From IMG/VR virus record IMGVR_UViG_3300045988_161943: a stretch of 34,046 bases of DNA; one strand, 5' to 3'. Below are positions 1 to 34,046 of this stretch, one piece after another. Origin of the DNA: a virus. Each line of letters begins with the position of its first letter. Within the stretch, counting starts at the first letter, position 1. The notes beneath the pieces are model-generated. The model saw only the letters and a program-made list of their open reading frames with translations, was not told the DNA's origin and did not search any database. A program made the translations under genes and the position numbers.

Positions 1-55
1 CCCTCAGTCGGACATGATAGATAACATCCCTTGGCATCGCGCAGGTTGGCACCGC
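1..55. repeat. Terminal redundancy copy 1 (identical to 33992-34046). This is an assembly overlap of a circular or circularly permuted genome.
   Basis: ccctcagtcggacatgatagataacatcccttggcatcgcgcaggttggcaccgc is present at both ends. Confidence 0.9.
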
Positions 56-578
56 GCAGGTAGGCACCGCACAGGTAGGCACCGCACAGGTTGGCACCGC
101 GCAGGTCGGCATCGCGCAGGTAGGCACCGCACAGGTAGGCACCGCACAGGTCGGCACCGCGCAGGTCGGCATCGCACAGGTTGGCACCGCGCAGGTAGGC
201 ATCGCGCAGGTCGGCACCGCGCAGGTCGGCACCGCGCAGGTCGGCACCGCGCAGGTCGGCATCGTACAGGTCGGCATCGCACAGGTCGGCGCCGCGCAGG
301 TCGGCGCCGCGCAGGTCGGCATCGCGCAGGTCGGCACCGCGCAGGTCGGCATCGCGCAGGTCGGCATCGCGCAGGTCGGCATCGCGCAGGTTGGCACCGC
401 GCAGGTTGGCACCGCGCAGGTCGGCATCGCGCAGGTCGGCATCGCGCAGGTTGGCACCGCGCCTAATAGCTTCCAAAACCGTTTCGGTGATTGTGTTTCC
501 CTCTTTCGTGTATTCAAATACGACCGAACCCGTCCAACGGTTGCGGATTTCGATTTTAATCTGTTTCGTTGATTCCAT
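1..578 (-). CDS. Pentapeptide-repeat protein, N-terminal part (first 192 codons). The gene crosses the circular junction and continues 33991->33691, giving a 292-aa product.
   Basis: ATG at 578-576. My translation is MESTKQIKIEIRNRWTGSVVFEYTKEGNTITETVLEAIRR followed by 28 x [G/D]A[D/N/Y]L[R/C/Y]. There is no in-frame stop down to nt 1. The phase joins 33991 exactly (578+301=879 nt=293 codons). It is missing from the ORF track because it runs off the window edge. Confidence 0.85.
   Translation of the reverse strand, partial: MESTKQIKIEIRNRWTGSVVFEYTKEGNTITETVLEAIRRGANLRDADLRDADLRGANLRGANLRDADLRDADLRDADLRGADLRDADLRGADLRGADLCDADLYDADLRGADLRGADLRGADLRDAYLRGANLCDADLRGADLCGAYLCGAYLRDADLRGANLCGAYLCGAYLRGANLRDAKGCYLSCPTE
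39..458. repeat. Tandem array of 28 x 15-nt units (gc[g/a]caggt[c/t/a]ggc[a/g][c/t]c). This is the coding repeat of the pentapeptide protein.
   Basis: I counted the units one by one: 28 consecutive in-register 15-mers with variation confined to about 4 positions. Confidence 0.95.
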
Positions 579-951
579 TGTGGTAAATTTGTTTATCCGG
601 ATTCATGTATTGATTTGCGGCAGCAATAGCATCTTCGAGCGTGCGAACTACAACATACTTGTTCCCCGCAGTCTCAAAGGACTCTTGCCATCTTCTCTGT
701 ACGGCACTCTGACGACTGCCCTTTCCCTGTGTCTTGAACTCCAAACCGAGCGATCCATACTTGCCCCTCGGAACGAGCAGAAGCAAATCCGCAGCACCGG
801 CCGTCATACCTTCGGCCTTCATGATTGCGGCTTCGGTCTTACTCCGGAGTCCGCCGTTCGGAACACTCGTCAGACATAGTGCATAGGACGGATATTGCAT
901 CCGGAACCAGCGGACGAACGACTGTTGTATACGAGATTCAACGTGCCTCAT
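556..951 (-). CDS. VRR-NUC family (PD-(D/E)xK) nuclease.
   Basis: Contains ...VPNGG...GMTAGAADLLLLVPRGKYGSLGLEFKTQGKGSRQSAVQRRW..., which fits the VRR-NUC pattern (G.pDl..., ExK, Q..w). I chose the start at 951 because of the ATGA overlap with the stop of the upstream gene (948-951 = tcat). Confidence 0.75.
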   Translation of the reverse strand: MRHVESRIQQSFVRWFRMQYPSYALCLTSVPNGGLRSKTEAAIMKAEGMTAGAADLLLLVPRGKYGSLGLEFKTQGKGSRQSAVQRRWQESFETAGNKYVVVRTLEDAIAAANQYMNPDKQIYHNGINETD

Positions 952-1535
952 TTGCGCAGACTGTTTCCATTGAACGCAACACGATAGCACAGGTATTTAA
1001 TACGGTCATATATCCGGTCACCATAGCGTTCCTTGATGCCTTCACCCGACAGATTTGAGGAAGCTATAACCATCCGATCGGGGTTATCCTGCACCTTGTT
1101 CACGATCTCGACTACCACATTCCGGCGTGTACCGAATTCGACGCGATCCACCTCTACACCTATATCGTCCAATGCGATGAACTTGCGTTTTAATACCTCG
1201 TCGATACATACGTCCTGCGCTCCGCAGTCCACGACCGTAACGATTCGATTAGCGAACTTGCGCAACAGCATGGGAATGGCGTAGCGGGTTATCAGGGATT
1301 TTCCGCGTCCGCAATTACCGAACAGCAAAAGTCCCTTACCGTTGCTATCCGACAACCACGCTGCAACCTTGTCGTATTCGGGAAGCCATACCAATCGTTC
1401 TCCCATTGCCGACAGCACAGTAACCAGCGCGTTTTTCAATTCCGTCCGCGCATCGGGTATCCGAAACCGGAAGCGTGCGCATGGAGCCGGATTACCCTCA
1501 GTTTGTAGTTGTTTGAGTATTTCTTCGTAAGACAT
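948..1535 (-). CDS. DnaC/IstB-like AAA+ ATPase (helicase loader).
   Basis: Walker A GNCGRGKS and Walker B FIALDDIG. It sits directly after the replication initiator gene. Confidence 0.75.
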   Translation of the reverse strand: MSYEEILKQLQTEGNPAPCARFRFRIPDARTELKNALVTVLSAMGERLVWLPEYDKVAAWLSDSNGKGLLLFGNCGRGKSLITRYAIPMLLRKFANRIVTVVDCGAQDVCIDEVLKRKFIALDDIGVEVDRVEFGTRRNVVVEIVNKVQDNPDRMVIASSNLSGEGIKERYGDRIYDRIKYLCYRVAFNGNSLRK

Positions 1536-1537
1536 AT

Positions 1538-2413
1538 TCAGAATTCATCATAATGTTGAGTCGGTTTTGCATGGTAGGTCGTAGCCGGATGCCGAGTGTT
1601 CGAACGGGGCAACGACGTTTCATTACGCCGACGCGCCCAATTCAGAAATGTCAGATAGGCCGAACGATTGCGTTTCAGCAAGGGTTCGTAGTTATGCATC
1701 GCGCGCAATAGGTCGCAGATGAAGTCAAGAGCATAAGCCTCTTTTAAAGCCGAGAATTGCGCCTCGGAAAAAGGCTCTTTCATTTTCGCGACTCGCGGTG
1801 CATTTTCCGAAATCCATTGTTGAAACTCCAAGAACTCGCGGGAGGGGGTGCCGCGGAACTGGGGGAGGGTGTTGGAGGAGTCAGTTACCTCTGCCTTCTC
1901 CGAGAAGGGCGGTAGTACGACTATCTCCCCATTAGGGGGATTATAGGGGGTAATATTATTCTTGTCTAGTCTATCTTCTATACAAGAAGTATCGCCTTCG
2001 TTTTGGCTTCGTTTTTGGCTTCGTTTTTGGCTCCGTTTTTGGCTCCGTTTTTGGCTCCGTTTTTGGCTCATGTTTTGGCTCATATTTAAGCCAATTGAGC
2101 CATTTGAAACGATGCCTGATTCGGGATTCGGTTCTTCAACGAATGAAAAAGCTGTGCGGTTCCCCTTCCCGCGTCCTCCCGTTATGATATGTAACAGACC
2201 CGCTTGCTCCAATCGGTTTTTTGCTCTCGAAATTGCATTGCGTGACGCCCCTACATTCTCGGACAGCCTTCTGTCGGAATGCGTGAAGCTATTCGGCCAG
2301 CCTAACCGATTCGCTTGTTCTACAAGGTAGAAGTAAAGCCTCGATTCACAGCAGCCAAATTGCCACGTTGCATCCAATTGCCAAAATTTGCGTATCAGGT
2401 CTATATAGCTCAT
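1538..2413 (-). CDS. Replication initiator / replisome organiser: N-terminal winged-HTH, an SQKR-repeat linker and a DnaD-like C-terminus.
   Basis: MSYIDLIRKFWQLD...NVGASRNAISRAKNRLEQAGLLHI (HTH). The start at 2413 is supported by an ATGA overlap (2410-2413). The ORF-track start at 2500 would overlap the upstream gene by 90 nt. Confidence 0.7.
   Translation of the reverse strand: MSYIDLIRKFWQLDATWQFGCCESRLYFYLVEQANRLGWPNSFTHSDRRLSENVGASRNAISRAKNRLEQAGLLHIITGGRGKGNRTAFSFVEEPNPESGIVSNGSIGLNMSQNMSQKRSQKRSQKRSQKRSQKRSQNEGDTSCIEDRLDKNNITPYNPPNGEIVVLPPFSEKAEVTDSSNTLPQFRGTPSREFLEFQQWISENAPRVAKMKEPFSEAQFSALKEAYALDFICDLLRAMHNYEPLLKRNRSAYLTFLNWARRRNETSLPRSNTRHPATTYHAKPTQHYDEF
1994..2088. repeat. About 8 tandem 12-nt units (ggct[t/c]cgttttt and degenerate ends) inside the initiator gene. 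These are candidate origin iterons.
   Basis: Direct reading gives gccttcgtttt / ggcttcgttttt x2 / ggctccgttttt x3 / ggctcatgtttt / ggctcatattta. An AT-rich stretch at about 1941-1990 lies next to it. Confidence 0.8.
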
Positions 2414-2778
2414 AATCGCATCCTCTCTTTCTCGAAACTTATCATCGTGCGAAGGTTGTCGCATTGGTGCTTGCACGCCGCATTGATCCGATCCAGCCAC
2501 TTTTCAAGGGCATTCAGCTCGGAAGACGCACTGCCGATCAGTTTGTTCGCAAGCGACGGGGAAAGGCTGAGAATAGTCTCTTTCTCGTCGTGAAACAGCT
2601 TGGCCACAGCTGCATCGCGCATTCCGACCACCTCGCTCAGCAACGCCCCGCTGCGAGCATAATATACACCCAGTTGATCCAGCTGCCCCACCATCGAATC
2701 GATGTCGGAAAAAGTCGTACATTCAAGAAGATTCTGGATGTCTCGCGCCTCCCTGCGTATCTGTTCGATCCTTGTCAT
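2410..2778 (-). CDS. Hypothetical protein (122 aa).
   Basis: Intact ORF in the operon, with its stop coupled (ATGA) to the initiator gene. Confidence 0.6.
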   Translation of the reverse strand: MTRIEQIRREARDIQNLLECTTFSDIDSMVGQLDQLGVYYARSGALLSEVVGMRDAAVAKLFHDEKETILSLSPSLANKLIGSASSELNALEKWLDRINAACKHQCDNLRTMISFEKERMRL

Positions 2779-2929
2779 GACGTTTGTTTATTTTCTTCAA
2801 TAACAACCTTCCGCGGCGTAACGCATCCAATTCCTTTGCAGTCAGCAACGTATGCCCGCGGATGCGGGACAGGACGCGGAGGATGCGGAGCGCTTCCCGC
2901 GCCTCCGCATCGGTAATCCGCATATCCAT
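2723..2929 (-). CDS. Hypothetical small protein (68 aa).
   Basis: The ORF starts 3 nt after the stop of the upstream gene. It overlaps the next gene by 56 nt, so the call is uncertain. Confidence 0.4.
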   Translation of the reverse strand: MDMRITDAEAREALRILRVLSRIRGHTLLTAKELDALRRGRLLLKKINKRHDKDRTDTQGGARHPESS

Positions 2930-2931
2930 CG

Positions 2932-3228
2932 TCAGAAGGGAAGATTATCCGTATTATCCGCTACGGGCAAATCGGAGACTTGATCCGGCGTAGGTTCCGC
3001 AGGACGGAAGATAACTGACTTGCCTCGGCCGACATACGTGCGCGCGTCTTTTCGTTCGCGTTCCTCTTTGCTCTGACGGATGAATACGCAGTGCGTATTC
3101 TCGTACTGATCCGGCTGGCGAAGCTCCGAAACGCATATCGAAATGTCCTTCTTGCCGTTTTCGGCGACGAAAATTTTGTCTCTGGGAATATCGCTCACGC
3201 AGAGCGATACATTGATTAAATCTGCCAT
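2932..3228 (-). CDS. Putative small ssDNA-binding protein with an SSB-type C-terminal tip.
   Basis: It ends ...VADNTDNLPF, resembling the acidic D-D-D-I-P-F tip of bacterial SSB. It is located between recombination and replication genes. Confidence 0.45.
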   Translation of the reverse strand: MADLINVSLCVSDIPRDKIFVAENGKKDISICVSELRQPDQYENTHCVFIRQSKEERERKDARTYVGRGKSVIFRPAEPTPDQVSDLPVADNTDNLPF

Positions 3229-3230
3229 TG

Positions 3231-3689
3231 CTACCGTTTTTTGAAGGTTACTTTAAGTGTCGTCTTGCTGCTTCGCGCAGGAGGATAGAAAATTTCGCCC
3301 GTGGCGGGATCCGTCAGGCCGGAGGCCGGCAACGCCCGCAATATCTTCTCCTTCTCCTTGATGTCGGCCATGACCGCATCACGCATTTTGTACAGGTCGT
3401 CCAAAGCCTGGCAATTACAGCCCGAGTAGTCGTACTTGACGCCGGCCTCCACCTCTTCGATCGTACAGTCCGAGGATGTTTTCCCGTGTCCGTATTTAGC
3501 CAGTTCGCGCAACGTAATGTCGCGCACCTCTTCGGACTTCTTGAACAGCTCGATCGCCTTCTCCATGCGGGATATATTCTCGTAAGCGACGAGCGGATCG
3601 ACGTCTCCGCGGGTAACGGCGTCGACGGCGAGCTTCGCCAGCTCCGTGGGGCTGCTCGTCTCGCGTATCAATACAGGTTGTGTGTTCAT
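3231..3689 (-). CDS. Hypothetical protein (152 aa), in the recombination module.
   Basis: Intact ORF, with an ATGA overlap (3686-3689) with the Rad52-like gene. Confidence 0.6.
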   Translation of the reverse strand: MNTQPVLIRETSSPTELAKLAVDAVTRGDVDPLVAYENISRMEKAIELFKKSEEVRDITLRELAKYGHGKTSSDCTIEEVEAGVKYDYSGCNCQALDDLYKMRDAVMADIKEKEKILRALPASGLTDPATGEIFYPPARSSKTTLKVTFKKR

Positions 3690-4360
3690 ATTTTCTGCTG
3701 TTTACTGTTTAGATATTCGTCGTAAAATTTGGCGAAGACTACCGCCGTCATAGCGTCCGCATCGTAAGTGCGACGAAGGAAGGCGATGACATCGAATTTC
3801 GTCGGGTCTTTGACCGTCGTACTGCCCTTGTACGCCCAGCGCATGAACTGATCGCGCAAGACCGGATCGCTCAGCATATCGGCCGTGATCCGTTTCTTCG
3901 GAGCTGCCTGCACGGCTGCGGCAGCCGGTATCGGGTCGGGAGCAGCCGGCAGGCGTTGCACGGAGCTCTGAGGTGGCGCCCCCGCGCCGGTCTGTCTGCC
4001 CTTGAATACCTCGGCTCCGATACCCAACCAGGAACAAACCTTCGTCAGCGCATCCGTGGTCGCTCCCTTGCAGGCGTCGCCCAGATCGGCGTTATCGTTG
4101 CCGCCAAAACACTCGTAATAGATGCCGTATTCAGGTATCGAAAAACGTAGCTTGACGACGACCATGCGCTCGGAACGTTCGACGATCTCCGTCTCCACAC
4201 GCCATGAGCCTACGCCGAAAACCTCGTTGAGCCGTTCCGTTACATAAATCGACTTGATAGACGACAGGAACTTCTTCGTCGGATGCTGCGAGACGGCTTC
4301 ATCGGGAAGACGTCGATCCAATGCCGCCTTCTGTTCGGGGGTGATAGTTCGTGTTTTCAT
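3686..4360 (-). CDS. Rad52/Rad22-family single-strand annealing protein.
   Basis: Contains ...ECFGGNDNADLGDACKGATTDALTKVCSWLGIGAEVF..., which matches the conserved Rad52-type motif (..AeSDAlKR...fGiG..ly). Confidence 0.75.
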   Translation of the reverse strand: MKTRTITPEQKAALDRRLPDEAVSQHPTKKFLSSIKSIYVTERLNEVFGVGSWRVETEIVERSERMVVVKLRFSIPEYGIYYECFGGNDNADLGDACKGATTDALTKVCSWLGIGAEVFKGRQTGAGAPPQSSVQRLPAAPDPIPAAAAVQAAPKKRITADMLSDPVLRDQFMRWAYKGSTTVKDPTKFDVIAFLRRTYDADAMTAVVFAKFYDEYLNSKQQKI

Positions 4361-4363
4361 AGC

Positions 4364-4531
4364 CTACTCCTCCTCGACTATTCGATGCGTGAACTTCTTC
4401 GCATCGAGATGGCGCATCATGTACGCGATCTCTTTGCGTATCTCGTGCGTCCGCAACTTGCGGCTCCAACTCCCCGACGCTACAATATTCGTAGGACGGG
4501 CGATCTCGTAGATTTCGATTCTCGTTTTCAT
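4364..4531 (-). CDS. Small hypothetical protein (55 aa), not in the ORF track.
   Basis: My translation is MKTRIEIYEIARPTNIVASGSWSRKLRTHEIRKEIAYMMRHLDAKKFTHRIVEEE*. It fills the gap between 4360 and 4546 without overlaps, unlike the listed 88-aa ORF 4299..4565. Confidence 0.5.
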   Translation of the reverse strand: MKTRIEIYEIARPTNIVASGSWSRKLRTHEIRKEIAYMMRHLDAKKFTHRIVEEE

Positions 4532-4545
4532 GTGTGACAGATTGG

Positions 4546-4965
4546 TTAGTTGAGTTGCTTTTCAAGGATTATTGCATAGTCCGGATATTCTCGGCCATAT
4601 TGGTCATATACCACGCGAACGTATACCCTGTCGCCCGTGTATTCGGCGTAGCGCTCCACGCTGCCGTCGTCGTGGCTGCCGCCGATACTCGATTCGTATT
4701 CCGCGTAGAAATCGACCGAAGCCGTCAGACCTCTATATTCAACCTCGCAGGTTCCGGATTCCAGCCCGAGATCATGGGTGATCGCTTCGTTAATCTGTCT
4801 GGCGAACTCTTGCAGTTCGGAAGGAACGAGATGTATTTTCGGTTCCTCGATACCGCAGACCACCACAATCGGCTCGTCTTTCGACTTCGTGTGCAGGTCA
4901 TACCCGTAACGGGCCGGTACACTCAAACTCGGATAAACCGCGTATTCTTCTTTTGGCGTTTTCAT
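4546..4965 (-). CDS. Hypothetical protein (139 aa).
   Basis: Intact ORF with protein-like composition. Confidence 0.6.
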   Translation of the reverse strand: MKTPKEEYAVYPSLSVPARYGYDLHTKSKDEPIVVVCGIEEPKIHLVPSELQEFARQINEAITHDLGLESGTCEVEYRGLTASVDFYAEYESSIGGSHDDGSVERYAEYTGDRVYVRVVYDQYGREYPDYAIILEKQLN

Positions 4966-4971
4966 TCCCTC

Positions 4972-5598
4972 TTAGAATTTTGCATGTTGACGATTGTAGA
5001 TTCTCCGCATGGAGTTCATCAGATCGGGGAACGTCCGGATATACCCCATATCGACCGAGAAAGCCAGTTTGCGTTGCAGGTCGTCCAACGCCCGAAGCTG
5101 ATTCGGCGATGCCGTGTTCCGGATGTCGCGTTCATGCTTGTTGAAGACGATCCAGTTCAAACCCCGCGCAACCTGAGAATAATCCACATCCGGAAGCGCG
5201 GCGATCGACCGTGCAAGTACGTTGTAGTTGTCGCCCGCATGATGCCGGTACTCGATCAGCTGGTCGTAAACGAATTTCACGACTTTAACCTCGAAGCGGG
5301 GATTGAGCCGCATCGCAAACTTCACGAACAGGTACGGGTGCATCCATGTACCGCCGTTGTATTTGCCGCGTGTTTTTAAATATGCCAAATTTGGCACCTT
5401 TAAATTTTCCTCCTCCATCAGCGCCTCGATGAAATCTTTGGTGTTCTGATTTTCAAAGAAGTCCTGTATTCGTTTGTTGCTGTTCTTGGCTTTGTTCCAT
5501 TGCGCAAGCAACGACGTCGCGTTGAACATGCCGTCTCTCGTGCGTTGGTATACCTCGAATTTACCCAGCGGGCGGGTCATGATGACATTGCTTTTCAT
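4972..5598 (-). CDS. KilA-N domain DNA-binding protein.
   Basis: Contains ...FNATSLLAQWNK...KTRGKYNGGTWMHPYLFVKFAMRLNPRF..., typical of KilA-N. Confidence 0.65.
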   Translation of the reverse strand: MKSNVIMTRPLGKFEVYQRTRDGMFNATSLLAQWNKAKNSNKRIQDFFENQNTKDFIEALMEEENLKVPNLAYLKTRGKYNGGTWMHPYLFVKFAMRLNPRFEVKVVKFVYDQLIEYRHHAGDNYNVLARSIAALPDVDYSQVARGLNWIVFNKHERDIRNTASPNQLRALDDLQRKLAFSVDMGYIRTFPDLMNSMRRIYNRQHAKF

Positions 5599-5714
5599 CG
5601 TTCGTTGAAGAATTCGTTAAACTTCCGTTCGAAATATGCTCTGTGCGCGGCCGCAAACCCGTAGGCGGCCAGGATCGCACACGAGAAAAGAACAAGGATC
5701 ACAAGCTCGGCCAT
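5595..5714 (-). CDS. Small single-pass membrane protein (39 aa), not in the ORF track.
   Basis: MAELVILVLFSCAILAAYGFAAAHRAYFERKFNEFFNER*. Its stop overlaps the KilA-N start as ATGA (5595-5598). Confidence 0.45.
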   Translation of the reverse strand: MAELVILVLFSCAILAAYGFAAAHRAYFERKFNEFFNER

Positions 5715-5866
5715 AACATTTGCGGTTCGGAGAGACGTTTGCGCTCTCGATAGATGAACAGATCGTGTTTGCGACGCTGAGTATGTACTCGTTTATACCA
5801 CATGCACCAGAAATAACCGGCCACTCTCTCCCAGAGAGGCGCGGGCTTCAATTCGAATGAATCCAT
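5699..5866 (-). CDS. Small hypothetical protein (55 aa), not in the ORF track.
   Basis: MDSFELKPAPLWERVAGYFWCMWYKRVHTQRRKHDLFIYRERKRLSEPQMLWPSL*. It starts 2 nt after the stop of 5869..6138. Confidence 0.4.
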   Translation of the reverse strand: MDSFELKPAPLWERVAGYFWCMWYKRVHTQRRKHDLFIYRERKRLSEPQMLWPSL

Positions 5867-5868
5867 GA

Positions 5869-6138
5869 CTATCGGTTTTTGTAAAGTTTTTCCAGTGATG
5901 ACAACTGATCCTTAACGCTATGCACCGAGGCAAAACCTCCGGTAATAACGTTGTCGCACCAACGAAAGACGATACTTGCTGCACAGCGGTAGAAATGCGC
6001 AGCAGAGAGCGGATTAGATGTAGTTCCGTGAAGAATGCCGATAAGGTCGGCTTTCGTGAGATGACTGTACGGGTAAGGTACGGATGTAGCCCCGCTACTG
6101 TTCTTCGCGGGTCGGCTACTTTTAACTTGGTCTCGCAT
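5869..6138 (-). CDS. Hypothetical protein (89 aa).
   Basis: Intact ORF downstream of the MTase-like gene. Confidence 0.5.
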   Translation of the reverse strand: MRDQVKSSRPAKNSSGATSVPYPYSHLTKADLIGILHGTTSNPLSAAHFYRCAASIVFRWCDNVITGGFASVHSVKDQLSSLEKLYKNR

Positions 6139-6189
6139 TGTCAGTTAAAAGTTTGTATGTATAGGGCAATAAAAAAGGCGTTGCCCCTA

Positions 6190-6762
6190 TCAGTTTGCGA
6201 GACCGACACGACTACCGTAGTAGAAGTGGACAAAGGGCAACGCTTTATTACAAGCGTTAATAAGCACATAACGGGCTTTGGCCACATTTTCGAGAACATC
6301 CCCATGGAACACTTCTCCCATCATACCGCGAATAGCCATATTCAACAGTAGAATTGGAATCGATCTATCTGAGAGTTCCCAGCATGTGAATATACAGGTG
6401 TGCGGTTTGAAACGCCAAGGCAATTGCTTCGATGCCAGCTCCCACCAATACTGAATAATGAGCCCTCCTGTCCCCGCAGTAGGTTCGTGGATAACACCTT
6501 CGCGCGCACCGGTAAGTTGCGTTTCAAGCATAGAGACCTCCCGAGGTGTGAAATCTTGACCCTTCTTCCGCCGCTCAGATAACTCTTCTTCGTAGACCTC
6601 TTGAAACCAATCGTAGGAAAGATCGCCTGCATGGCAGCGGATAAGTTCGCGAAATACGTCGTCGCGGACTTCCTGATCCCCGAATAGCAGGCTCATGATA
6701 CATTCCGGTAAGGTACGGATATCGTGCGTACCGAAAACCGTGAGAAGTTCGTCTTTTTTCAT
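6190..6762 (-). CDS. N6-adenine DNA-methyltransferase-like protein, N-terminal half only. No NPPY/F catalytic motif is visible.
   Basis: GQDFTPREVSMLE (motif X-like), VIHEPTAGTGGLII (motif I), and ELSDRSIPILLLNMAIRGMMGEVFHGDVLE. It ends ...RYVLINACNKALPFVHFYYGSRVGLAN* where D-x-V-x-x-NPP[YF] would be expected. The start at 6762 (MKKDELL) avoids the tRNA. Confidence 0.6.
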   Translation of the reverse strand: MKKDELLTVFGTHDIRTLPECIMSLLFGDQEVRDDVFRELIRCHAGDLSYDWFQEVYEEELSERRKKGQDFTPREVSMLETQLTGAREGVIHEPTAGTGGLIIQYWWELASKQLPWRFKPHTCIFTCWELSDRSIPILLLNMAIRGMMGEVFHGDVLENVAKARYVLINACNKALPFVHFYYGSRVGLAN

Positions 6763-6780
6763 TTGTTTTTTTTTATTTTG

Positions 6781-6851
6781 TCGCGCCGGCAGGATTCGAA
6801 CCTGCGACTTCACCTCCAAAGGGTGACGTGTTGCCCCTACACCACGGCGCA
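6781..6851 (-). tRNA. tRNA-Gln (anticodon UUG), 71 nt, no encoded CCA.
   Basis: Hand-folded: acceptor UGCGCCG/CGGCGCG (U1-G72 wobble), D arm GUG-UAGGGGCAA-CAC, anticodon arm UCACC-CUUUGGA-GGUGA, T arm GCAGG-UUCGAAU-CCUGC, discriminator A. Confidence 0.85.
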
Positions 6852-7082
6852 CTGGATTCATTTGTCCCGGTGGTCCTCGCCGCTCGTGTCGTCGCAGCTT
6901 CGGAGCCTGTGCCGGTTTGTTGCGCTTCGGCTATTCGCCGTCGCGGGGCTGTCTCTTCGAGTCTTGCCCACGACCCGCCGATTTGGGTATTATCGGCCTA
7001 CCCGGTACTCTTTCTGCCCTTGCGGGCTGGGGTGATTTTGCCAGAGCACCAAACCCCTCACCTCTGCGGGTGGCTATCGTTG
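6852..7082 (-). ncRNA. Candidate structured RNA, copy 1 (231-nt GC-rich spacer between tRNAs).
   Basis: No credible ORF. Local helices include GCCC-GCAA-GGGC (GNRA loop on the minus strand; plus 7016-7027), GCCGAT/ATCGGC (6977-6982/6992-6997), interleaved GGGTA/TACCC (6985-6989/6999-7003), and CGGC/GCCG plus GCG/CGC (6922-6944). Confidence 0.45.
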
Positions 7083-7153
7083 TGGTGTAGGCAGGATTCG
7101 AACCTGCGACTTCACCTCCAAAGGGTGACGTGTTGCCCCTACACCACGGCGCA
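7083..7153 (-). pseudogene. Chimeric tRNA copy: tRNA-Gln(UUG) body joined to the 3' acceptor strand of the upstream tRNA-like gene.
   Basis: Identical to tRNA-Gln from the 5' end through the T arm. The 3' strand is CUACACC-A, which cannot pair with the 5' UGCGCCG. Confidence 0.6.
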
Positions 7154-7384
7154 CTGGATTCATTTGTCCCGGTGGTCCTCGCCGCTCGTGTCGTCGCAGC
7201 TTCGGAGCCTGTGCCGGTTTGTTGCGCTTCGGCTATTCGCCGTCGCGGGGCTGTCTCTTCGAGTCTTGCCCACGACCCGCCGATTTGGGTATTATCGGCC
7301 TACCCGGTACTCTTTCTGCCCTTGCGGGCTGGGGTGATTTTGCCAGAGCACCAAACCCCTCACCTCTGCGGGTGGCTATCGTTG
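7154..7384 (-). ncRNA. Candidate structured RNA, copy 2 (identical to 6852-7082).
   Basis: Part of the 302-bp repeat. Confidence 0.45.
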
Positions 7385-7487
7385 TGGTGTAGGCAGGATT
7401 CGAACCTGCAACGAGCCGTTAGTCGCGAGTCGGCTCTCGTACCGATGACGTCTATCCTTCGTGCGTCTACCATTCCGCCACTACACC
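7385..7487 (-). tRNA. Non-canonical 103-nt tRNA-like gene (type-II-like). The anticodon is unresolved.
   Basis: It has a perfect 7-bp acceptor GGUGUAG/CUACACC, a Leu/Tyr-like D arm GCG-GAAUGGUAGA-CGC and a canonical T arm GCAGG-UUCGAAU-CCUGC. The anticodon region only forms an imperfect stem (CGAAGG/UCAUCG, loop AUAGACG). The 33-nt variable region has a 6-bp stem GAGCCG/CGGCUC and a 12-nt loop. Confidence 0.55.
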
Positions 7488-7671
7488 ATTTGCCGGTCTT
7501 TCCCGGCCGTCGTCCTGCTGCGAGCCTCACGGAGGACAGCGAGGAATACAATAATAAATATGAAAAGATACAGCACATTAAAGGCGCGCAAACCTTTGCC
7601 AAGCCCCGAAGCCGCAAAACACCCTTCTCTCAAAAACTCTAATCATGAACACCTCCGGCTTCGGGGCGCTC

Positions 7672-7947
7672 TCATTTCAATCCTGCCCCGTCGATCTTCT
7701 CGGCTTTCAGGAGCGCTTCGACTTCGAGCCGGCTGAACAGTATCGCAGAGTTTTTAGCCGCTCCGGCCTTTATTCCCTGGATATTCTTCCGCTTGATATG
7801 ATAGTCGAGCCAGTCGTTGGGATAGCTCTCGTACAATTTCCGACGTGTCATCATGTCCGACTTCGGAGCATTACGACGGCACACGGCCAAAGCCACGAGA
7901 TCGGCCGATTCGATCAGCGCATTCTGTATATCTCGGATGTTCATCAT
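7672..7947 (-). CDS. Putative DNA-binding (excisionase-like) protein, 91 aa. It is the first gene of the leftward early operon.
   Basis: ...IQGIKAGAAKNSAILFSRLEVEALL... resembles Xis/HTH_17-type C-terminal halves. Position next to the lysogeny region supports the call. Confidence 0.4.
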   Translation of the reverse strand: MMNIRDIQNALIESADLVALAVCRRNAPKSDMMTRRKLYESYPNDWLDYHIKRKNIQGIKAGAAKNSAILFSRLEVEALLKAEKIDGAGLK

Positions 7948-8058
7948 TCACAAAATTTTGCATTATGACAAAGATTCAAATTCGCGTCAGAATACGCATT
8001 CGCGCAACTGTAAGAACTTCGGTTCGAACGGTATACCGATAGCTTCTGACCGTGATAT

Positions 8059-8075
8059 GGCGGGCAATTTCCGCC
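8059..8075 (-). terminator. Hairpin GGCGG-N7-CCGCC downstream of the 8104..8337 gene.
   Basis: ggcgg 8059-8063 pairs with ccgcc 8071-8075. There is no clear U-tract. Confidence 0.3.
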
Positions 8076-8103
8076 CTCTCTAAATTTCTCCTGTCATCCG
8101 TTG

Positions 8104-8337
8104 TTATTCACGCACCCACCTGACTTTGGTGTTCTCGAATCCCCCGCGTTCACGAGCCATCCGGCGGATGCGATCCGGCTGTTCGCCATAGGTAGGATAT
8201 GTGAGATTCAATGCGTTATTCACAGTGTCAACCGTACACCCCAGCTCTGCGGCGATCTCCTTCTTTATCGCTGGCGCAACATCGATGAATCGGATCTTCT
8301 TTTTGGTCAGTTTGTTTGTAATCTCTTGATTCTTCAT
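8104..8337 (-). CDS. Small HTH regulator (77 aa), leftward arm of the switch.
   Basis: MKNQEITNKL...KKEIAAELGCTVDTVNNAL (HTH). The start at 8337 is preferred over the track start at 8406, which lies inside the AT-rich promoter region. Confidence 0.6.
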   Translation of the reverse strand: MKNQEITNKLTKKKIRFIDVAPAIKKEIAAELGCTVDTVNNALNLTYPTYGEQPDRIRRMARERGGFENTKVRWVRE

Positions 8338-8443
8338 TATATTTGCATCTAATATTATTCGTTCGGTTATCGAAACGGTTACCGTTCTATGCACTTGACA
8401 ATGCAAATATATAGCATTTTATAACATAAAGCAAATATTTTTG
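8338..8443. promoter_or_regulatory. Divergent/overlapping promoter-operator region.
   Basis: TAnnTTTG boxes are at 8338-8345 (plus sense, TATATTTG), 8411-8404 (minus sense, TATATTTG) and 8436-8443 (plus sense, TATTTTTG). There is an inverted repeat TATATTTGCAT (8338-8348) / ATGCAAATATA (8401-8411), plus AGCAAATATT at 8430-8439. Direct repeats CGGTTATCG / CGGTTACCG lie between them. Confidence 0.5.
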
Positions 8444-8479
8444 CTATAAAAATACACATTGAAGTTAAAAAATGCACAC

Positions 8480-8659
8480 ATGTCTGATTTTGAAGTATTT
8501 ATAAAAAAGAACAATCTGAAAAAGAGTGCAATAGCACAATATATTGGGGTTTCTAATGGATTTATAAAGATATATGAGTTAATTGGAATAGAGGTGCCAG
8601 ATAGTATACAAAATGCAAATACAATCACAAAAGTAAAAACCATTTTTCATCAAGGATGA
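8480..8659 (+). CDS. Small XRE/Cro-like HTH regulator (59 aa), strongly AT-rich.
   Basis: MSDFEVFIKKNNLKKSAIAQYIGVSNGFI... The ATG at 8480 is in frame with the track's TTG start at 8459. Confidence 0.55.
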   Translation: MSDFEVFIKKNNLKKSAIAQYIGVSNGFIKIYELIGIEVPDSIQNANTITKVKTIFHQG

Positions 8660-8720
8660 TAACGCTTGTCTCGACTCTCCGGCAGGCTTGTCCCTTGCGA
8701 TTGCATTTTAACAATACCTC

Positions 8721-9986
8721 ATGGAACTGCAACCCATCCAAAGCAAGATATACGAAATCCGAGGCCAGCGGGTGATGCTGGACTTCGATTTGGCGGAACT
8801 CTACCAAGTGGAGACCCGAACACTCAAACAGGCGGTACGACGCAATATTGAGCGTTTCGAAGGCGACGATTTTATGTTTGAACTCTCGGATAACGAGTAT
8901 AACGCATTGAAAGACAGAATAAGGTCACAAAATGTGATCTTAGAAATCGACGAACTCGTCGCACGCATCAAATCAGGATTGAAAGGCGGAGAGCGATTCC
9001 GGCTCGATTTCATAGCGTATATGAGGCAGGAAGCGGCGCGGATGAATTCCGGTACGGCATCGATTTACATGACAGCCCTCAACGCGCTGAGACGATACAT
9101 TGGCCGCGATACGCTCGACATCGGCGAGATCACGGCACCGTTCATCAAAGGATTCGTGCAATTCATCGAATCGGAGCCTTCGCAACGAGGCGCCAACCGA
9201 AAGCAGAAAGGTGAAACTGCAACCAAAAACAAGGGCAACAGGGCACTGTCTCTGTATATTTCGCGCATCAAAACCATCTATAACCGCGCGAAGGAAGAGT
9301 TCAACGATGAAGAACTCGGACAAATGAATATTCTGGGCAACCCTTTCAGAAACTTGCGCCTCGAAACACCCGCGCCGACGGCCAAACGAGCCATCTCCGC
9401 GGAGTCGATACAGCAGATAATCGACTTGCCGCCACTCGCCAACGAACGCGCTCGGATGGCGCGGGATTGCTTCCTCCTGTCGTTCGCACTGATGGGGATG
9501 AACAGCGCCGATCTGCTGACCTGCCCGCCGGCCAGGAAGGACGAAATCGTGTATTTCCGGCAAAAAACCGCATCCCGCCGCACGGACCGTGCAGAAATGC
9601 ACGTTCGGATAGAGCCGTGCGTCAGCCCTTTGATCGCTCGCTATTCGGATAAGACGGGGAAACGGCTGCTTCACTTCTACCTCCGCTACAAAGATCGCGT
9701 GTCATTCAACAAAGCGATCAACAAAGGCCTGAAAGATGTCGGCGAGGCGATAGGCGTCGATGGCCTGACGTTCTACGCTGCGCGGCACTCCTGGGCAACC
9801 ATAGCGCGGACTCCCCGAGAGGAGGGCGGAGCCGGACTGGACAAATACGTGATTCATGAAGCGTTGAATCACGTTGACACATCCATGAAAGTCACCGATA
9901 TTTACCTCGTGAAAAACTGGCGTGTCATTTTCGACGCCAACAAAGCCGTAATGAATCTTTTCGATTGGAGCGGAATCGGGAAATAA
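8721..9986 (+). CDS. int: Tyrosine recombinase (integrase) with an N-terminal partial ORF6N domain replacing the usual arm-binding domain.
   Basis: The N-terminus MELQPIQSKIYEIRGQRVMLDFDLAELYQVETRTLKQAVRRNIERFEGDDFMFEL is an ORF6N signature. A SAM-like domain follows (TASIYMTALNALRRYIG...FIKGFVQFI). Catalytic motifs are YFRQKT, ARHSWAT, HEALNH and TDIYL. Confidence 0.85.
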   Translation: MELQPIQSKIYEIRGQRVMLDFDLAELYQVETRTLKQAVRRNIERFEGDDFMFELSDNEYNALKDRIRSQNVILEIDELVARIKSGLKGGERFRLDFIAYMRQEAARMNSGTASIYMTALNALRRYIGRDTLDIGEITAPFIKGFVQFIESEPSQRGANRKQKGETATKNKGNRALSLYISRIKTIYNRAKEEFNDEELGQMNILGNPFRNLRLETPAPTAKRAISAESIQQIIDLPPLANERARMARDCFLLSFALMGMNSADLLTCPPARKDEIVYFRQKTASRRTDRAEMHVRIEPCVSPLIARYSDKTGKRLLHFYLRYKDRVSFNKAINKGLKDVGEAIGVDGLTFYAARHSWATIARTPREEGGAGLDKYVIHEALNHVDTSMKVTDIYLVKNWRVIFDANKAVMNLFDWSGIGK

Positions 9987-9999
9987 TTCCGGCAACGAG

Positions 10000-10575
10000 T
10001 TATCGGAACACGGCCCATCCTATTTTCGTGCCGACATATTGTTTTTCCCGGATCGGATCATACCCTACTATGACCTCACCGCTCCATCGGCCTCTCGTAT
10101 AGCGTCCGTAGATGCCCGCCCACTGGTTGTATGGATCGATTCCGAGGGCGAGCCCCATTTCCCAGCGCGGCGGCCGCACCTCAGTATGCAGTTTTGTAAC
10201 CGTAATCTCACGGAAAACCGGCTTTACTACGGCCGAAGCCCGCAACAGCCGGTTTTCTCCTACGGTCGCATCAACAAGGAATGTTCCGGTCGAATCGGCG
10301 GAGAAATCCAGCCGGTAATCCCGTTCGAGCAGATAGTCGGCGATGATTGCGGCTGTATCTACACTCATGTATTTCCACACCGTATCGGCCGGTTCGCGCA
10401 CCGCGACCGGATAAGATTCCCGAATGGTGTCGTACACGGGAACCGGCCACGGCACCCATCGGGTAACGGTGCTGTCGCGCATTTCGACGGAAGCCGCCCC
10501 GCGGCGGTAGCCCCAGCCGAAAAACAGTGAACCGACGATGAGCACGGCCAACAAGTATGCGAGCAGTCGTCTCAC
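10000..10575 (-). CDS. Membrane-anchored protein, last gene of the lysis cassette (possible spanin-like or OM-disruption role).
   Basis: N-terminal TM segment RRLLAYLLAVLIVGSLFFGW, a beta-rich C-terminus ending ...GWAVFR. The GTG start overlaps the endolysin stop (GTGA at 10572-10575). Confidence 0.55.
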   Translation of the reverse strand: MRRLLAYLLAVLIVGSLFFGWGYRRGAASVEMRDSTVTRWVPWPVPVYDTIRESYPVAVREPADTVWKYMSVDTAAIIADYLLERDYRLDFSADSTGTFLVDATVGENRLLRASAVVKPVFREITVTKLHTEVRPPRWEMGLALGIDPYNQWAGIYGRYTRGRWSGEVIVGYDPIREKQYVGTKIGWAVFR

Positions 10576-10976
10576 AGATGCAACACCTGCCTTCGGTTCT
10601 TCCCGTCGGCACGGTATGAAATATGGATCCAGCGGCCCCGATTCTCGTCGATGAGCTGGTCGAAGGGGATCGCGCTGGCTGCGATGCGTTCGAACAGCCG
10701 CAGATTATCCGCGACGCTGCCGGTGGTGATGTCGGCCGCTTCGCCCTTCATGTGCTGACTTGCCGCAGCTCCGCCGACGGCTGCGTTGAGCGCCGGCGAT
10801 CGGTAGCCGCTGTTCACGCCGATCGGCTTGCCCCAAAGTTCGCGCACGGGATCGAGGCATTCGTCCATCAGCGCATTGAGCCGGCGAATGACGTCGTGCG
10901 ACGGCGCGTTGTCGATGCTGCGCGCTGCGGCCGTATCGGAACGCAGCAATTCGGAAAGGGTGAAATACGTTGCCAT
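10572..10976 (-). CDS. Endolysin, peptidase M15 (D-Ala-D-Ala carboxypeptidase-like) family.
   Basis: SGYRSPALN, SQHMKGEAADI and WIHISY are metal-ligand and active-site motifs of M15A/M15_3. Confidence 0.8.
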   Translation of the reverse strand: MATYFTLSELLRSDTAAARSIDNAPSHDVIRRLNALMDECLDPVRELWGKPIGVNSGYRSPALNAAVGGAAASQHMKGEAADITTGSVADNLRLFERIAASAIPFDQLIDENRGRWIHISYRADGKNRRQVLHL

Positions 10977-10978
10977 AC

Positions 10979-11161
10979 CTATCCTTTCATTCGGTCATAC
11001 CACATCTTTGCCTGCCAGCCTGCGGCGGCTCCTGCGGCCGCCCCGAATCCTGCGCAGAGCGTCGCCGTGGTGCGGATGCCGCTCGGCAGGAGATTGAACA
11101 GAACGACCAGCGCAATGACGGCGGCCGACACGCAGAGCGCGATTTTGACTTGCTTTTTCAT
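10979..11161 (-). CDS. Holin candidate (60 aa, two hydrophobic segments).
   Basis: KIALCVSAAVIALVVLFNLL and LCAGFGAAAGAAAGW segments, with a charged C-terminus. It lies immediately upstream of the endolysin. Confidence 0.6.
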   Translation of the reverse strand: MKKQVKIALCVSAAVIALVVLFNLLPSGIRTTATLCAGFGAAAGAAAGWQAKMWYDRMKG

Positions 11162-11195
11162 GGTTTTTACAGTACTAAGGTTAAAACAATATATG

Positions 11196-11798
11196 TTATC
11201 GATACTCGGGCAGCAGGTATTGGATGTTCATGGCCGCCGTGTGCATGATCTCCCGCGCATTCTCCTCCGATACGGACAGCGGGCGGGTGAACTCGCAGAA
11301 GATGCTGCCTATCCAGTCGTGGCGGTTGTCGTTGAGCCGTTTGATGATGGCCGCCCGACATCCGTAACTCGAAAGGATGGACTTCGCATATTTGTCGTTC
11401 ACCTGCTCGTCGATGTCCGTGATGTAGAGGAAGAGGTTCTTCACCAGATCGCTGCTGAACTTCGGCACCTCCGAAATCGGAAGGCCCTGCATGTGCGGTT
11501 TCATCGGTTCCACCCCTTTGCGCTTGACCTCGTAATAGACGGACAGCAGGCTTTCGTTGCCGAGCGGATGCGGCTGTACGATATAGACCCGATCGGCATC
11601 CAGCTCGTGCAGAACGCTCCACAACTCACCGTATACGATAGACGAATTGTCGGCCCGACGGATACTTTTCGTCTCTTCGTCCTTTTTGAACTTCTCGATT
11701 TTCAGGTCGGTCAGCTTGTTTTTGCTGTACTGGTTATAGGCGAACCACGCAGCGATAATAGTTCCGAGGGCACTGATGATTGCGGGGAGGTATTCCAT
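11196..11798 (-). CDS. Membrane-anchored protein of unknown function (200 aa), in a moron-like position.
   Basis: N-terminal TM segment LPAIISALGTIIAAWFAY. It is flanked by its own intergenic regions (11799-11890 and 11162-11195), between the fibre and lysis genes. Confidence 0.65.
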   Translation of the reverse strand: MEYLPAIISALGTIIAAWFAYNQYSKNKLTDLKIEKFKKDEETKSIRRADNSSIVYGELWSVLHELDADRVYIVQPHPLGNESLLSVYYEVKRKGVEPMKPHMQGLPISEVPKFSSDLVKNLFLYITDIDEQVNDKYAKSILSSYGCRAAIIKRLNDNRHDWIGSIFCEFTRPLSVSEENAREIMHTAAMNIQYLLPEYR

Positions 11799-11890
11799 AG
11801 CGATTTCAAAGGTTAGGCGTCGTGTACATGCAGTGATTCCACCTCTTCGCGCTGCGCCACCCGCTCGGCTTCGAGCTCGGCGAGGGTCAG

Positions 11891-12118
11891 TTAGTTACGG
11901 TTGTACTCCTCTTCTATCTGCCGGCGTTCGTCGTCTGTCAGCGACAGAATTTCCGAATCGGGCGGAAACAGAATGCCGGAATCCGTGTAGTTCCATTTTT
12001 CCAATCCCCGTTCATCGGTAATCTTTCCCCCGTACAGGTTGCACAGGACGCTGCCGTCCTCCACGATTTGCATCGCTTCCGCCTCGCTATAAGGCGGGAA
12101 ATCGATCTTCTTTCTCAT
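11891..12118 (-). CDS. Hypothetical protein (75 aa).
   Basis: ATGA overlap with the fibre gene stop (12115-12118). Confidence 0.55.
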   Translation of the reverse strand: MRKKIDFPPYSEAEAMQIVEDGSVLCNLYGGKITDERGLEKWNYTDSGILFPPDSEILSLTDDERRQIEEEYNRN

Positions 12119-14007
12119 ACCCCTAAATATTTACATATTACTCTTACTCGCATACCTCCGGACGTTGTATTTCCTGTCGCCATAACTTTAAGATATTGGA
12201 CAGTAGGGTCTATCGTAATACCTGTCCCACTATATACGGATTTGTTACCGGCGGCAGAGACTGAATACACGGCTCGTGCGTTATGGATCTTCCCGCCGTA
12301 TATGAACGCCCGTTCATCCGTCCAGTTTTGCACGGTGACATTTGTCAATGCAGACGCATTGTAATTATAAACGGCCACGGCCAGAGCCACATATCCTCTC
12401 GGTACGTCGATCCGTTTATTGGCTGTTCCTTCGGCAATATCGGTAAAGAATATACCGCTGTCTACGACTATTTCGCCTTGATTCGGGACACTTTGATACG
12501 ACAGTTCTGCCGTGCCGCCCGTTGCGGTCGGAACATACGGCAGATCGAGGCCCGCGCCCGACGTGTCGCGCCACTTGTCTGCCAACAAACCGGCGGCGAT
12601 GTATTCGGCGACAAGTCCAGTGCGCATCTCACCCGACAGAGGCAGCATATACCGTTCGGGCTCGCCGCCGTTCCACAGCGTGACGACCTCCGAGGCCGTA
12701 AGGGCGTAGTTGAAGATGCGATGAAAACGGACAATTCCTTTGAAAATGTAAGCCGAGGTAAGCCGGCCGACGATATACACATTCGCATTTTGATAATTGG
12801 GAAAAACAGATGTCTGATTTGTCAGGACTCCATTTACATATACTTTCCCCGTTGTATTCGCAACATCCACCGACAGTAGCACATGGTATGATGTTTCAGG
12901 AGACACCCGACCCGCATTCATTAACTGTGACCCTATGTACGCATACATCGATCCATCAGAGACGAACAGTTGAACGTTGCTTTGGGAGCCCCTTGCAGTC
13001 GTAAATAGCCTTTGATCCGTAGTTACGTCATCTCCTGTCGTGAAACACATTTCATGTGTCCGATCCCCTTCGAACAACAATGCCGGAGCGTCTGACGAAA
13101 AATATCCATCCGAGGTATTTACGCCCGTCTGACGCCCCTGCAAAGGGGCTATCTGCGACGACTCGACGAAGCCCGTCGTGGGGTCGAGGTCGGCTTTGCC
13201 GGCGAGTGCATCGGGAATATCCGATACGGACACAGAGGTACGCATCGCCGAAAAGGTGCCTCCTGACTCTGTAATGGTCAATGCAATGTATTCCCCCGAA
13301 GATATATATTCGATTTTGAGTGTTATTTTCGGTGGCAGACCAACACCCCTTTTTACATCTACTATCACAGGAATAGATGCACCCCTGTTCGCCACAGCGG
13401 GATCGGTCGACACAACGACGATACGGTTTCGCCTGAGCAACTTCGAGCATAACTTGCGGAATGCGTCTACACCCCCGACGGCCGCACTGATCTCTTCGCT
13501 CGTACTGTCGCTATCGATGCCAAGATAACCGGAGGGAAGGGCCGTGTTATTGAGCAGATCGGCCCACTTCATCGATGATGCCGTATACGGCAGTCTCGAT
13601 AAGGTAAATGTTTCCGATGTCAACGTAAGACTGGACGGGAGCACGTATGTCTGCGATGCATAATATCCGATGACGGCCTTCGTATCGGCATGCACTCCAT
13701 ATCCTGACGGTACGAGGTATTGTCCTCCGTTATCGGGAATCCTGACAACAGGTACCGTGTGAATCGGATCCGCAACGATCCGATCGTATGCTGCCGCGAT
13801 TTCAGAGGCAGACATATCGGGCAGATAGCTGTTGTCTATGGGGCCGGCTTTGGTCAACAACACCACAGGGGTTGTGTTCCCCAGAAACTCGGCGATCTGG
13901 TCGAGCGTGGCGAAGGTGGATGTGCTATCCCCGTCCTGAATCTCTAACGCAACCGCACCGTTCAGGGTCTGAGCTTGCTGTAAGTCTTTGATCTTATAAT
14001 TTGCCAT
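12115..14007 (-). CDS. Tail fibre / receptor-binding protein with a LamG (concanavalin-like) domain.
   Basis: 630 aa. ...LFVSDGSMYAYIGSQLMNAGRVSPETSYHVLLSVDVANTTGKVYVNGVL...YIVGRL...FKGIVRFHRIFNYALTASEVVTLWNGG is a Laminin_G_3-type pattern. Confidence 0.65.
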   Translation of the reverse strand: MANYKIKDLQQAQTLNGAVALEIQDGDSTSTFATLDQIAEFLGNTTPVVLLTKAGPIDNSYLPDMSASEIAAAYDRIVADPIHTVPVVRIPDNGGQYLVPSGYGVHADTKAVIGYYASQTYVLPSSLTLTSETFTLSRLPYTASSMKWADLLNNTALPSGYLGIDSDSTSEEISAAVGGVDAFRKLCSKLLRRNRIVVVSTDPAVANRGASIPVIVDVKRGVGLPPKITLKIEYISSGEYIALTITESGGTFSAMRTSVSVSDIPDALAGKADLDPTTGFVESSQIAPLQGRQTGVNTSDGYFSSDAPALLFEGDRTHEMCFTTGDDVTTDQRLFTTARGSQSNVQLFVSDGSMYAYIGSQLMNAGRVSPETSYHVLLSVDVANTTGKVYVNGVLTNQTSVFPNYQNANVYIVGRLTSAYIFKGIVRFHRIFNYALTASEVVTLWNGGEPERYMLPLSGEMRTGLVAEYIAAGLLADKWRDTSGAGLDLPYVPTATGGTAELSYQSVPNQGEIVVDSGIFFTDIAEGTANKRIDVPRGYVALAVAVYNYNASALTNVTVQNWTDERAFIYGGKIHNARAVYSVSAAGNKSVYSGTGITIDPTVQYLKVMATGNTTSGGMRVRVICKYLGV

Positions 14008-14011
14008 AGTG

Positions 14012-14374
14012 TCATTCGGTTTTGGGTAGATCGCCCAGACGCAGGAAATCGTGTACGTTGGACGGATGTTGTCTGAGATGATGCCGAGCCGCTGCGGCCG
14101 TCAGATTCAAGTGTGTGTAGAGTTTTCCGCGATAGCGGATCACGATGCCGGATTTGAGCATGTAACCGCCGTTTGCGCCTTTCTGCTCCTTCTGCAAATA
14201 GGAGGCGATCATCGCGGCCGCATCACGGAAGCGGTTGGGACACCGGCCGCTGAAATCGGAAAGCATCGGACGCCCGAACACTTCCCGATAATCCGATTCG
14301 ATCCGCTTCTTCTCTTCCATGCACAGAGAGGTGCCCGATGCGCACCTCTCCATGTACCAGTCCAACGGTTGCAT
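14012..14374 (-). CDS. Hypothetical protein (120 aa).
   Basis: Only the C-terminal 120 codons (from MQPLDWYMERC..., ATG 14374) of the listed 301-aa ORF look protein-like. The upstream part is an Arg-rich alternative frame of the neighbouring gene. Confidence 0.5.
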   Translation of the reverse strand: MQPLDWYMERCASGTSLCMEEKKRIESDYREVFGRPMLSDFSGRCPNRFRDAAAMIASYLQKEQKGANGGYMLKSGIVIRYRGKLYTHLNLTAAAARHHLRQHPSNVHDFLRLGDLPKTE

Positions 14375-14379
14375 ACCCC

Positions 14380-14961
14380 CTATTCGGCCGGAGTACACAA
14401 TGCTTCCAGCGCGGCGCGAGAAGCGTCGATACCGCCGGCGTTGAAGAAGATCTGCGGCGTCGGTGCGTTCTGCTCGATCAGGTCGCCGCCCCAACCTCCG
14501 TTGTAGCCGTCGCCGTACTTGTCGAGCGTCACGTTCTGCATCGATGCGCCCTGTTCGTAGCCGATCACACAGAACGCCTGGCTGCCGTCCGCACCCTTCG
14601 CCTTGTTCTCGTAGATAGCGACCCAGTCCTCGTTCTTGAACGCCTCGATGTTCTGCGAGTTCGCGGGGCTGTCGGCCAGCATACGCAGCGGCAGCGTCTT
14701 GTTGATGGCGATGCCGATTTCGGCGTTCTGATCCTCGTAGATCAGCCCGTTGTAGGGCGTTTTGGCGGGAATCGAGAACCGATAGGCCCTCTTGCCGGAT
14801 TTGAGTGCGATCTTGGTGATCTTCGGTTTGGTGTAGGTCGTCGCCGATTCGTCCAGATCGGACTTCTTGATAAGATAGGCAATCTTCTCGACGCCCACCC
14901 CATAGACCGTGTTGCAATCTTGCAGGATATCGCCTGCCAGATCATTGATACATTCTGCCAT
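14380..14961 (-). CDS. Virion structural protein (193 aa), preceded by its own late promoter and a long A-rich leader.
   Basis: Intact ORF. The conserved promoter element is at 15001-15052. Confidence 0.65.
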   Translation of the reverse strand: MAECINDLAGDILQDCNTVYGVGVEKIAYLIKKSDLDESATTYTKPKITKIALKSGKRAYRFSIPAKTPYNGLIYEDQNAEIGIAINKTLPLRMLADSPANSQNIEAFKNEDWVAIYENKAKGADGSQAFCVIGYEQGASMQNVTLDKYGDGYNGGWGGDLIEQNAPTPQIFFNAGGIDASRAALEALCTPAE

Positions 14962-15000
14962 TGTTTTTTTTATTTATTATAAAAGGGTTAATTCGTGTTT

Positions 15001-15052
15001 GAAGCAAATATAGGATACGCAGGAAGGGTTCCTCCGAACTTTTCGCTGTTTT
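15001..15052 (-). promoter_or_regulatory. Late promoter site C: conserved upstream element plus a TATATTTG box.
   Basis: Minus sense: AAAAACAGCGAAAAGTTCGGAGGAACCC-N-TATATTTGCTTCAAA. There are 28 nt between GTT and TTTG, as at the other two sites. Confidence 0.6.
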
Positions 15053-17644
15053 TTACCTTTTGCGTCCGGCGTAGCGCGCCGTCTCATCCTGCACCTTGAC
15101 CCGCCGCTGACCGTTGTTTATATCCCTGACCGTCACGACAGGGTTCGGAAGCCGGCGCATCACGCGCTCGAACATCTGTTCCATCTGACGCATCCCCGAA
15201 CTCTTCTCCGGAAGATGCCGCGTCGGAATGGCGTTGCCGCCGCTCGACACGTTCATCATCGAGAGCACCGGCCCCCAATCCACGACCGCACGGGCCGTCA
15301 TCACGGCCTCGCCGTTGGACAGCCGCGCAGGGATGCTGTCGCTCGTACCCGTACCGGGGCCGGTCACAAGACCGCCGCGGGCAAATTTCGGCGTAACCGG
15401 TTTCTCGGCTTGATTCAAAACTTGGTACGCCTGCGCAATAGCGGAAAGGACAGCCGCAATCGCAACCGCCATTTTGATCGGCCGCGCGGCATTGCCTGCA
15501 ATCGCTTCGGAGATCGCCAACGCCGTATTGACACCGATATTGAACAGCGCCAACAGTTTTGCGAACTCGGCAAACTCCGCATTATCTTCGGCCAGCGTAT
15601 TGAACAGATTGGCTGCCGCACCGCTGATCGTCGACATCGCCGTCAATGTGGCGTTTAGCTGATATTCGGCCTGCTCTTTGGTAATTCTTGCCGTCTCCAA
15701 TTTCGCATCCTGAACCGCCATTTCACCATTGAGAACGGCCGTCTGGTATGCAACATCCGAATCATACAGAGATTCTTTCGTTGCTTCGTCCATGCTCAGC
15801 AATGCCTGGTATTTATCCATAGCGATGCGAAGCTCCTCCTGCGCGATCGCCCGCTGGGCGGAGAGACGTTTCCCATTATCCTCGCTTTTCAGGCCGGAAT
15901 AGTTCTCGTTCTTGACTTGCGCACGAGCCAGGGCGTCCATCTGGGCATCCATACCGAGGCGGGCCCTGATGCGCGCTTCCTCACGCGCCAACTCCTTGCG
16001 CAACGCCTCCTCGCTGTATTTTTCCTCGACGGATATTCGGTCTTTCTGATACTTTTCGTCCAGAGCCAATATCCGTTTGTTCAGCGTCTCTTTCTCTTGA
16101 AGGAGCCACGCCGCCTGCTCTCCTTCGGCGGTTTTCAGCAGGATGTCGATCTCGCTGATTCGCTTTTCTGCCGATTTTTTCGCAACCGAGTTTTGCTCAG
16201 AAATGCTTTTTAACTCGCTCTCTTTCGTCTTGGTACGCATCTGCTGGACGAGTTGGAAATAATCCTTCTCCGCTTTGAGGGCCGCATCTTTCGCTTCCTT
16301 GATGGCTTTGGCGCGGGTTTTGGCGGTTTGGGTTGCTTTTGCATCGGTTTCATTCAGACGTTCTTGCAATTCCCGCAGAGCGGAATTTTCCTGAGCATCT
16401 AGACGTTTTAACCCCGCTTCCATTTCTGCAAGTTTGTCGTTTGTCTCAACTGAATTCTTAGTCGGTTCGGCACTTAATTTCGCGATCTCGAAATCCAACT
16501 GGGCGATGTCCTTTTTGATTCTGAACATTTCCCGCGTCTTGTCTATTGCTTCCTGTGCATATTTTGCACGTTCCGCATCCGAGTTTTTCAATTTATCGTT
16601 CGATTTCAGTCGCGCATCCGCTATTTCCGCTTCGAGTTCTGCAATCCTTACGACGCCTTCCCTGTATTTGGTGTTTCGTTCTTCCTGTTTAGCGGCTAAC
16701 TCGTCGAATGTTTTTTGTAATTCATTAGCTTCAACACCTTGCCCCAAGAAGCTAATAAAACCACCTGTAAACCCCGAGCGCATTACATTTTTCGCAAGGA
16801 TTTTTAACTGCGTCCAAAACGTTTTGAATTTCGATGTCGTCTCTACCATCACTTCACCCATTCTATCGACCGAATTAGTGTAGGCTGCATTCCACGCATC
16901 TGCGGCCGACATTGCTCGCTGATTTTTGTAGAATAGTTCCTCGTTCTCCTGAATACGGGCATTTACTTCCCGAATGGAAAACGATAGCGCCTGATAGCTG
17001 GCGTAGATAGCAGCAATAGCAGCTCCGATAGGCGTAGCAATGAATGCCGCCATCTGTTTAACAAGAGACCCAATGGCACCTGCTGCACCCTTAATGACAT
17101 TCGTAACGCCTCCCGCATTTTGAGCCGTTTGCGCAAGTTGCAGCAAGAAATTGTTCCCAACAGGAAGCGTGTTCTGAATGGCATTCTCATAATTGCCGAC
17201 ATTCGAACGATAATCGCCGATTGCGGCCTCCGCCTCTTTAACGGCGTCGCGCTGCGCTTTGATATGATCTGCTAACGCTTTCCCGCTGGCGCTTTCGCGT
17301 TCGGCGGCCGATAACCTTCCATACCGCGCAATAAGGCCGTTCAGATTCGCGCGTAGTTGATTCAAAGACCCGTCAAGCTCTTTTTCGACCTTAATGTTAT
17401 TTTGAATCTCTTTTTCATACTGTCTTTGTTCATCCGTCAAGGCTTTTGTGGTAGACTTCAATTCTAATTGTGCCTTTTTATAATCGGACAGCGAAATTTG
17501 GCCGGTCTCGTACTCTTTTTTGAGGTCGGCCAAAATCTTCTTATTGTCTTCAATAGCTTCGTTGGCTTTTACCCAACCCTGAACGAGTTCCTTATAATTG
17601 AAGCGAATATTAATAATCTTATCGATCGAATCTTGTGTAGCCAT
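15053..17644 (-). CDS. Tape measure protein (863 aa).
   Basis: Long coiled-coil sequence, hydrophobic Ala/Gly-rich segments, and a C-terminal GGLVTGPGTGTSDSIPARLSNGEAVMT motif common in tape-measure proteins. Confidence 0.75.
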   Translation of the reverse strand: MATQDSIDKIINIRFNYKELVQGWVKANEAIEDNKKILADLKKEYETGQISLSDYKKAQLELKSTTKALTDEQRQYEKEIQNNIKVEKELDGSLNQLRANLNGLIARYGRLSAAERESASGKALADHIKAQRDAVKEAEAAIGDYRSNVGNYENAIQNTLPVGNNFLLQLAQTAQNAGGVTNVIKGAAGAIGSLVKQMAAFIATPIGAAIAAIYASYQALSFSIREVNARIQENEELFYKNQRAMSAADAWNAAYTNSVDRMGEVMVETTSKFKTFWTQLKILAKNVMRSGFTGGFISFLGQGVEANELQKTFDELAAKQEERNTKYREGVVRIAELEAEIADARLKSNDKLKNSDAERAKYAQEAIDKTREMFRIKKDIAQLDFEIAKLSAEPTKNSVETNDKLAEMEAGLKRLDAQENSALRELQERLNETDAKATQTAKTRAKAIKEAKDAALKAEKDYFQLVQQMRTKTKESELKSISEQNSVAKKSAEKRISEIDILLKTAEGEQAAWLLQEKETLNKRILALDEKYQKDRISVEEKYSEEALRKELAREEARIRARLGMDAQMDALARAQVKNENYSGLKSEDNGKRLSAQRAIAQEELRIAMDKYQALLSMDEATKESLYDSDVAYQTAVLNGEMAVQDAKLETARITKEQAEYQLNATLTAMSTISGAAANLFNTLAEDNAEFAEFAKLLALFNIGVNTALAISEAIAGNAARPIKMAVAIAAVLSAIAQAYQVLNQAEKPVTPKFARGGLVTGPGTGTSDSIPARLSNGEAVMTARAVVDWGPVLSMMNVSSGGNAIPTRHLPEKSSGMRQMEQMFERVMRRLPNPVVTVRDINNGQRRVKVQDETARYAGRKR

Positions 17645-17648
17645 AATT

Positions 17649-19781
17649 TTACAGTTTAATCAATTTACACTCGCATATACCGTCCTCACCGGTCGTGACG
17701 GAGTAGATGGCGAAATAGCATCCGTACACATCGAGGTAAACCCGCCGCGTATAGTCGAGATTGCAGATGTCGGCCACGGTCAGTTTGACGTAGACCGTAA
17801 TCATGCGGAACTTTTTCAGGATCCGCTGGTGGGCTGCATACCGTTTCGCCACGATACCCTCCGACCCGCCGAAATACATCGTGCGGGGGAAGTATCCGTA
17901 TTCGAAATGCGCCAAACCGTCGGATGTAGTTATTTTCAAGGCGAGAATCCGAGGTGAAGGCTCGTTATAGGTTACACCGGTGGTATTTCCGTCTTTATCC
18001 TTTTTGACATCGTAGCATGGAACTACGGCAAATGTCGTCTTGTCGTGGATGCTGTCCGTATTGTTGATGAAACGATTGGCCGAAGCCGAGAAATTCAATG
18101 ATACCAATTCGTTCTCCAGCTCGATGTTCTCGTTGTCGATGGAGATGATACCCTGCGTGTTCAACATCTCGGCGTCCTCGTCGTTGTCGTAGTCGAGCGT
18201 GTTGGTCTGGGCATAATCCCCCATCGTGAACTCCGTCCCCTCCGGCCGCCAGATTTCGCCCCGATCGTTCAGAATCACTTTGCGGCTCCAATCCTGAATC
18301 GTTGCGCCGAGATGACTGTCGACGATTCGTCTGTCGGTCCGCGTGTTCGGCGTCCGTCTGCCTCCCGAGCCGACGATGCGGTAATCGTAGCCGATCGTCT
18401 TCGTCGAATTATAGAACTGATCGGGCGACATCATGCGGATCGTATTGCTATCCGAACTGTCCGGATAGGCGAAAAGTCCGGCCATTGTCATCAATGCCAA
18501 CAGGAACTCCGCGTGCGTCATATCCGGCAGGTTCTCGGCAATCGGAAACGGAGAGGGAAACGATATATCGTCGAAATGGGGCGTAATGATGAACCGGGCC
18601 GAAACGAGAGTTTGATCGCCACCGCTCGTAACGAAATTTTCCAAACTCCACCAGATCACATTGTATTCCTCGACGTCGACTTCTTCCTTGTTGAATATAT
18701 CCGACAAGGCGAAAATGACTCTGTTACCTATTCCGCTTCCCGAATCATGAGCTGACAGCAACACCCGCTCTGTGCCATCTGTTTTGCGGCCGGCAAGACG
18801 CAATTCGACCGGTTTCGTCGCATCCTGTCGATGTCCGTTAAAAACAATAGGCCTCCTGTCATAACTAAGTATCGACACGTCTACTACTTTTGTATTGGCA
18901 ATATAGAACTCTTTATATCTTTTCACCTCCGAAGGCAAGCCCTCATTTATTACATCTTCGACAACAATCCCTCTCTTATCCCATACCATATTATCCTTTT
19001 GATAAAACAGCGGATAATATCCATTATCGCTATTCGTAAAATAGGCGGAACTTGCCTCGAACCGATCCAAGTACCAGCTATCCGGCCCTGAGTTTTTCGA
19101 CACGAGCGGAATTAACAAATCATGACCGTCTATTCGACTTAGTGCAGTTTTGCCTTCTATTATAATTCCGTGGTACCGTTCTATTGCGTTTAATACGGCT
19201 TCCACGTAGATAGACGGATGCGTATATTTCCAGTATTGGCGGCTTTCTCCGGGTATGTACCAGTTACCGGAAGAGTCTTTTGCATATTCGATAAGCGATG
19301 CGCCGAAATCAACTGCGATAAAACCGGTATACGGAGAAACCGGGCTATTCCTAAGTAAATAGCTTGTATCTTCATTCCACTCGACATAATCCGCTCCCGC
19401 CACCTCGATGATCTGCTCGCGCAGATCGCGCAGCGAAGCGTCGAACAACGGCTGGAAGTTGTCGATGTTGCCCCACACGAGTGTGATGTTGATCGTGTCG
19501 GTTACGTCCGTAACCATCGCATACCCCCGCGTGAAGATCGGGAATCCGCCGAGGTAGTACGCTGCCGAATGCTTCCTGTATGCCGCCGAATCGTTCAAGA
19601 TGTCGATGCGGTCGATCAGACCGAAGGCCTTGCGGTTGCGGGGTGTCAGTGGCAGATTGATCTCCGCGCTGCGGTTGCTCTGGATCACGTCGAGATCGTT
19701 GAAGACCGGCGACTGGAAGATCAGCGACGGAGTATCTTTCAGATCGCACAACTGACCGTTTATGTAGAGTTCCTTCGTCAT
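17649..19781 (-). CDS. Large tail-associated structural protein (710 aa).
   Basis: The start MTKELYINGQ... at 19781 is supported by an ATGA overlap (19778-19781). The track start at 19877 is an out-of-context extension. Confidence 0.65.
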   Translation of the reverse strand: MTKELYINGQLCDLKDTPSLIFQSPVFNDLDVIQSNRSAEINLPLTPRNRKAFGLIDRIDILNDSAAYRKHSAAYYLGGFPIFTRGYAMVTDVTDTINITLVWGNIDNFQPLFDASLRDLREQIIEVAGADYVEWNEDTSYLLRNSPVSPYTGFIAVDFGASLIEYAKDSSGNWYIPGESRQYWKYTHPSIYVEAVLNAIERYHGIIIEGKTALSRIDGHDLLIPLVSKNSGPDSWYLDRFEASSAYFTNSDNGYYPLFYQKDNMVWDKRGIVVEDVINEGLPSEVKRYKEFYIANTKVVDVSILSYDRRPIVFNGHRQDATKPVELRLAGRKTDGTERVLLSAHDSGSGIGNRVIFALSDIFNKEEVDVEEYNVIWWSLENFVTSGGDQTLVSARFIITPHFDDISFPSPFPIAENLPDMTHAEFLLALMTMAGLFAYPDSSDSNTIRMMSPDQFYNSTKTIGYDYRIVGSGGRRTPNTRTDRRIVDSHLGATIQDWSRKVILNDRGEIWRPEGTEFTMGDYAQTNTLDYDNDEDAEMLNTQGIISIDNENIELENELVSLNFSASANRFINNTDSIHDKTTFAVVPCYDVKKDKDGNTTGVTYNEPSPRILALKITTSDGLAHFEYGYFPRTMYFGGSEGIVAKRYAAHQRILKKFRMITVYVKLTVADICNLDYTRRVYLDVYGCYFAIYSVTTGEDGICECKLIKL

Positions 19782-20749
19782 AGCGTCAAGTGCTTTATCG
19801 AAAGTTCTACCACGCAGTCCTGCATGCAGGCATTCGTCCGCGAGATGTCGCCGTCTTCGACATAGGCGTCGATCCACACCTTCCGCCGGGCGTCGTACAG
19901 CTGCACCTCACGTCCGGAGAGAATCGATGCGCACAGGTCGAACAGTTCGCGGTCGACCAGTCCGCTATGGAGCGTATGGGTCGTGGTCGCCGTGATCGTG
20001 CGGTGGCGTTCGGGTGTCAGTTTCTCGGAGAGCGTTTCGAAGGTCTCGTCTTCGGATACGTCGTCGACGCGCTCGGTCGGATGCCAGAGAAAGTAACGCA
20101 TCAATCCCGTTGCATCGCGCCAGCGCACGAACGATCCGCTGTCGCAAGGATTCACCACGACCGTCAGACGCGCGCTCTTCACGGCGCCGGTCGTGCCGCC
20201 CGTCGAGACGATCAACTGCCGCTCGCCGCCTCCGAATTCGCGGAAGAAGGTCATCGGAAGGAAGAACACGGGATCGACACGCGAATAGACCTCCCGCCGG
20301 CCGCTGTCGGCATCGATGAAAGCGAAGTCCTGCATGGTGCCCGTATAGGAGTTGACGAGGATCTGCTCGCTGTAATCGAACGCCGGAAAGACCACGATCT
20401 TCGACGGCTGGGGCCAGCTGATCGGGGTATCGGCCTGCGCATTGTTCGTCATCGCGCGCGCCGACGCCCCTTTGAGCAGATAGAGCGGCGACGAGGCAAT
20501 CGCCTGCCCGTCTACTTCGAGGCTGATCGTCGTTTGCGCATTCCCGTCCTGTGCGATGATTTCGAACAGATCGTCCATCGGGAATACGGCCGAACCGTTG
20601 ATGATCGAACGCACCAACGTATAGCCGCCGACTTTGACAACGGCCGCACTGTATGTCGGCGCTTCGCTGACTCCGACCGTATTGTAGTTTCTCGCCAGCG
20701 AAATGGCGGGTGTTAATCTATATTTAGACATAATCACTGATTGTTTCAT
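19778..20749 (-). CDS. Structural protein (323 aa), tail module.
   Basis: Intact ORF in the late operon. Confidence 0.6.
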   Translation of the reverse strand: MKQSVIMSKYRLTPAISLARNYNTVGVSEAPTYSAAVVKVGGYTLVRSIINGSAVFPMDDLFEIIAQDGNAQTTISLEVDGQAIASSPLYLLKGASARAMTNNAQADTPISWPQPSKIVVFPAFDYSEQILVNSYTGTMQDFAFIDADSGRREVYSRVDPVFFLPMTFFREFGGGERQLIVSTGGTTGAVKSARLTVVVNPCDSGSFVRWRDATGLMRYFLWHPTERVDDVSEDETFETLSEKLTPERHRTITATTTHTLHSGLVDRELFDLCASILSGREVQLYDARRKVWIDAYVEDGDISRTNACMQDCVVELSIKHLTL

Positions 20750-21287
20750 TCAACATCGTAAACACGCTGCGGTCGAGCTGCTCGGAGAGTTGCCGGTCGA
20801 TGTCGTCCACGGCCGGCTGCAACAGGTCGAACAGGATCTCCGTACCGCCGCCCTCGCGGTAGAGCACCGTGCCCTTGCTCCATACGTTCGCCGCCACGGC
20901 GTAGGCGTCGATCTCCTCGATGCCGTAGAGCCCCTCTTTGGCCTGCGCCCATCGTTCGATCGCAAGGAGAAAGGCATCGAAGGAGGCGTATTGCGCCTGC
21001 ACATCGCCCGCAGAATACCCCTCATCGACGCCGGCGATCCCCTGCCGGCCGACGAACGCCGCTTCGAAACCGTCGTCGTTCTGTTCGACCTGCGTTTGGA
21101 GCGATGCCGCCGTCGCGCCCGTGGCCCATTCCGGCACGCCGAGGCTGTTGACCCGCTTTCCGCTGCTGCCCGTCTTCGTTTGCAGATTCGCCACGACCTG
21201 CGTGCGCAGCGTATCGAACCGCGCTTCGCACACCTCGATGAATCGCTGCGGATCGAAATAGCGCAGTATCTTGTCGATCCTATCCAT
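20724..21287 (-). CDS. Structural/assembly protein (187 aa).
   Basis: Intact ORF with protein-like composition. The competing frames 20750..21322 and 20746..20952 are Arg-rich nonsense. Confidence 0.6.
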   Translation of the reverse strand: MDRIDKILRYFDPQRFIEVCEARFDTLRTQVVANLQTKTGSSGKRVNSLGVPEWATGATAASLQTQVEQNDDGFEAAFVGRQGIAGVDEGYSAGDVQAQYASFDAFLLAIERWAQAKEGLYGIEEIDAYAVAANVWSKGTVLYREGGGTEILFDLLQPAVDDIDRQLSEQLDRSVFTMLNETISDYV

Positions 21288-21774
21288 TGTTGCAGGTCGA
21301 ATAGGTCATCGTCGCCTCGCATTCGACTCCGCAGACCAGCTGATCGAATCGGGCGGCGAACGGGGTGATCTTCGTGACCTGCACCTCGACTCCCCGATCC
21401 CGCAATGCCTCGAAAAACTCCGCCGAGCGGTCGATCATCTCCTCGACGATCGGCATGACCTGCGTCGCGGTATCGGGTTCCGCTTCGCCGAGGTCGCCGC
21501 AGAAGAGGAACTTCGAGGCGCGCTTGTAGACGCCATCGAGATCCGTCGGCGTGATCATCTCGAAGAATTGCCGCACGACGACCGGATACTCCGTGATCGT
21601 TCCCAGGATGTAGTTCGTCTCTTTAAGGCGGGCATAGATATACGAACCGAAGCCGCACGCCCCGGCGGCCTTGTCGATATGGTCGTTCAGCGAGTTTATC
21701 TTCACTCCCACGATACGGCGGGCCGGCGGCGTCTGCCCGACGACCCTGTACTCGTATTCCTTGTTGTCGGTCAT
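21280..21774 (-). CDS. Structural/assembly protein (164 aa).
   Basis: ATGA overlap with the upstream gene (21771-21774). Confidence 0.6.
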   Translation of the reverse strand: MTDNKEYEYRVVGQTPPARRIVGVKINSLNDHIDKAAGACGFGSYIYARLKETNYILGTITEYPVVVRQFFEMITPTDLDGVYKRASKFLFCGDLGEAEPDTATQVMPIVEEMIDRSAEFFEALRDRGVEVQVTKITPFAARFDQLVCGVECEATMTYSTCNNG

Positions 21775-22367
21775 CTTCTTTTGATTTTAGAGGTTTGTAT
21801 CCTGCTGAGATTGCGCTGCTCGATCACGTCGTTCGTCGTCGACTCGAAGGCTTCGTAGACGACGCTCCACTCCATGCCGTAGACCGACGCGGGCGATACG
21901 GCGCCGTTCATGATCTGCACGTACTTGCGCACCACGGCGGCGATGCCTCGGTCGGGGCGGTCGATCTGCGCCTGCCGCTCCTCGTCGGTCGGTTCGATTT
22001 TCAGATCGGCGAATCTCTTCGAGATGGCCGCGAGCGTGTCCATGCAGTGCAGAAAGTAGCGGTACGCACGGATGAACCGCAAATCCGCGACCTTCTCTTT
22101 CGGGATGCCGAGCATTTGCGACAACACGTTGACGAAGTAATCGGTGGAGCGATTCGTCTCGTTCAGCACCGCCAGATCGCGCATCGTCATGTGCTTCGGA
22201 TCGCGGGCCGCAATGCGCCTGTCCGGCAGCCACCGCCGATGCAGTACGCAGCATTCCGGTTCCGCCCGTCTCTTGATCTCTTCTGCAAACCGACGGCTTT
22301 CGAGGTTGAACAATGCCGCCCTGCCGATGATGATGTCCCGAACGGTATCGGTCGATTTGACGATCAT
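21771..22367 (-). CDS. Structural/assembly protein (198 aa).
   Basis: The start MIVKSTDT at 22367 is supported by an ATGA overlap (22364-22367). Confidence 0.6.
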   Translation of the reverse strand: MIVKSTDTVRDIIIGRAALFNLESRRFAEEIKRRAEPECCVLHRRWLPDRRIAARDPKHMTMRDLAVLNETNRSTDYFVNVLSQMLGIPKEKVADLRFIRAYRYFLHCMDTLAAISKRFADLKIEPTDEERQAQIDRPDRGIAAVVRKYVQIMNGAVSPASVYGMEWSVVYEAFESTTNDVIEQRNLSRIQTSKIKRR

Positions 22368-22843
22368 AATCCGAATAAGTTTGCGGGTTCGAAAATTGCC
22401 GAACAATAGTCCGGCACGGCCCCCAGTTCGACGAGCTTCGGCCGCAGGACGCAGCATTGGCGCACCATATCGTTCCAAACCTCTATGGCACGGATGCGCG
22501 GACTCGCTTCGTCCGAATATTCCCCACGCTGCACCTTCTCGCCGGCCGGTGTGCCGACCGTAGTATGCGTGCGCAGCCAGTAGAAATAGACATAGTTCGC
22601 AATGGGCGAGGTCTTGACCGCTTCGTTTCTGAGCAGCGCAACGATCTGCGGATTCTCCTCCGCCGTCTCTGCCAGTGCCTCACCCAACAGATTGCGGAGG
22701 AATCTCGGCTCGTAAATGGCGATGTAGGAGTTCGCCGAATCGATGAGTGCCTGAGCGAGCGCCGTCGGCTTGTCGTCCTTCCGATTGGCGATGCCGGAGA
22801 TGTAGATCGGATCCTTTTCGAAATAGGTATTGTCGATAATCAT
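22364..22843 (-). CDS. Head-tail connector-region protein (159 aa).
   Basis: Intact ORF, first gene after the post-capsid hairpin. Confidence 0.55.
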   Translation of the reverse strand: MIIDNTYFEKDPIYISGIANRKDDKPTALAQALIDSANSYIAIYEPRFLRNLLGEALAETAEENPQIVALLRNEAVKTSPIANYVYFYWLRTHTTVGTPAGEKVQRGEYSDEASPRIRAIEVWNDMVRQCCVLRPKLVELGAVPDYCSAIFEPANLFGL

Positions 22844-22860
22844 GGAAAATGTATTTAGCG

Positions 22861-22888
22861 GGCGCAGGGGCGATCAAACCCCTGCGTC
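22861..22888 (-). terminator. Strong intercistronic hairpin after the capsid genes (8-10 bp GC-rich stem, 8-nt loop).
   Basis: cgcagggg 22863-22870 pairs with ccccugcg 22879-22886, extendable by a G-U pair and a G-C pair. There is no clear U-tract. Confidence 0.45.
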
Positions 22889-22899
22889 CTGAAATTACT

Positions 22900-23064
22900 T
22901 CACCGTTTCTCGGTGGCGCGGCCCAACTTGATGAGCGTCTTGGCATGTACGGGATGCACCTTATAGGCTTTGCCCTTCTCCAGCGTATTGCCGGGGCCGC
23001 CGGTTCCGTAGACCGTCACGCGATCGTTGAAGTCCACATTGGTCTTTTCTTCTTTCGTTGTCAT
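22900..23064 (-). CDS. Small protein (54 aa) directly after the major capsid gene, not in the ORF track.
   Basis: MTTKEEKTNVDFNDRVTVYGTGGPGNTLEKGKAYKVHPVHAKTLIKLGRATEKR*. It fills the 23105-22844 gap. Confidence 0.5.
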   Translation of the reverse strand: MTTKEEKTNVDFNDRVTVYGTGGPGNTLEKGKAYKVHPVHAKTLIKLGRATEKR

Positions 23065-23105
23065 ATTCTTGTTCGTTTAACGTGTTTGACTTAGGCTGCC
23101 ACCTT

Positions 23106-24368
23106 CTAAGGCTCGGCAGCCGGTTTCTGCAAGGCGGCGATAATGGTCGCGAACGCGCCTTTGACGAACGCCCCCTGATCGACCGATGCGAAGTACGAGT
23201 GCAGACGCTCCTCGCAGATGACCGTGAAGAGATTCTTCTGGAAGTCGTCGTCGACCCACCCGAATTCGACGCGAATGCCTTTGTACGGGCGAACGTTCCA
23301 TTTGCTCGTATCGGCAACGAGGAAATCGCCGGCCTTGACGTAGGTCGATTCCACGATCTCCACCCCGCGGATGAGCCGGAACAGCTCGTCCGAGATGTAG
23401 TGACCCGTCGAATCCTTCGTCAGGTCGATGGAGGCCCGATCCGAAGGGTTGAGCATCACCACGTCGGGATAGAAGTTCAGGTTCCGCATCTGGAGGATCG
23501 CTGCGCGGATCGCATCGGCCTTGTTCGCCATTTCGACCGTCCCGTCGAGCGCGGTGGCCGTATAGGTGGCAGCAGCCGTAAAGATGCCTTTGAGATTCAC
23601 GCCCGTGCCGTCACCGGTGAGCAGCTGTTTCGTGCGTTCCTGAACGAGCGACGTGCGCAGCATGTTGTCGATCTCCGACTGCATATAGTCGAAATCGTCG
23701 CGCATCTCGTAGGAGATTTTGGCCGATACGGCCACTTTCTTCGCCGTCGACGTCTCAGGGACATACGACCAGTCCATAGCGGGCTTCAAGGCCCCCTCGG
23801 CGATGAATGCAGGGGCGCCGTTGCCGGGCTTGCGATCCACCCACGTGATATTGGGCGAGTTGGTCGAGCCCTTGAACAATCGTTCTACGACGCGCGTGTC
23901 TTCGCTCGGCGCGTAATGGATAGTGCGGTCTACTTCGGTGTTGAGCGCTGTAACCGCCGCGGTATTGGCCGCCACGGTGATCGTCGTAGCCGCCGCTTTG
24001 ATCTCCAGTTCGAGCGCCGTATTGCGTTTCTCCGCGAAAGCGCGTTTCGCCTCGTCGCTCGAAAGGAACGCCTTGATCTGCTCGCGGATCGTGCGGCCCT
24101 TGCCGGCTCCGCCGCTCATCGAACGGCGGATCTCGCTCCCCTGCTCCTTGAGAGCCTTCTCGATCTCCGCGATCTTCTCGGCCGACACGCCCAGTTTCCC
24201 GAGCGACGATTTTACCGACTCGACGATCTCTTCCTCCGATTTGATCCCCTCGGCCAGCATTTCGAGCTGGTCGTTGATGTGCTTGCCGAGCAATTCCATG
24301 CCCTTGCGATCCACGTCCGAGAACTCCCCGCTGTCGGGCAGTTCGAATTTCTTGAATTTGAATGCCAT
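23106..24368 (-). CDS. Major capsid protein, HK97 fold, with an N-terminal delta (scaffolding) domain.
   Basis: 420 aa, immediately after the prohead protease. It has a coiled-coil N-terminus of about 100 aa and then capsid-like sequence. Confidence 0.8.
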   Translation of the reverse strand: MAFKFKKFELPDSGEFSDVDRKGMELLGKHINDQLEMLAEGIKSEEEIVESVKSSLGKLGVSAEKIAEIEKALKEQGSEIRRSMSGGAGKGRTIREQIKAFLSSDEAKRAFAEKRNTALELEIKAAATTITVAANTAAVTALNTEVDRTIHYAPSEDTRVVERLFKGSTNSPNITWVDRKPGNGAPAFIAEGALKPAMDWSYVPETSTAKKVAVSAKISYEMRDDFDYMQSEIDNMLRTSLVQERTKQLLTGDGTGVNLKGIFTAAATYTATALDGTVEMANKADAIRAAILQMRNLNFYPDVVMLNPSDRASIDLTKDSTGHYISDELFRLIRGVEIVESTYVKAGDFLVADTSKWNVRPYKGIRVEFGWVDDDFQKNLFTVICEERLHSYFASVDQGAFVKGAFATIIAALQKPAAEP

Positions 24369-24373
24369 GTTTT

Positions 24374-25069
24374 TCAGTTTTTGATTTGACCTAATTTTTC
24401 GAATACCGAACTGCGTGAAGTGAGTGGCGCGGGGGCCGGCTCGGCTTTGAACATCGACAGTATTCTGCTGTGTACTTTTTCGTATTCATCGGGCGCGGTC
24501 TCCCGTAATGCCTTGACATATCGTTCCATGTCGTCCAAGGCTTTCATGTCGCCGATATACTCCGTGTGCTCGTTGGCGCCGAAGGTGACGACCGAAATCT
24601 CGTGCAGAATAATCTCCTTCACGATCAGGCAGTCGAGGTCGGGATCGTAATCGCATTTGTCCCATACATACCGATAGCCTATCGAGAACTGGTTGAGCAC
24701 CCCTTCGTGCATCTGCACCCATGCGCGGCGAGCGTCCGGCACGGCATCGAAATCCGAGAGCTGCACCGTGGCGTATCCGCCGTCGTCCTTCTCCTCGATC
24801 GACAGGATGCGGCCGATCGGGTTCTTCGTCTCGTGCTGCCACAGGAATTGTATCTTCCGGTTCGTCGCAGAAGCCGGCCCGCGCTCCTGAATACTCTTGC
24901 TGATGCAACCCTTCATCAGCATGTCGCCGTCCGAATCGACCGTTCCGAACGAACAGAACTTCACGAGAATGATGTGTTTCTCCTCGTCCACGACATCGGC
25001 CTTCAATATCGGCGCTTGCTTGAAAGCCCCGCCGCGGCTCATGACTTTTTTATACAGTAGTTTGTCCAT
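24374..25069 (-). CDS. Prohead serine protease (HK97 / S78 family).
   Basis: FGTVDSDGDMLMKG..., FLWQHE...PIGR and IILHEISVVTFGANEHT are typical motifs. Confidence 0.8.
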   Translation of the reverse strand: MDKLLYKKVMSRGGAFKQAPILKADVVDEEKHIILVKFCSFGTVDSDGDMLMKGCISKSIQERGPASATNRKIQFLWQHETKNPIGRILSIEEKDDGGYATVQLSDFDAVPDARRAWVQMHEGVLNQFSIGYRYVWDKCDYDPDLDCLIVKEIILHEISVVTFGANEHTEYIGDMKALDDMERYVKALRETAPDEYEKVHSRILSMFKAEPAPAPLTSRSSVFEKLGQIKN

Positions 25070-26319
25070 TATTCCAGAATGTTTGCAATGATGTTTTTCC
25101 CCTGTTGCTCGGTAATGAGACCGGAGGCGATCGCGTTGCTGGCAGCCGTCACGGCCGCCGTCAGCGAGTCGGCATACAGCCGCTTCGCTTCCTGGAAGAT
25201 CGACAGGTGATCGAAATAGGGAACGATGCGGAATCCATCGAACCCGTGCGCCGCGTTCAATACCTCCGATATTCGCTCTGCATCCGGTTTGATCGCATCG
25301 TTGTACAACTTGATCTCGGCCGCCGTAAGATTCGCATAGGTCGTACCTTCGGTGTCGATCAGTACATACGGCACTTGATAGGCATCGGCGATCTCCTTCT
25401 TGGCATTGCGCTGCACCTCCGTGAGATTCATGTCCTTCATGTTGGCCGAAATCTGCACGAAAGCAGCCTTCAATCCGGTCACGATGTACTTATATTGGCC
25501 CTTCATCACGCCGTATCGCCGCAGGGCCGCTTGTGCCTGCTCCCGATCCTCCTTGTTCTCCGGCAACACGGATGTCCGGAAATCCTCGCTATTCAACGAG
25601 ATGATACCCAATGCCCCTCTGTTGATGATGAGTTCGTTCTGCGCCTCGAATGACGACACGAAAGGATTGACGGCGTTCTGCAAGGCTGACAGACGCGACT
25701 GCGATGCTCCGAAGATATTCGGATTATAGGCCGAATCCCGCACGACGAACATCTGATCCCGATCGACACGAATTTGATAATCGTTGATCGAAACCATATA
25801 ATAATCGATCTGCGGATCGGGCCGGAAACCGGTGAATTCGGAGGTCGTCACCTCCTGAACAAGCGGATTCGGAATCACGTAGAATTCGTAGGCCGTGGGC
25901 ACACCGACCGGCTCCCAGCGAAGAATATAGGCTTTTCCGTAAATATCCTTGAAGGCTTCGATCATCGCCGTGAAATCCTCGATCGTTTGAAAGTCATTCG
26001 GATGCTTCCACCTGTTCAGTTCCTCCGTGCGACCTGCAACCTGGCGAGCGTCGTCCGACGGATCGACAGCCCACCAGCGGGCGTTGCGAATTGCCGCGGA
26101 TTTCTTGGTCACGACCGAAAACAACGCGCTGCACCGAGCGTAAGCGATAGTCTGTCCGGCAACGGTGTCGCAGTCGATCGTACTACCGCTGCCCAATCCC
26201 ATTGCCGAGAGAAAATCGCGCACAGAGACGAACCGCTGTTCCTCCGCTGTCGGAGTTCCGCACTCCGATTTCGTCGTCAAGTCCTGACTCTTACTTCGCC
26301 ACTTCAAGCTGAATCTCAT
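25069..26319 (-). CDS. Portal protein.
   Basis: 416 aa between terminase and protease. I prefer the ATG at 26319 (MRFSLKW...) because the track's TTG start at 26340 lies inside the predicted -7 box. Confidence 0.75.
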   Translation of the reverse strand: MRFSLKWRSKSQDLTTKSECGTPTAEEQRFVSVRDFLSAMGLGSGSTIDCDTVAGQTIAYARCSALFSVVTKKSAAIRNARWWAVDPSDDARQVAGRTEELNRWKHPNDFQTIEDFTAMIEAFKDIYGKAYILRWEPVGVPTAYEFYVIPNPLVQEVTTSEFTGFRPDPQIDYYMVSINDYQIRVDRDQMFVVRDSAYNPNIFGASQSRLSALQNAVNPFVSSFEAQNELIINRGALGIISLNSEDFRTSVLPENKEDREQAQAALRRYGVMKGQYKYIVTGLKAAFVQISANMKDMNLTEVQRNAKKEIADAYQVPYVLIDTEGTTYANLTAAEIKLYNDAIKPDAERISEVLNAAHGFDGFRIVPYFDHLSIFQEAKRLYADSLTAAVTAASNAIASGLITEQQGKNIIANILE

Positions 26320-26330
26320 TGCACATAGCC

Positions 26331-26385
26331 TTTGAAGCAAATGTAAGGGCGATAAAAGAGGGTTCTCCGAACTTTTCGCTGTTTT
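26331..26385 (-). promoter_or_regulatory. Late promoter site B: conserved upstream element plus a TACATTTG box.
   Basis: Minus sense: TGAAAAACAGCGAAAAGTTCGGAGAACCC-N-TACATTTGCTTCAAA. The spacing from GTT to TTTG is 28 nt. Confidence 0.6.
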
Positions 26386-27651
26386 TCATTTTCGGCGGTT
26401 GCAGACCCAATAGAGATACTCCATTACAGCGTATCGGGCCGCATCCCACAAGTGATTGAATTTGTCGATCGGCTGGTTGATCGTAATGCCGTTCACCGAA
26501 TCCCACACATAGGAATTGGCCTCGGTTTGGAAATTACGGCTGCGGACGATATGAAGGCGGAACGATTTGACCATGTGAATTCCGTCCGTTACGGAACCGG
26601 CATATTTCTTCGCCTTCACCACGCTGAGCCCGCGCAGCAGCAGGCCGTCGACCATCGATTCGGGATTTTTAGCGTATTTGTCCGCCGAGTCGGCGAATAT
26701 GGGCATCCGCCCGACCACCCCCTCGATCGCATCGTAGAGCAAGGCCGGATCGGAGCAGGGTGCATAAAACTCTTCCTTCATGTATAGATCAAGCCCCCGA
26801 AGCCCCAGACGGACGAGCGCCGTAGGATCGTTCGTAAATCCGAAGTCAAGGCCGAACACGACCCTTTCCAGGTCGGACGGAAATTCATCGATCCAGTCGA
26901 TATTCGGATAGACAAGACCCTCTTTCGCTGCACGGATTCCCAATCCATAGACTTTCCATCGCCACTCGTCGGCCGTGCCCGCAGCAATGTTCGCCGGTGT
27001 AGGTTCATAGGATTCGATTTCTCGTATGACCCCAGGCGGGCAGAACGGATTGTCTTTGTATGTCGTGTGCGTAAAATAGGTGTGCGGCTGCCCTTCCAGT
27101 TCGAAGGCCCAATGTTCGGTATATTTGGGATTCCAGTCGCCGATGACCATCGTCGTGCAGCGCATCGTGATATTTTTGTACTGCTGCTTCGAGATGTCGT
27201 CCAGCATCTCGTTGATGTAGATGATGTCGCAATCGTATCCTTCACGGCTATCCATTCTGTCCAATCCGCGGAAATGGATCACGGAGTTGTTGATATAGTA
27301 GTCGGGATGTTGATTCTCGCTGCGCATCGCATCGGGATCGTAGACGCCGCGCAGGGTCAGTTTCTTGCGGAAATCGGCAAGGGTGATCTCCTTGCAGGCC
27401 TGCAACGTATTTCGATATACGAAGATATTGAGCGGGGATAGTGCGAGCGTACAGATGTCGTACAGAAAATCGAAGGCATCGTAGGTCTTCCCCGAACGGC
27501 TCGACCCTTCATTAAAAATCTTCAACACCGCATCCTGTTCCCTGTACTGCATGTACCGATACATGAGGTAACGATACACTTTCCCCCGATAGGTGCGGAT
27601 GTCAGGCAGACGATGCATCGGCAGGCGGTGTTTTTTCGATCGACAACGCAT
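26386..27651 (-). CDS. terL: Terminase large subunit.
   Basis: Walker A EGSSRSGKT followed by a nuclease-type C-terminal half. The start could be 27651 or 27618. Confidence 0.85.
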   Translation of the reverse strand: MRCRSKKHRLPMHRLPDIRTYRGKVYRYLMYRYMQYREQDAVLKIFNEGSSRSGKTYDAFDFLYDICTLALSPLNIFVYRNTLQACKEITLADFRKKLTLRGVYDPDAMRSENQHPDYYINNSVIHFRGLDRMDSREGYDCDIIYINEMLDDISKQQYKNITMRCTTMVIGDWNPKYTEHWAFELEGQPHTYFTHTTYKDNPFCPPGVIREIESYEPTPANIAAGTADEWRWKVYGLGIRAAKEGLVYPNIDWIDEFPSDLERVVFGLDFGFTNDPTALVRLGLRGLDLYMKEEFYAPCSDPALLYDAIEGVVGRMPIFADSADKYAKNPESMVDGLLLRGLSVVKAKKYAGSVTDGIHMVKSFRLHIVRSRNFQTEANSYVWDSVNGITINQPIDKFNHLWDAARYAVMEYLYWVCNRRK

Positions 27652-28192
27652 CCTCCGCGTCTATTTGAATGACGACGGGAGCGACGGCAGGATTTTCTAT
27701 CTTTCCGGATAGTTTCACCTCCTTCGGCGCTGCGTAACCCAACATGTTCATGATGCTGTCGAGACTCTTCTGCTTGTCGTAGCACTCGATCTTCACGAAC
27801 TCCTCGACAATCTCATCGCCATTCGAAGCGATCCGTTTGACCTGTTTGGTATTGATCGACTTTATACATGCCTTCTCATCGTCCGTGAGCGACTCGAACT
27901 CTTTAAGCGACATCCAGCCGTTACGAATGCGGGTCGCATCCGAAAAGGCGATCTTCTGGTGCTCGCGGATGATCTGCAAGGCCGAGATGCCCGCAGCCTC
28001 GGCAAGGTGAGTTTTCAGATATTCGATCCTCGCTGCAACCCCGCTGTTTTGTAATAGCAGATAGGCATTATTCCATACCGTGTTATCGCTCATGTTCGAA
28101 CATCTGTAAGCATAGCGATATGCCTCGGACGCATTACCGCATTCGAGGTACTTATTGCAAAACTTTTCCTGTTTGATCGTGAGCTTGCCCAT
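27602..28192 (-). CDS. terS: Terminase small subunit (Terminase_2 / P27-like).
   Basis: LTIKQEKFCNKYLECGNASEAYRYAY... is a typical N-terminal HTH of this family. Confidence 0.8.
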   Translation of the reverse strand: MGKLTIKQEKFCNKYLECGNASEAYRYAYRCSNMSDNTVWNNAYLLLQNSGVAARIEYLKTHLAEAAGISALQIIREHQKIAFSDATRIRNGWMSLKEFESLTDDEKACIKSINTKQVKRIASNGDEIVEEFVKIECYDKQKSLDSIMNMLGYAAPKEVKLSGKIENPAVAPVVIQIDAEDALSIEKTPPADASSA

Positions 28193-28245
28193 ATATGCAA
28201 AGATCGCCTATCGGGGAGACGATTCTTTCAACTTTTCGCTCTTTT
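28191..28245 (-). promoter_or_regulatory. Late promoter site A (more diverged copy), abutting the terS ATG.
   Basis: Minus sense: TGAAAAAGAGCGAAAAGTTGAAAGAATCG-N-GATCTTTGCATATATG. The GTT-to-TTTG spacing is the same 28 nt. Confidence 0.45.
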
Positions 28246-28473
28246 TCATTGCCCGATATAGCGGTATTGTAGGCGTGCATGTAAATCATGCCACTCTTCG
28301 ATCAGTCGGGGATGCCGTTCGACAAATGCCTCCCACTCGATGCGGCGCAGATAGATCCGCCCGTTGCGGACGACTGTGCCGAGTGTCCGATCCACTCGAA
28401 TCGATTTCCATATCCAACGTGTCGAAATGCCGTACTCATCGGCTGCGGCCTGAATTGAGATAAAATGGTTCAT
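28246..28473 (-). CDS. Small HTH DNA-binding protein (75 aa) heading the packaging operon.
   Basis: ISIQAAADEYGISTRWIWKSI...NGRIYLRRIEWEAF is an HTH_17/excisionase-like pattern. Confidence 0.6.
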   Translation of the reverse strand: MNHFISIQAAADEYGISTRWIWKSIRVDRTLGTVVRNGRIYLRRIEWEAFVERHPRLIEEWHDLHARLQYRYIGQ

Positions 28474-28512
28474 TGCAAATCCCGAATTAATTACTACCTT
28501 TGTTCTTGGGTG

Positions 28513-28542
28513 AGGGGTGATCTTTCGGGATCGCCTCTTTTT
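28513..28542 (+). terminator. Hairpin plus T-tract, canonical as an intrinsic terminator only on the plus strand. It marks the boundary between the accessory and late modules.
   Basis: Stem 28513-28522 / 28529-28538 (10 bp including G-U pairs), loop tttcgg, then tttt at 28539-28542. Confidence 0.4.
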
Positions 28543-28553
28543 ATATCAAACAA

Positions 28554-28781
28554 TTACACCTGTTCTACTTTCCGGAATATTACATCCGTCCCATCCTCTC
28601 GTTCGTACCAACGACAGTTGCCTGTCATCTCGTTGTAAGAGCAATTGCCAAAACGCGCACAATCCCGACATGCACATCCCTCTTTATTTCGATCATACCC
28701 TACAACCTCTACGGTCTCGCCTTCATACACGAACCGCTCGCCGACCGGACGGGTGTAACGTTTTTCATCTCTGGGTTTCAT
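28554..28781 (-). CDS. Cys-rich small protein (75 aa).
   Basis: ...GCACRDCARFGNCSYNEMTGNCRWY... Intact ORF. Confidence 0.55.
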   Translation of the reverse strand: MKPRDEKRYTRPVGERFVYEGETVEVVGYDRNKEGCACRDCARFGNCSYNEMTGNCRWYEREDGTDVIFRKVEQV

Positions 28782-28788
28782 GGCTTCC

Positions 28789-29148
28789 CTACCTTTCGAG
28801 TTTCACCTCCTCGTCCATTCCGACGATACCCCGCCGGCGCAGACGCTTGATGAAGTTCTTTATGTTCAATGCCTGCTCATAGTAACAGTCCTTTTCGACC
28901 TTGACACGCGATTTGCGGTCGCTCTCGACCTTCATGTTCTCAGGATTCAGCCACGAATCGGCCGACACCTCCACTTCCGCTCTCGACGCTGTCCGCGTAA
29001 CTGTATTGAATTTATAGAGGGTATGACCGGGCACCCGAACCAGTTGCCCGATCAGTTTGTATTCGTTCTGCTTTCGTTCGACGGCCTCGATCTGCGCTTT
29101 GGCTATCTTATCGTTCGTCACGCCGTCATGTGGAGTCAAGATGTCCAT
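28789..29148 (-). CDS. Hypothetical protein (119 aa).
   Basis: I prefer the start MDILTPHDG at 29148 (cat at 29146-29148). It avoids overlapping the upstream gene. Confidence 0.5.
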   Translation of the reverse strand: MDILTPHDGVTNDKIAKAQIEAVERKQNEYKLIGQLVRVPGHTLYKFNTVTRTASRAEVEVSADSWLNPENMKVESDRKSRVKVEKDCYYEQALNIKNFIKRLRRRGIVGMDEEVKLER

Positions 29149-29152
29149 CGTT

Positions 29153-29419
29153 CTATTCGTTTTCGTAAATCGGTCGCCAGCCGATAACGACACCGTGATG
29201 TCCGAGCGTATTACTGAAATAAGAGTCATACCAATATCCAACGGAATACATAGTTTCGTCATTCCCAACAAGTTGTATTTTCAATAACACGTCCTTGCCA
29301 CGCTCGGGTGAATCCTTCGGATTGCGCCAGCGGAGCAGTTCGTTCCGTTCACTCATAGCACCTGCAACAAATCCACGTCTTTCCAGCATAGATAGATATC
29401 CCAATCTGACCGGAAGCAT
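29153..29419 (-). CDS. DUF551-like protein.
   Basis: ...WRNPKDSPERGKDVLLKIQLVGNDETMYSVGYWYDS...GVVIGWRPI is a DUF551-type pattern. The start is uncertain (29419, 29389 or 29356). Confidence 0.55.
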   Translation of the reverse strand: MLPVRLGYLSMLERRGFVAGAMSERNELLRWRNPKDSPERGKDVLLKIQLVGNDETMYSVGYWYDSYFSNTLGHHGVVIGWRPIYENE

Positions 29420-29487
29420 TTCGTCAGGATCAAGGGGGGTCGATTACGGCTTCTTTTGCCCGTTCTTTAATCGTTTTCATATTTCGT

Positions 29488-29688
29488 TCAGTTTATAGCG
29501 ACCTTTTTATTCCGAAGTAAAAGTCCTTTTTCTACCAGCCTTAAACAGATAGGGGAAGCCCAACAACTATGGTGTGCTCCGGAAAACCCGAAAGTTCGAG
29601 CGTGTTCAGTCCCTATCACCGACGGCGACACATAATCTTTACCTTTCAGGTAGGATATTATCCACTCTTCGCTTTTCGTCAGTTTCAT
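29488..29688 (-). CDS. Small winged-helix-like protein (66 aa).
   Basis: ...ICLRLVEKGLLLRN... ATGA coupling at 29685-29688. Confidence 0.5.
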   Translation of the reverse strand: MKLTKSEEWIISYLKGKDYVSPSVIGTEHARTFGFSGAHHSCWASPICLRLVEKGLLLRNKKVAIN

Positions 29689-29960
29689 ATCTCATCCAAT
29701 TTTTGGATAAATGATCTCAAATCTTCACACAGCGCAGGGTGGCAATCCCTGCCGATCCCGCCACAATCGTCCTTGTATTTGCATGAGGATTTGAATGCCT
29801 CTATTGCCTTTTCACGCATCCGCTCCTCGGTTTCTTGCTCGGCGAGTTCGGCCGCACGGGTCATTGCAGCCCGGAGCTGCCATTTGGCGTGGTCTGTCAT
29901 CTCCACCGTGAGATGATCCATACACCCGTCGATAAATTCTTTTGCTTCTTTGCTTTTCAT
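29685..29960 (-). CDS. Small acidic helical protein (91 aa), paralog of 29957..30202.
   Basis: Shared MKS..AKE.I...AEQE.EERMREKA...FIQKL blocks. This copy has an extra Cys-rich insert. Confidence 0.55.
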   Translation of the reverse strand: MKSKEAKEFIDGCMDHLTVEMTDHAKWQLRAAMTRAAELAEQETEERMREKAIEAFKSSCKYKDDCGGIGRDCHPALCEDLRSFIQKLDEI

Positions 29961-30202
29961 TCCTCGGTCAGTTTTTGGATAAATTCGTCGGCTATCTTTT
30001 GGGGCATATCGCCTTGAAAAATGCCGCCCATCATTTCCTTGACAATCTTATGCGCTTTCTCACGCATCCGTTCCTCGGCCTCCTGCTCGGCGATTTCGAC
30101 ACACTCAACCGCTCGGCCCTTCATCATGGAAGGTGCTGCATCACGGCTATTGCCAACGGCATATTTTTCAATAAGCTCTTTTGCTTTTTGGCTTTTCATC
30201 AT
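29957..30202 (-). CDS. Small acidic helical protein (81 aa), paralog of 29685..29960.
   Basis: See the paralog. ATGA coupling at both ends. Confidence 0.55.
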   Translation of the reverse strand: MMKSQKAKELIEKYAVGNSRDAAPSMMKGRAVECVEIAEQEAEERMREKAHKIVKEMMGGIFQGDMPQKIADEFIQKLTEE

Positions 30203-30600
30203 TCATCTCCTTTCAGCATTTCGGGGTTGTCGTGGATATTCCCGATGACCCACATCTGATATGAATCATCAAAGCAATCGGAGATTTGAAAAACATCAAC
30301 GTCCCCAAAGTTCACGACGAAACATCCGTTTTGCCATTCGACAACTCCGACGCTTTCAAATTTGTCGGTAAGGACGTCGCCCTCATAGACCTTTCTCGTG
30401 TTCTTGTCTTTCATCCCCGTGTATTGGCCGACGGTAGCGGGATCGACCTCCCATACGCAGGGGTACGATGCAATGAAATGCCTTACCTCGCCTTCGCAAA
30501 GGCCTTGATAGTAGAACCCTGTTACCCAGCCATCAGCAGGGCCAGTTTGTGTATTGTTGTCGAGGCGCTTGCCTCTGAATTTAATTTCTCTCATATTCAC
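30199..30600 (-). CDS. YopX family protein.
   Basis: IKFRGKR..., QYTGMKDKNTRKVYEGDVL... and VIGNIHDNPEML are the classic YopX signature. Confidence 0.8.
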   Translation of the reverse strand: MNMREIKFRGKRLDNNTQTGPADGWVTGFYYQGLCEGEVRHFIASYPCVWEVDPATVGQYTGMKDKNTRKVYEGDVLTDKFESVGVVEWQNGCFVVNFGDVDVFQISDCFDDSYQMWVIGNIHDNPEMLKGDE

Positions 30601-30634
30601 ATTTGGTTTTACCGGTTATCACCGTTCCCGTCGA

Positions 30635-30754
30635 TCACACCGCGTTCTTATCGGTGATTTCACCCACTTCTGTCATCAGTCCGAACAACATGTAGGTGTC
30701 ATGCTTGCAACGCTCCATGCAGGTTGTCATCGCCTGCTCTTGATACTCATTCAA
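30635..30754 (-). pseudogene. MazG-like NTP-pyrophosphohydrolase remnant (39 codons, TTG start).
   Basis: (M)NEYQEQAMTTCMERCKHDTYMLFGLMTEVGEITDKNAV* resembles only the first helix pair of MazG (LNEYQ...GL.gE.GE...). No continuation exists in any frame. Confidence 0.3.
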
Positions 30755-30765
30755 TGATATCCTCG

Positions 30766-31275
30766 CTATTTTGTCCTATTGAAAATTTCAAACAACCGAT
30801 TATAAATCTCTGCAAAGCGTTTTCGCTGTTCTGTATCGGTCAATGTATTTGTGAACTTATGGGCGACAATCCGTTTCCTCTCATCCCATATTATTCGGGC
30901 CTTATCGACGCCGGGGACAAAAAAGATATTCGGATATTTGCGCCATTGGATCAATGTGCCAGATTTAACCATCGTGAGTATCTCTGCCGGAAGCGTCTCT
31001 TTCGTCGCTTCGACAGAAAATATTTTCCCTCGTTCTCGTTCGATTGCATTCTTCGTTTTTTCGATTTCTGCCTGTAAACGTCGGAGTGAATCATTCTGTC
31101 GATCCCATTTATCGAGTGTTGACCGACCGTTGCGCTTATCATTCAATGGTTGACCGTTAGATTGTTTAACACAATTGAAATGGTTTAGCAATCTGTTATC
31201 GAAGATCTGCTGTTTCTTTTTCAGCGATTCTTCGAGGATTTCAAGGCGTTTTGTCGATTTCATTGCATCCATCAT
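30766..31275 (-). CDS. Hypothetical protein (169 aa).
   Basis: Intact ORF. It shows weak resemblance to DUF3560-type proteins (GQPLNDKRNGRS...). Confidence 0.55.
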   Translation of the reverse strand: MMDAMKSTKRLEILEESLKKKQQIFDNRLLNHFNCVKQSNGQPLNDKRNGRSTLDKWDRQNDSLRRLQAEIEKTKNAIERERGKIFSVEATKETLPAEILTMVKSGTLIQWRKYPNIFFVPGVDKARIIWDERKRIVAHKFTNTLTDTEQRKRFAEIYNRLFEIFNRTK

Positions 31276-31310
31276 ATCTGTAATTATTTCGAGATTTTGC
31301 GAGAATCTCG

Positions 31311-31934
31311 CTATTTCACCAATTCGAACTCATAAGCCACGACCCACGGATTGCGTTTCCACGTTCCCCGTCCGGACACCTTGTCGATCAGCGAAGCGAA
31401 GGCTTCGCGGGGAGTGTCAAACCCATCATCGCTATTTCCAAAAAGGCCGTAAACTTCGTATTTGTCGTACTCTACACCCCCTAAGATACCCTCCTTCATG
31501 CAATCCTCCTCCGAAATATCCTGCAACCGTTCGCACTTGATTCCGGTGATGCGGATTCGGTGCGGCATAAGGTCTGCACGGACAAACTCCTTGTTGCTCC
31601 ACCCTGCAAGCTTAACAACATCATCTGTATGTTCTATTCTATACGCTTTGCATAGCCTATCATCATACTCTTGGCCGACGACAATATTTCTGACATAGAA
31701 ATAGCTTTCCGCAATGGCAATGAGTTCACCGATCTTGTAGCGGGTTTTCACATGATGAATATCTACACCCTGAGTGGCGAATACGAGATATCCGTCGTCA
31801 TAATAATACGAATCGGAATCAGTCACCATCTGTTGAAGATCGGAGTTAAATTCGATTCGTCTCGTCATGGTCTTTCGGCCCTCAATGACCGCCTGCGTCA
31901 AGCCGTAGCGGTCGTTGAACATAATCTTTTTCAT
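31311..31934 (-). CDS. ASCH-domain-like protein (207 aa).
   Basis: The N-terminus is MKKIMFNDRYGLTQAVIEGRKTMTRRIE (ASCH-type, ..G.KT.TRR). Confidence 0.55.
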   Translation of the reverse strand: MKKIMFNDRYGLTQAVIEGRKTMTRRIEFNSDLQQMVTDSDSYYYDDGYLVFATQGVDIHHVKTRYKIGELIAIAESYFYVRNIVVGQEYDDRLCKAYRIEHTDDVVKLAGWSNKEFVRADLMPHRIRITGIKCERLQDISEEDCMKEGILGGVEYDKYEVYGLFGNSDDGFDTPREAFASLIDKVSGRGTWKRNPWVVAYEFELVK

Positions 31935-31935
31935 A

Positions 31936-32130
31936 TTACTCTCCCAATCTCTTAATGGCTTCCAGAAATACGGCGGACCAGTTCAATGCAGGGGTATCGT
32001 TCGGGTCATCCATATTGAGTTCCGGCGTGAATTTGGTGGAGACGGAGACTTCATTCCCATTTTGGGTAATCTGGACGACAGCCGTCTGCTCATTGTCCTG
32101 AAAAGTGATTTTTACCTGATTGTTTTTCAT
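31936..32130 (-). CDS. Hypothetical protein (64 aa).
   Basis: Intact ORF, 1 nt from the next start. Confidence 0.5.
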   Translation of the reverse strand: MKNNQVKITFQDNEQTAVVQITQNGNEVSVSTKFTPELNMDDPNDTPALNWSAVFLEAIKRLGE

Positions 32131-32176
32131 AGCTAACTTATTTTGAGGTATTCAAATTCGTATTTTAATTACTTGG

Positions 32177-32650
32177 TTAATTTTTCATGAAGCACATCCA
32201 TATCGTTTTTCCGTGTTTGGATGTCGGGTGTCCGAACAACGGTTTATAGGGGATGATGTCCAATATTTGCCGAACTTTTATCTGATCCTCGTTCCATTTG
32301 AATATCAGAATTCCTTCCGGCTTCAAGACCCGCATACATTCATCGAAAGCAGCACGTATATCCGTTTCCCAAGAAGGAAGAAGCATTCCGTATTTCTGAG
32401 CCAACCATGACGTGCCGCCTAATTTTCTGAGGTGCGGCGGATCCAATACAACCAGCCGGAACGATTCATCGTCGAAAGGCATAGCCCGAAAATCTCCGAC
32501 TATGTCGGGATCCACCTTGATATGACGCCCATCACAAGCGATGAGTTCCTCGCGGCGAATATCCATAAACAGATCTTCTGAACAACGTTTGTCGAACCAC
32601 ATCATACGGGATCCGCAGCATGCATCGAGAATCTTTTTGTCTGTCTTCAT
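32177..32650 (-). CDS. Small SAM-dependent DNA methyltransferase (motif I LDACCGS, motif IV DPPH).
   Basis: KILDACCGSRMMWF, FRLVVLDPPHL and MRVLKPEGILIFKW. Confidence 0.65.
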   Translation of the reverse strand: MKTDKKILDACCGSRMMWFDKRCSEDLFMDIRREELIACDGRHIKVDPDIVGDFRAMPFDDESFRLVVLDPPHLRKLGGTSWLAQKYGMLLPSWETDIRAAFDECMRVLKPEGILIFKWNEDQIKVRQILDIIPYKPLFGHPTSKHGKTIWMCFMKN

Positions 32651-32796
32651 TGCTTTTCGTATTCATTTATCGTTTCGAAAATCCGCAGCGCCACCTGCGG
32701 GACTATGGTGTTGCCGTAGGCTTTGATCGTCCAGCCGGCCCACGCGGCCGCCAGGTCGAAGCCGCCGATGCCGCTGAATAGGGAGGCGTGGGTCAT
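32647..32796 (-). pseudogene. Internally deleted DNA (cytosine-5) methyltransferase remnant (49 codons): motif I fused directly to motif X.
   Basis: MTHASLFSGIGGFDLAAAWAGW | TIKAYGNTIVPQVALRIFETI. The catalytic PC and ENV motifs and the TRD are absent. It starts 2 nt after the PAPS-reductase stop, and its stop overlaps the next ATG (ATGA at 32647-32650). Confidence 0.6.
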
Positions 32797-32798
32797 GG

Positions 32799-33677
32799 TC
32801 ATTCGCATAATCCGTAATAACTCATGCAGCTCGTAGCCGTGTCGTCGTCGAACAAACTGCCCGTCGCGTTCTGCCACTCGACATACCGCACGACATCGCG
32901 GATGTATGGGTATTTGTTACCGTTGATGATTGCATGGGTCGGGATCTTACTCGATCTGAAAAACGTGGATCGCAATTCATTTTCGATTTTTGCAATGTAG
33001 TCGATCCGCTCAGGGGATTGCCGAGCAAGACTGAGAATGTCCCGATGATTCGTCATCACACACGGCCAGCAACCGACACGCTTGTATCCCATCCGGTAGA
33101 GCGGGTTCGGCTCCAACCCTGCGGCAAGGATATAATCTATCACCTGCTGTGCCGACCAGTCGAACACGGGCCGCAACAGATCATCAGCGAACTGCGCCCG
33201 AAATGCTCGTACCTCCTTGCCTCGATAGGAATGTCGTTTCGGTCGGCCGTTTTTGTCATAACCGTAAGGCTCGAAATAGTACTTGAAATACGTGCATTGG
33301 GCTTGCATTTTGGCCCGCGCCGATGATTCCGCTGCTCGAATGCCTTGAATTATCAGCATATTGTCTTTTACCTCGTCGAGTACATAGTCGATCATCGGCT
33401 TCGTTTTAAGTTCCTCTGTACAAAACCGTGCATAGAAAGAGGGCCAACGCTTTTTCTGCCGCGCGAGATCGACCATCCCGTCGTACTTCTTCGACTTCAA
33501 TGTTACCAAGTCAAGATGCAGCTTGTCGGCGATGCGGTGGATATACTCGTAGGTCAGCGGGTGTTCCCAACCCGTATCACAGAACACCGTCGTGAAATTA
33601 TTGGTGATATGCTCCCGCGTCCAAAGCAACGCCGCAAGGCTGTCTTTACCGCCTGAAAAGGATACGATGACTTTCAT
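32799..33677 (-). CDS. PAPS-reductase / PP-loop ATPase family protein (phage DndC-like).
   Basis: MKVIVSFSGGKDSLAAL (SGGKDS PP-loop) and ...RVGCWPC... The start at 33677 (cat at 33675-33677) is preferred; the track start at 33932 is an extension overlapping the upstream gene. Confidence 0.8.
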   Translation of the reverse strand: MKVIVSFSGGKDSLAALLWTREHITNNFTTVFCDTGWEHPLTYEYIHRIADKLHLDLVTLKSKKYDGMVDLARQKKRWPSFYARFCTEELKTKPMIDYVLDEVKDNMLIIQGIRAAESSARAKMQAQCTYFKYYFEPYGYDKNGRPKRHSYRGKEVRAFRAQFADDLLRPVFDWSAQQVIDYILAAGLEPNPLYRMGYKRVGCWPCVMTNHRDILSLARQSPERIDYIAKIENELRSTFFRSSKIPTHAIINGNKYPYIRDVVRYVEWQNATGSLFDDDTATSCMSYYGLCE

Positions 33678-33690
33678 GGTTTTATCTCGT

Positions 33691-34046
33691 TTAGTACTCC
33701 ACCGCTTCCCTGCGATCGATGAAGAAATGAATACCCGGTGCACATTCGCTCCACCTGTTATCGTCGAAATCCGGAACTTCGACTGTGGCACCGACGGTGT
33801 AGACGAAGTTTTTGTCATGGTCGGAACGAACGGTATCCTCAGTTGCCTTGGTGCCGTCCATGTTCTGAATCTCCATGACGTATGCTTTATCGCAACGGCA
33901 TTTGTGTCCCGTTGCCGAACTGCGCCGTGCATCTTCCGGAATTCGTAATTTTACGATATGCCCAGAGGCTTTTTTCCAACCGATGAAACTACCCTCAGTC
34001 GGACATGATAGATAACATCCCTTGGCATCGCGCAGGTTGGCACCGC
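33691..34046 (-). CDS. Same pentapeptide-repeat protein, C-terminal globular domain (about 112 aa). Positions 33992-34046 duplicate 1-55.
   Basis: In-frame reading is ...GANLRDAKGCYLSCPTEGSFIGWKKASGHIVKLRIPEDARRSSATGHKCRCDKAYVMEIQNMDGTKATEDTVRSDHDKNFVYTVGATVEVPDFDDNRWSECAPGIHFFIDRREAVEY*, with TAA at 33693-33691. The track shows only the internal-Met fragment 33691..33876. Confidence 0.85.
   Translation of the reverse strand, partial: GANLRDAKGCYLSCPTEGSFIGWKKASGHIVKLRIPEDARRSSATGHKCRCDKAYVMEIQNMDGTKATEDTVRSDHDKNFVYTVGATVEVPDFDDNRWSECAPGIHFFIDRREAVEY
33992..34046. repeat. Terminal redundancy copy 2.
   Basis: Exact 55-nt match to 1-55. Confidence 0.9.

What the first reader, a model, noticed from the sequence alone, without database searches (positions are those of the whole stretch)
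1..578. A 292-aa pentapeptide-repeat protein is hidden by the contig break
The supplied ORF track shows only junk alternative frames over 1-466. Reading the minus strand from the ATG at 578 gives a 40-aa N-terminal domain and then 28 perfect pentapeptides, [G/D]A[D/N/Y]L[R/C/Y].

The frame runs off nt 1 and re-enters in phase at 33991. It ends at 33691 after a 112-aa Cys/His-containing globular domain (…GWKK…KLRIPEDARRSS…KCRCDKAYV…FDDNRWSECAPGIHFF…). In total, 879 nt = 293 codons.

Pentapeptide-repeat proteins fold as right-handed quadrilateral beta-helices with 4 repeats per coil, which would make 7 coils here. Some of them (Qnr, MfpA) act as DNA mimics. My count of the repeat region gives a net charge of about -7.

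The gene sits between a VRR-NUC nuclease gene and a DNA-modification cluster. A role in host takeover or anti-defence is plausible, for example a DNA mimic against gyrase, restriction or other DNA-sensing systems. That role is unproven.
Basis: partly seen in the sequence, partly recalled or inferred. Interest (0 to 1): 0.72.

Follow-up and report, generated by a model that had tools for sequence, protein, structure and literature searches.

The report
Phage pentapeptide-repeat protein split by contig ends
The two ends of this circular phage contig join to give an intact 292-residue protein of a known but uncharacterised phage family (pentapeptide-repeat beta-helix plus DUF5758 domain); its repeat surface varies greatly between near-identical phages, but what it does is unknown.

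Summary
Window positions 1-55 and 33992-34046 are identical. Joining them gives a 33,991-bp circle and a minus-strand ORF, 578 to 1 then 33991 to 33691, of 292 aa. It has a 40-aa N-cap, 28 perfect [G/D]A[D/N/Y]L[R/C/Y] units and a 112-aa C-terminal domain.

Relatives carry the same gene unbroken, so the junction is real.

The protein belongs to a known architecture, Pfam Pentapeptide plus DUF5758. This architecture occurs in about 4,000 50%-identity clusters, including mycobacteriophage Cjw1 gp59. AlphaFold2 gives a confident seven-coil beta-helix and a confident beta-rich C-domain. The C-domain has no PDB counterpart, but its fold recurs in giant-virus proteins.

The host is probably Alistipes. 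The phage is temperate and siphovirus-like.

In 50 close relatives the two termini are nearly invariant (pN/pS 0.16). The array ranges from 3 to 32 units, and its outward-facing residues vary (pN/pS about 2.3).

The Qnr/MfpA-type DNA-mimic reading is weakened. Family score cut-offs are missed, and array length and charge are not conserved.

My best inference is a fast-evolving protein-binding surface joined to a constant module, used for counter-defence or host takeover. This is unproven.

It is a new member of a known kind, of moderate interest.

The parts
459..578 (-). Start codon (578-576) and N-terminal cap, codons 1-40 (MESTKQIKIEIRNRWTG...AIRR): beta-hairpin plus helix
   Evidence: Translation. 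AlphaFold2 gives strands 6-12 and 19-26 and helix 30-39, with pLDDT about 58-72. The segment is nearly identical in 50 close relatives.
39..458 (-). 28 tandem 15-nt units encoding [G/D]A[D/N/Y]L[R/C/Y], codons 41-180: predicted seven-coil right-handed quadrilateral beta-helix
   Evidence: unit list. TRF 33-462, period 15, 28.7 copies. Pfam PF00805 E 3.4e-49. pLDDT 88-99. Foldseek to 2j8k and 4ycq, E about 2e-13.
1..38 (-). Degenerate 29th unit (DAKGC) and start of the C-terminal domain, codons 181 to 193; codon 193 is split by the contig break
   Evidence: The reading frame continues at 33991.
33694..33991 (-). Rest of the C-terminal DUF5758 domain (to codon 292), with the invariant GIHFF motif
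   Evidence: Pfam PF19062 E 1e-37, residues 187-289, profile positions 3-105 of 105. Domain model pLDDT 89, pTM 0.83. No PDB match. BFVD matches with TMq 0.7-0.8.
33691..33693 (-). Stop codon TAA
33992..34046 (.). Assembly overlap: exact duplicate of window 1-55, to be removed on circularisation
556..990 (-). Upstream gene, VRR-NUC-like nuclease. Its stop overlaps the start of the repeat-protein gene by 23 nt, so the two lie in one operon.
   Evidence: Pfam PF08774 E 8e-4, below the cut-off. The same gene lies upstream in 40 of 65 related loci.
32799..33677 (-). Downstream gene, PAPS-reductase/DndC/BrxP/SspD-like. Its ATG lies 13 nt after the stop of the repeat-protein gene.
   Evidence: Pfam PF01507 E 6e-30. 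PADLOC BrxP 4e-22 and SspD 4e-21. The same arrangement is seen in L001.
32177..32650 (-). Orphan DNA methyltransferase further downstream
   Evidence: Pfam Methyltransf_11. PADLOC MTase_II 2e-66 and orphan MTase 6e-52.

Best explanation
**What it is (shown).** This is an intact gene of a roughly 34-kb temperate siphovirus-like phage. The host is probably Alistipes or another member of the Bacteroidales. The gene lies in the operon between the replication/recombination genes and the DNA-modification and packaging genes. It encodes a protein with no evident signal peptide or hydrophobic segment, made of three parts: a 40-aa N-cap, a near-idealised pentapeptide-repeat beta-helix of 28 units (7 coils), and a C-terminal DUF5758 domain. 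It belongs to the widespread but uncharacterised PRP-DUF5758 family.

**How it most likely works (inferred).**
- The beta-helix is a rigid, rapidly evolving binding or decoy surface. The inward-facing Ala and Leu are fixed, and the three outward-facing positions of each unit are diversified.
- This surface would engage a variable host or competitor protein, most plausibly a component of an anti-phage defence or a DNA-handling enzyme.
- The invariant DUF5758 domain would supply the constant function: effector, anchoring or oligomerisation.
- Unit gain, loss and shuffling through the near-identical 15-nt repeats would retune the surface quickly.
- The net role would be counter-defence or host takeover during lytic growth.
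For: **Identity and architecture**
- ORF, junction, Pfam domains and fold are established.
- Phage type comes: integrase-like ORF, HK97-type capsid, portal, protease, small and large terminase subunits, Rad52-like annealase and KilA-N.
- A prophage of the same type lies in an 84-kb contig, and its copy of the gene encodes P0173. NCBI names P0173 and the close relative P0130 as Alistipes communis proteins.

**Constant module plus variable module**
- In 50 close relatives the termini have pN/pS 0.16. Among array units pN/pS is 2.1, rising to 2.3 at the three surface codons and falling to 0.41 at the two core codons.
- Across 834 pooled units the variation sits at nt 2, 7, 13 and 14, all non-synonymous. 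Wobble positions are almost fixed, and Leu is invariant.
- Synonymous changes at the same CpG dinucleotides are rare. C6 to T occurs 45 times against 401 for G7 to A. C15 to T occurs once against 334 for C13 to T. Mutation bias alone therefore does not explain the pattern.
- Array size is 3-32 units. The relative with the closest flanks (L012, 2 differences in 456 nt) has an unrelated array.
- Identical 19-unit arrays recur in contigs from three different IMG datasets (L008, L033, L038), so arrays are reproducible and heritable.
- Across the wider family, DUF5758 is always C-terminal, and the N-terminal part varies. It can be canonical or degenerate pentapeptide repeats, BspA-like LRRs or a ParB-like domain. 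In giant viruses it is MORN, HEAT, RING or pentapeptide repeats.

**Gene position**
- In Ralstonia phage BOESR1 (T7-like) the homologue lies ahead of the RNA polymerase gene.
- In Rhizobium phage RHph_TM3_3_14B it lies downstream of the repressor/cro region, and in Cjw1 just past the repressor gene.
- In this clade the next gene is a C5 DNA methylase or a PAPS-reductase-like gene in 57 of 63 loci.

**Precedents (different pentapeptide-repeat proteins, not shown to carry DUF5758)**
- Vibrio phage 24 gene 24_60 counters the RexAB-like Sucellos system. Escape mutations Y112R and N115D were found in the gene; I infer they fall in its repeats (bioRxiv 10.1101/2024.07.02.601686).
- Host-range-bred S. 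aureus phages repeatedly acquired mutations in a pentapeptide-repeat protein (PMC8065394).
Against: - There is no experimental datum for any PRP-DUF5758 protein. No paper in the library mentions DUF5758.
- The synteny evidence comes from closely related phages, so the loci are not independent.
- pN/pS between paralogous units is not an orthologous dN/dS. Concerted evolution, codon bias and an ascertainment bias could all inflate it, because only heterogeneous arrays assemble intact at k=55.
- Some very short arrays (0-3 units), especially from Logan assemblies, may be collapsed repeats.
- DUF5758 shows no recognisable catalytic or binding signature, so calling it an effector or anchor is a guess.
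- Mycobacteriophage homologues all give tblastn matches of about 600 nt. Hypervariability may therefore be special to this clade rather than a family property.
- PADLOC finds nothing, and no anti-defence library was available.
Confidence: 0.4

Rival explanations
1. Qnr/MfpA-like DNA mimic. The acidic beta-helix imitates B-form DNA and binds gyrase, topoisomerase IV, restriction enzymes or other DNA-sensing proteins.
For: - The fold class matches MfpA, QnrB1, AlbG and EfsQnr (Foldseek E 7e-8 to 1e-4).
- The window array has net charge -7.
- The gene lies next to DNA-modification genes.
Against: - Scores are far below the family cut-offs: Qnr 53 bits against 240, MfpA 75 bits against 360.
- The array is uninterrupted, with no loops A or B. 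The end of the chain is a 105-aa beta-rich domain rather than a dimerisation helix.
- Length varies from 3 to 32 units, and array charge from -21 to +5, among phages with near-identical termini.
- About three quarters of the window's units carry a surface Arg (21 in the 28 units).
Confidence: 0.15
2. Passive spacer. DUF5758, with the N-cap, carries the whole function. The beta-helix is a tolerant stalk whose unit number and surface drift through replication slippage and unequal recombination, with no adaptive meaning.
For: - Genes with 0-7 units and intact termini exist.
- Unit number modulo 4 is unconstrained, so complete coils are not required.
- The 15-nt repeats are near-identical and slippage-prone.
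- DUF5758 occurs with many different N-terminal modules.
Against: - Drift predicts synonymous variation comparable to non-synonymous variation. Observed pN/pS at surface codons is 2.3, and wobble positions are almost fixed.
- Most close relatives keep 17-22 units, with 19 the commonest count (14 of 47 genes).
- The shortest arrays may be assembly collapses.
Confidence: 0.2
3. Prophage-encoded defence or superinfection exclusion. The variable solenoid senses a protein of an incoming phage, as repeat sensor domains do in bacterial NLR-like systems, and DUF5758 acts as a toxic or blocking effector.
For: - The phage is temperate, and the gene occurs in prophages inside large Bacteroidota contigs.
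- Pentapeptide repeats are among the sensor repeats of bacterial NACHT/NLR-like defence proteins (bioRxiv 10.1101/2022.07.19.500537).
- A variable part joined to a constant part is a typical conflict-system layout (PMC7159879).
Against: - The gene sits inside the lytic operon and overlaps the upstream gene by 23 nt. It is not a separately transcribed moron near the integrase or repressor.
- It also occurs in Ralstonia phage BOESR1, a T7-like member of the Autographiviridae.
- There is no PADLOC match and no NTPase partner.
Confidence: 0.1
4. The gene is real, but the stated array (28 units in this order) is partly an assembly product: a collapsed, expanded or chimeric path through a repeat that short reads cannot resolve. 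This would coexist with any of the functional readings above rather than exclude them.
For: - The contig break lies at the edge of the array.
- The longest internal exact repeat is 50 nt, just below k=55.
- 14 of 80 related contigs end in the gene.
- L052 carries two tandem copies of the gene, which could be a strain chimera.
- The authors of the Vibrio phage 24 study needed PCR and Sanger sequencing for their repeat gene.
Against: - No 55-mer is repeated in the array, so the path is unique at k=55.
- Identical arrays are recovered in contigs from different IMG datasets.
- The frame is intact in all 65 full-length genes.
Confidence: 0.25

Closest known systems
PRP-DUF5758 proteins of other phages and prophages. 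Examples: Mycobacterium phage Cjw1 gp59 and phage 244 gp59, Ralstonia phage BOESR1 HIBIKMCM_00009, Rhizobium phage RHph_TM3_3_14B EVB67_031, Synechococcus phage B23 gp186, and Alistipes communis 'DUF5758 domain-containing protein'.
   Same: - The architecture is the same: N-cap, pentapeptide repeats, then a C-terminal DUF5758 with invariant P..G..K..P..A.R..R..V..Y..G..F..GIHFF.
- C-domain identity is 41-55% to the phage examples and 98-99% to the Alistipes communis-named proteins.
- The examples inspected lie among mostly unannotated genes outside the structural modules, in two cases beside the repressor/cro region.
   Different: - Here the repeats are near-identical at the DNA level (90%). 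They vary in number and surface residues between near-identical phages.
- The mycobacteriophage homologues give matches of constant length, and the Cjw1 array is much more degenerate in sequence.
- None of these proteins has a known function.
Np275/Np276 (Nostoc punctiforme, PDB 2j8k) and consensus-designed 'beta1' pentapeptide solenoids (PDB 4ycq, 4yc5, 5di5)
   Same: These are the best sequence and fold matches of the array (phmmer E 6e-44 to 4e-27; Foldseek E about 2e-13, 40-49% identity). They are near-idealised A(D/N)LXX repeats forming an uninterrupted Rfr beta-helix.
   Different: They have no DUF5758 domain. They are cyanobacterial or synthetic, not phage proteins. Their functions are unknown or they were designed as scaffolds.
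Qnr, MfpA, AlbG and EfsQnr topoisomerase-protecting pentapeptide-repeat proteins
   Same: They share the right-handed quadrilateral beta-helix and are cytoplasmic. The window protein also has no evident signal peptide or membrane segment.
   Different: - Scores are far below the NCBIfam cut-offs.
- There are no Qnr-type loops.
- The end of the chain is a different domain rather than a dimerisation helix.
- Length and charge are not conserved.
Vibrio phage 24 protein 24_60, a pentapeptide-repeat anti-defence protein against the Sucellos (RexAB-like) system
   Same: It is a phage pentapeptide-repeat protein whose repeat region is hard to assemble. Point changes of the kind seen here (Y to R, N to D) change its activity against a defence system.
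   Different: No Vibrio phage appears among the 158 phage records with a DUF5758 match, so it is probably a different family. The parallel is functional only.
Giant-virus proteins with a DUF5758-like fold (Klosneuvirus KNV1 RING protein A0A1V0SK66, Hyperionvirus MORN proteins, Mimivirus L87)
   Same: The C-terminal domain fold matches, with TMq 0.64-0.81 and E 1e-7 to 5e-4. The layout is also the same: a repeat or adaptor module joined to this domain.
   Different: Sequence identity is only 10-30%. They are eukaryotic-virus proteins with different N-terminal modules. These are predicted structures only, and their functions are unknown.

Membership tests
Pentapeptide repeat proteins (Pfam PF00805; Rfr fold) | Tandem A(D/N)LXX pentapeptides, at least about 8 in register | tested here: met
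   28 consecutive units fit [G/D]A[D/N/Y]L[R/C/Y]. PF00805 scores E 3.4e-49, 164 bits against a 20.2-bit cut-off.
Pentapeptide repeat proteins (Pfam PF00805; Rfr fold) | Right-handed quadrilateral beta-helix with four repeats per coil | tested here: met
   This rests on prediction only. The AlphaFold2 model has pLDDT 88-99 over residues 51-160 and one beta bridge every 5 residues. The top Foldseek hits are solved pentapeptide-repeat proteins.
DUF5758 (Pfam PF19062) | Match to the family profile above the gathering score, over the full length of the domain | tested here: met
   E 1e-37, 128.8 bits against a 26.9-bit cut-off; residues 187-289 cover profile positions 3-105 of 105. The invariant GIHFF motif is present.
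Qnr family | Score above the NCBIfam Qnr model cut-off | tested here: not met
   NF033086 scores 53.2 bits against a 240-bit cut-off.
Qnr family | Loops A and B interrupting the helix, and a C-terminal dimerisation helix (my recollection of the QnrB1 structure papers) | tested here: not met
   The array is uninterrupted. The end of the chain is a beta-rich DUF5758 domain.
MfpA family | Score above the NCBIfam MfpA model cut-off | tested here: not met
   NF000349 scores 75.5 bits against a 360-bit cut-off.
MfpA/Qnr-type DNA mimics | Conserved size and electronegative surface resembling B-DNA | tested here: not met
   Close relatives have 3-32 units and array net charge from -21 to +5.
MfpA/Qnr-type DNA mimics | Binding or protection of DNA gyrase or topoisomerase IV | not testable with these tools
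   This needs a biochemical assay.
Target genes of diversity-generating retroelements | Nearby reverse transcriptase and template repeat; variation confined to positions that are adenine in the template | tested here: not met
   No reverse-transcriptase domain was found among the large ORFs scanned. No formal search for a template repeat was made. TRF reports no other array of this unit in the window. The variable sites include C/T and G/A positions, and the second A of the AAC codon does not vary.
Known anti-phage defence proteins (PADLOC-DB 2.0) | Match to any defence-system model | tested here: not met
   No families match at E <= 0.01.

The most novel reading that the evidence does not exclude
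PRP-DUF5758 proteins would be a virus-wide class of modular adaptors. DUF5758 is a virus-specific fold with no solved structure, shared by phages and giant viruses, and it would supply a constant effector or anchoring function. An exchangeable solenoid (pentapeptide, LRR, MORN or HEAT repeats) would supply target recognition. In the Alistipes-phage clade, near-identical 15-nt units would let the recognition surface be re-tuned by unit shuffling under diversifying selection. That would make it a repeat-based, non-DGR way for phages to keep pace with variable host defences.
Probability: 0.22. Interest if true: 0.7.

Novelty: new member of a known kind. Interest (0 to 1): 0.38.

Why it matters
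**Annotation.** Genes that straddle the arbitrary break of a circular contig are silently lost by ORF callers. Repeat-rich genes are the ones most likely to sit at such breaks.

**Biology.** PRP-DUF5758 is a large family, about 4,000 clusters at 50% identity, found across phages of Actinobacteria, Proteobacteria, Cyanobacteria and Bacteroidota. No function is known for it.

This clade offers a natural experiment. The termini are invariant, while the array differs in length and surface between otherwise near-identical phages. That could be used to find the target.

If the array proves to be an arms-race interface, it would add a repeat-shuffling route to phage counter-defence evolution. It would also give a first handle on a fold shared with giant viruses.

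If it does not, this is simply one more uncharacterised accessory gene.

Tried and rejected
1. **5-methylcytosine deamination.** I tested whether the Arg/Cys/Tyr variation (CGC to TGC or TAC inside GCGC) comes from deamination driven by the C5 methylase that often lies next door. CGC frequency is the same (56%) in arrays followed by a C5 methylase and in arrays followed by a PAPS reductase. Synonymous changes at the same CpGs are rare. Rejected.
2. **Diversity-generating retroelement.** No reverse transcriptase was found, and the substitution pattern is wrong. Rejected.
3. **Zinc-binding Cys/His site in the C-domain.** The cysteines are not conserved in the Mogibacterium-type and phage homologues, and only His of GIHFF is invariant. 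Not supported.
4. **Coil-wise (4-unit, 60-nt) duplication as the main mode of growth.** There is only a weak excess of identical units at lag 1 (z 2.8) and lag 4 (z 2.1), and unit number modulo 4 is unconstrained. Inconclusive.
5. **Solved structure for DUF5758.** phmmer, a profile search and Foldseek against the PDB all gave nothing.
6. **Link to Vibrio phage 24 gene 24_60.** There is no Vibrio record among the DUF5758 hits.
7. **Literature.** No paper mentions DUF5758. No paper was found on hypervariable phage pentapeptide repeats or on Alistipes phages with this gene.
8. The look-up was replaced by homologue loci, and the profile job by a search with the window's own C-domain.
9. **Search with a distant (Mogibacterium-type) C-domain to deepen the alignment.** It returned only 6 proteins.
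10. **Tail-fibre or structural role.** The only support is a PHROG tail-fibre hit at E 0.0025 with no significant stretch, and the gene lies outside the structural module. Rejected.
Full report

Yes. The first 55 bases of the window are identical to the last 55 (1-55 = 33992-34046). This is the usual mark of a circular path written out by a k=55 assembler. Removing the duplicate gives a 33,991-bp circle.

On the minus strand, an ORF starts at ATG 578-576, runs off nt 1, re-enters in phase at 33991 and stops at TAA 33693-33691. That is 879 nt and 292 aa. Residues 1-40 form an N-terminal segment. Residues 41-180 are 28 consecutive pentapeptides that all fit [G/D]A[D/N/Y]L[R/C/Y]. A 29th unit, DAKGC, is degenerate. 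Residues 181-292 form the C-terminal domain.

Tandem Repeats Finder reports period 15, 28.7 copies, 90% matches and score 629 at 33-462. The mechanical ORF list shows only alternative-frame ORFs over 1-466, because ORFs that run off an end are not listed.

**2. Is the junction biological?**

Yes, as far as comparative data can show.
- More than 100 proteins in the public collection cover 100% of the joined protein at 71-86% identity.
- L001 carries an intact 292-aa homologue followed by the same PAPS-reductase-like gene.
- L053 aligns as a single HSP from 1.9 kb upstream through the gene and across the junction, at 95.3% identity.
- L054 aligns from the array across the junction into the downstream gene, at 94.6%.

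The exact unit number is less secure. The longest exact internal repeat is 50 nt, just under 55, and no 55-mer is repeated. Fourteen of 80 related IMG/VR contigs terminate inside this gene.

**3. What is it?**

Pfam gives Pentapeptide (PF00805, E 3.4e-49) plus DUF5758 (PF19062, E 1e-37, residues 187-289, essentially the full profile). The matching PHROG families that cover these domains are all of unknown function.

AlphaFold2 was run with 28 aligned sequences. It predicts a beta-helix with pLDDT 88-99 over residues 51-160 and one beta bridge every five residues. That gives 28 units, or seven four-sided coils. Foldseek places this region with Np275/276 and consensus-designed pentapeptide solenoids (E about 2e-13), and then HetL, QnrB1, MfpA and AlbG. 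phmmer against PDB sequences agrees.

The C-domain modelled alone is confident (pLDDT 89, pTM 0.83) and beta-rich with a terminal helix. It has no counterpart in the PDB by sequence, profile or fold. The best Foldseek E-value is 0.7, with TM below 0.3. Against predicted viral structures it matches many giant-virus proteins at TMq 0.64-0.81. In those proteins the domain follows MORN, HEAT, RING or pentapeptide modules.

A full scan of 1.84 billion representative proteins finds 4,080 clusters with this domain at E <= 1e-3. In the 150 best hits the domain is at or within about 20 residues of the C-terminus in all but three. Most of these have canonical or degenerate pentapeptide repeats in front of it. 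Some have BspA-like LRRs or a ParB-like domain instead.

In GenBank phages the domain occurs in 158 records. Of these, 152 are mycobacteriophages such as Cjw1 gp59, usually annotated 'pentapeptide repeat protein'. NCBI names near-identical proteins from Alistipes communis 'DUF5758 domain-containing protein'.

The protein is therefore a member of a catalogued, widespread, functionally uncharacterised family.

**4. Genomic setting**

The window is a temperate siphovirus-like phage. Its recognisable genes, all on the minus strand except the first, are:
- an integrase-like ORF, 8721-9986 (+);
- an HK97-type capsid gene, 23106-24368;
- a prohead protease gene, 24374-25069;
- a portal gene, 25069-26340;
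- the large terminase subunit, 26386-27651;
- the small terminase subunit, 27602-28192;
- YopX, 30199-30600;
- a Rad52-like annealase, 3686-4360;
- KilA-N, 4972-5598.

The repeat-protein gene lies on the same strand as its neighbours. It overlaps the stop of a weak VRR-NUC-like ORF (556-990) by 23 nt. Thirteen nucleotides after its own stop comes a PAPS-reductase/DndC/BrxP/SspD-like gene (32799-33677), and then an orphan DNA methyltransferase (32177-32650).

The gene for P0173, which NCBI names as Alistipes communis, sits in a prophage of the same type in an 84-kb contig. The same gene also sits in a Mu-like prophage inside a 1.37-Mb contig next to a TonB-dependent receptor gene.

In 57 of 63 related loci the next recognisable gene downstream is a C5 DNA methylase (35 loci) or a PAPS-reductase-like gene (22 loci). 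In distant phages the homologue sits among mostly unannotated genes. In T7-like Ralstonia phage BOESR1 it lies ahead of the RNA polymerase gene. In Rhizobium phage RHph_TM3_3_14B it lies downstream of the repressor/cro region, and in Cjw1 just past the repressor gene.

**5.

I extracted 65 complete genes from related loci. Fifty of them belong to the MESTKQ clade.

- The 40-aa N-segment and the 112-aa C-domain are almost invariant across the clade, with pooled pN/pS of 0.16.
- The array ranges from 3 to 32 units in the 47 genes parsed. The commonest count is 19.
- The relative whose flanks are closest to the window (L012, 2 differences in 456 nt) has an unrelated array.
- Across 834 pooled units from those 47 genes, variation is concentrated at four nucleotide positions:
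  - nt 2, G/A, giving Gly or Asp;
  - nt 7, A/G/T, giving Asn, Asp or Tyr;
  - nt 13-14, giving Arg, Cys or Tyr.
- The Leu codon is invariant at the protein level, and Ala is 94% conserved. Wobble positions are nearly fixed.
- Between units, pN/pS is 2.3 at the three outward-facing codons and 0.41 at the two core codons.
- The variable sites occur in almost all combinations.

CpG mutation bias does not explain this. The synonymous partners of the same CpGs hardly vary. C6 to T occurs 45 times against 401 for G7 to A. C15 to T occurs once against 334 for C13 to T. The pattern is also the same whether or not a C5 methylase lies next door.

Identical 19-unit arrays recur in contigs from three different IMG datasets (L008, L033, L038). 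Arrays are therefore heritable and reproducibly assembled, not noise.

There are caveats. Comparisons between paralogous units are not a formal dN/dS. Only heterogeneous arrays assemble intact. The very short arrays may be collapsed.

**6. How it most likely works**

Shown: the gene, its architecture, its family and its setting.

Inferred: the idealised beta-helix is a rigid surface whose exposed residues and length are retuned by unit shuffling. The invariant DUF5758 domain supplies a constant function.

The pairing of a constant module with an exchangeable repeat module appears across the family and in giant viruses. That is the layout of an adaptor: one part recognises a changing target and the other does a fixed job. 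The gene's position and the DNA-modification neighbours suggest counter-defence or host takeover as the most likely arena.

Two precedents come from other phage pentapeptide-repeat proteins. Vibrio phage 24 gene 24_60 counters the RexAB-like Sucellos system, and its activity is improved by Y-to-R and N-to-D changes in the gene. Host-range-bred S. aureus phages repeatedly mutate a pentapeptide-repeat protein. Neither protein is shown to carry DUF5758. I put this mechanism at about 0.4.

**7. Rivals**

- **Qnr/MfpA-type DNA mimic.** This is weakened. Model cut-offs are missed by a wide margin. There are no loops or dimerisation helix. Neither length (3-32 units) nor charge (-21 to +5; window -7) is conserved.
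- **Passive spacer.** This is compatible with short-array variants and with unit numbers that do not complete coils. It does not explain the excess of non-synonymous variation.
- **Prophage defence sensor.** This is conceivable, since pentapeptide repeats occur as sensors in bacterial NLR-like proteins. It fits poorly with the operon position, with the presence of a homologue in a T7-like phage, and with the lack of any PADLOC match.
- **Structural role.** There is no support beyond one marginal PHROG hit.
- **Assembly artefact.** The reported unit count may be partly an assembly product. This is a separate question from function.

**8. Novelty and verdict**

Its structural interpretation is right. 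Its functional suggestion is only partly supported and remains untested.

The protein is a new member of a known kind (PRP-DUF5758), not a new kind.

Three things are worth carrying forward:
- the constant-ends, variable-surface pattern in this Alistipes-phage clade;
- the absence of any solved structure for DUF5758;
- the recurrence of the DUF5758 fold in giant viruses.

Interest is moderate, at 0.38.

Noticed in passing
window 6788-7409 (tRNA genes at 6780-6851 and 7082-7150, minus strand): A perfect 302-nt tandem duplication (2.1 copies, 100% identity) carries two tRNA-Gln(TTG) genes, about 1.3 kb from the integrase-like ORF. It could be a real duplication, an att-related feature or an assembly artefact.
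   Followed up: no
window 1996-2080, inside ORF 1538-2500 (-): A 12-nt tandem repeat of 7.2 copies encodes an (SQKR)n stretch in a helix-turn-helix protein of the replication region. It may be a low-complexity linker, or iteron-like origin repeats inside the replication gene, as in lambdoid phages.
   Followed up: partly
L052 (IMGVR_UViG_3300045988_173951) 1456-2439 and 2646-3584: Two complete PRP-DUF5758 genes (327 and 312 aa, with different arrays) lie in tandem. Each is preceded by the same 3' end of the VRR-NUC-like gene. This is either a true gene duplication or a chimeric assembly of two strains.
   Followed up: partly
C-terminal domain: window 1-38 plus 33694-33991 (-): The confident DUF5758 model has no fold match in the PDB (best E 0.7). 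It matches giant-virus proteins (Klosneuvirus, Hyperionvirus, Harvfovirus, Mimivirus L87) at TMq 0.64-0.81, where it is fused to MORN, HEAT, RING or pentapeptide modules.
   Followed up: partly
Representative proteins P0349, P0365, P0366, P0396, P0263: DUF5758 also occurs behind BspA-like leucine-rich repeats, a ParB-like N-terminal domain and a GEAWVSG-type repeat. The C-domain is therefore the constant partner of several different N-terminal modules.
   Followed up: no
Related loci L008-L087, the slot immediately downstream of the repeat-protein gene: The downstream slot alternates between a C5 DNA methylase (35 loci) and a PAPS-reductase/DndC/BrxP-like gene (22 loci). Single loci also showed an N6/N4 methylase, a weak radical-SAM-like ORF and a MazG-like ORF there. 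Meanwhile the repeat-protein gene stays in place. This looks like an exchangeable DNA-modification cassette.
   Followed up: partly
14 IMG/VR contigs (for example L037, L039, L045, L048, L050, L051, L056, L064, L065): Contigs end inside this gene, at or near the repeat array. The gene is a systematic assembly breakpoint and will often be missing or truncated in gut virome catalogues.
   Followed up: yes
L007 (ena:ERZ28755345 contig_13012, 1.37 Mb) 10001-10747: The same gene, with near-identical termini, sits in a Mu-like prophage (Mu Gam, Mu F, Mu portal and Mu Gp36 homologues) rather than the window's phage type. It therefore moves between unrelated phage backbones.
   Followed up: no

What the first reader, a model, noticed from the sequence alone, without database searches (positions are those of the whole stretch)
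6852..7082. A 231-nt GC-rich, structure-rich non-coding spacer between phage tRNA genes may be a novel ncRNA
Between the tRNA genes lies a segment with no credible ORF. It is visibly higher in GC than its flanks and has many short helices when read on the tRNA (minus) strand.
- A GCCC-GCAA-GGGC hairpin with a GNRA tetraloop (plus coordinates 7016-7027).
- A 6-bp helix GCCGAU/AUCGGC (6977-6982/6992-6997), interleaved with a 5-bp GGGUA/UACCC pairing (6985-6989/6999-7003). These form either an H-type pseudoknot or alternative folds.
- A bipartite helix GCG..CGGC-GAAUA-GCCG..CGC (6922-6944).
- GGCU-CCGA-AGCU.

The element is flanked by tRNAs on both sides, so it should be co-transcribed and released by RNase P / RNase Z processing. 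It is present twice (also at 7154-7384).

Large ornate phage RNAs such as GOLLD and ROOL are known to sit next to tRNA genes. This element is much smaller and I cannot match it to any family by eye.
Basis: partly seen in the sequence, partly recalled or inferred. Interest (0 to 1): 0.7.

Follow-up and report, generated by a model that had tools for sequence, protein, structure and literature searches.

The report
Conserved structured RNA beside phage tRNAs
The 231-base spacer is a real, conserved folded RNA of unknown function found in over 100 human-gut phage contigs, usually just after a tRNA-like handle; its second copy here is only a private tandem duplication.

Summary
The spacer (6852-7082, minus strand) is not a chance GC-rich stretch. 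It belongs to a modular RNA family with 112 distinct copies in IMG/VR and human-gut metagenome contigs.

The family has a conserved ~76-nt 5' domain, a swappable central module and a conserved 3' hairpin. Across 34 distinct 5'-domain types, 14 base pairs are 98.5% paired on the tRNA strand and 91.2% on the opposite strand (39 G.U against 4 A.C cells). Six pairs change on both sides.

Rfam 15 has no match, and no ORF is conserved. The unit boundaries are sharp. Upstream is usually a tRNA-like acceptor/T-arm handle (80 of 112 copies). Downstream is either tRNA-Gln(UUG) directly or hairpins with a terminator-like stem.

The "second copy" is a 302-bp tandem duplication through an 18-nt shared T-arm. 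It is private to this contig and created a chimeric tRNA.

My reading is a discrete early-operon ncRNA released by tRNA-processing enzymes. Expression, processing and function remain untested.

The parts
6852..7082 (-). Structured RNA element, copy 1. This is the predicted mature RNA of 231 nt, running from CAACGAUAGCC to GGGACAAAUGAAUCCAG.
   Evidence: Family member with sharp, recurring boundaries. No Rfam match.
7154..7384 (-). Structured RNA element, copy 2, identical to copy 1.
   Evidence: 0 differences in 231 nt. All related contigs carry one copy.
7001..7079 (-). Conserved 5' domain, the family-defining part. Copy 2 lies at 7303-7381.
   Evidence: Covariance model R1 scores 85 bits at E = 6e-17. 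On A2, 97.4% of cells pair against 93.1% in shuffles (0 of 500) and at most 51% when partners are slid.
7059..7072 (-). H1 hairpin CACC-CGCAGA-GGUG.
   Evidence: The outer pair C-G becomes A-U and the next pair A-U becomes G.U or G-C across subtypes. Loop sequence and length vary.
7004..7050 (-). H3 helix GGUGCUCU/AGAGUACC enclosing the H4 GNRA hairpin GCCC-GCAA-GGGC (7016-7027).
   Evidence: H3 has three pairs changed on both sides against GAUCGCU/AGCGAUC, plus several G.U-compatible single changes. H4 shows C-G to U-A and U.G, and its loop is GCAA or GAAA.
7029..7057 (-). Candidate pseudoknot between GGGG (7054-7057) and CCCC (7029-7032, inside the H3 loop).
   Evidence: Both runs are invariant in all 34 types used for the pair counts, including subtypes F and G, which were not selected on them (L092, left out of those counts, reads GAGG). 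There is no covariation, and RNAalifold offers a distal alternative partner. Inferred only.
6977..7003 (-). Central H-type pseudoknot. S1 is GGGUA (6999-7003) with UACCC (6985-6989). S2 is GCCGAU (6992-6997) with AUCGGC (6977-6982).
   Evidence: S1 covaries: CGUUA/UAACG in L215, and CGUUA/UAGCG in L296 and in subtypes F and G. S2 is conserved. In other subtypes the whole module is replaced by unrelated hairpins.
6922..6944 (-). Bipartite hairpin GCG-A-CGGC-GAAUA-GCCG-AA-GCGC with the conserved AAUAGCCGAA motif.
   Evidence: The outer CGC/GCG-type stem and the (G/A)AAUA loop are retained in all subtypes. The inner stem is only 2 bp in subtype B, so support is weak.
6867..6915 (-). 3' irregular hairpin of 14 bp: CCGG..GG-C-UCC..GCUGC-loop-GCGGC..GGA-CC.CCGG.
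   Evidence: 99% of 420 cells pair. The variation is almost all G.U-compatible, with U-A to U.G to C-G at one pair and C-G to U-A in subtype F.
6780..6851 (-). tRNA-Gln(UUG), which directly abuts the 3' end of the element (the RNA's last 8 nt, GAAUCCAG, lie between GGGACAAAU and the tRNA); no CCA is encoded.
   Evidence: ARAGORN and Rfam at 62.5 bits. A tRNA-Gln(UUG) lies downstream on the same strand in every representative related locus.
7083..7153 (-). Chimeric tRNA. The 5' body comes from tRNA-Gln, and the T-arm and 3' acceptor strand come from the tRNA-like element. It is a by-product of the duplication.
   Evidence: The normal acceptor strands UGCGCCG and CUACACC cannot pair.
7385..7487 (-). 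tRNA-like element X. It has an acceptor stem, a Leu-type D arm and a T arm, with a 38-nt insert in place of the anticodon arm.
   Evidence: Rfam tRNA scores 42.7 bits and ARAGORN finds nothing. The middle is hypervariable among close relatives, giving total lengths of about 62, 103, 120 and 191 nt.
7488..7545 (-). Conserved 5' leader with two hairpins, GCCGG-GAAAGA-CCGGC and GUCCU...AGGAC.
   Evidence: Conserved in relatives. The first hairpin plus X-like element also occurs in Bacteroides phage BS-TP2.
6788..7409 (.). Tandem duplication. 6788-7107 equals 7090-7409 (320 nt, 100% identical, period 302). The junction is the 18-nt T-arm GGCAGGATTCGAACCTGC shared by tRNA-Gln and X.
   Evidence: It is absent from all other copies.

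Best explanation
The spacer is a gene for a discrete, structured non-coding RNA of a temperate gut phage.

Shown:
- It belongs to a conserved, modular RNA family.
- The helices are maintained by compensatory and G.U-compatible changes on the tRNA strand.
- The unit from (A)AUAGCC to GGGACAAAU has the same boundaries in many different genomic contexts.

Inferred:
- It is transcribed on the minus strand as part of the early operon: leader, tRNA-like X, element, tRNA-Gln, methyltransferase-like ORF.
- RNase Z-type cleavage after the discriminator of the tRNA-like handle sets its 5' end. No CCA is encoded there.
- RNase P cleavage at the 5' end of tRNA-Gln sets its 3' end. In relatives a terminator-like stem does this instead.
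- The result is an RNA of about 231 nt.

More speculative:
- The compact pseudoknotted 5' domain and the 3' hairpin act as a stable scaffold.
- The exchangeable central module is the working part, binding a protein or RNA partner in trans early in infection or in lysogeny. In this window that module is an H-type pseudoknot. In relatives it is one to three hairpins with a conserved GCCGYWACCAW loop.

The two copies in this window come from one recent unequal-crossover or slippage event, or from an assembly loop.
For: Family:
- 21 close relatives were found first. Divergent subtypes followed.
- There are 112 distinct copies with context.

Structure:
- Covariance model R1 scores the window copies at 85 bits.
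- On alignment A2, 97.4% of cells pair against 93.1% in shuffles (0 of 500), and the covariation score is 0.175 against 0.112 (0 of 500). Slid controls reach at most 51%.
- In 34 distinct 5'-domain types, 476 cells break down as 430 Watson-Crick, 39 G.U, 4 A.C and 3 other. That is 98.5% paired on the tRNA strand and 91.2% on the opposite strand. Six pairs change on both sides.
- The 3' hairpin is 99% paired.
- The central pseudoknot stem S1 covaries.
- Hairpins in the alternative central modules keep their loops while their stems covary.

Not coding:
- Close variants differ by 1-2-nt indels, and some members have stops in all frames.

Not known:
- Rfam 15 gives nothing.

Processing context:
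- A tRNA-like T-arm/acceptor handle lies upstream in 80 of 112 copies, in several unrelated versions. A covarying plain hairpin lies upstream in 23.
- Downstream, tRNA-Gln follows directly in 33 copies (the element's last 8 nt, GAAUCCAG, abut it), and hairpins plus a terminator-like stem follow in 62.
- The element is always on the same strand as the flanking genes.
- Neither X nor tRNA-Gln encodes CCA.
Against: - No expression or end-mapping data could be consulted.
- Single-sequence folding is not better than shuffles, with z = -1.6.
- The diversity comes from about seven subtypes of fairly closely related gut phages. The independent substitution events are therefore few, and most pairs never vary.
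- Part of the apparent invariance was imposed by the search patterns. Subtypes F and G relax this.
- The GGGG/CCCC pseudoknot has no covariation.
- No partner protein is consistently encoded next to it. The HTH_39-like gene that follows it in most relatives is absent from this window.
- No complementary target was found.
- In most relatives the 3' side is not a tRNA, so tRNA-type release at both ends is specific to the window subtype.
Confidence: 0.55

Rival explanations
1. It is a cis-acting RNA element of the early operon rather than a free RNA. One option is a put- or EAR-like processive antiterminator that lets RNA polymerase read through the downstream terminator-like stems. Another is a 5' stability or processing module for the downstream transcript.
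For: It lies in the early, same-strand operon directly upstream of strong hairpins and a terminator-like stem with a U-run in 62 of 112 copies. In the window, a terminator-like site follows the methyltransferase-like ORF at 6188-6174, ahead of further same-strand genes. The 5' domain is the most conserved part, whatever follows it.
Against: - The downstream neighbour is not constant: tRNA-Gln, an HTH_39-like gene, or no terminator stem at all, as in L099.
- In the window subtype, a tRNA sits between the element and the next gene. RNase P would cut the element off the nascent chain, and tethered antiterminators do not tolerate that (own knowledge of HK022 put).
- The recurring tRNA-like handle upstream argues for making a defined free end.
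- A Bacteroidetes-type promoter-like sequence can be read over the terminator stem, so the downstream genes may not depend on read-through (direct reading of the sequences; weak).
Confidence: 0.2
2. It is an RNase P-processed antisense immunity RNA, like P4 CI RNA or P1/P7 c4. It would pair with sites in its own operon to block early gene expression in the lysogen.
For: The phage is temperate, with an integrase at 8721-9986. The element lies between the lysogeny module and the early genes and is flanked by RNase P substrates. Related contigs carry c4-2 RNAs elsewhere.
Against: - No complementary stretch of 11 nt or more exists on the same strand in window 1-8700. The counts of 9- and 10-mers equal shuffle expectation: 2 against 2.1, and 7 against 7.2.
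- Rfam c4 models do not hit the element.
- At 231 nt with multiple domains, it is far larger than the roughly 70-80-nt c4 and CI RNAs (own knowledge).
Confidence: 0.07
3. It is a spacer with no function of its own. It looks conserved because the phages are close relatives, and GC-rich sequence folds by itself.
For: The MFE z-scores are not significant. Window-type copies are 97-99% identical. Most pairs are invariant.
Against: - The unit survives with the same boundaries while its upstream partner, central module and downstream partner have all been exchanged.
- Changes on both sides preserve six pairs of the 5' domain, pairs of pseudoknot stem S1, and pairs of the 3' hairpin.
- The 39 to 4 excess of G.U over A.C is not expected for neutral DNA.
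Confidence: 0.06
4. It is a DNA-level site, such as a replication origin, an attP or recombination site, or a protein-binding array, rather than an RNA.
For: An integrase lies about 1.7 kb away. tRNA-related sequence is a common att target. Some relatives have repeated hairpin units in the central module (L101, L036). A recombination event happened here, namely the duplication.
Against: - The strand asymmetry of wobble pairs, 98.5% against 91.2% paired, fits RNA on one strand.
- The duplication junction is in the tRNA T-arm, not in the element.
- The element is found far from any integrase in other contigs, and always in the sense orientation of the operon.
Confidence: 0.04
5. It encodes a small protein, possibly on the plus strand, where long open frames exist.
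For: The plus strand is A-poor, so frames stay open across the element. With the duplication this gives ORF 6828-7337 of 169 aa.
Against: The open frame shifts between variants that differ by a 1-nt indel, such as L088 and L086. L215 and L296 have stops in all three plus-strand frames. The substitutions follow base-pairing rather than codon periodicity.
Confidence: 0.01

Closest known systems
Bacteriophage T4 RNAC and RNAD (species 1 and 2), small stable RNAs of the tRNA gene region
   Same: Both are phage-encoded small stable RNAs transcribed from a tRNA gene region. The review PMC3014915 says their biological roles are unknown. From my own knowledge, the T4 RNAs are matured together with the tRNAs. 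It is the same kind of object in the same kind of place.
   Different: No sequence or structure relationship was tested or is claimed. The T4 RNAs are shorter, about 120-140 nt from my own knowledge, and belong to a lytic enterobacterial phage. The present RNA is modular, pseudoknotted and found in temperate gut phages.
Functional tRNA-operon spacers of E. coli (3'ETS of glyW-cysT-leuZ, ITS of metZWV), which act as sRNA sponges
   Same: Both are segments between or after tRNA genes that are released by tRNA processing and have a function of their own. This rests on my own knowledge. Papers on the topic were retrieved but not read.
   Different: The E. coli spacers are short, little-structured, Hfq-dependent pairing RNAs. 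This element is 231 nt and highly structured, and no pairing target was found.
RNase P-processed immunity RNAs of temperate phages (P4 CI RNA; P1/P7 c4, Rfam clan CL00128)
   Same: All are small RNAs cut out of an early or immunity transcript of a temperate phage by a tRNA-processing enzyme (own knowledge). c4-2 RNAs occur in related contigs.
   Different: The c4 models do not match the element. No complementary target sites exist. The element is three times larger.
Gammaherpesvirus 68 TMERs (viral tRNA-like element fused to a downstream small RNA, released by tRNase Z)
   Same: In both, a degenerate tRNA-like module placed directly upstream serves as a processing handle for the functional RNA behind it (own knowledge). 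Here, 80 of 112 copies have such a handle.
   Different: TMERs belong to a eukaryotic virus, use pol III promoters inside the tRNA-like part, and yield miRNA hairpins. For this phage the processing is only inferred.
GOLLD and ROOL large ornate RNAs
   Different: No Rfam hit to either model, assuming both are in Rfam 15. The element is 231 nt against roughly 500-800 nt, and the architecture differs.
HK022 put / Bacillus EAR processive-antitermination RNAs
   Same: Both are structured, pseudoknot-containing RNAs in the 5' part of an operon upstream of terminators (own knowledge).
   Different: No sequence or model match was found. A tRNA separates this element from downstream genes in the window. 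Antitermination was not tested.

Membership tests
Any Rfam 15 family (4227 models; presumed to include GOLLD, ROOL, the c4 clan, riboswitches and self-cleaving ribozymes) | Covariance-model score at or above the family's gathering threshold. | tested here: not met
   In the window and 12 related loci, only tRNA, Pistol and c4-2 hits were found, and all lay outside the element. At E <= 10 the only match inside the spacer is the L31 leader at 16 bits and E = 1.9.
tRNA (for the flanking genes) | Cloverleaf with acceptor, D, anticodon and T arms and a readable anticodon. | tested here: inconclusive
   6780-6851 meets it: tRNA-Gln UUG, 62.5 bits. 7385-7487 has acceptor, D and T arms but no anticodon arm; ARAGORN finds nothing and Rfam gives 42.7 bits. 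7083-7153 is a chimera with non-pairing acceptor strands.
The new family itself (5' domain model R1) | H1, H3 and H4 helices, the GGGG...CCCC runs and the (A)AUAGCC start, scored with a covariance model. | tested here: met
   Both window copies score 85 bits at E about 6e-17. No other copy exists in the window.
Cis-regulatory leader or riboswitch | Constant position in the 5' UTR of one gene family, with an expression platform. | tested here: not met
   The downstream neighbour is tRNA-Gln in 33 copies, hairpins and then an HTH_39-like ORF in 62, and something else in 17. No HTH_39 homologue exists in the window.
c4 / P4 CI-type antisense immunity RNA | Short loops complementary to target sites in the same operon. 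| tested here: not met
   No complementarity of 11 nt or more. The 9- and 10-mer counts equal shuffle expectation.
Protein-coding small ORF | A reading frame conserved across homologues. | tested here: not met
   Variants differ by 1-2-nt indels, the open frame shifts between them, and L215 and L296 have stops in all frames.
Processed tRNA-operon RNA (T4 RNAC/RNAD kind) | A discrete stable transcript with ends made by RNase P, RNase Z or related enzymes. | not testable with these tools
   Only the genomic arrangement could be examined. No RNA-seq data were available.

The most novel reading that the evidence does not exclude
The element and its relatives form a new class of phage RNA with two distinguishing traits. 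First, maturation is driven by degenerate, rapidly diversifying tRNA-like handles, a bacterial counterpart of the herpesvirus TMER arrangement. Second, a constant pseudoknotted scaffold presents an exchangeable central module that sets specificity. That module could be a decoy or guide aimed at a host factor such as a tRNA-targeting defence nuclease or a processing enzyme. The constant linkage to a phage tRNA-Gln(UUG) could then be functional.
Probability: 0.15. Interest if true: 0.75.

Novelty: new member of a known kind. Interest (0 to 1): 0.5.

Why it matters
Temperate phages of gut Bacteroidales-like hosts are abundant and poorly understood. Few of their non-coding RNAs have any comparative support.

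This work turns an eyeballed GC-rich spacer into a defined RNA family, with boundaries, a secondary-structure model, a covariance model and more than 100 examples. The family can now be searched for in metatranscriptomes and tested.

The arrangement "tRNA-like handle, structured RNA, tRNA" suggests that phages use the host tRNA-processing machinery to manufacture other RNAs. This is the same unanswered question posed by T4 RNAC and RNAD. The mix-and-match modules give a natural handle for finding the functional part.

It remains one more orphan structured RNA among thousands of candidates until expression and a phenotype are shown.

Tried and rejected
- **Single-sequence folding.** The z-scores were -1.6 and -1.2, which is uninformative.
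- **Rfam.** Searches at gathering and at E <= 10, on the window and on 12 related loci, gave nothing for the element.
- **BLAST against cultured phages and plasmids.** Only tRNA-like pieces matched. No cultured phage carries the element.
- **Methyltransferase neighbour as a route to distant loci.** The group at 53% identity has no tRNAs and no element.
- **Genome collection scan.** It returned 88 hits, of which 87 were chance matches and one was a real copy on a 10-kb MAG contig.
- **One viral scan was wasted.** I miscounted the spacer, using 6 N where 5 were needed.
- **CM alignment A2.** It keeps the window subtype's 8-bp H3 one position out of register. I re-aligned by hand in Python to get the true pair counts.
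- **Antisense-target search.** It was negative.
- **Conserved partner protein.** None was found. The HTH_39-like and coiled-coil genes that follow the element in relatives are absent from the window.
- **Weak R1 hits in L073-L079.** These 15-bit hits lie in coding sequence and are chance.
- **Simple terminator scan on L094.** It found nothing because the stem has a long interior. Folding shows the stem plus U-run.
- **Supplements of the IMG/VR structured-RNA catalogue.** They are not held, so overlap with an anonymous "DNAVirus_N" candidate could not be checked.
- **Pairing between the variable insert of tRNA-like X and the central module.** I rejected this idea, because the same element occurs with four different X forms.
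Full report
**1. The observation**

The window is a temperate, siphovirus-like phage. It has an HK97-type capsid (23106-24368), a large terminase (26386-27651), a tape measure protein (15053-17644) and an ORF6N-integrase fusion (8721-9986).

On the minus strand, the region around the finding reads in this order:
- a structured leader (7545-7488);
- a 103-nt tRNA-like element "X" (7487-7385);
- the spacer (7384-7154);
- a tRNA-like chimera (7153-7083);
- the spacer again (7082-6852);
- tRNA-Gln(UUG) (6851-6780);
- a short N6-methyltransferase-like ORF (6765-6190), followed by a terminator-like site.

The spacer has 61.5% GC against about 47% in its flanks. The two copies are identical. By itself the fold is not remarkable, with MFE z-scores of -1.63 and -1.16 on the two strands. 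Rfam 15 finds only the three tRNA-type hits in the region, even at E <= 10.

**2. The duplication**

The exact repeat is 6788-7107 = 7090-7409. It is 320 nt long, 100% identical, with a period of 302. Its ends fall in the 18-nt T-arm sequence GGCAGGATTCGAACCTGC, which tRNA-Gln and X share.

All related contigs carry the unit once, as X - spacer - tRNA-Gln. The second copy is therefore a private tandem duplication through this microhomology, or an assembly loop.

The "tRNA" at 7083-7153 is its junction product. It has the tRNA-Gln body with X's T-arm and 3' acceptor strand, and its normal acceptor strands cannot pair. "Present twice" is thus not evidence of function.

**3. A family**

An exact 21-mer from the spacer found 21 IMG/VR contigs with 97-99% identical spacers. 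Further work uncovered divergent relatives. These came from a methyltransferase-anchored search, degenerate patterns on IMG/VR, one metagenome scan and one scan with the central pseudoknot.

In all there are 112 distinct copies with context, nearly all from human-gut assemblies. Only one copy occurs among 185,579 species-representative genomes, on a 10-kb MAG contig. None occurs in cultured phages or plasmids. The nearest cultured phages are Bacteroides phages at about 35% terminase identity. The host is therefore probably a member of Bacteroidales, but it is unnamed.

**4. Anatomy**

The unit runs from (A)AUAGCC to GGGACAAAU, and its boundaries are the same in all contexts. It has three parts.

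*(a) A 5' domain of about 76 nt (window 7079-7001).*
- Hairpin H1.
- A GGGG run.
- Helix H3, which encloses a CCCC run.
- A small GNRA hairpin, H4.

*(b) A central module that has been exchanged several times.*
- Other subtypes have an unrelated 85-nt module. It has a hairpin whose loop GCCGYWACCAW is conserved while its stem differs (GUCGGA/UCCGAC, GAGAG/CUCUC, GGAAG/CUUCC).
- The longest versions reach 148-207 nt, with up to three such hairpins.

*(c) A 3' part.*
- A hairpin carrying AAUAGCCGAA.
- A 14-bp irregular hairpin.
- A second class of relatives (L099, L214) keeps the 5' domain but has a different 3' part.

**5. Evidence that the helices are real and that the RNA is the tRNA strand**

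A covariance model of the 5' domain (R1) scores both window copies at 85 bits. It finds no further copy in the window.

On the model-based alignment A2, 97.4% of 702 cells pair, against 93.1% in column shuffles (0 of 500 reach it). The covariation score is 0.175 against 0.112 (0 of 500). Sliding the partners gives at most 51%. A2 leaves the window subtype's 8-bp H3 one position out of register, so I re-aligned by hand.

In 34 distinct 5'-domain types, 14 nested pairs give 476 cells. These are 430 Watson-Crick, 39 G.U, 4 A.C and 3 other. That is 98.5% paired on the tRNA strand and 91.2% on the opposite strand.

Six pairs change on both sides:
- H1, outer pair: C-G to A-U.
- H1, second pair: A-U to G-C (one type), besides A-U to G.U.
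- H3: U-A to A-U.
- H3: G.U to U-A.
- H3: U-A to G-C.
- H4: C-G to U-A.

The H4 loop is GCAA or GAAA, as expected for a GNRA tetraloop.

The central pseudoknot stem S1 reads GGGUA/UACCC in the window. It reads CGUUA/UAACG in L215, and CGUUA/UAGCG in L296 and in subtypes F and G. S2 (GCCGAU/AUCGGC) stays constant. This supports the pseudoknot reading rather than alternative folds.

The 3' hairpin is 99% paired. Its changes are mostly G.U-compatible single substitutions. One pair runs through the series U-A, U.G, C-G, and subtype F shows a C-G to U-A change.

Several caveats apply:
- The subtypes are few, about seven, and related, so the independent events are limited.
- The shuffles ignore phylogeny.
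- GGGGUU, CUGGCAA and CAGAAAG were fixed by my search patterns for most sequences. Subtypes F and G were found through the central module instead. In them CUGGCAA and CAGAAAG vary slightly, while GGGG and CCCC do not.
- The GGGG/CCCC pseudoknot itself has no covariation, and RNAalifold proposes a distal partner. It is a hypothesis.

**6. Not coding**

Long open frames exist on the plus strand only because that strand is A-poor. The open frame shifts between variants differing by a 1-nt indel. L215 and L296 have stops in all frames.

**7. Context and what it implies**

The element is always in the sense orientation of the surrounding operon.

Upstream:
- 80 of 112 copies have a T-arm plus acceptor-type, tRNA-like handle. 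There are several unrelated versions.
- 23 copies have a plain hairpin whose stem covaries.

The handle in this window (X) has a 7-bp acceptor stem, a tRNA-Leu-like D arm and a T arm. Its middle is hypervariable among otherwise near-identical phages, giving total lengths of about 62, 103, 120 and 191 nt. An unannotated X-like element, with the same preceding hairpin but without the spacer element, sits in an intergenic region of Bacteroides phage BS-TP2.

Downstream:
- 33 copies abut tRNA-Gln(UUG) directly; the RNA's last 8 nt (GAAUCCAG) follow GGGACAAAU.
- 62 copies are followed by a conserved hairpin, a long stem with a U-run (L094 fold z = -2.6), and then an HTH_39-like small gene.
- In all representative loci a tRNA-Gln(UUG) follows within about 1.5 kb on the same strand.

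The window subtype therefore looks like a deletion that brought the element next to the tRNA. Neither X nor tRNA-Gln encodes CCA.

The simplest reading is that the element is made as a discrete RNA. Its 5' end would be set by RNase Z-type cleavage behind the handle. Its 3' end would be set by RNase P at tRNA-Gln, or by termination in the relatives. This is inferred from anatomy and established tRNA-processing rules. It is not shown.

**8. Function**

I found no antisense target in the window. No partner gene is constantly linked. No known RNA class matches.

My preferred model is a trans-acting, stable early RNA. A constant pseudoknotted scaffold would present an exchangeable module that binds a protein or RNA. 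Confidence is 0.55 for "discrete processed structured ncRNA" and much lower for any specific activity.

The main rival is a cis-acting operon element, either antitermination or stabilisation (0.2). Its position upstream of terminator-like stems favours it. The intervening tRNA in the window subtype and the inconstant downstream neighbour count against it. The remaining rivals are unlikely, for the reasons given in their entries:
- a c4/CI-like immunity RNA;
- a neutral spacer;
- a DNA-level site;
- a small ORF.

**9. Comparison with what is known**

The closest in kind are the T4 RNAC and RNAD RNAs. [quoted passage not shown] Other relatives in kind, named from my own knowledge, are:
- the functional tRNA-operon spacers of E. 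coli;
- the RNase P-processed immunity RNAs of P4 and P1;
- the herpesvirus TMERs.

The element is not a member of any Rfam family.

A 2023 catalogue lists 8495 anonymous candidate structured RNAs of 29-151 nt from IMG/VR (PMC10690425). Parts of this element may be among them, but the supplements are not held. Absolute novelty cannot therefore be claimed.

**10. Verdict**

"Present twice" is explained away, and "tRNAs on both sides" is qualified.

I rate it a new member of a known kind, namely orphan structured RNAs of phage tRNA regions. Interest is 0.5. It is well supported as a conserved structured element, and its modular build and tRNA-like handles are attractive. It has no expression data or function yet.

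Noticed in passing
window 7385-7487 (-); L001-L021; L297 2420-2530 (-): tRNA-like element X keeps its acceptor stem, Leu-type D arm and T arm. The region replacing the anticodon arm is hypervariable among near-identical phages, giving total lengths of about 62, 103, 120 and 191 nt. An unannotated homologue with the same preceding GAAAGA-loop hairpin lies between gp31 and gp32 of the cultured Bacteroides phage BS-TP2. It may be a processing handle, a scaffold for small inserts, or a decoy.
   Followed up: partly
window 6788-7409: A 302-bp tandem duplication through an 18-nt T-arm microhomology created a chimeric tRNA at 7083-7153. It is private to this contig among all copies seen. It could be real or an assembly loop.
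   Followed up: yes
window 6190-6765 (-); L036 3004-4560; L231 6576-8132: The ORF after tRNA-Gln matches only the N-terminal third of N6_Mtase (Pfam positions 3-117 of 311; phrog_1071). It is 191 aa here and 205 aa in relatives. There it is followed directly by an ORF of about 310 aa whose N-terminal sequence, by eye, looks like a phage-integrase SAM-like tyrosine recombinase (not scanned against Pfam), which the window lacks at that position. This may be a split or phase-variable methylase module.
   Followed up: no
window 8721-9986 (+): The integrase carries an N-terminal ORF6N (antirepressor-type) domain fused to the SAM-like and catalytic integrase domains. This is an unusual architecture.
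   Followed up: no
window 33-460 (+): A stretch of about 430 nt is 88-89% identical at the DNA level to pentapeptide-repeat genes of Salmonella P22-like and Edwardsiella phages. That is unexpected for a gut Bacteroidales-type phage. It may reflect the repetitive gene sequence or a transfer.
   Followed up: no
L101 12224-12288 (+), 8046-8116 (+); L098 496-568 (-): Related phage contigs carry a Pistol self-cleaving ribozyme (67 bits) and c4-2 antisense RNAs (60-63 bits) elsewhere. These phages are rich in non-coding RNAs.
   Followed up: no
L101, L103, L163 and L036 central modules (sequences; L036 2630-2830): The central module contains two or three tandem hairpins with different stems but the same loop, GCCGUUA(C/U)CA(A/U). 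L036 also contains the reverse complement of that loop. This pattern resembles repeated binding sites or kissing loops.
   Followed up: partly
L094 8225-8330 and equivalent positions in subtypes B and C: Downstream of the element, most relatives have a further conserved hairpin with loop motif GGYUUGA and covarying stems. After it comes a long terminator-like stem. The full-length RNA in those phages may therefore be about 400 nt.
   Followed up: partly
window 8350-8650: A sharp AT-rich trough (GC 0.27) lies between divergently oriented small genes next to the integrase. It is probably the lysis-lysogeny control region.
   Followed up: no
L231 6093-6178; L224 3859-3944: ARAGORN calls a tRNA-Ser with anticodon ACU, which is unusual, just upstream of tRNA-Gln in subtype C contigs. 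L094 has a tRNA call with a 4-base anticodon.
   Followed up: no
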